In this document: in pieces, positions 1-64,000 of the stretch
Layout: each line of letters opens with the position of its first letter
How positions within the stretch are numbered: position 1 is the stretch's first letter
Source of the DNA: Cenococcum geophilum
Lineage: Eukaryota
DNA length: 64,000 nucleotides
NCBI GenBank assembly: GCA_050273025.1
Contig: CP158635.1
Location: 7,812,001 to 7,876,000, forward strand
Direction: 5' to 3'
Notes under the pieces: generated by a model
Databases searched by the model: none
What the model was told of the DNA's origin: nothing
What the model saw: only the letters and a program-made list of their open reading frames with translations
Made by a program: the position numbers and the translations under genes

Positions 1-64
1 AGTGACTTCTTGAATATGGTAGTAGATTGATTGGTTAGTAGGTAGTGCGATCCGGGCTTATAAC

Positions 65-309
65 TGTAAGCTTTACAGTGCGAAGAATTGAATGAACGAC
101 TTGATTGTGAATGTAGCTCTAAAGCCTCTATATATACACGAAGAAGGTGGAGGTAATAAGACATGATGGGGTAATAGGTAACTGAAATGGAAACAGTGAT
201 CTGCAAGCAATATTGATCTGCAATCAATATATAGGGTGGCGTTGATGCTGTCCTGGAGCCTTCCAAGCGGCGATCTTGTGTCTCGGTACAGTGTCGGTAG
301 TCGGTTACA
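65..309 (-). mobile_element. 5' LTR (245 bp) of a minus-strand Copia element that continues left of the window
   Basis: Reverse complement of LTR 3185-3429 with TG..CA ends. The adjacent 45-64 is the reverse complement of the PBS GTTATAAGCCCGGATCGCAC. Confidence 0.92.
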
Positions 310-785
310 TTTTGTGTTGTAGAAAGTACAGTAGTCTATCTTCAGCTCGAAAAGGCTGAGAATGCGGGTGCGGCTGATGCCTGGCCTGCTTCACCTGCCA
401 AATAAGAGTGGTCTTCCTCTTCGCCGCCCAGGCTGCGGGGTGAACTAGTACAATATGGGTTTAGGTGGGGCATCCCAAGGGATATTTCTTCCTTGGGATG
501 GCCCTAAATCAACTATGGTGAAGACTCTTGCGGAGATCTCTAGTAATTACTATAACTTAGCTAAGAGTTGTATTATAATTAAAGTAAGAACTGGCCACTC
601 TCGGGAAGATCTTCAAGGTCATCAGAGCTGCCGTTACTTTTTAATGGTATAATATTTCGATTATGCTCATCAATCCATCCATGGCGGAGGTTGTCATTCA
701 AAACGACCGTAACGGCCTGTATCCCTTGCACCGATGACAGCCTAGCCTGGAGATGCGTTGACAAAGGTCAAGACGCATTAAGTCA

Positions 786-2276
786 TCAATCACTCGTCAA
801 TGAAACCTTTTCGAGCTGATGTAGCTCTGCCGGCAGATCCTTCAGAACCCCCATCTTTGCAATCCTGAAAGCAAGGCCACAAATCGACCTCTTCTCCTGT
901 TTTCCCGCATCGTTCTCGAACCAGGCCCAGGCACTATCAAGCTGGTCTAGGATGCCGTCCTTTTCAATAATCTCCCGATCGTTGGCATCACCACCCGCCA
1001 GGATCTTCGGCATCAACCATCCTGTCAGCACATATTGGAGCCCTAGTCGCTCTTCGGATGTAATTTCGCATCGATGAAATGCGTCTTCGACTTCCGTGCG
1101 ATCCCGAGAGAACTTCTGTAGCCACATGACGGCGCTGACCATGATCTTGCACCTGTACATGACCTCTGGTTCCTTGGCCAGAGATTTCTTCTCGTGTGCT
1201 TTTCCAGCTGCGATCTCGTCTGCATCGGACTCTGAGAGGATGTGATCAATCAGACATATCATGGTGTCCATGCTGGGGTTCGGTGTGAAGGGCGCATACT
1301 TCTTCATTATCTTCTTCAGCTCTAGATCTTGGTCCTTAGGAAATTTAAGACCCTTGAAAGCATTGCGCACAGCAAGCGGGTAGTCCTTTTTCTGGACTTC
1401 TAGGAACTTTTGAAATATGTCCAAGTCTTCCTTAAATTCTTTCGCCCGATTCGACTCTTTAAGTTCCTGCAATTCGTCAAGGTACGCGCCCAGTCTATGT
1501 TTATTGCCAAATCGGCTACGTGTTCGAGCCATGACGAGATGGTGCAGCTGCTCAAGGAGCAAATCTCCAGACTGGACGAGACCGTTCAAAGCGTCGAGAA
1601 TCCTTTCTTCCTCTACGGACGCCACTCCTTCCATGCTCTTGTACAGGATATCATGGCCTGCTTCTGCCCAGGCGTGTGTCATTGCCGACACGACCTGGAT
1701 CTCGACCATATCGGTCGCTTTCCAGTCGTACTTTTCAGTACCATGATCTGGCTTCATGCGTACTCGGTAATGTTCCGCAGTATAGCCCAAGTTTCGTGGC
1801 CGGTAACCACTCTTTCTCGGTTCTGGAAGTTCCTTCGGATCATGAGGCCTCTCAACGAAGTCAGGCGGTTTGTCTCCGAAGATGGATTTGATAATGGTCT
1901 TGACGGTGTCGCGTTGGATCTGGCTCGGCATATAGAGGATGATACGCACGCCCGCAAGGTCAACGATGTCCTCCATGATTTCCTTTGGATCGGCATAGTG
2001 CACCTTCTCATCTCGTGTTTTCAACTTTTGCAGTAGTCTCTTCCTGTCTTTTGGGCGGAACGAGAAACGTGCCTGCACGCTTTCGCCTTTGAGCTTTTCT
2101 TCACACAACTCTTTCGCTTTTTGGGCACATTTTCTGTAGTGTTCCGGAGAGTATTCGTCCTGGACAAATCTCCAGACAAGGTTAGAGATGGTCGGTTCTT
2201 TGTTAAGAACGGTTTGTGCGCGCGTCAGGGCTCCTCGGTCTGGCGTATCAGTCGATCCCGTAGGGTCTCTAGCCAT
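786..2276 (-). CDS. RelA/SpoT-family (small alarmone synthetase-like) nucleotidyl/pyrophospho-transferase with an uncharacterised C-terminal helical region, about 496 aa
   Basis: Intact intronless ORF. The first ATG is at 2276 (the track starts at a TTG at 2306). Synthetase motifs occur in order: RPKDRKRLLQKL, DIVDLAGVRIILY, GYTAEHYRV, VEIQVVSAMTHAWAEAGHDILYK. No HD hydrolase domain is recognisable. Not RIP-mutated. Confidence 0.9.
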   Translation of the reverse strand: MARDPTGSTDTPDRGALTRAQTVLNKEPTISNLVWRFVQDEYSPEHYRKCAQKAKELCEEKLKGESVQARFSFRPKDRKRLLQKLKTRDEKVHYADPKEIMEDIVDLAGVRIILYMPSQIQRDTVKTIIKSIFGDKPPDFVERPHDPKELPEPRKSGYRPRNLGYTAEHYRVRMKPDHGTEKYDWKATDMVEIQVVSAMTHAWAEAGHDILYKSMEGVASVEEERILDALNGLVQSGDLLLEQLHHLVMARTRSRFGNKHRLGAYLDELQELKESNRAKEFKEDLDIFQKFLEVQKKDYPLAVRNAFKGLKFPKDQDLELKKIMKKYAPFTPNPSMDTMICLIDHILSESDADEIAAGKAHEKKSLAKEPEVMYRCKIMVSAVMWLQKFSRDRTEVEDAFHRCEITSEERLGLQYVLTGWLMPKILAGGDANDREIIEKDGILDQLDSAWAWFENDAGKQEKRSICGLAFRIAKMGVLKDLPAELHQLEKVSLTSD

Positions 2277-4912
2277 TTTGTGCCTCTCGCTGCTACCGGG
2301 TTTCAAGATCTGAGGGAGGTATCAATTCCAAGAGTTGTCGAGTGTGGCCAGAGAAGAGAGTTGATAGAAGGTTGTAGAATCTGGAGGTGTGCCCTCATAG
2401 CCTTGTGAGCCATCGGAATCGTCGCGCGTTTGACGTGGCTTGGCCAACCTAGGCCTTGACAGCAACACACCATCGTTAGAAACTACAGCCACTCTGAATG
2501 CTCATATCTCATATTTCAAAATGTAAAAGCGCGCTCACCTAGCGAGCTGCGATAGAGACAAGAGACCATACCCAGTTATGAAACCCAAGTCATATCGAGC
2601 GCACGTTGAGGCTCTGACCTCACGGACTCCGTGCCTGCTCAACCTTCGCAATGTCTGCTGAGCTGCTTCACTGGATTTCTTCGTGGATTCCAATCATCCA
2701 ATTTCAAGACCAGTGAATCCAGATAGCCTCTGGTCCGAACTTCAGGACACAAGCCTAATCGATGCCCATCGCGAGGACGGCAACGAAGAAGACGAGCCAG
2801 TCAAAGGTCGCTCTCTGCAAGGGCGGATTCTAATTATCGAGGATTTGACTAAGGACCTCGTCGAGCTACTAAGTTCCGCGTTGGACATAGATCCGTTGTT
2901 CTTTGCCTTGCATTTGCATTCACCTCAGAAGAAACGTTCGAACCGCCAAAGTCCGGACCTTGCAACGCTGCCATCAAGGCTACGAAAGCAGGATTATACG
3001 AATTTCCTCCATCACCGGACTATCACGTTCGACTCGGTACCCCCGCCAACTGGGAGGTTATTAGAGGATTCCAACGTTGATCGGAAGTTCATCATACTAC
3101 CTTCGACAAACATTGGATTGGCACAACATTGCACTTTCGTAATCAAAATCCCACGGAAGAATAGCTTTTGGATAGGTAAGCAACTGTAACCGACTACCGA
3201 CACTATGCTGAGACACAAGATCACCGCTTGGAAGGCTCCAAGACAGCGTCAACGCCACCCTATATATTGATTGCAGATCAATATTGCTTGCAGATCACTG
3301 TTCCCATTTCAGTTACCTATTACCCCATTATGTCTTATTACCTCTACCTTCTTCGTGTATATATAGAGACTTTAGAGCTACATTCACAATTAAGCCGTTC
3401 ATTCAATTCTTCGCACTGTAAAGCTTACAGTTATAAGCCCGGATCGCACCACCTGCTGACTAATTAATCTACTACCTTATTTAAGAAGTCACTACTTTTA
3501 CTACCTTTGCAGTGTCTTGAGCTTCTTTACCTATTAAACGAATGGACGATTAACCCCAGTCGACGACCGTACGTACCTGACCAACGAACGAACTGACGAA
3601 TTAAATCAAAAGTTCGAAACGTTAAAATAAGGTTTTCGCCAAGACGCCAATTGGACCCTGCCTGACCTGTTAAAATCCTAAAATGACGATTATAAGCGAA
3701 TTAAAAGTCAACCTTATCCTTAACTAGCTATCTAATTGGATATAGTAGTTCTTTATTATCTAAGACACAGCCAAAACTAACAAGGTACGGTAGTATATTA
3801 ACCCGTCTAAGAAGAAAGATAAGCTTCTAACGCTAGAACTACTGAAACGGCCTATACCAGCGGATGTACGACCTATGGTTACATTAATAACCCAGCTAGA
3901 ATAAGACTAATTCGCTATCTATAACTAGCTCTACGCTAAGTATAAAGACGATCTTTGAATACACTAGAAGTAAGAGCAGGCTATTAATGACATTAGCAAC
4001 TATATTGTGCGAACGACGTTGGTAGCCTACCTTCCCCTTATTAACGGCCTAGACTTGGTCTACGAACGGCTTAAAACACTTAAGAAAGCGCTTGCCCCTA
4101 CTACCTTAGGTTAAAAGTATAACTTCCTAATACAATACACGGCTCTAAAAGCCTATGACAAAAAATAGAGCATTGAGAAATGGTTAAATAACTAGCGGAA
4201 CGTCTATAAGCTTGCTGAGCAATTAGACTTACTAGATATGCAAGGCTTTAGGCCACACTACGACTTCGTTTAAGCAATTCAGCCTATCTCTTCTAGCTTT
4301 ATAGGAGCTCTAGAAGTAGACCTTATTTATAAGGAATGTAAGAATAAAGAAGCCCTATCTATTATTGACCTAATTAAGGAATTTAAGGAGCACTACCGCA
4401 TGTAGTAAGTAGTATCCTTTACTACTACTGCTAATAGCTCTGCCTTTACAACCCTATAAGGCAACTTAAATACTAGTTTAGACGCGAATTCTAACGGTAA
4501 TTTTAATTCCAATTTTAAATGGAATAAGATATGCGTATATAGCCTTAAGTATTAATTCGGCGACTGCTTCTATATTATTAAGCGGAAGCGCCCTTAAGGA
4601 TAGAAGCTAAACCTAGACGTCTAAAAGGAAGTAGAAGAAAAGATCTTATTTATACCTTAGATTAAACGTATCGTTAACCTTATCTTAAAAAGAGAATAGG
4701 AAGTAAAGAAGAGTATAGAATTTATAATTGATTTTAATTATAAAGCCCTACCTTCTAAGACACCTACTAGCTATGCTGCCGCGTTTAGTACTAGTTAATT
4801 TCTATTTAAGCTCCAGAATACCTAAATACTTAACCCTAGTGCAGATACCTACGTCTATAACAACTAAGAAGACTTTACCTTCTCTTACCTAGCTGCAGAA
4901 GACGACTACCTA

Positions 4913-5680
4913 CAGTGGGTCGTCAAAAGTGTCCGTGTTGAGGCCACCCCAAAAATGGCACTCCCTACTAAATTACAATGCGATAACCACGCAATCAATT
5001 CTAAAGCTTTGAAAAATATCTAAAGCTCTTTACAGATATATATTTGAGCAATTGCGACTTTTTTTTAGAGTTTAGCATTTATAATTCTTTGTTAAAAGCC
5101 TTTATGTTATGCCAATGTCTTACCAAAACTCACTATATTTAGTATATATTTTCTATTACCAGATATTAAAAATATTTCTTAAAAATTTAATATCTTGTAT
5201 GGATTTGCTTTTAGTAAAAATCTTTTTATTTAAATTTTTATTTAAAAAATATATAAATTTATTATAAGGTTATAAAGTTAAAAAAGTAGAAAAAAGTACA
5301 ATTTCCCATATAAATTTCAAAATTTAAACTTTATAACCTTATAATAAACTTTCACGCTTTTAAAATTAAAATTAAAATTAAAAGAATTATAATAAATATA
5401 AATCTTTATAAGATATTAATTTTTTTTAAAAATAAATTAATATATAGTAGTGGAAAATATATATTAAGTATTATAGGTTCAGTAAAGAATTAATAGGCTT
5501 TTTAAAAGAATTATAGGTTTTAAATTTTAAAAAAAGTTATAATAGCTAAAGCCTATATATAATATGAATTTTAGATATTTTTTCAAGCTTTAAAATTAAT
5601 TATGTAGTTGTTATATAATAATTTGATAGGGTTGTCATTTTGAAAATGCGCTCGACTCGGACACTTTTGACGACCCACTG
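4913..5680. mobile_element. Tc1/mariner-type MITE (768 bp) inside Copia
   Basis: TIR CAGTGGGTCGTCAAAAGTGTCCG at both ends, TA TSD and an AT-rich interior. The empty site is seen in the second Copia copy at ~36955-36970. Confidence 0.93.
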
Positions 5681-8600
5681 TAATTGCTGGCGGAAATTTT
5701 GAAAAGATTTAAGCCTATAGAATAGTAACTATTATTGTTAATATACCTACTGGGAGCTTAAAAATGAAGCTATCCTATATAGTATTAGTACCTACTATAT
5801 TTACAAATATTGTAGCACTATTAAGGGCTATAGATAATGATATCCATTTTAACTTAGAACGAAACTTGCTATACTGTCTAGCAACTGGCGAAATAGTATG
5901 CTATGCAAAACGACTAGGGGGCTACTGGGCACTAATGTATAGAAAGCCTACCCTAGATTTAATAACTTAATTAACCTTCTTAATAAGAAGATATTAACTA
6001 AGTAGAATGGCCCGTAAACTAGTCGGAGCTATAGCTATAAAATAGTATAAAATACTTGGCTATGTAGGACCTGATGCTATTAAGCAGCTTCCTAAGTACG
6101 TTAATGGCGTAGAGCTTAAAGAGCTAATTAATGAATAAGCACCGCTTAAAATTGAATGTAAAGTCTGCTTATTAGCAAAGCATACGCAGCAGATCTCTTA
6201 AAGACGAGAGTATAAATATCTAGCTACTCGACCATTCGAGCGGCTAGTTTTTGATATTATTACCCTAGGAGAACTAGGGTATAACGGTAATAAATACGTA
6301 ATATACTTCTATTGCATGTATTCTAAATTTAATTTTGTATACACTGCTAAGAATAAAGACAAAGCTACTGTCCTACCTACTATTTATAAGACTTACCAGC
6401 TGATTAAAATACGATTTTACTAAGACGTCATCTTCTTCTGGAGCGATAATAAACGAGCTTTTAGATAGATAGGAGACACCTTATAGATATGGTGCGCAGA
6501 CGAAGGTATTACCTTCAAGTGTCGAGCCCCGTATACTGAAGAATAAAATGGTGGAGTAGAATGATCTAGACGAACCCTTATAGAATGATTAAGGGCTATG
6601 CAGCTAGAAGCTTTATTACCCCCGTCTTTAGGACCAGAAGCTTTTTTTGCTACTAGATATGCACTTAATCGAACCCTAAATAAGCAACTAGGGTGGAGAA
6701 CTCCCTATGAGGTTGCCTACGGTAAGCTGCTATTTCTTACCTATATGCATATATATGGCTGTAAGACCTATATACTGGACAAAAGGGTTAAAAGGGGAGA
6801 TAAACTAGCTCTTTATGCATTAATTAGACACCTAGTCGGCTACAATTTAACTAATATCTATTGAATTTGGATTCCGAGTCTCCGCAAGGTTATTTAAATT
6901 AGAGACGTTATATTTAACGAACCCTCATTTTATAACCCTAAGGGTTAAGATATTAACTACCTGCTAAGGGAAGCATTAGAAGACATCCTTTAGATAATTA
7001 GTCTACCAGAACCTCTCCTTAAGGATAAATTTAAGGATAAATCTATCTTATATAGACCTACCTCAAATGTAGATTAAATAACTACACCTAAATTAAATGA
7101 TGTAGTAGAGCCTTATATAAAGGATACTAAGCAGTTACTAACTCCTAGTAGAACGGTATCTTTAAATCTATTAGAAACAAACACCTTACTAGGAGGACTT
7201 TAAGACGATATCTTAGAGGTAATTAAAATAGGTCCTACCTAATTAAACAGTTTATTAGAACCGTTAAATATAGCTCTATAAGCTAACGAAGTCTTAGCTA
7301 AACCTTCTGCCGACCTTATCTTACTAAAAGGATTAAAACGAATTCAACGTTAAGCGTATATAGCAGTACTAGCCAATCTATCTACCCTATTTAATTACTA
7401 TGCTGGATTTGCTATAGGACTAGTAAAGGATATTGACTAAACTAGATCCTTATCTCTATATCGGGACAACCTTCCTCCTAAACTAAAGAATCTTAAAGAT
7501 CTAAGAAAGCACCCTTTAACTACTAGCTTTTAAAAGGCTATGGAAAAAGAATACAATGACCTAAAACGCTAAGGGATATTCAAGACTATACTAAAAGTAG
7601 AAGCAGGTAACGAGCAGATCTTTTTATTAAAATGGGTCTTTAAATATAAGCTTAATAGCGACGGTTACCTTTAAAAGCTTAAAGCTAGACTATACGTCTG
7701 CGGAGACCTATAGATTATAAAGGAAGAGACCTATGCAGCAACCCTAGCTACTTAAATATTCCGTGCTCTTATGGCTATAGCAGCCGCATTTAACCTGGAA
7801 ATTTAATAGTATAACGCGGTAAACGCATTTATAAACGCTAAGCTTAGTAAACTAATCTACTGCTATTACCTAGAAGGATTTAATTAAAACGGACATGTCC
7901 TAAAGCTACTTATAGCGCTATATGGATTAAAAATCTTACCACTACTTTGGTATAAAGAGCTTACTAATATACTAGCTAAATTCGGATTAGAACTAGTATT
8001 AGGCATTAACTACCTATTTACTAATAGACGACTTATTGTCTTTTTCTATATAGATGATATTGCCGTCCTATTTGCCAAGAAGGACCTTTTAAGACTTGAA
8101 GAATTTGAAGCAAAATTGCTGCACTGATACAAGATCTATGTATTAGGAGACCTATAGTGGTTTCTAGAAATTTAAATTAAACGAGATCGACTAAGTCGAA
8201 AGCTCTGGCTCTGCTAAGATTCCTACATTAAAAGGATAGCTAATCGATTTAATATTTAACTAGGAAGATTTCCTAAATCTTTACTACCTACTGAACTGAT
8301 TCCGTCTAACCAGTAGACGAACCCTTAAAGAATACTAGCCTATTAGTAACGGGTTGGTTCTCTTATATACCTAGCCGTATTTAGAAGACCTGATATTACT
8401 AAGACGCATTCTAAGCTAGCCGAATTCCTTACTAATCTAAATTAAGAACACCTTAATATAGCAAACTAATTACCTCAGAAGCTTAGACCAAGAAATCGAT
8501 TGCGGATATAGGAATATCCGCACCGTCCGCTAAGCTAATTTAGGACGGTAATCGTTTTCTTGGTCTAAGAGACTTTGGCGAGATTTATAGGAAAACCTAA

Positions 8601-8929
8601 ATACCGTTTATATAAGAAGACCTTATAAACTTTAACGAAATTAATCTACCCTCCCATAATACCTGTCGACATAAAAATTATACCAAATTATAGAGAAAAG
8701 CCTCCTCTATAAGTTATGAGATCTTCAGCTTCTTATACACGCGCGATGTTAAGAGGAATTCGTTGCCGTAGAGGCCCCAATTCTACCTCCGCATCGCCGA
8801 GCCGCTTAGTAAACACCAACGCTGAACGCTTACGCCCACGCCCACGCCCACGCCCACACCGCCAGCCCTCTGCGTAGAGCTGTGGAGCTTTGCGAGAGCT
8901 CTGTGAAACAAAGCTCAGGGGGAAACCTG

Positions 8930-9575
8930 CACGGAGCTCTGCACGGAGCTCTACCAAAGCTCTGCAAAAGCTCTGCACGAAGCTCCGCACGAAGCTCCGC
9001 TCGAAGCTCTGCTCGAAGTTCCGCTCGAAGCTCTGCTCGAAGCTCTGCTCGAAACTTTGCTCGAAGCTCTACTCGAGGCTCTACTCGAAACTCTGCTCGA
9101 AACTCTGCTCGAAGCTCTGCTCGAAGCTCTACTCGAAGCCCTGTCGATTCCCATTACCAAATACTGACTGAGTGGCGTTGTCGAAAGTGGCAATTACAAA
9201 TCGTAGTCGTCAGCTCTACCGTCAGCATCGTCATTGGCGTTTCGCCACCTACCTCATGTATATATATTATCTTTTCTTCGCCTATATAGAGCTCTAAAGC
9301 TCTAACACGCAGCACTAATATACTAGCAAGGTTCTACAATCGCCCGTACAAACGCCCATACAATCAATCGATCAATTGCCCATACAATCGTCTCTACAAA
9401 CATCTCTGCAATTGATCGCCCTTACGAACGTCTGCACGTCTGCACAGCTACACGTCTGCACGCCTGCACGTGGCTCTGCACGAAGCTCTGCACGAAGCTC
9501 TGCACGAAGCTTTGCACGAAGCTCTACTAAGGCTCTGCACGAAGCTCTACTAAGGCTCTGCACAAGGCTCTGCCC
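8930..9575 (+). repeat. Two 12-bp tandem arrays (GAAGCTCTGCTC / GAAGCTCTGCAC) at ~8930-9140 and ~9470-9575
   Basis: Direct inspection. They explain the SSAR/KLCS low-complexity ORFs. Confidence 0.9.
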
Positions 9576-10004
9576 AAAACTTACCCTTAAGTAGTAGCAG
9601 AGGCCTCCGGGCCACGGGAGGATATTTTTAAGGAAGGACCCAACTATAGCACCTTCTAGGTGTTGCAATGGCTTTAAGTAGTAGATATCTACACATCTGT
9701 ATAATTTTAGCTATATTAGTAGGCTATTTAATAAGATATAATATATGCTTACGCTTTTAACAACGCGTTTTTTAACTTTAATAAAATTAATATTAGGACT
9801 AAGCAATAGCCGTATTATAAAATTTATACTATTTAGAAGCCCTAAGTCTTAAAAATAATATATAAATATTTGGTAATAATAACGCGTTATGTGAATAAAT
9901 GAATTAGATATCTGTAATATCCGTTTAGCGGATTTTTGCTTACGCTTTTAACAAAACTTGCTAAAGCCTCTCAGACGTGATTTTGCAATTCGGAAGACGG
10001 CATA

Positions 10005-11204
10005 GAAGGCCCCACCACCTCGTGCACGGTACCACCTCGTGCACGGTTTTCCCCCACCAAAATACACCAAAATACACCTTGTTTAAAATTTTATAACTTA
10101 ATAATTATAAAATTTATTACTATGAAATTTGAAATATGGTTTATTAAATAGTAAATTTATCATTTTATAAAATAAAAACTATGAAATTATAATATATATA
10201 TTTTATAAATTAAGTTTAAAAAAGATCATTTTAATATTATATATAACTTTTAATAATAATTATATGCTATCTATTATTAAGTTAAATTATTTTATTTTAT
10301 ATATACGTTATATAAATAAAGGGTTTTATAATACTTTAGGCTTTATAATTATATAATTATATTATTTAAATTTACATTTAATAAAATATATATTTGTTTA
10401 CATTTAAATTATAAATAATACATTTATATTATAAATTATATTTTTAATATAATATAATATAATATAATGTAATAATAAAGTATAATTTAATTTACTTTTA
10501 TGTTATGTATAACTCTTTTTATATTTCTTTATATTTTTGTATAAAATTATATAAAATTATATAATTTTATTAGCAGCAGGTGCCCCCTAGTAACTCTACA
10601 GTAGTAGAGTAATAGTTTGTGATACTAGCGCGTCCGTAGGCTTGTTACGGCAGCAGTGGTTCCTAAGGAGGTCAAACAGCAAGGTAGTAGAGCACTATAG
10701 GCGACTTATAGGCGCTAAGCAGGCGAGTCCCAAAAGGCGGGGAGATGGATCACGGGGTTTTCTCATTTTTCTTAAATAGAGTTTTCTCCCCACATGTAAA
10801 TAAGGAGTAGTCCGCGTGGGCCCAATAGGGATCCGAATCGGACGTTAAGCAATGAATTATTATTATTATTATTATTATATAATTTTATTATAAATAATAT
10901 AGATAATAATAATATTTTTTCAAAAATTAACTTAACATAATTTAGTATAATCATTTAAAATTATAAATTAGTCAAAAATTATTCTATTTATTAACTTATC
11001 GACTTATTAATATAAAGTTAAATATTTTAATATTTTAATAAATATTGAGTATTTTTGTAAAATAAAAATTTATAATAAAAATTTACATATTTGGATATGC
11101 TATATTTAAATTTCAAGTTATTTTATTAAAAGGGTGATTTTTAAATATAAAAAGACTGGAAAACGTGCATGAGGTGGTACCGTGCACGAGGTGGTGGGGC
11201 CTTC
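10005..11204. mobile_element. TA-TSD MITE nested in the 9-bp-TSD element
   Basis: ~41-bp TIR GAAGGCCCCACCACCTCGTGCACGGTACCACCTCGTGCACG with an internal direct repeat. TA on both sides and a very AT-rich interior. Confidence 0.9.
10572..10876 (+). mobile_element. Severely 5'-truncated LINE copy (3' UTR plus (ATT)n tail)
   Basis: Near-identical to 32191-32483, the 3' end of the LINE at 28940-32483. Flanked by a ~13-16 bp TSD ending ATATAATTTTATT. Confidence 0.88.
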
Positions 11205-13148
11205 TAGGTTATTCCGACGCTAGCTAAAAATCGCGTCTAAGCTCGCTGAGGTAAGCAAACTAAGCTATTTCCTACTGCCTTAGAACAAAATTAACAGCTA
11301 TTAAATACTCTGGCGAAGCCTTTAAAGCATACGTCTATTATAGAAACCTAGAAGGAGAAGATGTTACCTTTTACAGAGTATCTAATATAGCATTTGCGGA
11401 CGATAAGGAGACTAGACGGAGCTCTTAGGGGTACCTATTTATACTATTTGGAGGACTAATTAATTGGAAAGCTACCTTATAACAATCGGTTACTCGTTTA
11501 ACTACTAAAGTGGAGCTTCTCTCCCTATCTACTGCTGCCGTTAAAATTATCTGGTGGTAATGATTCTTTAAGGCAATAGGCTTTAACTTAGAACGCGATT
11601 TTACCGTGCTCTACAACAATATGCAGACTGTACAACTCCTAAGACAGGATATACCAAAGCTTGACACTAAGCTTCGACATATCAACGTTTACTAGTACTG
11701 GCTGAGGCAGGAAGTCTAAGACAAAAAGATTGACGTCTAATGGGTCCTTATAGATAAGATGCCTGCTAACGGCCTTACCAAGATCCTACCTCGTCAAAAG
11801 CACGAAGCTTGGATAAAGTAATTGAATTTGGTGGATATTTGACATTAGATTAATTGATTCCATTCGTAATGTCCGCGATATCCGCAATATCCGCGATATT
11901 CGCAATAATGCCATTTTAATTACCCTACCCTTTGCTACTCTTAAATTGTATCTAAATTTCCTATTTTGGTATAGCTTCTGACCTTATTTTATGTTCTATA
12001 GCTTTAACTACATCGTTAAATCTGGGGGGGTGTGTAACCGACTACCGACACTGTGCTGAGACACAAGATCACCGCTTGGAAGGCTCCAAGACAGCGTCAA
12101 CGCCACCCTATATATTGATTGCAGATCAATATTGCTTGCAGATCACTGTTCCCATTTCAGTTACCTATTACCCCGTCATGTCTTATTACCTCCACCTTCT
12201 TCGTGTATATATAGAGACTTTAGAGCTACATTCACAATCAAGTCGTTCATTCAATTCTTCGCACTGCAAAGCTTACAGCAACGATTCTTGTCTTTCGATT
12301 TGGTCCACTGAGACTTATGTCTGGATAGCCTTGATACTTGTCGACCCACCCATCAGGGACGAATACCTCCCCAATGGAGACCAAGACACCAGCACCAACT
12401 ACGTCGAATTCTATCCAAACCATTTCTGGGAGGCTATGAGGATTTTCTCGACCCGCCGTCCATCTTCTCTGACACGGATTCTTCATCCAGTCCCAAGCGT
12501 CAGGGCCTCCTTCAAGATCTCCTATATTACTTGGCCCAAGACGCGTCACCATGCCTGAATCCCCAAAATCCCACGCCCACATCCCTCTCTTACTACCCCC
12601 TCAAAATAGTCGCCGCAGAATGGGTCAAATATTGCAGAAAATCCGCGCTATCGTTCGCCTACTACGATCACGGATGATGGCGGAGTCTACACAGGACTGT
12701 ATTATCGCGCTCATTGAGGATTTCGAGCACATCGCTGTGAATATGGAAGACGCCGGTTGCCGACTTGAGAGCATGTTACCAATCGTCACATCTCTAGTTC
12801 AGATCGTCGATACCAGACGGTCATTCGCAGAGACGGCCAATATCAGCCGCTTAACGATTTTGGCCCCGATTTTTGTCCCCTTGAGTTTCGTAGGATAATG
12901 CGCCGGGACATAAGTACTTTTGGGTGTATTTCGTTATTGCTGTGTCGGTTACTGCGGTTGTTTATCTTATTGCTCGTCCGCCGAGCAAGGAGCTTAAGAT
13001 TTTGTTTGAGAAGTTCAAACTGGGGAGGAAACGGCTGGATACTGTTGAGTAAGTGCGATCTGGGACTTTGTTGTACAAGGAATCGCAGGTCTGATGGGGC
13101 TTCAGCGAATGGTGAAGGGGCTATAGTACCTGTTGGTAGGGGGGGGTA

Positions 13149-16100
13149 ATAATGATGTTTATTCCGCCCGGAGGCACTAAGCCTAAAGGGCACTAGTACT
13201 ATATTACATATTTTCGCTCCTTTTAGTCTCGCCATATTCTCATACAAGCCCGTATATATACCTTACTTAGTACTCCCTAGTGTTACTAATACCTTATTCT
13301 GCGAGATCTCGTGGGTGGTTAGTAGTAGGTAGTCTTGGGGGGCTGTTCCTCTAAGTGTTTATTGTCCTATCTTCGGCGATTAAAGCGAGATCTGCTGGTG
13401 GTATGAGGGTGCGTGGTATGGGTTGGTCGAAGTGTGAGGGGGGGGGGGGGGGGTTTAACTGTGGTGGGCGGGTTATTAATCTGGTTCTACCTTAAGTCGT
13501 CTGGTGGCTATTGCATATTTTACTATTATTTGGACCACGTTTACGTTTAGTGTCTACTATCTAGGGTCAAATGGCGCCTTGCCCCTAAGGTAGAAGGATA
13601 AGCTGCCTTGTCTTATATCTGTTTGCTATAGTATTTATTCTTAATACGCTGTCCATTTTATATACCTAAAGAGGAAATATTTTACTGTTTCTCTTACTTA
13701 TCCGCAGTTATATTAATCTAATTCTGCCGCTCTAATCCGGTGTAGATATCTATTAAGTTATATTATTCCCGTCCGTAGTTAGGCTAACACGTTTACCTCT
13801 TTTTACTTAAGGGAGTTATATAGCCTACGGGTATATTTACCTAGTAGCGCTATATTTATTTTTCTTAAGTACCTTCCTACTCCTTCTGGTAGTATTTTCC
13901 TACCCCACTATCTTGCTCTTGCTATATTAATTATTATAGCCTTAGCCTGGTGTTGTTGTCCTTGTAATAGGCGTCCTTATATAGTAGCCCGCCGTACTGC
14001 TTTTTTTGCCTTCTTGCCTAGTGCGAACTCTTTTTATATTAGGACCTATGCTATAAGGACGCGGTTGCTTCTTTGCTTTAGCGTACGGGTTATATTATAA
14101 ATTTATATAATACTTATTTGGCTGGACTAGTGCTTAGGTTAGCTAAGCGCTAGTAGTGCCGCCTAATTACTAGTAAATATAGTAATCTGTCTCCCCTATA
14201 GATCCGGTAGTAAGCGTCTTATCACCAATAATATTACTATTAGTTTAGCCGTATATAGGTTCTGTTCTGCTCTTAGTCCTAGTGTGGTTAAGTATATAAC
14301 CGCTTCCCTGTTTGGTGTATTGCTAAGGGTATTATAGATAATACCTCCTATTCCTACTATGCCTCTCCTCCCGGACGAGCTTGTTGCGATCTATATACCT
14401 TAAACGGAGTTAGCGGCTTTAGTTGCCCTATCTTTATCTGGGTTAATGCTTATAGGTAGTCGGTCCTCCTATAGTGGTACTATATAGGGTTAAATAACCT
14501 CCATCTTATCTGTTAGTGTATGTCAGTGTATGTAGGCTATCTTCTATAGTAGGGACGTAAACCTTTAGAGCACCTTCGTGCGGAGCCTTAAGAGTGGGTT
14601 CGTTTTATATAGCGTGTAGAGGTTAACCTATAGCTTAGTGGCCCTCTCTAAATGCCGCTCGCGTACTAACTATATGCTTGCTTCGGCTTCCCTAATAACT
14701 GTAGCTACTATACAGAAAGTTCCTATAATTACCTGCGCTCTAATTCTTTATACCCTATTTATTACGGCTATAGCGGAACCCCTATAGACGTGCATCTAGA
14801 TGTTTAAGGCGTAGTCTACTACTAGCGCTACCGTTGCCCCGAATAGCTGTCTTATGGTTAAGGGGGATACCATCTAGAGTCTCTTTAGTGCTATAGCTGC
14901 GATAAGGCCCTTAGTGGCTGCTTTTACGATATATTACTTATACCAAAGCTCCGCATCTATAACTACCCCTAAAATCTTAGCTATATGCCTTAGTATAACT
15001 GTTTTTCCCTTAATTATAAACGGGGTAGTATTAGTCCGCTCCGCGTTTCTTATAAAGTGCACTAATATAGTCTTTTCTCCTTTAAACGTTGCGCCGCTTT
15101 GTTTCTCCCAGTCTATTACTCTATTAATAATAGCCTAAATACCTTTACAGTTTGCTGCTACTAATAGTCCTATAACCTATATATTATAGTCGTCTACAAA
15201 CGCCATTAAGCCTCTATTTGCATTAAGCCGGTACTAGACTAGGTTAGCGTTAAAAAAGAGGAATAGTATTAGTGAAAGCGGCGATCCTTATGGTAGTCCT
15301 ACTTATAGTAACTATTGCTGGTTAGAGGTATGGCCGTTAACTAAGATAGTCGCCGTATAATTAGAGCAGAATATATTAATCCACCGCACTAGCACCAGCG
15401 GTATACCTCTTGCTATAAGCCTCTATAATAGCCTCTCTTTATATACTCCGTTATATGCCCCTTTTATGTTAAAGCTAATAAGGCTAAGCACCTTCCTAAA
15501 CCTCTATACGTTGTATATATGTTCTTATAGTAGCAGCAGCGCCTATTTAGTAGAGCGCTTTTTCCTCGCCCTAAAGTAATTTATAGGTAGTAGTCTAAAG
15601 GTTTCCACTGCGTGTAATATTCTCTCGGCAACCATAGACTCTAGCACCTTGCCTAACGTAGAAAGCAAAGAGATAGGCCTCTATGCCCTTGCCTTTGTAT
15701 AGTCTCCTTTATTTGGCTTCTTAAGCAGTATAATCTTAGCATTTCTCCATTGGCTGGGAAGGTTACCCTTATTTAGTGAGGTCTAAAAGAGGAGCAGGAC
15801 CCTATCTTTTATTACTAGCCATATCTGCCTCCACACTATCGCTAGTAGGCCGTCGTCCCCTGGCGCTTTTTATGGCTTTACTGTAAATATCTTCCGTTCT
15901 ACCTCTTCCATTATAAAACGCGGCATTGGTATTAGCGTTTATTAGGGCCGTGGGCCCTCGTCCTCTATTCCTGCTAGCAGCGGGGGAAAGAACGTGGTTA
16001 ATAGCTCCGCTGCTTACTTATCTTTTCCTTCTGTAGTAGATCTATTTGTCCTTATTAGTGGTGGTATCTTATTAAACGCTAAGTTACTGCTTGGGTTAAG

Positions 16101-18665
16101 GTATTTTACTACTTGCCAAATATTTACGTTATCGACCAGGAAGTTATTCTAGTATGTCCTTTTCTATTTCCGTATTACATCGTGGTATTTCTTTAAGGCC
16201 TCCTTTGCTTATTACTCTAGTTCTAGTAATATTTAACCCGCTTAGCGTTGGTTCTTTGCCCAGTTCCTCTAGTAAGTGTATACCCGGCGGAGCTTTATAA
16301 GGTCTATTATCTACTACCTTTTTACGTATAGTAATGGTTTAGCTTTTAGAGTTAATGCGTGTACTACCTTTAGTACTATATCTATAAGCCGGTCTGTTTA
16401 CTACTGCACTCTACCACCTACTAGGATTATATAAAGGGCGGTGGTAATCCTGTTCCTAATTTTATTCTATAGTACGTTTTTAAAAAGCATTCTCTGTTCT
16501 ATAGCGCGTTTAGGGACCGCAATGTTGAATATTGTCTTAATTACCCTATAATTAGATCCGTGTTCTGTCCCATATACTATATACTTTACCATCATAGATA
16601 CTAGCTCGTCTAATGCTAGGATTAGGTTAATTATTATCTCGCAGTTACTATTTTGCCATATTTTTGTACCCCTAGGTAGCAGGCTACGCAGGGAGTGATC
16701 TCCTATAAGGTTAATAATTGGGTTAGCTTCTCCCTATCTCGCCAGCAAGACGTTATTTTCTCCCTATAGCTGGTCGTGCCGATTAAAGTCTCCTATAAGT
16801 ATTATATCGGTTTATATCCCTATCTTGTTCTATATTTCCTAAATTAATTAGTATAGTTTGCTAGTTATGTCCTATAGTGCCTCTATGTTCTTTCCCTTAA
16901 CGTATACTAATACTACCAGTACTGATTGGTCGGGAAGGCGTAGCACCGCCGCGGTAAGATCTGTTAATTGTACTGGCACCTATTCGGCCTTAATATCTTT
17001 TTAAATCTATAATATACTCTATACCGCCCACCTCTCTTTGCGCTAGACTATAGGTATTACCTTAGTCCAATTTAAGTGTTTTATGGGGACAGTTACAACT
17101 ATATTATTTGTTTTCTATGCGTACGGCTCTAATATTACTAACACTCTAAAGTCTTTCAGTTGTTCATCGTTTATTAGGCTCTGCTATACTATACTCTATT
17201 TTCGGATATTTAGTTAAAGTACCTAAAGTATCTTATACATAGCGGGTAGGATAAAGCACTCGGCAATTTTTACTAAATAATTTATATGGTCCTCCGCATG
17301 GTATATATTTTAGGATCTATCCTTAGCAGTTGTTATAATAATGTCCTTCTTAAGCGCATCTAGTATATACTTGCGGTCTTATATATACAAAAGCTTTATG
17401 TCCTAGTGTCTAACACCAGTAGCATTGCGTTAGGCCACTTTTAGGTTTATAGGTTCTAACGTAGGCTAATTCCCCTATGATATAAAAGTATTGGTCCTAC
17501 AGCAACCGTACTGCCTTACTACTTTTAGTAACGTATACCACCATTAAACTATATGCCTTTCCTGTGCCTTTTCTACTAAGCTACTCTATCTGGGCTATAT
17601 ATATATTATTCTCTTTTCCTAGCACCTCTACTACTTTATCTTAAATCTTTCCTTCCTAGTTAAGAACTACTGTTTAATTAGCGTTGTTAATTTTTACTAG
17701 GTAGAGCTGGTCTTGTAGTACCTAAATACTAGGTGCTAAGGTCTTCTAGGCCGCTTCTTTTATACGTTAGAGCTTGGTATTATTCCTATAAGTTATCCTA
17801 ATGCGTACGGGGTTCCTAGGGTCTTTAATTACTACTACACAACGCTAGCTCTCGTGGCCTTCCGTTATATATATACTACTTTTAATTACTTACCTAATTA
17901 CCCCCAGTTATACTTCGTTCTTATTTTCCTCTTTAACTCTAGATATATTAACTATATAGTATAGCGTATTAGTAATAGCTAATGGCATAGTATTCCTTAA
18001 CGGAAAGGACGTTAGGTTGCTTAGTTAACTGCTTAGCGGCGTATAGGCAACATCCGCATATAACGGAGCCGCGCTTAGTAGTGCTTAAGTGTTTAATAAT
18101 TGGGTCTAGATTACCTTTATCTTCTCTATAACCTTAGCTCTAAGCGCGTTAATCTACTCTATAAACATTTTAGTAATAACTTTAATTTAGTTCGCTTATG
18201 CCTCTTTCTGCTGCTCTAATACCCCTAGTAGTAACATAACTAGGTTAGTTAGCACCTTAATCTGTATATTTAATGTTATATTTGTCCTCTTAGTTATTAA
18301 TTAGTTTGCTGTAGTGGCTATTATTACTAGCTGCTCTATTCTCTTTTTAGCCATTACGCGGTTTCTTATTAACCCTATTTAATCCTTAGGGCGTAGTTTT
18401 TTCCCTATGCGCTTCGGTTGTGGTGCACTAGGGGCTACTACTGCTACATGAACCGTATCTTCTGTATTGCTCTCGTAACTATCATTTTTAAGGGCCTTAG
18501 TTATCTTGGCGCGTTCCTAACGCGATTAACGCGTCGAGCCTCCTTCCACCTCTGCCGTTTCCATCTTCCCTTTCTCAACTTGGGTACTGCGTGCTAGGGG
18601 GTGTTATTTAAAGATAAGGTTCAAGTCTCCCAAGGGCTTAATATCACGTCCCTCTCGTGCGATGG
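13149..18665 (-). mobile_element. Full-length Tad1-like LINE (ORF1 + endonuclease-RT-RNase H), RIP-degraded
   Basis: Minus-strand motifs: GDFNRHDQL (~16780), RPISLLSTLGKVLE (~15650), GLP*GSPLSLILFLFFNA (~15260), AFVDDY (~15195), IFTSN*AA (~14170). 3' AATAAA near 13160. Probable TSD GGTA(G)8-9TA at 13135-13148 and 18666-18680. Confidence 0.88.
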
Positions 18666-19961
18666 GGTAGGGGGGGGGTACTTGGGCAGTCTCTTTGAGC
18701 TTAGCGACGTGTCACGTGACAGCGCGCGGGCCATCTTGTAGATATCTTCTCAGGCGATTAAGCCCCTGAGATTCTTCCTTATAGAGTATCATATGTATCA
18801 TTCCATCAGCCTGCTCAGTGCCCTGATAGTACCTATAGGATGGTCAGGTGTTTCATCCTGTATGTCTTATACGTTATTTCTCATGCGAAGGAATCGGCGA
18901 AAGGCGTCAAGATCTCGCAGGAGTTCGGGACGGAAGACTTTCGTGGCATTCGGGATGAAGGCTCTAAATTCTTGGTATTGTGCATTATTAGTGGCGGCAT
19001 TTGGTTCAGAAGATGTGATAACAGCATAGGTTATGCTTAAGGCTCGGATTGACCGAAAATCTAATAGCGAATGGTGACATGGCAATGGCGTAGCTGTAGG
19101 ATGGGTGGATACGCTGGATTTGGAGGGATTTGCCGCACGCTTATGTACTGTCAAAAAGTGTTAGCTGAAGCTGGCCCTGCAAGAGCGAAGTTGACCCGTT
19201 GTCGCAGGAAGTGTCGCCAAACTCCATAAATGGCCGTTCATCCTTCGTTCGATGCCTATGTCTTCCCAGTGCTGAATGCATGGTCTGTAACCTCAGCGGC
19301 GGAAACGGATGTTGGACCCTGATCTTGCCCAAGATCGCTTGCGTCCGTCTGAATATTGGGATTCCGCGTACGAACTGGTGCGGTTGACGATGCTTTCGAA
19401 GTTGAGTTGACAACGGACAGAGCTGTTTGCGGGCATTCTAGGTGTTAACACTAAGGTTTGTATACAATTGCCCTAGAAGGGAAAGAACCGAGACAATGCA
19501 TGTGAAAAAGAGCTTGAAGAATGTAGGTGTGAAGAGGACTGGCGTTGATCTCCGACTCTACCATACAAACTTTCTATGGGTGGTGGGGTTTTTGGTGCCA
19601 AGTGGGTCTTTTCCCGAAAAACCTCAACTGCACAGCAGCTCGTCAAACACCAAGTAATCCCACCCTCAACGCTTCACATTCACTCCATTACTGTCATCTA
19701 CATTTATAATCAAGTCTACATCCTCTCATAATACATAAAAGCGTATCTACAGGCGCCACAGCCACCATCCTGCGGCGGATCAGCCGGCAACCGAATGGGA
19801 CTAAGTTGTACTGTGACACAACGGATATCCGCCTTGCAGCAGCACCACACATCCATCGACCGACTCGTAAGTCCTCATTATCCCTAAGCAAGTGTCCATT
19901 GTCCGCCTGCGACTTCAAATTGACGATAGATGGATCGGACGACGCTGCTGACGCCCCGGCA

Positions 19962-21118
19962 GAGCTTACAACGTACAGCAGCCTCTTGCCAGCAACGTGA
20001 AGACCCTACATTACTCCCTCTACAACATCCTGATTGCTCGCATCGATCGTGGGAGGCCGCATATTGTGAGGATCATGAACCGTGATTCCGACGAAGCCAA
20101 GATAGACGCGAGGGCAGCAACAAGCCTGTACCCAACATCAAAGCTGAAGGAAGGTAGGTCATGACTTTCCTCATATCCGAATTGAGTAATCCCTGTGACA
20201 GTGAGTGAGTAGCATCTAACTATTAAAGAGGCTACAGTAGACTCTTTACCTGAACTGCTAAGAAGCTGAGTGAATGAAAGCTACTTCCCTTTACAGCAGA
20301 ACAATTCTGGAGTTAAGCTGACACATACTTCACTTTAACAGTTGATGTGAGTGGAGAGGATACAAAAATAGTTGCCAATATCTTCAGAAGACGGCAAGCG
20401 GATGAAAAGTCATTGGCCTACCATTGGGTTGCTCATTTCTTGCAACAAGAAGGGGTCCAGGATCATGATATGAAAGATGCGTCGGCCAGGCTCATGAAAA
20501 GGCTTGAGAGCGAATTGAAGGAGAAGTTGGTCAGCGGCGCTATTAAGGGAGGCTCATTAGATGGCCAGGTGAGGGACTATTTAAAAAGTCCTGAAGGTAG
20601 AAGCTTTCGTGAGTAACATGAACCCAATATTGAATGGTCTGGGCTGCGGTGGCCGGATTAGACTAACTATAACAGTTAACATATGGTTGCAGCCAAGCAC
20701 CCCAGTGAAGGGCGAAGTACCTTCCCGCTTAACGCCGGTTACGCCGCTAAATGTCGCTGTTAACGAAGAGATACATCCAAACTACCAAGATAACTTTGTT
20801 GAGAGGCGCGATAAACAGGTCCCAGAGGTTGAAGAACCTAATCCAGAAGCTAAGCCAGTCTCTCAGGTGCTACCGCGTGACGAAGTCCAGGTGTTGCCAG
20901 CCCAGGCAGAAGGCGTCAAAGGCATCCAAGGCTCCAACCAGCCTAGGGTCAGGCGTGTCAGTACCAGTGCCAGACACCCCGAAGGCAGTGATGACATAGT
21001 TGATGCGCGTAGACGGCACACGATATCGAGCCTTTCGGACTGGCCCGAATATTGGACCTCTGAGGAATTTAATGACTATCTGAAGAAGGCGAATAGTGTA
21101 TGGAAAGAGTCTGGGTGA
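19962..21118 (+). CDS. Hypothetical multi-exon protein (exons ~19962-20153, 20342-20608, 20693-21118; 5' exons unresolved)
   Basis: Non-RIPed DNA. Open frames are joined by GTAGGT..GCTGAC..CAG and GTGAGT..CTAAC..CAG introns. Includes track ORFs 20347-20616 and 20609-21118. No recognisable domain, and exact splice sites are uncertain. Confidence 0.5.
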
Positions 21119-22139
21119 TTTAACGTCGTTGGGGAGGCGGTTCAGAACAGTTGGCAGGGGGGTGGCGAGGTTAGTGTGGAAAGTAGGGGACGGTGGATGG
21201 GAATATAGGTGACGTTCGTGAGGGAAGACGGAGTATATAGTTTGAGGTCGCTAGATTCAGCATCTTCGTAATGAGAATCGAATGGTATTATTTTTTACTA
21301 GTGGAGTGGCACCGGAGAGAGGAGTATAACGTAATAGGACTGGAAGCCGGCAGGACGAGCTCACCTATGTGTTAGGAGAGATGATCATTGCTATCAACAG
21401 ACAGAGGGAGACGGACGTTCAGAGCGGGTAGGAATAGTGTTGAGCCTGGGGCTATGGATTAAGTTGAGCGGGATGGCGAAGTGTATGCGACCCGGAGCAG
21501 GTGCAGGCTGAAGTAGAAAGCTGAAGTTTGACAACCTACAGGGCGGAGAAGCAACGTTTAACCCCATCGTTCTAGCGAGCTATGATTGGTTATTCATCTT
21601 TTGCCGCTCTTGGTAATGCCTGCCGCATCCTTCGGTAGGAAAGATGATTGGTTATTAACTTTTATCGCTCTTGGCAACTTTTGTCGCATCCTTTGGCAGG
21701 AAAGACGATTGGTTAACCCAATCCAGACTTACTGGAAACCCGACGCTACGGGACAGGATGAACCGATATGAGACCCCACCTAAGCATGAGATAATATAGC
21801 GGGAAGTGCGTCGCGCCCAATCCGAGTTGGGCTTGGAGCCTTGTCTTTTACCTTTCACAAGATGCAGCTAGGGCGCAGACATAGACAGTCTGCAGCGCAT
21901 CGAAATTGTGCCCTCCTTCCAGCAGGTGTTAGATGATCAATGCCAGAATTCTGATACGGAGCGCCGCCATCGCGCTAACTTCCTCACCATTCAGAAAGCA
22001 TAATGCGGTCCAGGAAGAGTGGCAGGTTGCCTGCCTTGTCATCGCTCCCAGCGGGTTTGCTGTCATGGAGTGATGCACGCCCCATGTGACGAAGTGGTAC
22101 ACCATTTACAAAAAGGGTGTGGCCGGTTATCTCAGTTGA

Positions 22140-22351
22140 CTCAGACCCTCGGAGAGAAAATCCACCTCACCTCTTGCAAACTCCTGAGCCAATCAGCGGC
22201 TGGCACCGCCACATCTCTGTAACCCCTGTGACTCCTGCAAACTCCTAAGCCAATTAGCGACCGGCGCCGTACGCCGCAGGCGTTAGTGCTTGCGCTAGCT
22301 TTAGCAGCCAATTATAGGGCACTGAGGTGGATTCCTCTCCGAGGGTCTGAG
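22140..22351. repeat. 212-bp segment bounded by ~30-bp inverted repeats (MITE-like)
   Basis: CTCAGACCCTCGGAGAGAAAATCCACCTCA ... TGAGGTGGATTCCTCTCCGAGGGTCTGAG. No TSD is visible. Confidence 0.6.
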
Positions 22352-22529
22352 GGAAAATGGGCGCGATTTGTAAAGGTAGACCAGCCTGCCTAGTAGACGA
22401 CAGTTGTATCGCCTTTAACGCGGTATATCGCCCCCTAATACACCACTACTTAACTCGCCGATACCTCCATTTAAAAGCCCTTCTCTCGCTCTACAGAATC
22501 CATCCGCAATAGAGCCTGATTGTCCCCCT

Positions 22530-23070
22530 AATGTCTCTACAAACGTCCGTACGAACGCCTACACGAACGCCTGCACAAACGCCTGCACGAACGCCTACAC
22601 GAACGCCTGCACGAACGCCTGCACGAACGCCTACACGAACGCCTATACAAAGCCGTTTATAAGGCCTTCAAAAACAAGCCCAAATACAAGTTCTATATAC
22701 TAGGAAGACTACAATCTGCACGAACGTTAGTACGAACGCCCATATAATCAATTGATTGATCGATCGATTGCCTACACGAACGCCCATACAAACGTCCATA
22801 CAATTGATCAATCAATTAATCGCCCCACGAACGCCCGTACGAACGTCCAAACAATTGCCCATACAATCGTCTCTACGAACGTCTGCACGATCGCCCGTAC
22901 GAACGTCTGCACGTCTGCACATCTACACGTCTGCACGCCTGCACGTGGCTCTGCACGTGGCTCTGCACGAAGCTCTGCTCGAAGCTCTGCTCGAAGCTCT
23001 GCTCGAAGCCCTGCTCGAAGCTCTGCTCGAAGCTCTGCTCGAAACTCTATACGAGCCTCTGCCTAAAGCT
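22530..23070 (+). repeat. 12-bp tandem arrays (ACGAACGCCTGC; GAAGCTCTGCTC) homologous to the interior of the 8470-11254 element
   Basis: 22850-22980 aligns by eye with 9370-9500. Confidence 0.85.
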
Positions 23071-26000
23071 TCCCCCCTGCTGCAAAGCAAATCTATACCT
23101 ACTAGTATAGGTATAGTATAATTAGGTGAGCTGTTTGTAATAGAGTATAAGAGGCACCTCCGTGAATTTGGAAGGAAATGGAGTGGTGGTGGTGGAGTAC
23201 GACTGCTGTTTCGATGTAGCTGGCGGAAAGGGACCAGTTTCAAAAATGCGTCTTCGAACTTTAAGGCTGTATCTCGCCCCCTAATACAGTAGTTAGCTAA
23301 TTGTAATTATTATAATTATATAAAAGAAGAGATTACAATTCAAATGCATCGCGCACTAAGACCATAGCTGGTATATTCACGCTGCCAGAGTTGTTTAAAA
23401 TTAACGCACGTTGGAAAAAGGACCCAGTTTACACCAAACGCACGCCCATAATAGGGGGGTTTCGATGGAACGATATATTCGTTCGATATTTAGTGTAAGC
23501 AAGTCGAAACGAGCGATCGACACGTACTAGCAGTATTTAGTTAGTCATTCAAAATATCGAACTTGGTTCTTGGCAAATATTATACGAAACGATGTTATAT
23601 AACATTAAAATCTTTAACTATTTACACGTTTTAATCGAGCGCTCTAAATAGCCTTATATTTTCCACACTTTGCCTTTACCACTATGCCTTTTAATCTTAT
23701 ACGTGATGTCGAATCTACCGTTGATATAGTAGAGCAGCTGTACCGCGCGTACGTCGCTGTCTCGGTCGCGTCAAGCTAGCCTTTATAACCACCTAATTTT
23801 ATCTACTAAACTATTAATAAAGCTATTCAGAGCGAAGCTTGTGTAGAGGACAGGCTAAGACATTGCGATAAGTTACTAAATTCAAGCGGAAGTAAGGAAG
23901 GCGGCTAAAAGAAGAGGTTATATATAGGGAAGGCGGAAAAGAAGGCTCTAGCTCTACTAGCCGCGAATATCTATTAAGCTAAGCTTCGCCCTTAAGGAAA
24001 GGATAAATTCTAGAGAATCCTTATAAGGAAACGCGTTAAAGAAGGAGGCCTAAAGCATAACTTCTATTTACTTAAGGCCCTATTTAACGCGCTTATAAGT
24101 AAAAGAAAGAAGGAAGTTAAGGAGGACAATACTTCCGGTAGAGAGATTTGCTATAGTAAGTTCTTTACCCACCTTAATCTCCTTATTAAATAAATTAATA
24201 TTATTTTATAACCTTTTAAGAAGACTTAATAGGCCTAACAACGGGCGGCTTAAAGAGAGATAATTTGGACGAATTTTATACGGAATCTAGGCGATAAATG
24301 GCGTATAGATAAGGCTCTATTTAACTATAAGGACAAAAATACCAAATCTACTTATAGAGTTAGTAAAAGAGGCGAAATGTTTAGCCGTAGTAGAGCCTCT
24401 AGTTCGTCTACTTATAGCAGTTAGAAGGGACACCGGAACGCTATAATAACGTCCTATACAGTAGATAATCTAGCTGCAGCTGTTACGGACGCCTTAAGTA
24501 CGATGTTACGACTACTTGGGGAAGAGTCGGAAGAAGCTAGTTGGTTAATATAAGCACGGTCCAGGATGGAGCCGATAGAGCTATATGACGAGGAATGGTA
24601 ACTAAGGTCACATAATATAATCTATATAATCTATATAATCTACATAATCCGCAATAGAGCAGATAGAGTATACGTTTATTACATATAAGAAGGATTTTAT
24701 AGGAGTACGGTTGTGTATTTAAGGACCCTTAGTCCCTACCTAGATAGTTCCTTCCTTATAGTGATTCTTAGAATATAATTGGAGTTAATCTATTAGGCAA
24801 CCACTCCACCAGTTGTTATTACGTTGTTAACTATTATCTTTGTATTTCCTATACACCTAGCCTATTAACGAGCCTATCGTAGTTCCTGCTATAAGGTTCC
24901 GTTATATAATTACTACTACGGTTATAGTATTAAACACAGTAAGTTAAATAATATGCCACCAAAAGCAGCTACTATAACGCTATTAACGGCGGCAACTACT
25001 TTGAGGTTAGGTAACGATACTAGTATAGCAGACACTAACTTATAGTAACCTATAACGGTCGGACAACTATAAGAAATAGTTGACTAGTTAATAGAAAATA
25101 ATGTAACGTTGGAAAATAGGATTAACGGGATAGGCGCAGTAAAGGTTAAGTTACCATTAATTAAAAAATTCTTAGGAGAGAAGTTAAAGCTTAAAGGATT
25201 CCTTACGCAAATGCACTTTAAAGTTACATAAGAAGGAGTAAAGCTGGTAATACCTATGGATTAAATAGCGTATGTGGGATTGTTCTTAATAGGAAGAGCA
25301 CTTAAATGGTTTAAGCCTTACCTTACGGAAATCTAGGTAAATGGAATAACGACTATAAACTAAGAGGTACGGTTTATGTTCTTAGGCTAGAATGGATTTA
25401 TAGAGCGACTTATATAAATATTTAGAGACTTAGAGGCGGTGACTATAGCGGAAAGAAAACTTTAAGATATTATATAATAAACCTTAGTAATTAAATATAT
25501 AATGCAGTTCCAGACGTTAGCGACGTAAGTAGAGTGAAATAATAGGGCGCTTATAGCACAGTATAAATAGGGACTTAAGGCTAAAGTCTAGGACGCGATT
25601 ATCCTAATAGAAGATGCGAATACCCTAAGGGAACTAATAGATTAAGCGATTAAGATTAATAATTAGATCTACTAAAGGGAATAGGCTAAGAGAGGTTAGG
25701 ATAGAGTTTTATAGTTATATAAGGCGCAGAGTATGTAATAACTAAAGCTAAGTTAAAAACTATAGTATGGCGCAGAGCTAATGGACCTAAGTAGTACTAA
25801 AAAAGCCTATAAGAGATGGAGTAAATAACTATAGAAACCTAGAGGATAAGGATTAAGTAATTAGAGGTCTAGGGAGCAGAGGCTAAACTAGGGATCTTAA
25901 TAGCAGAAGACGTTTAGGCGGACTCTATAGCAAGAAAAATGGTTTAAAGAAGGAGCTTATATAAATTATGGAAAATAGGGTTATTATATTAGAGACTATA

Positions 26001-28939
26001 GAGGTAGGTAGAGTTACCACGTAGTAAAAGGGATAAGACTAGTAGACGACATATACGTATAGAGGGACGATAATGTGCTATAAGGAATAAAAGAATGTTT
26101 AATTAAAAGTTTTGCGTTTTATTATAATAATATATACCGAATTTATAAGAACGCTAAGTATAGCGTAAGCTATTAGCTATAGGAGCTATATTTAGCAGAA
26201 TACAAAGGAACTAATAAACTAGCTCGCAGATCGGACATTAAGGACGATGAATTCAACAAAGGTAAAGCATTTTATAACGATAAGGCAATAGAAGCGGTTT
26301 ATTGGGAACGCGTAGCTATTGGAGATGTTACACTAGAGGTAGAGGATAATTCCACTATAGAATAGGGAACATTAGTAGGGATTAAGACCCTACTAGACAC
26401 GATATCTATCGCTTTATAAGACATAAGAGAAGTAGAATAGCGAGCCACTTCGGCACTTAATAAAGGCAAAAGGCTAAAAACTTAAGACTCTTAAGACGAG
26501 ATGCGAGACGACTAAGATTCTCAAGACAAGATAAGGTAAGCTTAAGGACCTATAATAGACAATAACTGATAGAGCAGAGTAACGGCTTAGTTTAGTAATA
26601 TACGAATAAGCTTAGGATAAAGTTTCCTAAAGGTATAAGACTCTTAAGATAAGATAAGTAAGATTTAAGACTCTTAAGATAAGATAAGAACACTAAGTAA
26701 GCCTAGTTGGACTAAGGCTGGAGCTAAGCTTAAGTTAAAAGTAAGCTTAGGATTAAAGAATCTAAGGGACTAAAGATTTAGAGTATAAATAAGGGAACCT
26801 ATAAATAAGAGGTAAGAGGCTTCTTTATAGATTAGAGAATCTATAGCGTAAATAGTGATTAGACTAGGAGATAGATATATAAACCTAGAAGACTTACTAG
26901 GAGAACATAGTGTTCGGCCTAAAGATCGAAAAGTCAATACCAGGATTAAGAAGTAAGACAACTTTAAGGATTAATCTGTAAGACGTAAACCAAAAGAAAC
27001 TATAGAAGAGTTTAGGCAAAGAATTATCGTATAGTAAGAATAGAAACTAGATAAGAGATCTAGTATATTAGGACGTATAAGGAATAGAGCGCCAGTACGA
27101 AGAATTACTAATTAGCTAAGAACAGGCATACTAAGAGCTAAGTAGCTTACTAAACTAGAAAACGAAGAGGATTTAGGAATTCCTACTAGGTTTAAAGAAC
27201 GACATATAAAGGGCTGTTACGACGTAGTAATAAGAAGATACTTCCTTACGGACAAGCCGTATACACTCTAGTAGCTATACTAAAGGTAGTATAGGCAGCG
27301 ATATAACGATAAGTAGGAAGATTTTTATATATAGTTAGATAAAAAAGTTATCTAGGACTACCCAATTATAGAAAAGGCCATAAGTTATATTAAAGGAGTC
27401 TTAATTATAATGTTAAAGGATTTAGAGAAACGATCAGAGAACTAGAGAAGTAAGAGGCGCATTTTAGTACCTATAAATAAAGTTATAACGTTTAGATTAG
27501 TATAATAAAGGTTTAAACTTAAGGATAAAGATAAGTTAAGAGTTAACCTAAAGCACCCGGCATACTATATGCTATTATGGATTGTATATATAGATAACAT
27601 ATATAATATGCATAAGAATCCAAAGGAAAAGAATTGGAAATACCCTATAAGGATATACTAGATAATAGATAAGCGATAGTATAGGAATGCTAAATATATA
27701 TACGGATGGCATCTAGCAGAGGTCTAAGAGGAAGGAAATTTAATACTTTAACCAGGAAGATTCCTTATAGAAGAATGCTTAAATAGACAATAGTAGTGGA
27801 AATGCCTAGAGAATACGTGTCTATAGTATATAGAAGATAAAAAGTAAACTAGGTATTAGCTAAAGAGTAAGCTAAGTGTAATAGGATTAAGCAGCTAATA
27901 GTTAGGAAAAGTAGAGGCCTACGGGACTAGAGGGAGCTAGTGGTAGAGCCTTAGACCCTTAAAGGAATTTAAGGACAACACCTAAATTTATAAATTAAAT
28001 AGTAAGATTAGTAGTTCGAAGCGCTAATAGATAGTAAAGCAACGCGAAACCATATCTTACTAGTAGTAGTTAAGAGAATAGGTTTACCTTATAGACAGAA
28101 GAAGTAATCTTACCTATTAGTTATAATTTTAGGAGATCTAATAGCCTATAGAGGAGGGATCATTAACCTTAAAATAGGACCTATTTAGATAACTATTAAA
28201 GGGAAACAAATTAAGATATCTTTTAATATCCTACTATTAGGACGGGATAAGGCAGTATTAGGGATGCCTTAGTTATAAGAATACAATCTAAGGATTAATT
28301 GGATTATAGGTTAGGTCGATATTAGAGATACTTAACGCCGTAAGATATAATAATAGGCTAAGTTAGTATGGTACTAAGTTGGAGCAATATATAAAGAGAC
28401 TAAGTGAGGCTTAAGTTACGTACTAAAGAGATACTACAAATATGGCAAGAAGCTATAGTTACTAGAAAGTAAAAAGCTAGTAGAGTATGCAGTATAGAAC
28501 TATAAGATAGAATTAGAACTAGGAATAAGTTTAAGGTTCTTTCTAATCTATAAGCTTACTAAAGAAGAAGGTAGAGCACTAAAAGAGTTTATCTAGAAGA
28601 ACTTATAAAAAGGATATATTAGACTATTATAGTCATTAGCGGGATATCTAGTACTGTTTATACTAAAGAAGAATGGTAAACTAAGGCTATGTATTAACTA
28701 TAGATAGTTAAACAGCATTACTAGGAAGGATAGGTATCTTTTACCCTTAATTAGCGAAATCTAAGATAGGATAGGCAACGCGCAAATCTTTACAAAGATA
28801 GATCTGAGATAGGCGTACTATTAGATTAGGATTAAGGAAGGCGACAAATAAAAGGCAGCCTTTAGGTTAAAGGAAGGACTGTATAAACCATTAGTTATAT
28901 AATTCGGGCTTATAAACGCACTAGTAATATTCTAGAAGC

Positions 28940-31900
28940 TCCTATACGAACCAAAAGCAGCCATATACGTGTGCTTCATAATTAGCAAGGCTATTAGCCT
29001 GTCCTTATAGTCATAGCAGGCAGTTAACCTAGATATTGCAGTTATAACAATCCAAACATATAGGGGACCGGTACAAATTATTAATGTGTATAACCCTAGG
29101 GTCGAAGGGGTCCTATAAATAGAGAATATTATATCGGTAATAAGCTTACTAGAAACCGAAGGTATAGAGTCTATCCTACTAGGAGACATAAACCTCCACC
29201 ACCCGCGGTAGGGGGGTATCTATGTTGCTGCAGATTAACAGTTAGAGTGCCTACTAAGAGCTATAGATATCTGGGGCCTTAAGCTAGCCACCCCCCTAGG
29301 AGCAATTACATGGTAATAAGGCACCGCTAGAAGCACAATTAACCTCATATTTATAGATGAAGGCCTATACTAGAGACTTAAAAGGTGCAACCCTAAAGAA
29401 GAATAGGCACTCACCCTAAACTATATCCCTATTTAGATATAGCTAGACCTAGATACCAAAGCGCAACTAAATAGAAAAAGATACGTAATAAGGAAGCTTA
29501 AGACAGACAGTTTCCTTAATGCAGTTAAATAATAACTCTAAAACCTAGAAGAAATCCACCCAATACCAAACAAGCGAGGCTTATTGGCTACCCCTAAGGA
29601 AATTAACCAAAGACTAGAAAGGATCCAGGCAGCAATTAAAAATGGGCTAGAAGAGCACTGCCCGATCTCAAAACCGGGCCCCTATACGCGACACGCATAG
29701 TCTATATAATGCGCAGTTCTGGTTACTAGCTAATAATAAGCAAGAAGGAAATATATAAGCAGCCACAACCCTAAAGACAAGAGACGATATAAAGACACAA
29801 GAAACCAGCTAAAGAATACCCTAAAAAAAGAAGCAAGGAATAACTAGAGACGGTTTATAAATAAGCATACTTCTAACCTAAGCCTCCCCCATAATAAGGG
29901 CCTTTAGGCTATAGCAAAATGGGTAAAGAAAAAGGTAGGGCGCCTAGCAGAAGACCTATACCTACCACCCCTACAAAGAGCAGGAGAATTATAGGCTATA
30001 AATAACAATAATAAGAAGGTAAAGATCCTTATAGAAAGGTTCTTCCCCTAACTAGCTCTAGTAGACTTTAGTAATATTACGGGCAAAACACCGGTAACTT
30101 GCTTGTGGGTTAACAGCGACATAATAATAGAGGAAATAGCTAGAACTATTAGCCGCCTTTTAAATAATATAGCACTAGGACTAGATAGGATTCTAAATAA
30201 GGCCCTAAAAACCTATAGGCTATTTATAGCACCTTAGCTTATAGATATAGCTAAAGCATACTTTACTATAGGCTACTACCTATAACTCGGAAGATTTATA
30301 ATGACAGTTATCCTATAAAAAGAAGGTAAAGCAAATTACTTAATCCCAGGAAGCTACCGCCCTATTGCCTTAGAAAACACCCTTAGCAAGATCTTAGAAA
30401 GGGTAATAGTGGAACGCATAGCAGACACGGCAGAGGAACACGCCCTACTACTATAAAGCTAAATAGGGGTAAGAAAGAACCGCTTAACACTATCAGCACT
30501 TACGCTACTCGCTACTACTATTAAATCTATATAGGCAATGCGAAAGGACTTTATAGTATTAATGCTTAGCCTAAATATTAGTAGTGCCTATAACAATATA
30601 CCCTACAAGCGTCTCCTATATATCCTTAGGGTAAAGGGCTTCCTAGAATAGATTATACAATTTATCTAAGGGTTTATAGGCTAGAAAGAAACATTACTGG
30701 TCTTTAGCGGATACTAGAGCCCCCCTATTATAGTTACAACAGGAATACCATAAGAATTACCCCTCTCGCCTATACTCTTCCTTTTCTTTATAAGTAACCT
30801 GCTTAACTTCTTTAAGAAAGGGGCAACCTAGGGGATAGGCTTTATTAATAATACAAACCTAATTATATACGGGCTAATAGCCACAGAGAATTACAGAACA
30901 CTAGAGAAAGCCTATAATACTTATATAGAATAGGCAAAACGTTATAGAGTCCAATTCTCACTAGAGAAATACCAGCTAATCTATTTTATAAGAAAACGCA
31001 ACTAATCTATAGATCTTTAGTATATAATTCGCATCTAAGGCTTTAGGGGTTAACTAGTTTAGGGCCTAAGGGTATTAGGAGTATAGGTAGATAGCAAGCT
31101 CTGGTGAAGCGTATATGCGGCGTAAGCGGCCCGTAAAGGCCAAGCATAGTTTATTACTTTATCTAGGATTGTTAACTCTATATAGGGTCCATGCTTTTAG
31201 AGGTCACGCCTACTATATATAGCAGTTATCCGGCCAACCATAATATATAGATCCAGTATTTGGGCCATTAGAGAAACTAAGAAGGGCCTCCCTAAATTAC
31301 TCCTTAAACCACTTTAAAAGGTCTAAATAGCCTACCTTTAGAGTATTAGAGGCGGGTATAAGTAAACGGCCATAGCACTGCTTAAGAAGGAATCCAATAT
31401 TCCCCCCCTACAGTTATATATTAAAGCCGCTGTAATATAAAGGACGCAAAATAAACGCAACTCTAATATTATAAAGTATATTAAGACACGCCTAAGTAAA
31501 CTATAGAGGGACCCTAGGGTGCCCTATAGGAGAATAAACCAACAACCCTAAAGTAGGGAAGAGATATTAGAGAAACAGGTAAAGAAAGCAGAAGAAGAAT
31601 AGTGCCGCTTTAAGGCCTAGGCCTATATAGAGGAGGAAGGGAAACGCGTAAGAGGTTAGTAAAGACAACAGCAAGACAGAGAAAGGAGCTAAAGTAAAAT
31701 ATGTAAGAACGCTAGGAAACTATCTACCGCAATATAATACTAGTTAGACTAACGCTAGAGAGGCGAATAGAAGTTAAAGGTATAGAGGCTAACTTAGGCA
31801 AGACGAACCCAAGCTATAGCATAGTTAACGCTATGGGGGGTAAATACCTAAGGGCTCCGAGAAGGCCTAATAAAGGTAGAAAATATAATAGTAACACTTT

Positions 31901-32483
31901 TAAGAATAGGAATAATAGGACTAAAAGATTGGCTTTACTGGGTAGGTGTTCTAGTAGGTAGCCTAAGATATAAATATAGCTAGCCAAAACAGACACCAAA
32001 ACACGTAATACTGCTATACCCCCTACGCACCAATCGAGAAATAATGCTCTTAGTAGCTGGCATAGAGAACTATAATACACTGCTCTTAACACAAAAAGGC
32101 CTTAAGGCGGTCACCTAGTGGCTTATTAGTTAAAATATGCTAAATTAGTTCCGGGTTGCAAGAGAAATAGTAATAAAAGGTAAGGGGGCAAGCAGTAGGT
32201 GCCCCCTAGTAACTCTACAGTAGTAGAGTAATAGTTTATAATACTAGCGCGTCTGTAGGCTTGTTACGGCAGCAGTGGTTCCTAAGGAGGTTAAACAGTA
32301 AGGTAGTAGAGCACTATAGGCGACTCGCAGGCGCTAAGTAGGTAAGTCCTAAAAGGCGGGGAGATAGATCACGGGGTTTTCTCATTTTTCTTAAATAGAG
32401 TTTTCTCCCTATATATAAATAAGGAGTAGTCCGCGTGGGCCCAATAGGGATCTAAATCAGACGTTAAGCAATGAATTATTATT
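28940..32483 (+). mobile_element. 5'-truncated Tad1-like LINE inserted in Gypsy RT
   Basis: 14-15 bp TSD (T)AATATTCTAGAAGC. Motifs ILLGDINLHHP, GSYRPIALENTLSKILE, GIP*ELPLSPILFLF. (ATT)n tail. Confidence 0.93.
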
Positions 32484-33108
32484 AATATTCTAGAAGCGTA
32501 TTAATAATGTGTTAAGAGAATACTTAGATAAATTTGTTATGGTATACCTTAATAATAATATTATTTACTTAATAACTAAGGAAGAATATAGAGAACACGT
32601 TAAATGGGTTTTAAAGAGACTATAAGAAGAATAGATGCTAGTAGCAATTAAGAAATGCGAGTTCTTTACTAGGAAGACCAATTTTATTAGATTTATTATT
32701 AAACTAGGCTAACTTAGTATAGATCTAAAGAAGATTAAGGCTATAGTAAATTGGTAAGAACTAAAGAACATTATATAGTTAAGATCGTTTCTAGGGTTTT
32801 GCAATTACTGCAGGAGGTTTATAGCGCAATAGTTAAAGGATATTAAGCTATTTACGCGATTAACAAAGAAAGAAGAACTATAGGTATAGGGAAAGGAATA
32901 GTAAGAGCTATTTAGGAAAGTTAAGAAATTATTTACCTAGGAGCCAGTTCTTAAGATCTATTAACTAGGACTAGAGACGGTTATAGAAACGGATGCATTG
33001 GACTATATACTAGGGGCGTGCTTTATACAGAAATATTAAGATGGATGGCACCCAGTAGTATACTATAGTTGGAAGATAACACTATTAGAGTTAAACTATA
33101 ACATCTAT

Positions 33109-36100
33109 TGTAAGCTTTGCAGTGCGAAGAATTGAATGAACGACTTGATTGTGAATGTAGCTCTAGAGGCTCTATATATACACGAAGAAGGTAGAAGTGA
33201 TGGGGTAATAGATAGCTGAAATGGGAACGGTAATCTGCCACCAATATTGATCTGCAACCACTATATTGGGTGGCGTTAACGCCATCTTGGAGCCTTCCAA
33301 GCGGTAATCTTATGTCTCAACGCAGTGTCGGTAGTCGGTTACACACCCCCCCAGATTTAACGGTGTAGTTAAAGCTATAGAACATAAAATGAGGGCAGAA
33401 GCTATACCAAAATAGGAAATTTAGATACAATTTAAGAGTAGCAAACGGATAGGGTAAGAATGGCATATTGCGAATATTACAAATATTGCGGATATTGCGA
33501 ATGGAATCAAATATTGCGGATATTACGAATGGAATCAATTGATCTGATGTCGAATATCCACCAAATTCAATTGCTTTATCCATGCCTCGTGCTTTTGACG
33601 GGGTAAGATCTTGGTAAGGCCGTCGGCAGGCATCTTGTCTATAGGGACCCATTGGACGTCGATCTTTTTGTCTTAGACTTCCTGTCTTAGCCAGTGCTGG
33701 TAGACGTCGATATGTCGAAGCTTAGTGTCAAGCTTTAGTGTATCCTGTCTTAGGAGTCGTACGGTCTGCATATTATCGCAGAGCACGGTAAATTCGCGTT
33801 CTAAATTAAAGCCAATTGCCTCAAAGAATCGTTGCCACCAGATAATTTCAACGGCAGCAGTAAATAGGGAGAGAAGCTCTACTTTAATAGTCGAGCGAGT
33901 AATAGATCGCTGTAGGGTTGCTTTCTAATCGATCAGTCCTCCAAATAGGATAAATAGATATCCTTAAGAGCTCCGTCTAGTTTCTATATGGTCCGCAAAT
34001 ACTGCGTCGGATACTCCGTAAAAGGTAACGTCTTCTCTTTTAGGGTTTCTAAAGTAGACGTAAGCTCCAAATACTTCGCCAGAGTATTCAATAGCTGTAG
34101 ATTTCGTTCTAAGACAGTAAGCAATAGCTTGGTTTACTGCGTCAAGGTATTGTTAATTTAGATTAGTAAGGAATTCGGCCAGCTTAGAATGCGTCTTAGC
34201 AATATTAGGTCTTCTAAATACGGCAAGGTGTGCAAGTGACCCTACTCGTTGCTGGTAGGCTAGGGTTCTTTAAGGGTTCGTCTGCTAGTCAGACGGAATC
34301 AGTTCTTCGGCAGAAAGTGGTGACTTAGGAAATCTTTCTGGTGGTTGAATATTGAATCAATTAGCTATCTTTTCGATATAGGAGTCTTGGCAAAGCCAGA
34401 GCTTCCTACTTGCTCGATCTCGACTGATTCGAATACCTAGGAACCACTGTAGGTCTCCTAGTACACGGATTTCGTATCGGTGCAGCAATTTTGCTTCAAA
34501 TTCTTCAAGTCTTAAAAGGTCCTTCTTGGCAAATAGGACGGCTATATCGTCTACATAGAAGAAGACAATAAGTCGTCTATTGGTAAATAGGCAGTTAGTG
34601 CCTGGTACTGGTTCTAATCCGAATTTAGCCAGTATATTAGTAAGCTCTTTATACCAAAGTAGTGGTGAGATTTTCAATCTATATAGCGCCATGAGTAGCT
34701 TTAGGATATATCCGTTTTGATCAAAACCTTCTGGGCAGTAGCAGTAGATTGGTTTACTAAGCTTGGCATTTGTAAATACGTTTACAGCGTCATACTGTCA
34801 AATTTCCAGGTCGAATGCGGCTGCTATAGCCATAAGAGCACGGAATATTTAAGCAGCTAGGGTTGCTGCATAGGTCTCTTCCTCTGTAATCTGCAGGTCT
34901 CCGCGGACGCATAATCTAGCTTTAAGCTTCTATAGGTAGCCGTCACTATCAAGCTTGTATTTAAAGACCCATTTTAGTAGAAGGATCTACTCGTTACCTG
35001 CTTCTGCTTTCGGTACAGTCTTAAATGTCCCTCGGCGTTTTAGGTCGTTATATTCTTTTTCCATAGCCTTTTAAAAGCCAGTAGTCAAAGGATACTTTCT
35101 CAGATCTTTAAGATTCTTTAGTTCAGAAGGAAGGTTGTCCCAATGTAGAGATAAGGATCTAGTTCGGTCGATGTCCTTTACTAGTCCTATAGCAAATCCA
35201 GTGTAGTAACCAAATAGGGTAGATAGATTGGTTAGTGCTACTATATGCGCTTAACGTCGAATTCGTTTTAATCCTTCTGGTAGGATAAAGTCGGTAGAAG
35301 GTTTAGCCGAGACTTCGTTAGCTTGTAGAGCTATATTAATTGCTCTATTGGATGGTTCTAGAGAGCTTAGCTAGGTTAGAATTGTTTTAATTATATCTAG
35401 GATGTCGTCTTAAAGTCCTTGTAGTGAGGTGTTCGATTCTAGTAAATCTAGAGATACCGTTCTGCTAGGTGTTAGTAACTGCTCAGTATCCTTCGTACGA
35501 AGCTTTACTAAATTATTCGATTTAGATATAGTCGTTTAATCTACACCTAAGGTAGATCTTTAAGGGTCCAGATTGACTGTGTATAGGATTAATTCGTCCT
35601 TAGATTTGTCCTTATATAGAGGTTCTGGTAGACTGATCGTCTAGAGGGTATCTTCTAATACTTCCCTTAGCAGGTAGTCGATGTCTTGACCCTTGGGGTT
35701 ATAGAACGAGGTCTCGTTAAATATGACGTCTTTAGTTTAAATGACCTTGCGGAGACTCGGAATCCAGATTTAATAGATATTGGTTAAATTATAGCCGACT
35801 AGGTGTCCAATTAATGCACGAGGAGCTAGTTTATCTCCCCTTTTAATTCGTTTGTCTAGTGTATAGGTTTTGCAGCCGTATACATGCATATAGGTAAGTA
35901 ATGGCGGCTTGCCGTAGGCGATCTCGTACGGAGTTTTCCATCCTAGTTGCTCATTTGGGGTTCGATTAAGTGCGTATCCTACGGCAAGGAACGCCTCTAG
36001 TCCTAAAGACGGGGGTAAGGATGCTTCTAGCTGCATAGCCCTTAATCGATCCATAAGGGTTCGTCCAGATCGTTCAGCTCCGCCATTTTGTTCTTCTGTA

Positions 36101-38653
36101 TACGGGGCTCAGCATTTAAAAGTAATGCCTTTGTCTACGCACTATGTATGCAAGGTGTCTCCTGTTTGTCCAAAAGCTCATTCGTCGTCGCTCCAGAAGA
36201 AGATCACGTCTTGGTGGAATCGTATTTTAATTAAACGGTAGGTCTTGCGGATAGTAGGTAGAACGGTAGCTTTGTCCTTATTCTTGGCGGTAAATATAAA
36301 ATTAAATTTAGAATACGTGCAATAGAAGTGCATCACGTATCTATCGCCGTTGTACCCTAGTTCTCCTAGGGTAATAATATTGAATGCTACCCGCTCAAAT
36401 GGTTGAGTGGCTGGAAATTCGTGTTCTCGTCTTCGAGAGATCTGCTGTGTGTGCTTTGATATTAAGCAGACTTCGCATTCGATTTTAAGCGGTACTCGTT
36501 TGTCGATTAGCTCTTTGAGCTCTGCGCCATTAACGTGCTTAGGAAGTTACTCAATAGCGTTAGGTCCTGCATGGCCAAGTATTTTATGCCATTTTGTAGC
36601 TGTAGCTCCAACTGGTTTGCGGGCCATTCTGCTTAGTTAATGTCTTCTTAATAAGAAGGTCGATTGAGTTGTCGAATCTAGGGTATTTATAGGCTCTCGG
36701 TGCATCAGTGCCTAGTGGCCCCCTAGTCGTTTCGCATAGCATACTGTTTCGCTAGTAGCTAGACGGTATAGCAAGTTTCGTCCTAAGTCAAAATGGATAT
36801 CGTTATCTGTAGCCCTTAATAGTGCTACGATATTTATAAACATGGTAGGTACCAATGCTACGTGGGATAGCTTCATTTTTGAGCTCCCAGTAGGTGTATC
36901 GACAGTAATCGTTACTATTCCGTAAGCCTATATTTTTTCACAATTTCCACCAGTAATTAGGTAGTCGTCTTCTGTAGCTGGGTAGAAGAAGGTAAAGTCT
37001 TCTTAGTTATTGCAGACGTGGGTATCTGCACCAGGGTCGAGTATCCAGGTATTCTAGAGTTTAAATAGAGTTTGACCAGTACTAAACACGGCAGCATGGC
37101 TAGTCGGGGTTTTGGAAGGTAGGGTTTTAGAATCAAAATCAATTGTAGATTCTATATTCTTCTTTACTTCCTATTCTCTTTTTAAGATAAGGTTAATAAT
37201 GCGTTTAATCCAAGGCGTAGATGAGATTACTTCTTCTACTTTCTTTTAGATGTCTGGGTTTGGTTTCCATCCTTAAGGGCGCTTCTGCTCAACGATGTAG
37301 TAGCAGCTACTAAATCGATGTTTGAAGCCGCATATGCATTCCTTATTCCATTTTAAATCTGAATTAGAATTGTTATTAGAATCTAAATTGGAATTGCCTA
37401 GGGTTGCAAAAGCAGAGTTATTGGCAGGGGTAGCCGAGGATGCTGCTTACTGCATGCGGTAGTACTCCTTAAATTCCTCAATTAGATCAATAATAGATAG
37501 GGCCTCTTTATCCTTCCGTTCTTTTCTAATAAGGTCTACTTCTAGTGCTCCTACAAAACTAGAAGAGATAGATTTGATAGCTTGAACAAAGTCATAGTAT
37601 AGCCTAAATCCTTATATATCTGGTAGCTTTAATTGCTCCGCAAGCTTATAGATATTCCGCCAGTTGTTTAACTATTTGTCGATACTCTGCTTTTTATTAT
37701 AGACTTTCAAAGCCGTGTACTGATTTAGGACGTCTCGTTTTCGACCTAAGGTGGTAGGGGCTAGTGCAGTCTTAAGTGCTTGAAGCCGTTCGTGTACCGT
37801 ATTAAGGTCGTCGATGAGTGGAAGGTAGGCTACCGATGTAGTGCGAACGATATAGTTACTGATATCGTTTATAGCCCGTTTTTGCTTCTCGTATATGCGA
37901 AGATCGTCTTTATATTCAGCATAGAGCTGGTTGTAGGCGGTGAGCTGACTTGGGTCTAGCTTTGCTATCAATGTAGCCGTGGGTAGTATGTCCCTTAGTA
38001 TAGGACGACTTGGTTATACTAGCTTTGGACGCTCGCCTTTTTTAGATGGGTCAATGTGCTCCCATACCTCGTTAGTTTTGGCAGTATCTTAGATAATAAA
38101 GAACCACTATGTCCAATCAGAAGGCTGGTTAAGGATCAGGTTAACTTTCGATTCGCTCATAGTCGTCATTTTTAGGATTTAACAGGTCAGGCAGGGTCCA
38201 ATTGGCGTCTTGGCAAAAACCTTATTTTAACGTTTCGAACTTTTGATTTAATTCGTCAGTTCGTTCGTCGGTCGGGTACGTACGTCAACTAGGGTCAATC
38301 GTCCGTTCGTTTAATAGGTAAAGAAGCTCAAGACACTATAAAGGTAGTAGAAGTAGTGACTTCTTGAATGAGGTAGTAGATTAATTGGTCAGCAGGTGGT
38401 GCGATCCGGGCTCATAACTGTAAGCTTTGTAGTGCGAAGAATTGAATAAACGACTTGATTGTGAATGTAGCTCTAGAGGCTCTATATATACACGAAGAAG
38501 GTAGAAGTAATGGGGTAATAGATAGCTGAAATGGGAACGGTAATCTGCCACCAATATTGATCTGCAACCACTATATTGGGTGGCGTTAACGCCATCTCGG
38601 AGCCTTCCAAGCGGTGATCTTGTGTCTCAACGCAGTGTCGGTAGTCGGTTACA
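33109..38653 (-). mobile_element. Full-length Ty1/Copia element (same family as 3185-12277) inserted in Gypsy RNase H
   Basis: 235-bp LTRs at 33109-33343 and 38419-38653. TSD TCTAT and PBS GTTATGAGCCC. Polyprotein relic 38169-33535 has WILDPGADTH, WHKILGH, IVFFYVDDI and SDAVFAD. Confidence 0.97.
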
Positions 38654-41600
38654 TCTATAATAAGGAGTTATTAGGTATAGTTACAGTACTTAAGGAATAG
38701 AGAGTATTCTTATAAGGCATAGAGAAACTATTTATGGTTAAGACAGATTATAAGAACCTAATAGGATTTTTAATAATAAAGGAACTTAACTAAAGATAGG
38801 TTAGATGGGTAGAGATGCTTACGGAATACTATTTTAAGATTTAGTATACTAAGGGTATAGATAATATATAAGCAGACGCTCTAAGTTAAAAGGCTAAACT
38901 ATAAAATAATAAAAAGCCATTAGGGGCTTTACTGTAAAAAGATATAGACGGATTAATTAGGTATAATTATCTAAAAATCGCAGTAACATAGGAAGAGAAA
39001 GTCTACGAGATATTAGAAAGCTTTTGGGTATAAAGAATTCTAGAAGTATAACTAGAAGATCTACAGACGGATATATATAAAAATTGAGAAGTAAAGTACA
39101 TCCTAAGAAGCATAGCTGAGTAATTCGTGGAAGAGTTCTATAAGGGATTAACTTAAGGATATAATAGAGCTATGGGCTTAGTATTAAGACTCTAGGAGGA
39201 GTATATTATTAATAGAATTTGGGGCTTAGCGCGAAAAGTTATAAAAGAATGTCTAGATTGCTAAAGGAATAAACTAACAAGGTATAAGCTATATAGAGGG
39301 CTATAACCTATTAAAACACTAGAGAGACTATGGGAGGTTATATTATAGGACTTTATTATTAAGTTATTAAAGTTAAGAGACCCTATTACCAGATAAGATT
39401 ATAACGCGATTTTAGTAATAGTAGATAAGCTTATAAAGTGGGGATACTTTATAGTATATATAGAAGAAATATTAGCGGAAGATGTTGCTAGAATCTATGT
39501 TAAAGAAGTATTCGTAAAATATAGGGCATTAAGTAAAATTATATCGGATAGAGATTTAAGATTTGTAGTAGCATTTTAGGAAGTGTTTTTAGTAGAGTAA
39601 GAAGTGCGAGTAGTAACTTCCACCGTATATTATTTGTAGACAGATAGTTAGACGGAAAGACTAAATTAGACACTAGAGTAGTATTTAAGGCATTATATTA
39701 ATTATATATAGAATAATTAGGTATTGCTATTACTAGTTATATAGTTTGCATACAATATAACGCTATAAGAGGGTATAGGTACATTACTATTTAAGGCAAA
39801 TTACGGATATAAGCTAAGAATATTATTATTACCACAATAAGTAAAGAAAATAAGTAGTATAGCCAAAGAAAGAATAAAGACGTTAATAAATCTTTATATA
39901 GACCTTATAGAATTAGTAAAGAAGGTATAAGAAAGAATAAAAAGGTACTATAATGCTAAGAGATCTAAGGGACTAGATCTTAAGGAGGGAGATAAAGTAT
40001 AGCTACTATATAAAAATTTTAAAAGTTAACAACTAAGTAAGAAATTAGACTATGTTAGACTAGGACCTTTTAAAATTATATAGAGGATTTCACCGGTTAC
40101 GTTTAAGTTAAACCTACTAGCTAAAATAAAGATCTACCCTATATAGTATATTGCAATGCTAGAGCTAGTATATAGGAATATTAAGCCACCGGTTTACGAA
40201 GCAGATATATATAGAGGATAAGAAAAAGACAAATAGCAAGTTTTAAGGATTGTTAGTTATAAGGACATTAACGATAAAATATGGTATAAGGTTAAGTAAA
40301 TAGGCTACACTAAGACTACCTAGGAGCTATTAGAAAATTTTAAAAACGCTATAAGAAAGGTATAGGAGTATCAGAAGAAATTAGGTCAGGTAGTATTAAT
40401 AAAGAAGGATTACTAAAGAATAAGTTACCTAAGGGGGACCTAAGAAGAGTAGTTACCGAACTACTTAGATCTATTTCCTTTTCTGTTAGAAGAGAATCCA
40501 TTCTTTTATTGCTAAGTTCCTGTAACTCTTATTCTATAAGTTTCTACTCCTTAAAACGGACCTTCTTACGAACCTTCTTAAGACGGATTAACCAAGTAGA
40601 CGCCGTAAGACGAGACTTAAGGGCCTATTGCTAAGCATCGGCAGCCTTCTATTCTGTATTATAGAAACGGTATAACTTTGCTAGAGTAATAGACAGTTTA
40701 TTATCTAGCCGCGTAGTAGTAGATTAAATATAAGACCTTAAGATAAATTAATTAGGGAACTAGACGACTATTAAGAGTAATAAGTCGCGTATATTTAGTA
40801 TTAGAGATGGAGCGAACGTTATAGGACAAACAAATATTTGCTTTAGTACACTCTAAGCAAGAGGACGGTTGTCGCAAAGATAGGTTTACCAACGTAATAT
40901 AAACTAACCCCTCTTTTAAATAACGAGAACACGGAGATAGTATAATCTTACCAAAAGACAATATTGCAGCTATAGTACGAACACGACGAGCAGTTAAAGA
41001 CGAAGAAATTGCTTTAGGTATAATAAGTAAAGATATTAACTAAATTAATCAGACAGATATTATACCTCTAGTAAATGACTTAGAGATATTAGAAATCTTC
41101 AAGGACGAAGATAGAGAGGAGGGAGATGGTGTTACGGACGCCTTAAGTACGATGTTACGACTACTTGGGGAAGAGTTAGAAGAAGCTAGTTAGTTAATAT
41201 AAGCACAGTCCAGGATGGAGCCGATAGAGCTATGTGACGAGGAATGGTAACCAAGGTCATATAATGTGATCTATATAATCTATATAATCTGCGTAATCCG
41301 CAATAAAGTAAATAGAGTATACATTTATTACGTACAAGAAGGATTTTATAGGAGTACGGTTATGTATTTAAGGACCCTTAGTCCCTACCTAGATAGTTCC
41401 TTTCTTATAGTAATTCTCAGAATATAATTGGAGTTAATCTATTAGGCAACCACTCCACCAGTTATTATTACGTTGTTGACTATTGTCTTTGTATTTCCTA
41501 TATACCTAGCCCACTGACGAGCCTATCGTAGTTCCTGCTACAAGGTTCCGTTACAGCAGCTACACTAGAGTTTATAAGGGTTATTGCTGCTGCTATAAGG

Positions 41601-41929
41601 GAGCCTTGTATATTTACTACTGCTTTATTAGCCGAAACCGTTACCCGTATAGAACTTTACGAAATTGTTAATTAGATAAGGGATAAGACTAGCCAACGCT
41701 TTATGGCTATAGAGAAAAAGTAGGATAAGTATTAGAATAAGGTGTTAAGTCTTCTACGTGGTTTGGCAGCTAGGGGAGTAGGTAAAAAAGGGAGAGAGTA
41801 GTAAGAAGTTTAACTTAATAAGGAAGCTCGTAATATATAATATAGGTATTCTTTGTTAACAATAGGGAACAGGAGGAAAGTCTTAGTGTAGTTATATAGA
41901 AAAAGAGGCTATTTCTCCTCCTCTTTCCT

Positions 41930-43163
41930 AATATTTACTAAAGAACAAATTAAGCTTATTTCAACCTTAAATCTACTACTATATTCACTTAACCCTCTCC
42001 TTACTATTACTACTACTAATAGCTAGATAGTCCTCTAATAAAGGCGGCAATAGCTTAAATATTCTTAATATTTAATTACCCCCTTATAGATAGGTTTAAC
42101 AGTTCTATAAAAAGGCAAAAACGGGCATATATAAGCCAATTGGGTATAGCCTAACTTCCAATACCCAACTATAAGTTAATAATTTAAACATACTTTTAAC
42201 GCCTTCAAAGCTATACTCTACTATAATCCTCTTTATTAATAGCCATTAATTAAGCGCTCGCTAACTTAGGGTTAGTATCCTATTCCTAGATTTCTTATAG
42301 GGCCCTAAAATATAATCCTGCGAACTAAAAGCCGCGTCACTATTTACAAATTAAGCTTAATCCTCTAGTAAATAGCTAAGTAAGTCCTTTAACTTCTTAC
42401 TAAGATAAACCTAGATATAGAGTGTAGCGTCGCCACTAGTAGTAGGTAAGCTAGTAAAGATCGCACTAAATAAACCGTCTAGAAGAACAATTGCTAGGTA
42501 CCTATAGGTATACTATTTATAGTGGCCGCTATAAAAGAGCTCTTAATCTTCTTTACCTAGATAATAGACATAAACTTCTATACCATTAATAAAGCTAAAT
42601 ATTAAATCGTTACCTAGCGAACTATTAATAGCTGTTATATACTACTTAATCCTTTCTGGCGTTATTATAGGCTTATTAAGCTAAATCCTTGCTCTAAACT
42701 TATTCTATATATCCTATAGAACACTATTCTAAACTTATAATAGCTAAGGTCGGCTATAGCTAAAGAAGAATATTATATAGCTAAAAGGGAGAGAATAAGC
42801 CAAGCGCTAGAGGAAGATAAGTAAGGATTCGTTAGGCGAACTTATTAACGCGTTTAGCCAGCTAGAGCGTAGATCGGTTATAAATTTGGTAGGTAAATTA
42901 AGGTTATATATAAGCTTTCTAACTTTATCTTTAGTAAATCTTATAAAGAACTTAAATAAGTAGTCGCTAAGGCCTCCTTTATCCTCCAGTTTCTAGACGT
43001 TAATTAGCTTACAGATAGGGCTAAGTCGCTTATACGGCTTCTAGGGCCAAATTGGATCGTCGTTACTGCAAAGGGCGGTTACAACTGCTAAGGCATTGCT
43101 GCTGTTCGTTTGGATTAGCTAAGAGACAGCAGTAAAGAACGCTTGGTGCTTAAGCTCGTCCAT
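41930..43163 (-). pseudogene. Harbinger-type DDE transposase (DDE_Tnp_4-like), RIP-inactivated
   Basis: ATG at 43163. LIFSFINGIEV...*ELFYSGHYK*Y corresponds to the FGFIDGT..Q..FYSGH.K.H motif, followed by AIVLLDGLF. Confidence 0.8.
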
Positions 43164-45860
43164 AAGGATATTGCGACTTTTGGTATTAAAGATTTTAGTA
43201 AGGAATAGGATCTATTTTTGGTAACAACTACTTATTAAATAATCTATCTTAAAACCCCTAAATAACAAATTAATATTTAACGAAGTTGACGTCAAGTAAG
43301 CGCTAAATATTTAGTACGTCGATTATATTAAACGAATATATCGTTCTATCGAAACCCCCCTAATCTCTTAGACGCTTCGCAGAGGAATTTTGGGGGGTGG
43401 TAGGGGTGGTAGGAGTAGTGCGGCGTTCTATTGGCTAATAAGTACCCATAAGTTAGAGCGACCGTCTGGTTGGCTCATAAGTTCCTATGGCGCGGGCGGG
43501 AGCAAGGAGGTGGCCGCCTCCTTAAATTCCTCGGCGAAGCGGATGAGTCAACTGAGATAAGTGGCCGGAGCGTGTCGGCCGCCCTCCCTACTAGCCCGGG
43601 TGCGATATACACCCTCCTGTCATCTCCGGTGGTTAGCGCCTTACTAGTGACGCCTCTCGGGCGGAAATCCTCATACAGATTAGTATGAGTTTCCCCGTCT
43701 TGGCAGCGAGCTTCAAAAGACCTTAATATTAAAAATTTATGAAGCTTTTTAAACCCAATGATTGTATGGTAGATTGCCTATATACGAATATTTCTGAAGT
43801 CATAGTAGCCAAATAAGTGTTAAAATCAACGCTTAGCAATCAAACGAGTGTCTAAATGTGTCTAAGCTCCTGATCGTCCTCCAAGCTTTCTACTATCCTC
43901 TACCACTTGGTAGGTCCCCCTTCTGCTTCAATTACTGCCTAAAGGCGTGCAGGCATAGTAGCGCATGATATGCCGAGTTTAGCTTCTAAGGTCCATATAT
44001 TTTAGGGCACTACTAGCCAGACACCCCCTAATTACTGCGCGCACACCCCCCAATTACTGCTCGCACACCCCCCCAAAACAGGCTTAGATCCTTCCTCTTC
44101 AGGTTAAAATATCACGTGTGTTTGACTTGTTTACACCTAAATCGCGAAAACAACACCACGCGCCCTACCTAAATCAATACCTCGTATTGCCTTACCTTCT
44201 TATCCAAGAGCCTGCAATTGTAGAGCGTTATCGCGGTCGCCCGGCTGACTCTACGAATCGCATTGATAACTCTACTTAGCGGGAGCTCTTAGCATTCGAG
44301 CGAAATGCTGGTTTCTACTTTAATATTGTATAAAACATGGCTTTAGAAGCGGATTTATCTCTTCTTAAAAATACTCCTAGCTTAATTAAGAGCTCTAGTA
44401 TATAATAGGCTTAGCTTTAATCTCTAGTCTATAAATTTACTCGCCTACTATATAAAAATAAGCTAATATATAATAAAAAGAACCGAAGGCTTATATACTG
44501 CAATTAGTGCGAAAGTTACTTAGCACTATTAACTATAAATATAAAAAAACACCTTGTGAAAGACAATGTAATCTTTATTAACTTAAAACAGCCTTATACG
44601 AAGGAGCAAGTACTTAAAAAGCTTTAGGAACTTTAGGTAAAAATAGTATTAGAATTTAGGATAGATAAAGTTAATTCTATAATTCTTATAAAGGTTCTAA
44701 ATAAGGAAGTTATCTAATAAGCTTTTATTAGCTTAGTTGTTGTATAAAACCTTCCATTCCGGATTATAAAGTGGGAAGAGTTCTATATCTTTTATTAGGC
44801 TCTTAACCTAAAGTTATCCGATTTAATAATAATAGTATACTTAGAAATTTCTTAAATAATTACCTATTTCTTCTAGTTATAGAAAGACATTATATAAAGA
44901 TAAGTTTAATCAGCGTTAATAAGTATTTATCTTTCTATTGATATCTGGACGTCTTTAAATAACTACCTTTTTCTCGCAGTCTATGCCTACTTTATTAATA
45001 GCTAGGAAAACCGGATAAAAGCTCTTCTTACCCTTTATATGGTACCTGGTTATAGTGGAGCTAAATAATAAAATACCCTTTTTTTAGTTTTAGAGGAGTA
45101 TGGGATTATATAAAAGCTTGGAGCTATTATTATAGATAATTCTATAATAAATAATACTCTTTATTATACGATTTATAAGTATCTTGCTAATAATAAGGAT
45201 ATTACCTAAGATCCTATTTAATAACATATCCGCTACTAGGGGTATACTATTAATCTTACCGTCTAGGCCTGCCTCTTTAAAGATACTCTTAAACTTAAGG
45301 CTATTAAGTTATATAAAAGGAATAATATAAGCGGAAAGGAGTAAAGTTATAAGGAAGAGATTAAGTAGAAATAGGCTTTTTAAGTAATAGGCCTACTTAG
45401 CAAGCTTTATAATATTATAGTATACTTTTATACTTTAGTAAGCCGTATAAAGGAGTTTGAGACTTTAGTTAGAAGACGAGTTTTACTTAATAATTGTATA
45501 AGATGGAATAGCTGGTATTAAATACTTAGCGTCTTACTTAAGTATAAGTTAGGAATTAATAACTATATTAAGAGCAACTTTAATACGCTTAAGGAGGATT
45601 ATATCTTACTATAAGACTAAAAGCTTCTTTATACGATTTATACTTTTCTAAAGCTATTCTACTATATAACATTAGAGATATAAGGGGATTATATAACACT
45701 TAATTAAGTACTCTTTATAATAGATGTGCTTATTAAATATATAGAGAACTCTCTTATATAACTCTTCTTCTAGCTACTTTATTTAAGCTAAAGCTAATAT
45801 TATATAATAGGTATTCTTTAAATTAAATAAAGCTCTCTTACTTTAAGTAAAGAATGTATA

Positions 45861-46661
45861 ACGTAGTCTGCGGGCAAGTGTTACGGAGTAAGTATAAGCG
45901 ACAATAATATATAGCAAAGTAGATATTATTAAGCTATGTATATAAACTATATAATGAGATTAAAACGTTACGTAAGGAAAGAAGGTAGGAAAATGGGAAG
46001 AAAGAGCATATATTGTTGACTTGGTTGCTTAGTTAATACGTATATAAGGCAGAATAGGATTTAGGTCGTGGTCCTGGCAGAACTTAGTAAAATTTAGTGG
46101 AACTTGGCAGAATATGGCAGAATGCCGTAGATTGCCGTTAGATTGCCATTAGATTGCTATTTCACGGTTAGTCTCTAATTGCTAAGTCGGTGGAAACAGG
46201 TAGACGTGTGCAAGGTGTTATAGGGGTGTCCCGTGATAGCAAGTGGCTATTGCGGGCATGTGGCCACCTCCAAAAACTCACCAAAAAACCAAAAAATCGT
46301 TCTTTAATATCTTAACAACAACTAAATAATAAATTCTAATAATTAAGATTTAGACTTTTATATACGCTCTATAGCTCCTATTAAAGTTATATAGTAATTA
46401 GTTAAGTAGTTTTTAAGATATAGTAATTTAACTTTACTTAGCCTTATTTTAGCCCCTAAATTATAATATCTTAAAAACCACTTATCTAATTACTATATAA
46501 CTTTAATAGGAGCTATAGAGCGTATATAAAAGTCTAAATCTCAATTATTAGAATTTATTATTTAGTTGTTGTTGAGATATTAAAGAGCAATTTTTTGGTT
46601 TTTTGGTGAGTTTTTGGAGGTGGCCATATGCCCGCAATGGCCACTTGCCCGCAGACTATGT
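45861..46661. mobile_element. Fold-back MITE with ACGT termini (pogo/Fot1-like), TA TSD
   Basis: The two halves are near-perfect inverted copies of ~200 bp each once the solo LTR is removed. TA flanks at 45859-45860 and 46662-46663. Confidence 0.9.
45879..46238. mobile_element. Solo LTR (360 bp) inserted in the MITE TIR
   Basis: TGTTACGG..CCGTGATA (RIP of CA) ends and 5-bp TSD GCAAG. Confidence 0.85.
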
Positions 46662-47409
46662 TAGGCGAAGTTTAATAAGTACTACCAGAGAATAGATAAT
46701 TCGCCTCTTTACGCCGCTGTACTTATTCTTTACCTAAATCGTTATATAAAGTATATTAAGACATTTTAGAAGAAGGAGTAATAGAAAATAGTACTTCTAA
46801 AGGTTTAATGGCTCTGGGAAACGTACTAAGAATTAGAAAAGCCTATTACCTTTCTTTAGATAGTATTATATAATAAGCTATTATAAGATAAGTATAAGGA
46901 ACTTAATAAGTATAATTAAATTATAAACGAGTTAAATAAAAAGGTTATTTAACTAGTAAGCTAGGATAAGTACGAGGACTACTGCTTTGAAGTACCGTAT
47001 AAAATTAAAGTTTCTCTACTTTAGTGGTGGTCTTAAAAATAATAAATAAAGCGCTGGCTGCGGCTTTTACTCTTTATAAAAGAGGTACTTTTAATTCTAG
47101 CTATAAGTGACAAACTAGAGAGAGTATTTTTAGAAGGATATTGTACGATATTATAGGAATGGATAAAGCTTAGAATATTAAATGTTGAAAGAATAGAGTG
47201 TATAAAGAGTTAGTATATAAGTAAAATTTTAAAAGAGAATAGCTAAAGGAGGAATAGAAGAAGTATAGTAGTTATATAAGGAAAGGAAAGGTACGTAAGG
47301 GTATAAAATAAAATAATTTTAGATAAAAGATAACTACTAAAGGCGCGTACATCGGGAAAATATTCGTAGGATGAGATTTAAGTAGACTTTGGTTTTCGCG
47401 TTTCGCGTA

Positions 47410-47805
47410 ATTAACATACAATTTAACCAACTTAACACGCAATTAACTAACTTAATACACAATTAACCAACTTAACATATAATTTAACTAACTTAATACG
47501 CAGTTAACCTACTTAACATACAATTTAACTAACTTAACACGTAGTTAACCTACTTAATATACAATTTAACTAACTTAACACGCAGTTAACCTACTTAACA
47601 TGCAATTTAACTAACTTAACACGCAGTTAATCTACTTAATATATAATTTAACCAACTTAACACATAGTTAACCTACTTAACATGCAATTTAATTAACTCG
47701 ATACGCAGTTAACCTACTTAATATATAATTTAACTAACTTAACACATAATTAATCTACTTAACATATAATTTAACTAACTTAATATATAGTTAACCTACT
47801 TAACA
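47410..47805 (+). repeat. Tandem array of alternating 21/20-bp monomers (41-bp dimer)
   Basis: CAATTTAACYAACTTAACAC / GCAGTTAACCTACTTAACAT repeated. Confidence 0.9.
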
Positions 47806-47934
47806 ACTTTAAAAGCTAACTATATATTTCTTAATGTGCGATTAAGGTAAAGTTATATGCTATATATTTAACTATTATATATAATCCTATACAATCTTAT
47901 ATAATCTTATACAATCTTATAGTCTTATTACTTA

Positions 47935-48309
47935 GAAGCTCTGCACAAGGCTCTATATAAAGCTCTACGTACAAAGGCTCTGTACAAAGCTCTACGTATA
48001 GAGGCTCTATATAAAGCTCTGCACGAAGCTTCGTATAAGGCTCTTTACGAGGCTCTATACGAAGCTCTGCGTATAGAGGCTCTGCACGAAGCTCTGCACG
48101 AAGCTCTGCATAAAGCTCTACACGAAGCTCTGCATGAAGCTCTGTATAAAGCTTTGCACGAAGCTTTGTACGAAGCTCTATATAAAGCTCTATATAAAGC
48201 TCTACACAAGGCTCTGCACGAGGCTCTGCGAGAAGCTCTGCATACAGAGGCTCTGCACGAGGCTCTGCGTAAAGCTCTACGTACAGAGGCTCTATATAAA
48301 GCTCTGCAT
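47935..48309 (+). repeat. 12-bp tandem array GAAGCTCTGCAC (RIP variants AAAGCTCTATAT)
   Basis: Direct inspection. Same unit as at ~9.5 kb and ~23 kb. Confidence 0.9.
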
Positions 48310-48437
48310 CGGGTCCCCACTATATTCCCGATAGCCTTTACACGTGCCTCTACCCTATATAACTACCTTATTTTTTACCCTTCCTTTCTTCTTTATATCC
48401 TCCCTACCTAGGGAGGCACCAGAACGGCAGCCAGTAG

Positions 48438-49400
48438 AGAACTATTGCTAGAACTAGACAACCGTCGCCAGAACTAGATAACCATTACTAAAACTAGATA
48501 ACTATTACTAGCTAGACAACCGTCGCTAGAACTAGACAACTATCGCCAGAACTAGACAACTATCGCTAGCTAGATAACTGTTACTAGAACTAGACGACCA
48601 TTACTAGAGCTAGATAACCGTTACTAGAACTAGATAACCGTTGCCAGCGCTAAATAACTATTACTAAAACTAAACAACTGTCGCTAGCTAGATGACTATT
48701 ACTAGAACTAAATAACCGTTGCTAGAGCTAGACAACCATTACTAGAACTAGACGACCGTTACTAGCGCTAAATAACTATCGCTAAAACTAGACGACCGTT
48801 ACTAGCTAGACGACCGTTACTAAAACTAGATAACCGTTACTAAAGCCAGACAACCATCGCCAGAACTAAACGACCGTTGCTAGCGCTAGACAACCGTTAC
48901 TAAAACTGGACAACCGTTACTAGCTAGACGACCGTTACTAGAACTAGATAATTGTTGCTAAAGCTAGACAATTATTACTAGAACTAGACAACCGTTACTA
49001 GCGCCAGACGACCGTTACTAAAACTAGACAACCGTTGCTAGCTAGACGACCGTTACTAAAACTAGATAACTGTTGCTAGAGCTAGACGACTATCGCCAGA
49101 ACTAAATAACCGTCGCTAGAACTAGATGACCGTTACTAGAACCAGACAATCGTTACTAAAACTAGACGACTGTTGCTAGCTAGACAACCATTACTAGAAC
49201 TAGACGACCGTTGCTAGAGCTAGATAACCGTTACTAGAACTAAACGACTGTTACTAACGCTAAACAATTATCGCTAGAACTAGACAACTGTCGCTAGTTA
49301 GACAACTATTATTAGAACTAGACAACTGTTGCTAAAGCTAGACAACCGTCGCCAGAACTAGACGATTATCGCTAAAGCTAGACGATAACGACTAGCTAGC
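48438..49400 (+). repeat. 20/18-bp minisatellite (GAACTAGACAACCGTCGCCA) with a 118-bp higher-order period
   Basis: Monomer starts recur in the order GCT, GAAC, GAGC, GAAC, GCGC, AAAC. Confidence 0.88.
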
Positions 49401-49439
49401 CAACACTATAAACAATTTAATTAATTAATTGAATTAAGG

Positions 49440-49865
49440 TAGCATAGATAGGTAGGCATAAATAGGTAGATGCTAATAGGTAGGTAGATATAGATAGGTA
49501 GGTAAATATAGATAGGTAAGTAGATATAGATAGGCAGGTAGATGTAGATAGGTAAGTAAATATAGATAGGCAAGCAGATATAGATAGGTGGGTAGATACT
49601 AATGGGTAGGTAGATATAAATGGGTAGGTAGATGTAGACAAGTAGATATAGACAGGTAGGTAGATATAGATAGGTAAGTAAATACAGATAGGTAAGTAGA
49701 TATAGATAGGTAGGTAGATACTAATAGGTAGGTAAATATAGATAGGTAGATAGATATAAATAGGTAGGCAAATACAGATAGGTAGATGTAGATAGGTAGG
49801 CAATATAGACAGGTAGGTAGATATAGATAGGTAGGTAATATAGGCAGGTAGGTAAATTAATAGGT
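49440..49865 (+). repeat. ~18-bp tandem array GTAGATATAGATAGGTAG
   Basis: Direct inspection. It explains the LPIYIY ORF. Confidence 0.88.
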
Positions 49866-50101
49866 ACAGTAAATAGGTAAAAGAGAACTATCGCTATATT
49901 ATATTAAATTATCTAAAATAATAATATTTATTTTGCTAGCCTTATAAATAGCTTTAAAATAGCTTTTATTTATTTAAAATATATTATTAGTATAAAAGAG
50001 GTAAATATAATTATGGTTGCCAAATGCGCAGATTGCTAGCAGGTTGCGCGCAGGTTGCGCGTAGGCTGCGCGCAGGCTGCGTGTCAAAAAAACACGACAT
50101 A

Positions 50102-50870
50102 CAGTGGGGTGTCATAAGTGTCCGTGCCCAGACCCCACCAAATCTGATATTTTTCGCTGAATTACTATATAGCAACTGCAAAATTAATTCTATAGCTTTA
50201 AAATAGTTATTAGACTTATCGCTATATAAAATCTAGCTATTATAACTTTTTTTTAAAGTTATAAATCTTATAGTCCTTTGTTAAAAGCCCTTATATTTTA
50301 CCGATTTTTTACTCAACTTACTATATTTAGCATATATTTTCTACTACTAGATATTAAAAATATTTGTTAAAAATCTAATATTTTATAGATATTTGCCATT
50401 ACTAAAACTCTCTCTATTTAAATTTTTGTTTAAAAAATATAAGAAATTATTATAAGGTTATAAAGCCAAAAAATAGAAAAAAAGTGCAATTCTCTATACA
50501 AATTCCAATTTTTTAACTTTATAATCCTATAATAAACTTTTGTGCTTTTAAAATAATATTCTAAATAATACAAGTTATAATAATACTATATATTTATAAA
50601 ATAATAAATTTTTATCAAAAAAATATAATATCTAGTTATAGAAAATATATATTAAACATTATAGATCTTATTAGGGAACTAATAGGATTTCTAAAGGAAT
50701 TATCGGTTTAAATTTAAAAAAAAAAGTACTAATAGCTAGACTTAATATATAATATAAACCTTAGATAAGTTTTAATACTTTAGAATTAATTACGTAGTTG
50801 TTATATACAATTTAGTGGGGTGGATTACCTTAAAAATTCGCTTAGGACGGACACTTATGACACCCCACTG
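50102..50870. mobile_element. Tc1/mariner-type MITE (769 bp), relative of 4913-5680
   Basis: TIR CAGTGGGGTGTCATAAGTGTCCG, TA TSD, and a colinear AT-rich interior. Confidence 0.92.
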
Positions 50871-52120
50871 TAGGCTAGTTGGTCGAGTTGCCAAATGCCC
50901 TCAACTGCGCGCCAATTGCGTCAACCACCAACCATTGAGGCCATTAAAAGGGTACCATATTTTGCCGATGTAGGTGGCATATATAAATATATACTAACTT
51001 TAAACTTAATAGATTATAAGTTTAAATCCCACCAACGTCGTCCTTTATTAGGAATTAGGAAATATAATTATCTAGTATATTTCTTATCCTGCCGTATAAG
51101 AGATTCTTTAGCAATATTGCTACACTATAAGTAAATTCTCCTCTCTATATAATATACCTATATAACTAACTACTCTTAGGATAAGTAGGAGAGGGTAGAA
51201 GCTTTACTAGTAATTAATGTGGAGGCTTGGGTAAAGGGGTATTAGAGAAGTAGGTACGGATAGGGAGGCCCTTATATATAAATGCAATTCTAATTTAGAG
51301 CTATAGATCTCTAAATATAATTATAAGTAACCTATATTACTTATATAAGGTAGAAAGCTAATTAACGCTAGCCCTACAAGGCCTATATGGCGACTCCACG
51401 TCGTTTAGTAGGCCCTTACCCCTTTACTAAGTGTTAGAGTCTCCTAGGGTTCTATAGTGGGTGCTATAGAAATTATAAGTAGCGGGATTATAGGGCTTAA
51501 TATTTATTATATGATAAAAATTCTTAGCTTATAGTTGCGGCAGCGGGAGTATTAAAGGGTAAGGATTGGATCGTAGAACTAGAGGATAATAAGGAATAGA
51601 TAAAAGTTACTAAATTTAATCTCCTCTCTTTTTTACTACTTTATTTTATTTTATAGTATCTTATATATAGTATTTTATATAAGGAGAAGTATAAATAGAG
51701 AGTAGAAAGGAGATACCTAATTAGTAGGGAAGCTAAGGACGTTAGTAGATTACTCGCTTATTTGGTAGCGGATTAAAAAAAATCGATTAATATAATATAA
51801 TATGATATAATCTCGCGTATTATATTGATAAGGATCGTTTGGATTTTCCACTACCCTAAACGCCACGAAAATAAGGGTCTAGTTGGTGCGGCTTAACTAC
51901 CCTCCCTGCTACCGGGGGCGAGCTTGAAGTATTTTACGCTTTAATTACCTGCTGTAAATACCGCTAATTATGCTGCCGCTGAACCTGTCCTGTACTAAGT
52001 CAGTGCGAGCGTTAAAAGAAGGTAGCCCCGCAGCTAAGTGCATAGCAAAACCACTCTCCTTAGGCAGTAGTCTTAGCAGTAAGCTTTACCTAGAATAGTT
52101 AATAGTCGTAACAAAAATAC

Positions 52121-52835
52121 TATAAGGATTACCCCTCTCGCCTATACTCTTCCTTTTCTTTATAAGCAACCTACCTAACTTTTTTAAGAAAGGGGCAACT
52201 TAGGGAATAGGCTTTATTAATAATATAAACCTAATTATATACGGGCTAATAGCTATAGAGAATTGCAAAATACTAGAGAAAGCCTATAATACCTATATAA
52301 AATAGGCAAGATAATATAAAGTCTAATTCTCTCTAAAGAAATACCAGCTAATCCATTTTATAAGAAAACGTAGTTAATCTGCAGATTTTTAGTATATAAT
52401 TTATATCTAAGGCTTTAGGGGTTAACCAGTTTAAGGCCTAAGGGTATTAGAAGTATAGGTAGATAGTAAGCTTTAGTAGAGCGTATATATGTTATAAGTG
52501 GCCTATAAGGGCTAAGCTTAGTATCTTATAATATCTAGGATTATTAATTTTATATAAGGTCTATACTTTTAGAGGTTACGCCTACTATATATAGTAGTTG
52601 TCTGGCCAACTATAACATATAGATCCAGTATTTGGGCAATAGGAGAATCTAAAAAAGCCCCCCTAAATCACTTCTTAAACTACTCTAAACGGTCTAAATA
52701 GCTTACCTTTAGAGTATAATAGGCGGGTATAAGCGAACGGCTATAGTACTGCTTAAGAAGGAAGCTAATATCCCCCCCTATAATTATATATTAAAGCCAC
52801 TATAATATAAAGGGTGTAAAAGGAGCGCAACTCTA
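52121..52835 (+). mobile_element. Internal RT fragment of the same LINE family as 28940-32483
   Basis: Aligns with ~30750-31465. Confidence 0.88.
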
Positions 52836-55800
52836 TATAACGGGACTAGCCTAGTTATAGTAGGAATGTCTTAGTAAAATACTCGACAGATAAATTCTAA
52901 CGCTTTAACTAAATTCTGCCGAATTTTACTAGCTTAATTAACTTCTACTAAGTTCTGCTAGATTAATTAAATTCTACTAAAGTCTATTAAAGACCGCGTG
53001 CGTATATACGCACGTATTAACTACTAAGCCCCTAACTATTTAATTATATAATTCTCTTATTATTCCTTTCTCTTCTTTACGTAACGTCTTATACTCTATA
53101 AGAGCTATATACCCTTAAATTTAAATTTAAATTATATTATTCCTTTAAATATAAGGTAAAGATGTGGATAGGGAGTCCAATAATAGAATAATAGGTATAT
53201 TATATAGATAGAGACGAATCCTTAAGGGAAAAGGAGGAGTCTGTATGCGAGGTAGGAAGGGTTTTCCCTAGGTATATATAGCGCACGTGCCTTACGGGCG
53301 AGTCACCCCTAGGTTACCCTAGGGTCGCCCATACCTTACGGCTATATAATTATTTTATTATTTCTATTTAACGTCTGATGCGGTCCCTATCTAGGTCCAT
53401 GCAGACTATGCCGTAATGTCGATACAAAAAACCTCCAAGGGATACGTGAGTGGTAATACAGCGTGTACCCCTCCAGGTATCACGCCCGTACTACGTCAAC
53501 GGGAGGAAAAATACCGTTAGGTCTCCGCTCTGAGACTCCTATATAGCCCGTATGGCCCATATAGGAGTGTCTAATTGCCTATATTGCCCTAATTGCCATT
53601 CGTACCATGCTTCCGTGTAGTTATAGGTTGCTATAGATTGTCTCGTATGCCTGCCCTTGCTCCTTCTTACTGCCCTGTACGTGTATCTCGCCTATAGTCC
53701 TCCTACTCCTTCTACCGCCCATCCTTAGTGTCCCTTATTCCTTTCTATCTTCCTACTCTAGGCCTCTACCCCACCTAGTGGCTTCGTCCCTGGTTAAATG
53801 GGTTACATACCTTCTACGGTTAAGGTCCAAAGATCGCTGGGTGGATTAAGGTGTAAAGGGGTAGAGGCGGGTGGCGAGAGGCTTAGGCCTTCTGCCTGCG
53901 AGGTACGGTTTAGCTGCGTGTAGGTGCTATACGGTATATATTATACCGTATAAGAGGAAGAGGGTCGCGCCGCTGTAGGTAGATAATGCTGTAATTCGAA
54001 TATATAGAGTATACGAAAGACGTAGTAGTAGCTATGTCGAGTTCTCGTTAGGGCTCACCCTCCTAGTGAAAAATTTTCACGATACCACCACCACATCGCT
54101 GCGCCCGCGCTGCGCCGCCGTACACACGTCTCTGCGTTTGCTCTGGCAAGTCTATCAGCACGATCCTAATGGAACGCCGATAGCTGCATGCCAGGTTCCC
54201 GGGCTCCACCGCGTGGAGGTGCAGAGGCCGATTTTCATGGAGCCCCGGCTATATAATTATCTACTTAGGTTTTACCTAATAATGCCCCCCTATTTAAAAA
54301 GGGTCGTCACTAATCCTTTATATACTTAAGCCTCGATAAAACCCTATAAAAAACCTTAGTAAGGAAAAAATTTAGAGGGGAAAGAGCGTTTTAATTTTGC
54401 GTATAGAGAGACGGGTAGTATATATACGCGGCGTAAAGATGTTAAGGAACTTTGACCGGCGGTTAAAATTGTTTAATTAGTTAGATTTACCTTACTAAGA
54501 CTCCCCCGCATTTAACCGAGCTAGTAGCGATTTTATATACCTGGTATAGAAAATCCTAATTAGTTTATTTAATAGGTAGAGCTAATAGAGCTTAATATTA
54601 TTGCCTAAATTTAGTAGACTAGAAATATTCTAAAAGCTCGCTTATATAGGTAGGTCGCTAGTACCTTACGGGTCGGTTATAGGTTATTTATATACAGCTA
54701 GATTTATAGATAGTAAGGCTATATACTTATTAAACCTACTACTAACCCTACTTTCGCCTTACGCTATACTAGTGTAGTGGTATATATACTTCGCGGGTAG
54801 GTTATAGGTTACTTATATATAGCCAGGTTTAGGACAGTAAGGCTATATACCCGTTAAATCCGCCGCTAACCTATACTTTAGCCTTATGCGTTATCTGTAT
54901 AGTATATACGTGGAATAGTATAAGTTATTAGTATAGGTTACTACTAGCGGGTTACTAGTAGGTTATGGACCCTAGTTAAATAAACTCCAGTTATAAATAG
55001 GCCTATTCTCTAATATATAAGCAATCTGCTTAGCTAGTATAGAGTAATAAACGAGGTTTAGAAAGGGTGCTTTTTAAATTAAGCTTCGTTGCTAGTATAC
55101 GCTATAGCCTTACCTATAAGTCACCAGCATCGTTAGGTTGCGTTAGAGTATGGCTTATATAGGATATTAATAAATTAAAACTTTACCCTATATATACGCC
55201 GCAGTTCTTATAGCAATCATTACTTGTTCTTTAATCCCTTAGGGCGTCCTCTACTCCGCTTTAATATAGGTTATATTTTAATAGCGGCGCTTACTTTTCG
55301 CCTGCGCTTCGGCTATAAGGCTAGGGTATTTTACTTATGGTACTTATCTAGCAGTTATTAACAATTCTTAAATTCTATCTTATATTTCTATTTATTATAT
55401 TTATTTAGCCATCTTAGCTATTTAATAAGGTATTACGGTTGTCTAGCACAATCCTAGTAGGCGACGACTACTTTTACTTCCTAGCTGCCTTTCTTAAGCT
55501 CTTTTACTACCGGGGGTTAAAACCTAAGGCGTGACCTATAAGGCTTTAGTAGGGAGACATAAAAGACTAGGTGGAGCCGTACTATAGTAGGTAGAAGCTC
55601 TAGCTTATATACTTACTGCCCTACGCGCTTTAGGATCTAAAACGGTCCTATAAACTTATAGTTAAGCTTTTTATAGGAACGTTTTGTGTGGATATTCTTA
55701 GAGGAGAGCAGGACTCGTTTACTAACGGCGAAATGCTTGGCCAGATGGTGACGATTATAGTATTTTACCTAAAGCTGTTAGGCGTGTATTATTAACGCCG

Positions 55801-58800
55801 CCGCTGCCTTATATATAAGGCGTAGGCGTTATAGATATATCTCTATAAGTTTAACATTTATTAACTTAGATTTCTCCCTACCTTACTAGGCGTCTTAGAC
55901 GCCGTTTAAGACTCTATCTAGGACATTTAGTAGCTAGCCATAGGCAAGCTTAATAGGGGAACGCTTTATTATAGTATAGACTTTAAAGTTATAGGCAAAG
56001 GCTGCTTTTTTAAGTAGGGAGGCCTAATTAGACTGTTCCCAGTTTATAAATATATGTAGGTATACCTTAAGCTCCTAGTTCTAACGCTCTATCTAACTAT
56101 TTATTTATAGGTAGAATGCGGTATTAAGTTTACGTTAAACGCGGAGGTAGTAATATATAATACTCTAGTACTCGCTTATAAATATACTACCCCTATTAGA
56201 GACGATATTATCTAGAGGCCTTATTTACATAAAGACTCTAAATAAGAGTTCTACGAGTTGCGTAGCATTAATTATCTTACGCACTAGATAGTAGCGTACT
56301 AGCTTTATAAAATGGTCTATAAGAATAAGGACGGAGTTATACTCTACGCTATTAGGAGTCTTAAACTCTAGAAGATCCGTAATAAAGTTAAGTAAATAAT
56401 ACCGCTAGGCTTGGGTGGGGACCTAAAGAGGCTGCAGCTTACTATAGGGTTTATAGCGGCGCGATTTAGAGCGTTAGTAGGCATTATAGTTATCTAGGTA
56501 TTTGTAGAGGTCCTAGGTAAGGCCGTTCTAAGTATACTTCTACGCGATTACCTTAAAAGTACGGTTAAAACTATAGTGGCCGCCTATAGGATTGTTATAA
56601 TTCCGCTTAAGGATCTCCTATTATAGTAGTGTATAATTTAGCACCTAGACCTTATTATTTTGCCTTAAGAGTCCTTAATTATTAAGGGTATAGTCCTTAT
56701 TACTAGCAGGAACTTATTTTTAGGTTAACTAATCGTATATAGAGTATATAAAGGCGTCCCTTTTTTATACTCTATAAATAAAATTAACTAGTAACTTAGG
56801 GGGGTGTTCCGTAAACGCCGTTTTGGCTAAGGCAGCCACTACTACCTTTTACTATAGCACGAGACTCTGCGTAAAGTTAGTGCTAGCGAAGTAATATATA
56901 ATGCGTAGGTAACTTACTAAGTTATTATAGGGGACCGTAGCCTAGGCTAAGGGGTCTTCCCTAGGGTTAAGCGCTATTAGGCCGGTTAAAGTAGTCTTAA
57001 AGAGAATGGTAGGACGCTTTAGTCCGCCAGCGCTAAGTTTATAAGGGTTACTTATATACTACACGTATACTATTTACTAGTTTAGTATAGTAGCACCAGG
57101 GCCGCCTATAAGGTCTATAACCTATAACTTTTACTATAATGTAGGCAATATAGCATTAAGGATTATTCTCTTACTGCTATCTTTAAAGCCTTTAGTATAA
57201 TCTAGGCGCTAGGATAGTATATTAGCAGGATTTGCTTTACCTAGCTTATATTTAATCTTAAAATTAAACTTAGCTAGTTTCTTAGCGTACTAGGCCTAGC
57301 GAGCAGATAAGCTCTTAGTGGTTATAAAGTACCTAAGATTATTATAATTATAGAGTATACGCGTTATATACATAGTGTATTTAAGATAGTAGCGCTATAT
57401 CTTAAAGTATTATACTATAGCGAGTAGTTCTTTATTATATGTATTATACCGTACTTCTAGGCTAGTAAGCTTCTAACTATAATAAGCGATTAGGTACTAG
57501 TAGAGTTAATCTCTCTACCCTAAAGGCTATAGAAGTATACCGCTATAGGCATAGTTAGAAGCGTTAGTAATTACTATTAGGGGTAGATTAGGGTTAAAGT
57601 GGCGAAGTAGAGGAGCCTATATAAATATAGCGCGTAGCTTACGGAACGCCTATTGCGCGTTATTAGGCTAGGACTAAGGTTAATACCATTTAATAGGCCC
57701 TTTTAACTTATGCTTCTTCTTCTTCTCCCTATCTAACGTTAGGTTGCGATGTGCCTATATAAGATATATATATAGGGGTTATACAGTATCTAAGTAGTTC
57801 TAGATAAATCGCCTATAAAAGTTAGCAAAGCTAAGGGAGACCTAAATGTCCCTATAGGACTTAGGCTTAAGCCATTCCTTAATAGCTTTTACGCGGTTAG
57901 GGTCTATTATAATACCCCTAGAGGTAATAATAAAGCCTAGGAACTTAACGTTCTTAATATAAAAGATATATTTTAATAGTTTAGCGTATAGGCCCTAAGC
58001 GCGGAGCTGTTATAGTACCTACTTAACGTGCTTAACGTGCTTGTCCTTATTATTTAAGTAAATAAGAATATTATCTAGGTAAACTATATAGATAGTATCT
58101 ACTAGAGTTCCTAGAGCTTTATAAATATAGCTTTAAAAAGTTATAAGGGCGTTAGTAAGACTAAAGGGTATTACTAGGCACTTAAAGTAACTATAGCGTG
58201 TCTTAAATACGGTCTTCTATTTATCTCCCTTTTTAATACAAATCCTATAGTACGCATTATAAAGATCTAGCTTTGTAAATATTTTTATATAGCTAAGCCT
58301 ATTAAAGAGTTCGCTAACTAGCGGTAGGGGGTACTAATTTTTAATCGTGATCTTATTTAGGCGTCTATAGTTAACATATAGCTATAATATACCGTCTACT
58401 TTCGGCACCAAGAGAATAGGCGCTCTAGTAAGTAACTTACTAGGCCTAATCTAGCCCCTTTTAAAAGCACTGTCTAGGTACTCTTATAAGATCTATAACT
58501 CTTTCTATAAGAGGTTATAGAGGGGTATTTACGGTAGCGTTCTGCCTTCTTTTAAGTCGATTATATGGTTGTACTTAGAGTTCTACAGTAGTATACTTAC
58601 TAGCTTATTAGAGAAGACATTAATTTCCTCCTTATATATATCTAGTAGGCTAGGGGCCATAGAGGTTAAAGTAACTATTATATAGTAGTGTGCTTTTAGG
58701 AGCTAGTGGAGAAAAGGGTATAGCCAATATATATTTTACAGATGTGCTTATACTAAGAATGCATACAGCTCTGCTATAGTATACTTAATAGTTTTAGGTT

Positions 58801-59932
58801 TTTGATTACCTTCCCCTTAATTATAGGTAATCTACGTCGGCACCGGAGGGTCTCTACGGGTACTCGCTGCTAGTGACAGCAGGTCCTCTACTATATTTAT
58901 AACCGGTATCTCTATATCTTAAGGGTCTGTATAGGTACTTACTGCCAGTAATAATAGGTTCTCTATTATGTTTATAACCGGCGTAGAGAAGGAGTCTTCT
59001 GGCTATAGCAAATAGACTATTTTACTAGCCTTAATGTCCGCTAGGAGAGCATTAAGGGTGACTATTTAGAGGCGTCTAGGGTCCGAAGTACCCTAGATAA
59101 ACTGTCTAGAATAGAAGCTAATTAATAGATCTACTTCCGCGAGCCAATCCTATCTAAAAACTATATTATAACTATTAAATAAGCCGCCCTAAAAGGTCTG
59201 CGGGCTAATAGTGCGAGAGGTACCCTAGGAGTCGCTAGTAGTAACCGTTAAATTATAAGCATCCTAGATTATTATCTGGTTACTATTAAGGAAATATATA
59301 ATAGGTTTATATAAACATAGCGCGTAGTATATAGGCAGGTTAAACCTATACACGACGTCTTAATTAATAAGGTTAATTTAGTACCTATTATTATATAAAG
59401 TATATAGGCGGACTTTACCCTAGGGCGTATCTATTATAATATATACTATACTACGTTTCTTTTTTCCCTCTATATTAGGCCCTAGTTGCAGTTAAGAGAA
59501 ATACGCTACTAGGGCTTTAGGTTTTCTAAAGGCCAAGCGAACTTCTCTTTATTAGCCTACTTCTAGTATTCCTTATAGTAACCACTTACGGTCCTTTAAC
59601 TCGCCTATGTAGTACTAGCGTCTGGGGGGTCCCCTAAGCTATCTAGCTTTTAGGTGGTCTCCCTAGGAGTTTACTTAGAAAAGCATCGCCCTTTTTAGGT
59701 TCTGTTCCCTAAGCCTAACTCTATAAAGCCTATACTACGACCGCGCTTCATACGCGATAATTTGCCGCTGCTACTTACGCGATCTTCCGCGAGCTTTATA
59801 GTATTAAGCAGTTACTCTATATAGTGGATTTCGTTAAAGAGGTCTTTAGTGGTTTTTACCTATTAGGCGAAGTTCTGGCGGAAGAGCTCTGCTTATAGGT
59901 AGGCTGGGAGATATAAAAACCAAAAGTCTATC

Positions 59933-60305
59933 TTTTTTTTTATTTTTTTTTTTTATATCCATTGTATTGTACTACGTACAATACTGCGCATGCAGCCTCT
60001 GGGCTATGGCGCTATAGTTCTATATACATGAATCCTTTCTAGGCAGCTTAACATATACTAGTAGCTATGTCCTAGTAGTTTATAAACCTCTAGACTAGAG
60101 GTTTACCGCTCCCTAGTAAAATACTAGGTTACGACAACTATTAGGTAGTATTAAAACAGTAGAAAAACGGTAAAAGAAACGGTAAACGAATCCTAACGCC
60201 TGCCCCTGTACATTTTATAGTTTATTTCTGTCCTTTTGCTCACTACTGTCTATTTACTAGAAGTCTAGTAGGAGTTACCTCCTTCTAAAGCTTCTGCTTC
60301 CATTA
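59933..60305 (-). mobile_element. 5'-truncated poly(A)-tailed LINE fragment in Gypsy gag
   Basis: Poly-T run from 59933. 12-bp TSD CAAAAGTCTATC at 59921-59932 and 60306-60317. Confidence 0.85.
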
Positions 60306-60456
60306 CAAAAGTCTATCTATTATTTAGGCTTAATAAAAGGGGTATATAAGAAGAGGTCCTCTAAGCTATATATACAGGCTAAGAAGACGTTAAACCTTTA
60401 GTTCTTCTTTATAACAGCTATATAGTACATTATAGCGTTATTAAAGCGTCTTACTA

Positions 60457-60882
60457 ACGTGATCCACAAGCTAGTGGCCCAGTATAAGCGAGTGGCCTAC
60501 TTTAAAACTCCACCAAAAAAACCAAAGATCGTTCTTTAATATCTTAACAACCGCTTAATAATAAATTATAAAAATTTAAAATTAGACTCTTTTACCTATT
60601 TTAAGACCCCTATTAAAGTTTTAAAGTAATTTAATAAGTGGTTTTTAAGATATAATAATTAGGCTTAAATTTAAAAGCTAAATCTTAATATAGTAATAAT
60701 AGCTAAACTAATTACTCTAAAACTTTAATAGAGGTTTTTAAATAAGTATAAAAGTCTAATTATAAATTTTAATATTTATTATTAAGCCGTTGTTAAGATA
60801 TTAAAGAACGATTTTTGGGTTTTTTGGTGAGTTTTTGGGGGAGGCCACTCGCTTATGTGGGCCACTAGCTTGTAGATCACGT
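60457..60882. mobile_element. Fold-back MITE with ACGT termini, relative of 45861-46661
   Basis: ACGTGATCCACAAGCTAGTGGCCC ... GGGCCACTAGCTTGTAGATCACGT, TA TSD and a palindromic body. Confidence 0.9.
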
Positions 60883-61499
60883 TATAACTTATACTTTTTA
60901 CTAGAAAGGCAACGGGAGGGCTTTATTAAATTAATAATGCTCTATAAGTTAGCTATTTTCTTAGCCAGCTTATCTAGCTCCTTTATATTAGTGATATTAG
61001 GTAGGATGTTAGTAACCTTGCTAAGCTCTTATTAAGCCTAGGTATATAAGTTAAACTAGTCTTTAGCGTTTATAGATGTCTAATTATTTTAAGGTTTAGA
61101 AGGTAGCTTAGATACAACTAGTATACTTCTAGCGGTTTCGTTTACACTAGATCCTAAGGCGTTCTGCGGTTGTATTACTAGCGTATTACCGTCGGGTATA
61201 GGCGTCGGTTTTCTTTTCAGAGGCATTATAGAAAAATTAAGCCGGCTATCCTCCTAAGGGGATTAGTAAGGATTTAAATGTAAGGTAAGGATGTGGATAG
61301 GGAATCTAATAATAGAATAATAGGTATATTATATAGACAGAGACAAATCCTTAAGGGAAAAGGAGGAGTTTGTGTGTAAGGTAGGAAGGGTTTTCCCTAG
61401 GTATATATAGCGCACATACCTTACGGGCGAGTCATCCCTAGGTTACCCTAGGGTCGCCCGTACCTTGCGGCTATATAACTATCTACTTAGGTTTTACCT

Positions 61500-63455
61500 A
61501 ATATTAAATCCCCTCTAAAGCCTCTTTGCGCCCTTATATTACGTTATATCTAAATAACTACTATTAAAATAGTAAACGAACCTAATAACTATGAGTGTTA
61601 TATCCCTAGTTAGGGAATAGTTAACTATAATATAATAGTCCTTTATAGATACCTTAGCTTAGCAGCGGGCTGTACTAAAAGCTTAGTATTAGTAATTAAT
61701 AGAAGTACTCCGCGAAGAACTCTGTAATGTTAAGGCACTTATAATAGAGACCCTAATAGTAATACCCCTAAATAAGATTAAAATAACTATATTTAAACCT
61801 AGCCCGTTAAATACAAATACTAAACTAGTAATAGTAGCTTAACCTATATATGTAATAAACCCAGTACCTATTATAAAAATCTAAAAAGCTCCCTAATCCT
61901 CTAATATTTAATAGAAATTAAAATAACTTACGTCCCTTTATAACTAAGCTCCGTCTTAAACTTTTAACAAACTATAATTAATACCCTACTAAAGCTAGTA
62001 AGGTTAGCTATGGAATATATTATTTAAGTAAAGGCGCTATATAAACTATAGATCCATTCTTTTATAATAGCACCTTTATTAATTTTAAAATCTTTATCTC
62101 TCTACTAGAATAAACGTATAATAACGCTAGCTATAGGTATATAGCTGTTACTAAACTTAAAATTTTATAATAACGGAACTGAGACTTTACTAGCTTTTTT
62201 TTCGGAATTTTTAGGCCTTATTAGCGAGTTAGATTAGAATAAAGTTACTAAAGTTACTACCCTTTAATAAGCTATTTTAGATAAAATTAAAGCCTAGTTA
62301 GTAGGTAGAAAATTACTAAAAGATCTATCCAAATTTACTATAATATGTTAATAAATTAATAAGGACCTTTAATATAATAAATAAACCCGTTTTCTAAAGC
62401 TAACTATAGCTTATGTTTAACACTCTATAAAACTAGTATATACCCTAAATCGCGATCTATCTCTAAGACCTAAAAGCCCTATATATAACCCTATAGACCT
62501 TAATACTATCTAATTCTATATACCCTTAGGAACTAATAAATAAAGAACTTAAGCCGTAAATAGAGAATGCTTTAAATGCGGTAGAGGGGGATATATTTAG
62601 AGAAATTATTAAACTTACCCTTTTAAAAAGGTCTGCTATAGTTCCTTCTAATTATTAAATTATACCCGTTCTATAAATTATACTTAGTTGTTATAAAGTA
62701 TCTTACCTTTAGTTAACTTGGAAAACAAATTATCCTAAGGCTAAGTTGCACCTTAAGATAAAAAGTAGAAGAGTATAAGTATTTAGGCTCTTCTAGCGCT
62801 AATATATAATATAACTCCCTTAATATACTTAGCGAAATTTAAATACTTAGAAAATAGAAGAAGGTATAAATTCTAATAGATAGCGGGGCTACTAGTATAG
62901 GCTTTATTAATATAAACTACGCAAAAACCTAATACCTAAAATTAAAGAAACTTAATAAGCCCTAAGGCCTATAAGGCTTTAACGATAAACCCTTAATATA
63001 TAGTGAACTAATATACTACGCTTTTATATAATTATGGATAGGCAAATACCTTAAATACGTTTCCCTATTTATAATGCCCCTAAAGCATTATAAAGTAATA
63101 CTTAGATATAGATAGCTAAAATAACATAACCCTTTACTTAGCTAGGTTAAAGAAATACTAATGTTCTATATAACCTACTACTAAAGCTATTATTTAAAAT
63201 ACTACCTACACTATAAATATATATAAGATTATTCAAACTTAATATAATATAAACTACCCCTACTATAGACTCTAAACTAAAATAATAAAGCTATAACTGC
63301 TAATTGTAGTAAAGAATATAAAGATATTATACCGAAACCTCTTAAAATTTATATAATATATCCTGTACCTTTTATTTTATTAGTAAGAAAATAAGACTAT
63401 AAAATCTTTACTATAATAATAGAATATATTAAGAAAGCGCTAGAACTAAAGTAAT
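61500..63455 (+). mobile_element. Gypsy gag-protease relic (plus strand), cut by another LTR element
   Basis: KLPNPLIF...LRPFITKLRLKL (~61885), Zn knuckle CFKCGRG.. (~62568), protease LIDSGAT (~62875). Confidence 0.8.
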
Positions 63456-64000
63456 TGTTCGTACTAATTTAATAGTACGAGTGAGTCATATCCCGGGGCA
63501 CGAAATACGTATAGTATTGTATGCTCTTTAGGATAGTGGTAACTGTCTCTTGTATTAAAGCAGACTATGTGGTCTATATACTAATACAACCTCCCCCTAA
63601 TTAGTTAGTACTTCAGGGGTGCACCAAACGCGTAAACGCGTAGTTGGTGTACCGAACGCGTAAGCACGCGGTTGGTATAACAGGTGCTGTAATTATATAC
63701 TAGCGGTACTTAAAAAATGAAACCACCTGTGTACAGCCTCCGTAATTGTTTTAATAGAACCGTAAAACATAAAAGAAATACATAGGAAATCTCTCCCAAG
63801 GTGCCTTCTAGGCTGCCTTCCAGACGGTACTTTAAGCTGGCCGTAAGTCCTGCTTACGGTTTGTAAAGTAAACTATACGGCCTTTTAACGGGCCGTAAAT
63901 AAACCGTACGGCCTTCCGACGGGCCGCAAATGAACCATAAGTGCTCCGTTAGTTACGTTCCACCTATTTTATAACCTTTAGATTAAGCTTATTTGTGTTA
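63456..64000 (-). mobile_element. Probable 3' LTR (~63456-63588) and 3' region of a minus-strand LTR element running off the window
   Basis: TG..CA segment followed by ACCTCCCCCT (reverse complement of PPT AGGGGGAGGT). It interrupts the Gypsy relic abruptly. Confidence 0.55.

Follow-up and report, generated by a model that had tools for sequence, protein, structure and literature searches.

An intact alarmone-synthetase-like gene beside the retrotransposon-disrupted remnant of a CorA-like partner in a RIP-mutated fungal region

The window, a 64,000-nucleotide stretch of fungal DNA, contains one open reading frame (ORF) of a length far above chance, running from ATG to stop on the minus strand; the runner-up stop-to-stop frames are only 210 aa (antisense to it) and 200 aa. 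The gene, referred to in the following as R, encodes a protein whose match to the RelA_SpoT family (PF04607) reached 38.3 bits, where the gathering cutoff is 27. A Pfam scan revealed no hydrolase (HD), TGS/ACT or other family above cutoff. R is intronless: its relatives align with it end to end, and a contig assembled from RNA libraries is colinear with the genome (Table 1). Pfam, alignments and contig therefore agree with the earlier note, which had described an intact, intronless ORF of 496 aa with all synthetase motif blocks and no hydrolase domain, and had suggested the PF04607 search. Outside R, a six-frame scan, which may miss multi-exon genes with short exons, returned 74 ORFs of at least 75 aa, three of which had Pfam matches (E <= 1e-4), all to Ty1/Copia fragments. 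This is consistent with the claim that R is the only intact gene of a known family in the 64 kb.

Table 1. Coordinates of the features at the R–A locus within the window.
Feature	Coordinates	Strand	Remarks
5' LTR of second Copia copy of the same family	65..309	minus	Same LTR and adjacent internal sequence as 3185-3493
Contig from RNA libraries, 2,339 nt; putative unspliced mRNA	395..2733	not shown	Colinear with genome
R, RelA_SpoT small-alarmone-synthetase-like CDS	786..2276	minus	Intact, 496 aa + stop; no RIP signature
Family-specific all-helical C-terminal domain of R, residues 255-496	789..1514	minus	Model pLDDT 91.1, pTM 0.89
RelA_SpoT nucleotidyltransferase core of R, residues 74-214	1635..2057	minus	Pfam 38.3 bits; RelP E 3.1e-10; RelQ Z 15.8
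R–A intergenic region, putative shared promoter	2277..2577		Between divergent start codons
A exon 1 remnant	2578..3175	plus	In-frame TGA 2659-2661; tblastn 36-45% identity, E to 1e-42
A intron, first 9 nt	3176..3184	plus	GTAAGC 5' splice site; left target-site duplication copy 3180-3184
Ty1/Copia LTR retrotransposon in A intron, 9,093 bp	3185..12277	plus	RIP-mutated; LTRs, target-site duplication, RVT_2
Rest of A intron and right target-site duplication copy	12278..12328	plus	Duplication 12278-12282; ends AG at 12327-12328
A exon 2 remnant	12329..13052	plus	Four reading-frame segments; one open frame in relatives

Small alarmone synthetases (SAS) carry the catalytic motifs R-x-K-x3-S-x3-K, D-x2-G-x-R, G-Y-x3-H, E-x-Q and H-x3-Y-K. 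The motif residues in R are R74, K76, S80 and K84; D106, G109 and R111; G164, Y165 and H169; E192 and Q194; and W203, H208, Y212 and K213. Each of these positions is either invariant or conserved to at least 90% among 52 full-length relatives, with R74, K76, D106, R111, Y165, E192, Q194, W203, H208 and K213 invariant in the family alignment. Among the 52 relatives, 11 alignment columns are invariant and 24 nearly so; R keeps all 35, including the catalytic motif positions. Searches with the single R sequence gave no match in NCBIfam or in the PDB, and PDB matches were found only with a profile: the R-family profile matched RelP (E 3.1e-10) and RelQ (E 2.5e-5), the motifs aligning residue for residue. 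The catalytic strand reads EIQVVS throughout the fungal family, compared with EIQIRT in bacterial SAS.

An AF2 model of R (pLDDT 90, pTM 0.82) comprised an alpha/beta domain with a long helix, spanning residues ≈32–252, followed by the helical C-terminal domain. The catalytic fold was nearest to RelQ (5dec; VIA Z 15.8, rmsd 3.1, 183 of 188 residues), followed by RelP (6ewz; Z 15.6), with 183–194 residues aligned over the two. A secreted SAS (Z 12.1) and Rel (11.4) scored lower, and the toxin types CapRel (9.9), Tas1 (9.8) and FaRel2 (7.0) fell in the range 7.0–9.9, against 15.6–15.8 for RelQ and RelP. Foldseek concurred with VIA on the SAS fold (probability 1.00). RelQ and RelP, (p)ppGpp synthetases of the housekeeping type, are thus clearly closer to the modelled fold of R than CapRel, Tas1 or FaRel2 are.

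The C-terminal domain is conserved over its full length among the relatives. We found no known fold for residues 255–496 by Foldseek on the PDB (best E 0.6) or in the Atlas, which gave no usable match, and the best hit of a wide VIA search had a Z of 5.3, below the meaningful level. In that hit, the first ≈100 residues of the domain weakly resemble AAA+ lid bundles. Neither a transmembrane segment nor a signal peptide was predicted in R, which is therefore not a secreted toxin. R is best read as a putative cytosolic nucleotide pyrophosphokinase of the SAS type.

R is apparently transcribed. The colinear contig (runs X5 and X6, possibly one data set) matched the genome without gaps or mismatches, and its ends fall within unique DNA rather than at LTR edges. 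At least half of the sampled words of positions 600–2500 were present in 20 of the 24 listed sequencing runs, and 11 runs on record as RNA contained at least 91% of them. Contigs over R recur in the RNA libraries of many studies; being assemblies, they do not reveal the strand or establish that RNA was the source molecule. A further contig, over 2774–3181, might be a truncated transcript of the neighbouring gene A (described below) that reads into the LTR. Three runs with the same species label (X22–X24) contained next to none of the words of R.

The window consists largely of Copia debris bearing RIP mutations. When it was divided into 4-kb blocks, TpA/ApT ranged from 1.25 to 1.97 and (CpA+TpG)/(ApC+GpT) from 0.33 to 0.85, except in the blocks 1–4000 and 20001–24000. 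R itself, with a TpA/ApT of 0.51 and a substrate index of 1.29, shows no RIP mutation. These indices and the Copia debris confirm the transposon graveyard of the earlier note, and the Pfam, RIP and ORF scans together uphold its picture of a stand-alone, synthetase-only protein in a TE-rich, RIP-mutated fungal region.

The Copia element nearest to the start of R has LTRs with TG...CA ends at 3185–3429 and 12033–12277, which are identical at 239 of 246 positions and differ by seven transitions. It is flanked by a perfect 5-bp target-site duplication, GCAAC, and contains an RVT_2 remnant (7888–8124, 33.9 bits); these features identify it as a Ty1/Copia insertion. Its internal RIP indices are 1.40 and 0.72. 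On the 3' side of R, the unique island is bounded by a second copy, the body of which extends leftward beyond the window. We also considered a DNA transposon carrying R, as the regions 1–312 and 3182–3493 form a 312-nt inverted repeat of 94% identity. This candidate was rejected: the arms consist of LTRs and the internal sequence next to them, from a dispersed Copia family present at least five times in the window, and the DNA between them (313–3181) is unique.

The 9-kb insertion lies in the intron of a second gene, A, which is divergent from R and encodes a CorA-like membrane protein in relatives. The R start codon is at 2276 and the candidate start codon of the A remnant at 2578, a head-to-head layout that the relatives share, and the segment between them is a putative shared promoter. 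Four relatives (L036, L040, L041 and L044) have an intron at the same codon position of A, and two (L037 and L038) have none. The two largest open remnants align to relatives at 36–55% identity and gave no PF01544 match at E <= 0.01. Exon 2 has lost ≈31 residues near 12632 and, at 12892/12894, eight residues that include the SMN pore motif. With the Copia element in its intron, an in-frame stop, three frameshifts and the loss of the pore motif, A is a pseudogene. The ≈1.56 kb of A carry five disabling lesions compared with none in the 1.49 kb of R, a contrast with a rough Poisson P of ≈0.008 if both genes were neutral.

In relatives, A is intact and matches PF01544 with 46.7–51.8 bits (cutoff 27), aligning to Thermotoga maritima CorA across TM1, motif and TM2 at E 8e-6. 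Canonical CorA depends on the GMN signature for its selectivity for Mg2+. The A proteins read F-S-M-N instead and so depart from the canonical G-M-N, with S457 and M458 invariant in 37 sequences. No Pfam family covers the N-terminal ≈370 residues, and no nucleotide-binding domain was identified in A.

The pairing of the two genes is common. Among 16 eukaryote-like metagenome loci with R, 10 also had A; after collapsing duplicates, the figure was seven of 12, with A directly upstream and divergent in six of the 12. Three distinct loci (L030, L034 and L033/L043) lacked A despite having 2.3–10 kb of upstream sequence, so the pairing is not obligatory. Five annotated genomes with serial locus tags listed both genes, and four of them, compared by eye, had consecutive tags for R and A: Alternaria (AA0117_g2403/2404), Coleophoma (BP6252_03446/03445), Kalmusia (N0V90_001620/001619) and Paraconiothyrium (SLS60_009977/009978), the exception being Paraphaeosphaeria (PSPO01). 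The R and A entries gave the same longest-contig figure in 16 of the 19 named assemblies common to both tables. The pair is kept across Dothideomycetes and one Leotiomycete, and is multi-copy in some genomes. Sequence identities of R and A co-varied (r = 0.863 over 21 pairs), and none of 2,000 permutations gave a value as high. Part of the linkage and co-variation may stem from common ancestry of related species rather than functional coupling.

A C2H2 zinc-finger gene was found near R in 11 of the 16 loci and, together with the CorA-like gene, makes up the conserved neighbours of R identified in these loci. Neither the CorA-like partner nor the frequent C2H2 neighbour figured in the earlier note.

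At E <= 1e-3, the R family counts 2,087 clusters by their representatives. It belongs to Pezizomycotina, mainly Dothideomycetes, and is multi-copy and patchy in distribution. The window R and all seven distinct A-bearing loci fall within a single 33-row subclade with 100% support. Rather than an isolated oddity in an accessory region, R is a member of a large family that has, in one subclade, a conserved CorA-like partner. Judging from sequence comparison, this family and the inheritance of R with a head-to-head A gene are new; neither a stand-alone fungal SAS nor a CorA pairing was reported in the literature searched, which did not extend to subscription journals. That literature likewise contained no enzymatic or genetic data on the fungal R family, and nothing relevant that tied CorA-like proteins to cell death in Pezizomycotina. 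Signalling of the (p)ppGpp type is not known from fungi.

R is 31–51% identical to fungal proteins over its full length, compared with only 25–33% for its best bacterial relatives, so any transfer from bacteria must be ancient. In the tree, the members of the fungal family group together (support 95), and their nearest outgroups, Deinococcus frigens and L048/L049, are bacterial or bacterial-like; the catalytic-domain profile of the fungal family matches the D. frigens protein with 196 bits. An old bacterial origin of the family is therefore plausible, which preserves the earlier note's suggestion of bacterial ancestry for an ancient event, while the low identities argue against a recent one. 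No CorA-like gene was found beside the bacterial relatives, either in a profile search of loci L001–L029 or in a Pfam scan of 66 neighbouring ORFs of L001–L022. Their neighbours included one CNNM/CBS protein and one Na/H exchanger, probably by coincidence, and restriction or Dnd genes adjoin some of them.

Taken together, we think it somewhat likely that R is a SAS-type nucleotide pyrophosphokinase that was ancestrally coupled to a CorA-like membrane effector and has been orphaned in the window. The RelQ/RelP-like core, with all catalytic residues present and fused to the family-specific helical domain, would move the beta,gamma-pyrophosphate from ATP onto a purine nucleotide at its 3'-OH, yielding a (p)ppGpp- or (p)ppApp-like product; the acceptor could also be tRNA or adenine nucleotides. 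R and A might then constitute a two-part module in which R makes the nucleotide signal and A serves as membrane effector or regulated channel, as suggested by their linkage and by analogy. The precedent is the type III CRISPR system, where a nucleotide signal, SAM-AMP, is reported to open a CorA-family effector (PMC10600005, PMC12255297). In the window, the Copia element would have inserted into the intron of A first, and the stop codon, three frameshifts and loss of the pore motif would have come later. Since R is intact, free of RIP and apparently transcribed, the orphaned half of the module is probably still under selection, by a rough estimate. If the two genes formed an obligate pair, it would be hard to explain how R survived without A, unless another copy of A exists elsewhere. 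A bolder and doubtful extension is that filamentous ascomycetes have their own alarmone-like messenger, a pyrophosphorylated purine nucleotide made by the SAS-like enzyme, which would gate the SMN-type CorA-like channel of the head-to-head gene in regulated cell death or stress arrest.

Alternatively, R might be a toxin-type SAS that executes cell death or defence through pyrophosphorylation of tRNA CCA ends or an ATP drain via (p)ppApp, with the C-terminal domain as an in-cis inhibitor and sensor, like that of the fused toxin–antitoxin CapRel, and A as a co-effector or immunity factor. We consider this unlikely, and the evidence supports it only partly. RelA_SpoT domains are N-terminal effector domains of fungal NLRs (PMC4986451), and Podospora nwd5 is induced during incompatibility (PMC3689799). 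CapRel, Tas1 and FaRel2 were all found as structural relatives of R (Z 7–10), and the C-terminal domain packs confidently on the catalytic domain (pTM 0.82); the multi-copy, patchy family and the restriction or Dnd genes beside some bacterial relatives would also suit such a role. However, the fold is clearly nearer to RelQ and RelP, and a domain scan of the seven longer relatives found, six of ≈900–1,000 aa and one (P0128) of 1,160 aa, gave RelA_SpoT only and no NOD domain, a weak indication. The decay of A beside an intact, transcribed R would be hard to tolerate if A were an immunity factor, and it argues against a constitutive toxicity of R that needs A as antidote.

Less probable still is a physiological module for magnesium or metal homeostasis, without any conflict, in which A would be an ordinary ion transporter and R a cation-linked regulator. 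The membership of A in the CorA family, the long-term conservation of the pair in Dothideomycetes and one Leotiomycete, and the C2H2 regulator gene nearby in 11 of 16 loci are all consistent with such a function. It sits poorly with the replacement of GMN by SMN throughout the A family, and with a pair that some genomes carry in several copies and some loci lack, which would be unusual for a core housekeeping function; moreover, A was lost in the window without loss of R.

It is very unlikely that R is a functionless relic, a leftover not yet broken in an eroding region, with its transcription as noise. A is indeed dead, the locus lies between two Copia insertions in a RIP-mutated region, and the lack of R words in runs X22–X24 could mean absence from other isolates, or equally no expression. 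Against this stand the retention of all 35 positions that are invariant or nearly so in the family, zero lesions in the 1,491 nt of R compared with five in ≈1,560 nt of A, and the R-covering contigs in RNA libraries of many studies. Finally, recent bacterial transfer or assembly contamination, which a domain typical of bacteria and plastids and the D. frigens match might suggest, is effectively refuted by the flanking structure, in which R has on either side a copy of a fungal-type Copia family, found repeatedly in the window, and next to it an intron-bearing neighbour shared with annotated fungal genomes, and is further contradicted by the lower bacterial than fungal identities and the single, well-supported fungal group.

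Under the bolder, doubtful messenger reading, the R–A pair would parallel, in eukaryotes, the nucleotide-activated membrane effectors of bacteria, with the window representing a signal generator without its effector. Should the product of R act on the A channel, the messenger and membrane-effector logic of bacterial immunity would extend to eukaryotes. An odd bacterial domain in fungi thereby becomes a concrete two-gene hypothesis, for which Alternaria, Coleophoma and Paraconiothyrium offer tractable species with an intact pair, and the window a natural experiment, in which A was knocked out by a retrotransposon and R left intact.

Among known systems, R is most like RelQ (SAS1) and RelP (SAS2), with which it shares the catalytic fold, the motif set and a synthetase-only make-up. 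It differs from them in its sequence (only 16–21% identity, and EIQVVS in place of EIQIRT), in an inserted loop at residues ≈134–163 and in the extra 240-residue helical C-terminal domain; unlike bacterial SAS, it is eukaryotic, monocistronic and paired with a CorA-like gene. The fused toxin–antitoxin tRNA pyrophosphokinase CapRel likewise joins a RelA_SpoT-type catalytic domain to a C-terminal one within a single polypeptide, but is more distant from R than RelQ and RelP are (Z 9.9; profile E 0.06). In R, the C-terminal domain is larger and all-helical, without a fold match, and there is no phage context. Tas1, a (p)ppApp synthetase toxin delivered by type VI secretion and accompanied by an immunity protein, has the same RelA_SpoT fold (Z 9.8), whereas R has neither an export signal nor such a neighbour. 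The RelA_SpoT effector domains of fungal NLRs such as Podospora nwd5 belong to the same Pfam domain and also occur in Pezizomycotina (PMC4986451, PMC3689799), but R, at 496 aa, has RelA_SpoT as its sole family and lacks NACHT, NB-ARC or repeats. The type III CRISPR Cas10/SAM-AMP/CorA system resembles R–A in the genetic linkage of a nucleotide-signal synthase to a CorA-family membrane protein, which the signal is reported to activate (PMC10600005, PMC12255297). That system is prokaryotic and operonic, with a synthase of another family and another signal; we claim homology between the two only at the level of the CorA superfamily, and the coupling in fungi is suggested by linkage only.

The main new result is a partner gene, here called A, which lies beside the RelA_SpoT gene (R) in relatives and is dead in the window. 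Sixteen loci (L030–L045) with full-length R relatives at 31–42% identity were taken from metagenome contigs, and an all-against-all comparison of their ORFs revealed two additional families occurring at several of them, gene A (10 of 16 loci) and gene B (11 of 16). Three pairs of loci were identical (L035/L036, L039/L040 and L041/L042) and L033/L043 were 98% alike, leaving 12 distinct loci. A was present in seven of these, immediately upstream of R and divergent in six, and 5.4 kb downstream of R in L032. Among the five A-less loci, L030, L034 and L033/L043 had no A in 2.3–10 kb of upstream sequence, while L031 and L045 carry no sequence upstream of R. B, a C2H2 zinc-finger protein, was found within a few kb of R (L030, L032, L035, L037–L040 and L042–L045; for example, L038:4516–5691), often convergent directly downstream.

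The A protein is CorA-like, 527–595 aa in length, with PF01544 matching its last ≈170 residues at 46.7–51.8 bits (cutoff 27). A profile of 37 A proteins aligned with Thermotoga maritima CorA from TM1 through the pore motif to TM2 (E 8e-6). A is non-canonical, however, having FSMN in place of the CorA YGMN, with S457 and M458 invariant in all 37 proteins.

Annotated genomes gave independent support for the pairing. The intact A protein P0250 retrieved 138 relatives, and the relative tables for A and R were compared by eye. In four of the five genomes with serial tags and both genes listed, the R and A locus tags were consecutive: Alternaria alternata (AA0117_g2403/g2404), Coleophoma cylindrospora (BP6252_03446/03445), Kalmusia (N0V90_001620/001619) and Paraconiothyrium brasiliense (SLS60_009977/009978); Paraphaeosphaeria PSPO01 was the exception. 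R and A entries also shared the longest-contig value in 16 of the 19 named assemblies common to both tables. Between lineages, identity was 34–45% for R and 50–63% for A, and the pairwise identities of the two proteins co-varied (r = 0.863, 21 pairs; 0 of 2,000 permutations as high). R and A have been linked head to head for a long time. No A-like gene was found beside bacterial R relatives. The closest partial R matches (L050:3316–4385 and L051:1301–1985; 53–58% identity over residues 153–263) are scattered over three reading frames, as expected of copies that either contain introns or have decayed; upstream in L050 lies a weak A-like match.

In the window, A is destroyed. Searches by tblastn with the relatives' A proteins located its two halves on either side of a Copia element inserted 9 nt inside the A intron (see the table). 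The intron position is common to L036, L040, L041 and L044; L037 and L038 have no intron. Exon 2 contains three frame changes, near 12387–12417, near 12632 (≈31 residues lost) and at 12892/12894 (8 residues lost, including the SMN motif). The remnants are not RIP-mutated (TpA/ApT and substrate indices 0.57/1.19 and 0.65/1.11), so ordinary mutation accounts for the decay of A. No gene B was detected in the window; it may have been split off by the left Copia insertion.

Features in the window around the R gene and the remnants of gene A
Feature	Position	Strand	Remarks
5′ LTR of another Copia-family element	65–309	minus	Body leaves the window leftward
R CDS	786..2276	minus	ATG-to-stop ORF, 496 codons
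A, N-terminal half	2569–3180	plus	tblastn
Candidate ATG of A remnant	2578	plus	Frame reading
In-frame TGA of A remnant	2659–2661	plus	Arginine in relatives
Exon 1 end of A remnant	3175	plus	GTAAGC next
Copia element right of R (9,093 bp)	5′ LTR 3185–3429; 3′ LTR 12033–12277	plus	
RVT_2 piece (Ty1/Copia)	7888–8124		Pfam, six-frame ORF scan
A, C-terminal half	12322–13067	plus	tblastn
A intron end	AG at 12328	plus	Exon junction restores family W-I-A-L-I-L
RVT_2 piece (Ty1/Copia)	34360–34797		Pfam, six-frame ORF scan
Retroviral integrase SH3 piece (Ty1/Copia)	35773–36108		Pfam, six-frame ORF scan

R has no lesions in 1,491 nt, compared with five in ≈1,560 nt of A. This suggests that R has been under selection since the death of A (Poisson P ≈ 0.008 under equal neutral rates, a rough estimate). 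The survival of R after the loss of A speaks against a constitutively toxic R with A as its antidote; it is compatible with R having a role of its own or with a second copy of A elsewhere. The 496-codon ORF, reported as intact in an earlier note, is not a chance frame, as the stop-to-stop frames that follow it in length across the 64 kb measure only 210 aa (antisense to R) and 200 aa.

The same note described the surroundings as a transposon graveyard, which agrees with our analysis. In 4-kb blocks, TpA/ApT ranged from 1.25 to 1.97 and the substrate index, (CpA+TpG)/(ApC+GpT), from 0.33 to 0.85, with blocks 1–4000 and 20001–24000 falling outside these ranges; R itself has no RIP signature (0.51 and 1.29). 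Outside R, a six-frame scan gave 74 ORFs of 75 aa or longer, of which only three had Pfam matches at E ≤ 1e-4, all three being Ty1/Copia pieces. Block 20001–24000, the second without a RIP signature (GC 0.48, TpA/ApT 1.09, substrate index 1.05), contains ORFs of up to 177 aa (20585–21118) with no Pfam match, and may include another, unrecognised gene.

R is bracketed by a 312-nt inverted repeat (94%), whose left-hand copy corresponds to the 5′ LTR at 65–309 and whose right-hand copy corresponds to the 5′ LTR at 3185–3429. A private TIR was ruled out: the same sequence recurs at 12033–12278, 33109–33343 and 38152–38654, and brackets a Copia remnant at 33.1–38.7 kb. The 9,093-bp Copia element has LTRs that start with TG, end with CA and are identical at 239 of 246 positions, the seven differences being transitions throughout, and is flanked by a perfect 5-bp target-site duplication (GCAAC, 3180–3184 and 12278–12282). 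Within it, nested inverted repeats at 4911–5682 (arms 5118–5283/5323–5488, 74%; 4963–5072/5522–5631, 70%; 4911–4960/5633–5682, 80%) look like a foldback or MITE-like insertion. The copy of the same family at 33109–38654 (minus strand) has LTR copies at its borders and contains the second RVT_2 piece and the integrase SH3 piece.

R contigs occur in RNA libraries. Of the 24 public runs listed, 20, spanning 14 studies, contained no fewer than half of the words sampled from 600–2500; 11 of these runs are recorded as RNA (metatranscriptomes), and the assembly may derive from four DNA runs. A 2,339-nt contig assembled from two of the runs with these words matched 395–2733 with no mismatches or gaps, confirming that R is intronless, as previously claimed. 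Both runs gave identical contigs and depths and may be one data set. Both ends of the contig fall within unique DNA, short of the repeat edges at 309 and 3185, which fits an unspliced mRNA of ≈2.3 kb, with the proviso that the contigs carry neither strand nor proof of RNA origin of the molecule. A second contig from the same two runs starts at 2774, covers the 5′ part of the dead A (2774–3181) and continues into the Copia LTR; it may represent a truncated chimeric transcript. Runs X22–X24, which share a species label with one of the runs containing R words, had next to none of these words; this may mean that isolates differ in having R, or simply that R was not expressed, and proves neither.

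In the PF04607 HMM search that the earlier note had proposed, R scored 38.3 bits over residues 74–214 (gathering score 27). No second Pfam family exceeded its cutoff, bearing out the reported absence of a hydrolase domain, and no NCBIfam model matched. A search of 1.84 billion cluster representatives yielded 2,087 relatives at E ≤ 1e-3, falling to 719 at ≤ 1e-10 and to 126 at ≤ 1e-30. A word-indexed search gave 277 matches (top identity 49%), the named ones almost all from Dothideomycetes (Lojkania, Melanomma, Kalmusia, Periconia, Alternaria, Trematosphaeria, Glonium and others), together with the Leotiomycete Coleophoma. The alignment with most relatives extends over all ≈500 residues; the C-terminal half is therefore also part of the family and is conserved. 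Two relatives carry fusions, P0243 of InPase (PF18823) with RelA_SpoT and P0233 of RelA_SpoT with a C-terminal EH/EF-hand domain.

Among 52 aligned full-length members, 11 columns were invariant (R74, K76, D106, R111, Y165, E192, Q194, W203, H208, K213 and L292), and R keeps every one of a further 24 that are at least 90% conserved. A profile built on this alignment matched RelP (6fgk; E 3.1e-10) and RelQ (5ded; E 2.5e-5), and the synthetase motif blocks (R-x-K-x3-S-x3-K, D-x-x-G-x-R, G-Y-x3-H, E-I-Q and H-x3-Y-K) aligned with both residue for residue. The fungal family has EIQVVS throughout, whereas the bacterial enzymes have EIQIRT.

An AlphaFold2 model of R from the alignment (pLDDT 90, pTM 0.82) comprised an alpha/beta domain (residues 32–215), a long helix (221–252) and an all-helical domain (259–474). 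Its VIA Z-scores were 15.8 against RelQ (rmsd 3.1, 183 residues), 15.6 against RelP, 12.1 against an exported Streptomyces SAS, 11.4 against Rel, 9.9 against CapRel, 9.8 against Tas1 and 7.0 against FaRel2, and Foldseek agreed with this ranking. The modelled core is thus nearest to (p)ppGpp-making SAS of the RelQ/RelP type, not to toxin-type enzymes, making the toxin reading of the earlier note less likely, although the substrate does not follow from similarity of fold. Modelled alone, the C-terminal domain was also confident (pLDDT 91, pTM 0.89), but it had no significant fold neighbour: the best reached a VIA Z of 5.3 and a Foldseek E of 0.6, and Atlas gave nothing usable. R has no hydrophobic segment resembling a signal peptide or membrane helix, and is therefore cytosolic.

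A quick maximum-likelihood tree of the catalytic domain was calculated (130 rows, SH-aLRT supports, midpoint root; nine near-duplicates, L036, L040, L042, L043, L072, L076, L078, L079 and L086, left out). All 64 fungal-type full-length rows fell on one side of a branch with support 95. Nested among these, a 33-row subclade (support 100) included R, its closest relative P0002, all seven distinct A-bearing loci, and the Alternaria, Coleophoma, Kalmusia, Lojkania, Melanomma and Trematosphaeria proteins; the A-less L033 and L045 fell outside it. The nearest outgroups were Deinococcus frigens, which scored 196 bits on the fungal catalytic-domain profile versus 50–97 for other named bacteria, and contigs L046–L049, of which L049 has a bacterial-like coding density of 0.85. 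It is therefore plausible that the fungal family arose from bacteria long ago, the unrooted tree leaving the direction of transfer unfixed; the flanks of R rule out a recent bacterial transfer or contamination.

Named bacterial relatives have 25–33% identity to R and mixed contexts, some adjoining restriction or Dnd genes. The 437-aa D. frigens DSM 12807 protein (L001:2914–4224), whose profile match extends to query residue 332 and whose gene adjoins one for a Trypsin_2 + Endonuclease_1 protein, is a candidate for fungus–bacterium transfer in either direction. Other relatives are ≈1,000-aa proteins of CPR bacteria (Paceibacterota, Saccharibacteria and Staskawiczbacteria); those in L003:2878–5952, L010:2797–5901 and L020:2935–5952 (1,006–1,035 aa) have an N-terminal RelA_SpoT domain and ≈800 unannotated residues, and their genes adjoin a LexA–methylase fusion or SRA-domain gene.

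By itself, R adds one more member to a known kind of protein. RelA_SpoT is one of the N-terminal effector domains listed for fungal NLRs (<1% of annotations; PMC4986451), and has been found in 17 Sordariales NLRs (PMC12258605); in Podospora, nwd5 (RelA_SpoT-NACHT-WD) shows 3.6-fold induction during incompatibility (PMC3689799); and RelA/SpoT toxin domains are known from bacterial polymorphic toxins and type III effectors (PMC3482391). Our literature search, with subscription journals mostly outside its coverage, turned up no publication describing a stand-alone fungal SAS or its pairing with CorA. The earlier observation is confirmed, and its interpretation holds for the family, the fungal context and possible bacterial ancestry, but missed the conserved partner. 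R would transfer pyrophosphate from ATP to a purine nucleotide, and by analogy the product would act on the CorA-like A protein. A precedent is type III CRISPR, in which SAM-AMP from Cas10 activates a CorA-family effector (PMC10600005 and PMC12255297). As far as we could find, the conserved SAS-like/CorA-like pair is an undescribed variant of this theme of a nucleotide-signal synthase plus a membrane effector.

Follow-up and report, generated by a model that had tools for sequence, protein, structure and literature searches.

A RelA/SpoT-type synthetase gene and a decayed CorA-like gene in divergent orientation in Cenococcum geophilum suggest a two-gene signalling module in fungi

The window analyzed, a stretch of 64,000 nucleotides from contig CP158635.1 of Cenococcum geophilum, includes two divergently oriented genes close to its beginning. 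The RelA_SpoT synthetase gene (786..2276, minus strand) is an intact open reading frame of 496 amino acids, while the CorA-like gene on the plus strand, starting from a single in-frame ATG at 2578, is present as two exon remnants on either side of a Ty1/Copia retrotransposon. The start codons are separated by a divergent intergenic region and putative shared promoter of 301 nt (2277..2577). The preliminary description had placed the start codons at 2276 (minus) and 2578 (plus), about 300 bp apart, and had recognized opposite the RelA_SpoT gene a CorA-like gene of the YYPLxIVAAEW type; the arrangement and the coordinates were both found to be correct, with the motif YYPLKIVAAEW at 12591-12623.

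The Pfam search of the 496-aa protein identified only RelA_SpoT (PF04607) above cut-off, at residues 74-214 (E 1.8e-9; 38.3 bits against a gathering cut-off of 27), and neither NACHT nor NB-ARC. The predicted model (pLDDT 83) divides the protein into an N-terminal small alarmone synthetase (SAS) fold (residues ~28-250) and, at ~255-490, a C-terminal domain that is helical throughout and specific to the family. The structure search was made with the whole 496-residue model, and the resulting rows span residues 28-240 only. The best structural match was RelQ (5dec_A; VIA-align Z 15.1, rmsd 3.1, 183 aligned residues) and the second SAS match RelP (6ewz_A; Z 14.5), and the SAS fold was detected also by Foldseek (E 4.4e-5). 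Weaker likeness was found to Tas1 (Z 9.7), CapRel (Z 9.6) and FaRel (Z 6.4). For the C-terminal domain (252-496), the ESM Atlas gave no usable feature match, every structural row having a TM below 0.4.

An alignment of 30 synthetase sequences, the window copy included, showed R74, K76, K84, D106, G109, R111, Y165, H169, E192, Q194, H208, Y212 and K213 to be invariant in the family, and all of these are retained in the window. The basic R/K loop and the motifs D-x-x-G-x-R, E-x-Q and H-x-x-x-Y-K, presumably catalytic, align to the RelP motifs in the profile search. In comparison to the bacterial RelQ and RelP (SAS1/SAS2), the fold is alike over 183-193 aligned residues and the motifs align, but the identity is only 14-19%, and the fungal protein is eukaryotic, with an extra domain of ~250 aa and a conserved membrane-protein partner. 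With toxSAS/CapRel it shares the succession of a SAS catalytic domain and a C-terminal domain with a potential autoinhibitory and sensory role, but the structural match is weaker, the C-terminal domains were unrelated in the searches run, and the partner is a membrane protein instead of an antitoxin. By fold and motifs the protein would be a SAS-type RelA/SpoT nucleotide pyrophosphokinase with a helical C-terminal domain of its own, an identification that forms part of the tentative overall reading given below.

The exon 1 remnant of the CorA-like gene (2578..3175, plus strand), located by tblastn and with the A2 profile, covers the N-terminal cytosolic domain. It is 47% identical to residues 9-221 of P0123 in tblastn and matches A2 profile positions 58-223 (E 1.8e-60), and it is interrupted by an in-frame TGA at 2659-2661, where the homologues have R, H or Q. 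The exon is followed by the 5' part of a conserved intron (3176..3184, plus strand, donor GTAAGC), and the 3' part of this intron lies on the other side of the Copia element (12278..12328, plus strand), ending with AG at 12327-12328. Once the element is removed the intron is 55 nt long. The ORF or HSP of six homologous loci (L005, L009, L011-L013 and L015) likewise breaks at profile position 222/223, and some homologue gene models have inserts at the intron column.

The exon 2 remnant (12329..13052, plus strand), located by tblastn and as profile pieces covering positions 208-264, 248-326, 356-453 and 462-508, is readable in three frames only. It includes a frameshift near 12412, a deletion of ~30 profile positions together with a frameshift near 12630, and a third lesion near 12893 combining a frameshift with a deletion of ~9 positions, the pore loop S-S-L-F-S-M-N among them. 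The second transmembrane helix and the stop are present at 12918-13052 (TAA at 13050-13052). Four of the five pieces of the gene had no Pfam match, and the remnant reached only 14.8 bits (E 0.019) with Pfam CorA (PF01544), under the cut-off of 27, being recognized through its homologues and the family's own profile only. The window copy is a multiply broken pseudogene; a reading in which the Copia element is the only damage to the gene is ruled out by the nonsense codon, the frameshifts and the deletions.

The retrotransposon itself (3185..12277, plus strand) is 9,093 bp long, internally degenerate and AT-rich, with GC falling to 0.16-0.17 and with RIP-like dinucleotide indices. Its LTRs (3185-3429 and 12033-12277) are 97% identical, and the element is flanked by the 5-bp target duplication GCAAC (3180-3184 and 12278-12282). 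A SH3_retrovirus match of the integrase side (6589-6861) precedes RVT_2 (7888-8124; E 3.3e-8), and the assignment to Ty1/Copia is based on the LTR pair, the 5-bp duplication, RVT_2 and the position of the integrase upstream of the reverse transcriptase. The insertion point lies 9 nt into the conserved intron and not in an exon. Of the 9-kb Copia nest that had been thought to split and thereby hide the CorA gene, an inserted element of 9.1 kb was recovered, but with a single LTR pair within 2500-13500, and it sits in the intron of a gene which is dead by other lesions too. An inverted second copy, consisting of the Copia 5' LTR and the first internal bases, was found at 1..312 (minus strand), where it runs off the window; positions 1-312 and 3182-3493 form an inverted repeat with 94% complementarity. 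The synthetase island is thus bracketed by two copies of the element.

Of 72 columns with high conservation, the window synthetase deviates at five, against 0-17 across the members of the family. Point or indel lesions breaking the ORF number four in ~1.55 kb of CorA-like coding sequence and zero in the 1.49 kb of the synthetase, with a Poisson P of ~0.02 under neutral decay, a rough figure that is indicative only. Judging from these sequence comparisons, the synthetase is probably still under constraint. It also appears to be transcribed. The apparent transcript (554..2370, minus strand; 5' UTR of ~85-95 nt, 3' UTR of ~130-230 nt) is represented in RNA libraries from several studies, by contigs X13 (659-2370, depth 11.3), X7 (554-2359, depth 22.1) and X5 (395-2733, depth 13.4), all with 0 differences from the window; such contigs carry no strand, and carry-over of DNA is possible. 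At the divergent region the contig boundaries fall at ~2360-2370 on one side and at ~2474-2605 on the other. As the synthetase is intact and apparently transcribed beside a dead CorA-like gene, it is independent of this particular neighbour.

The CorA fold was tested on a relative, P0122, and not on the broken window copy. The predicted model of P0122 (pLDDT 74.5) matches the full-length Thermotoga maritima CorA (4i0u_E; Foldseek E 3.7e-9, ~450-454 columns) and shows an alpha/beta N-domain, a long stalk helix and two C-terminal transmembrane helices. An intact relative (L003:8168-9001) carries PF01544 at 48 bits, and other homologues carry it in precomputed annotation. In 19 CorA-like sequences F-S-M-N was invariant (F463, S464 and M465 of P0122) and G-M-N absent. 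The family thus resembles canonical CorA, Mrs2 and Alr1 in its whole-chain fold and in the PF01544 match of the homologues, but differs from them in having F-S-M-N in place of Y-G-M-N, in the YYPLxIVAAEW motif, and in a lineage-restricted, multi-copy distribution. As a further part of the same tentative reading, the second gene would encode a CorA-fold membrane protein with two transmembrane helices, in which an S-M-N pore signature replaces G-M-N.

The metagenome searches gave 14 loci with full-length members of the synthetase family, which collapsed into 10 distinct loci. In seven of these ten a CorA-like gene lies head-to-head upstream of the synthetase, the HSP ends being 592-1121 bp apart, and in one (L003) the order is rearranged, with the CorA-like gene 5.4 kb downstream of the synthetase and still within 6.5 kb. 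In the remaining two, L001 and L004, the flanking sequence, at least 8.6 kb on each side, contains no CorA-like gene, which shows that the coupling is not obligate. Among the matches listed (120 for each gene), at least 35 contigs, paired on size, were common to the synthetase and the CorA-like genes, 21 of the 35 being at most 135 kb long, and at least four genomes had adjacent locus tags (BP6252_03445/6, SLS60_009977/8, N0V90_001619/20 and AA0117_g2403/4). The module was found in Dothideomycete fungi and also in one Leotiomycete. The prediction that a CorA-like gene of the YYPLxIVAAEW type would stand beside homologues of the synthetase was borne out by these numbers, and the pairing is far above chance. 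In a search limited to this CorA-like family, the ~28 distant, mostly bacterial-looking RelA_SpoT loci (L022-L049) had no match except for L032.

Comparison of the two gene trees, which had also been proposed in the preliminary description, revealed congruence. For the 35 pairs the Mantel r was 0.84, a value reached by none of 5000 permutations, and 20 of 32 splits were common to both trees (permutation mean 0.21, maximum 3). Phaeosphaeriaceae sp. PMI808 has two pairs, which fall into matching clades in both trees. These results show that the pairs have been inherited and duplicated as units and kept adjacent, and a functional coupling of the two genes is well supported. The congruence of the trees is also expected from plain common ancestry of neighbouring genes.

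A connection to fungal immune receptors is provided by L032, which encodes a RelA_SpoT domain and, behind it, a NACHT-type P-loop (Pfam E 2.7e-8 and 1.1e-10), with a CorA-like N-domain lying head-to-head upstream (A2 profile E 1.2e-26). This single contig of 2.5 kb, on which the NLR pairing rests, ties the pair to an NLR context. Since 2014 RelA_SpoT has figured among the effector domains of fungal NLRs, with no known target or product in fungi according to the available part of that account (Dyrka et al. 2014, PMC4986451), and the available portions of PMC4986451 and PMC12258605 make no mention of a CorA partner. The window protein belongs to the same family of catalytic domains as the RelA_SpoT NLRs of filamentous ascomycetes treated there, but it and its relatives of ~500 aa have no NACHT, NB-ARC or repeats, and carry the helical C-terminal domain instead. 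Through L032 the pair is connected with the immune-receptor context first invoked for the locus, a role in allorecognition or cell death being putative; in the window itself, where the CorA-like gene is dead, the two genes may no longer act as a pair.

Taken together, the pair suggests an undescribed signalling module. The reading tentatively favoured here, although with somewhat less than even confidence, is that the window holds one copy, since decayed, of a conserved two-gene module in which the product of the synthetase opens the CorA-like channel. The two genes would be transcribed divergently from the short shared promoter, and the synthetase domain would make a pyrophosphorylated purine nucleotide, of either the (p)ppGpp or the (p)ppApp type, once the C-terminal domain, or the NACHT sensor where the synthetase is part of an NLR, releases its synthesis. 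Binding of this nucleotide in the cytosolic funnel might then open the cognate CorA-like pentamer, leading to ion flux, growth arrest or death. In the window, insertion of the Copia element into the intron and later mutations would have destroyed the channel gene while the synthetase stayed constrained and apparently transcribed, possibly serving a paralogous channel encoded at a different site or acting on some other target. The gating step is inferred; a complex prediction for P0006 (residues 26-505) and P0122 (residues 1-511), a natural pair from Melanomma, gave a score of 0.00 without controls and weighs neither way. The wider proposal, an alarmone-type second-messenger pathway of fungal immunity or cell fate in which the nucleotide opens the co-evolving CorA-fold S-M-N channel next door, is considered rather unlikely.

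The two genes could also be co-regulated neighbours without molecular cross-talk, held together by a bidirectional promoter that is costly to split and by a C2H2 factor, in a small stress or metabolic cluster. In a comparison of 11 regions, the only recurrent flanking gene was one encoding a C2H2 zinc-finger protein (Pfam zf-C2H2), present downstream of the synthetase, at a distance of at most 5.3 kb, in nine of the ten distinct loci, the flanks otherwise having nothing in common; the block could represent some other sort of co-regulated cluster. An 8-mer, CAAGGCTG, recurs in seven of nine intergenic regions (shuffle maximum 4), with one copy carrying 1 mismatch in the window, and the synthetase persists alone in the window, L001 and L004, all in agreement with co-regulation. 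However, the pairing recurs at 25-27% identity with the NLR architecture of L032, which promoter inertia hardly explains, the reordered L003 still has its CorA-like gene at most 6.5 kb away, and the pairs have duplicated as units. Simple co-regulation is accordingly regarded as unlikely, though it is the strongest of the alternatives.

Control could run also in the reverse direction, so that the CorA-like protein is a channel or sensor for Mg2+ or another metal cation and the ion status steers alarmone-like synthesis by the pyrophosphokinase. The N-terminal domain of T. maritima CorA senses Mg2+, the fungal fold includes such a domain, and RSH synthetases need Mg2+. On the other hand, Mg2+ transport by CorA depends on G-M-N, in whose place the fungal family has the invariant S-M-N, and in the window the synthetase has apparently remained constrained and transcribed after loss of the channel, which makes reversed control improbable. 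A toxin-antidote pair, in which a toxic SAS depletes ATP via (p)ppApp or pyrophosphorylates tRNA in the manner of toxSAS and the CorA-like protein protects by export or sequestration, would fit the two-gene layout, the resemblance to Tas1, CapRel and FaRel and the reported lack of RSH hydrolases in fungi (PMC3153485, available part), but is very improbable given that the window has a dead supposed antidote beside an intact supposed toxin found in the RNA libraries of several studies, that L001 and L004 have the synthetase alone, and that the fold is nearer to the housekeeping RelQ and RelP than to toxSAS. In the window, a paralogue acting in trans might still supply the antidote.

If the synthetase product does gate the CorA-like channel, as in the favoured reading, the logic would be the same as that of Cas10/SAM-AMP/CorA and CBASS. 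According to the available part of PMC10600005, in the type III CRISPR system of Bacteroides fragilis (Cmr) the Cas10 product SAM-AMP is a ligand of a divergent CorA, and the CRISPR CorA effectors are obligately associated with signal-degrading enzymes. As in those systems, enzyme and membrane protein lie here side by side and are co-inherited, and the likeness to the CRISPR system as described in that part extends to a nucleotide-making enzyme beside a divergent CorA-family protein, in which a large N-domain is cytosolic and a pair of transmembrane helices lies at the C-terminus. The differences are that the synthetase is a RelA/SpoT SAS and the host a eukaryote, that ligand binding is putative here, and that the fungal N-domain superposes on ordinary CorA, whereas that of CRISPR CorA is a unique fold in the same partial account. 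No signal-degrading gene of the NrN, DEDD or lyase type recurred near the synthetase in the 11 regions compared.

The available text of PMC3153485 leaves the fungal SAS genes unplaced as 'divRel' and reports fungi to be without RSH hydrolases, and no publication describing the synthetase/CorA-like pair was found in searches of the literature on fungal RelA_SpoT, CorA-like proteins and NLR cell death. On a conservative reading, the finding is a lineage-restricted neighbourhood of three genes (CorA-like, SAS and C2H2 factor), annotated just as hypothetical proteins. The co-evolving membrane partner offers a concrete and testable downstream component for the fungal RelA_SpoT domains. Should the two be coupled by a nucleotide, immunity built of a synthetase and a gated pore would extend from bacteria to fungi, and the CorA fold would have a new, ligand-gated role in eukaryotes; the module would then be a eukaryotic counterpart of the logic of CBASS and type III CRISPR/CorA, and would provide a receptor for the long-unexplained RelA_SpoT domain of fungal NLRs.

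A conserved, divergently transcribed and co-inherited pair of a synthetase and a CorA-fold gene exists, as does a variant with an NLR; in the window the channel gene has decayed and the synthetase has been retained. The positions of the ORF, ATG, TAA and LTRs were rechecked, and the preliminary description of the gene pair was right in its coordinates. The synthetase ORF (786..2276, minus strand) runs uninterrupted for 496 aa and matched Pfam RelA_SpoT over residues 74-214 with 38.3 bits, the curated cut-off being 27. Its start codon lies 301 nt from that of the CorA-like gene, which extends on the plus strand from 2578, the sole ATG of the matching frame, to a TAA at 13050-13052 and is readable with interruptions only.

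The CorA-like gene contains an LTR element of 9,093 bp (3185-12277), the LTRs of which (3185-3429 and 12033-12277) are 97% identical and the edges of which carry a 5-bp duplication, GCAAC, at 3180-3184 and 12278-12282. Inside it, a retroviral SH3-like match (6589-6861) precedes a Copia-type RVT_2 match (7888-8124, E 3.3e-8). Also within the element, a 12-nt unit (AAGCTCTGCTCG-like) forms tandem arrays at 8932-9171 (14 registers) and 9435-9542 (3 registers), in a GC-richer stretch. A second, inverted copy of the 5' end of the element is present at 1-312 (94% complementary to 3182-3493), so that the two Copia copies bracket a 2.9-kb island of synthetase, promoter and CorA exon 1, and this arrangement could favour inversion or loss of the island. 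The remainder of the window is gene-poor, with seven ORFs of at least 130 aa in 51 kb, and the dinucleotide indices are RIP-like in the rest of the window but not in 1-4000. More degenerate retroelement DNA was also found, with an RVT_2 match at 34357-34797 on the minus strand (E 1.5e-20). The stretch 25057-26038 showed 53-70% protein-level identity to positions 6288-7269 of the metagenome locus L004, upstream of the synthetase homologue of that locus, so that the gene has related elements around it in two organisms.

Lesions of the CorA-like gene were mapped against intact homologues and a profile of 19 of them. The insertion site of the Copia element lies within an intron (GTAAGC at 3176, AG at 12327-12328), 9 nt from its start. 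This intron measures 55 nt without the element, and its position is kept in relatives, their ORFs being interrupted at profile position 222/223. An in-frame TGA (2659-2661) replaces a codon for which homologues have R, H or Q, and a frameshift is present near 12412. Near 12630 approximately 30 profile positions (327-355) are missing together with a change of frame, in the region to which the family-invariant W-x-R-R belongs, and near 12893 the loss of approximately nine positions (454-461), again with a frame change, removed the S-S-L-F-S-M-N loop between two TM helices. Judged from its sequence, the gene is a pseudogene in which the Copia element is just one among several lesions.

The synthetase of the window has all the columns that are invariant in the 30-sequence family alignment, and deviates at five of the 72 columns conserved to at least 90% (family range 0-17, closest relative 9). 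Among the public runs listed, 20 of 24 contained 50% or more of the words sampled from 500-3185, 12 of them being RNA on record. When three metatranscriptome runs were mapped onto 311-3185, one zero-difference contig per run spanned the synthetase gene with short flanks (659-2370, 554-2359 and 395-2733; depths 11-22), and CorA exon 1 was present in separate, shallower contigs only (depths 2-6). In one of the runs (X5), contig sequence extended 50 nt beyond 3185. As the three gene-sized contigs come from different studies, the synthetase gene is likely expressed, contigs alone proving neither transcription nor strand.

The structural model of the synthetase (pLDDT 83) is in two parts. The predicted N-terminal domain was most similar to the bacterial small alarmone synthetases (SAS) RelQ (Z 15.1) and RelP (Z 14.5), and more weakly to Tas1 (Z 9.7), CapRel (Z 9.6) and FaRel (Z 6.4). 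For the all-helical C-terminal domain (approximately 255-490), modelled within the whole chain only, structure-based searches gave no lead. For the CorA-like homologue of Melanomma, the model (pLDDT 74.5) superposes on full-length T. maritima CorA over approximately 450 columns (E 3.7e-9). The CorA-like family has an invariant F-S-M-N where canonical CorA has G-M-N.

Linkage in other genomes was surveyed by protein searches and one metagenome scan. Synthetase relatives numbered 277 at E ≤1e-3, mostly proteins of approximately 500 aa from Pleosporales and other Dothideomycetes, and the CorA-like relatives (approximately 530 aa) 26 with the exon-1 piece as query and 238 with the family profile. 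When the size of the longest contig was compared between 120 listed matches of each family (of 277 and 238, respectively), at least 35 sizes were identical in both, 21 of them at most 135 kb. Locus tags were neighbouring in four genomes: Coleophoma (BP6252_03445/6), Paraconiothyrium (SLS60_009977/8), Kalmusia (N0V90_001619/20) and Alternaria (AA0117_g2403/4). The metagenome scan gave 49 loci, of which 14, representing ten distinct loci, had a full-length family member. The preliminary description had proposed the two genes as a module, and the linkage agrees with this: in seven of the ten distinct loci the CorA-like gene is immediately upstream on the opposite strand, head-to-head, the HSP ends being 592-1121 bp apart. 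In L003 it lies 5.4 kb downstream of the synthetase, on a contig with just 1 kb of upstream DNA, and in L001 and L004 no CorA-like gene was found within 8.6 kb or more of the synthetase. Outside the pair, no sharing of flanks was found among the loci compared, near-identical species excepted. In another locus (L019:1757-4421) both genes seem decayed, the synthetase match being scattered over three frames and the head-to-head upstream remnant of the CorA-like N-domain being a fragment of approximately 47-110 aa only.

Also the two gene trees, constructed from 35 protein pairs, were congruent, as the proposed module would lead one to expect. The correlation of patristic distances was 0.84, a value reached by none of 5000 label permutations, and 20 of 32 splits were shared (permutation mean 0.21, maximum 3). 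Two pairs of one species were placed in different clades, which corresponded between the trees, and the pair was therefore duplicated, or retained, as a unit. Congruent trees would also be expected of neighbours merely inherited together.

Downstream of the synthetase, a member of one C2H2 zinc-finger gene family was found in nine of the ten distinct loci, convergent at 0.3-1.3 kb in five and on the same strand 3.7-5.2 kb away in four. It is on the minus strand at L001:11452-13035, L003:3149-4171, L007:4513-5613, L008:4875-5951 and L013:7361-7648, and farther off in L006, L009/L010, L012 and L015. The window reaches 785 bp past the synthetase, ending in the Copia copy. The gene is regarded as a third conserved member of the neighbourhood, and this linkage, which counts against obligate signalling by the pair, is also compatible with a rival reading in which the pair and the C2H2 gene are simply a co-regulated cluster. 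The 8-mer CAAGGCTG was present in seven of nine divergent promoters (the intergenic regions of L005, L007, L008, L010, L012, L013 and L015), the maximum in 30 mononucleotide shuffles being four. It often occurs as TTCAGCCTTG, frequently in two or more copies per intergenic region, and the window has a copy with one mismatch at approximately 2398-2405. The recurrent element (TCAGCCTTG) is a candidate shared cis-element.

In the 2,489-nt contig L032, a synthetase domain with only approximately 25% identity to the family precedes a region with a NACHT-type P-loop (Pfam NPHP3_N, E 1.1e-10), a GTAAGT-type break separating the two, and the ORF head-to-head upstream matches the CorA-like N-domain profile (E 1.2e-26). 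The RelA_SpoT-NLR, the architecture of which has been known since 2014 (Dyrka et al., PMC4986451), thus has the same CorA-like partner, as read from this one contig. Lists of NLR effector domains include RelA_SpoT (PMC4986451; PMC12258605). A second RelA_SpoT-NLR (L023:1-2598), in which a NACHT ORF (E 1e-14) comes after a RelA_SpoT ORF, is on a contig that begins inside the gene, without upstream DNA. Other synthetase architectures were seen in the scan. L024:2-2597 (GC 0.32) has three ORFs on the same strand, in the order TerB/Tic110-like, Ion_trans channel (E 1.1e-22) and RelA_SpoT (E 2e-21), another synthetase-beside-channel arrangement that is probably bacterial. ORFs of approximately 1,000 aa with an N-terminal RelA_SpoT and a long C-terminal part without Pfam annotation (L025:9731-12868 and L034:9854-12898) are on GC-rich, bacterial-looking contigs.

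In the proposed mechanism the synthetase would make a pyrophosphorylated nucleotide, which would gate the CorA-like channel; the CRISPR-associated CorA reported to bind SAM-AMP made by Cas10 (PMC10600005) is a precedent. The synthetase survives alone in the window and in two of the ten loci, which points against a pair obligate for signalling. The same is indicated by the lack of any recurrent gene for a signal-degrading enzyme near the pair in the loci compared; RSH hydrolases are reported absent from fungi (PMC3153485). The dead channel gene next to a live synthetase in the window speaks against a toxin-antidote pair in which the channel would be the antidote. Functional coupling of synthetase and CorA-like channel by a nucleotide may exist, with a chance that we put slightly below even. 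Fungal SAS genes were noted in 2011 as an unplaced 'divRel' (PMC3153485), and no mention of a CorA partner of fungal RelA_SpoT was found in the literature searched, although supplementary tables of the NLR papers could list neighbours. A synthetase together with a membrane effector is of a known kind; its fungal version, with a RelA_SpoT synthetase and a CorA-like partner, appears to be new.
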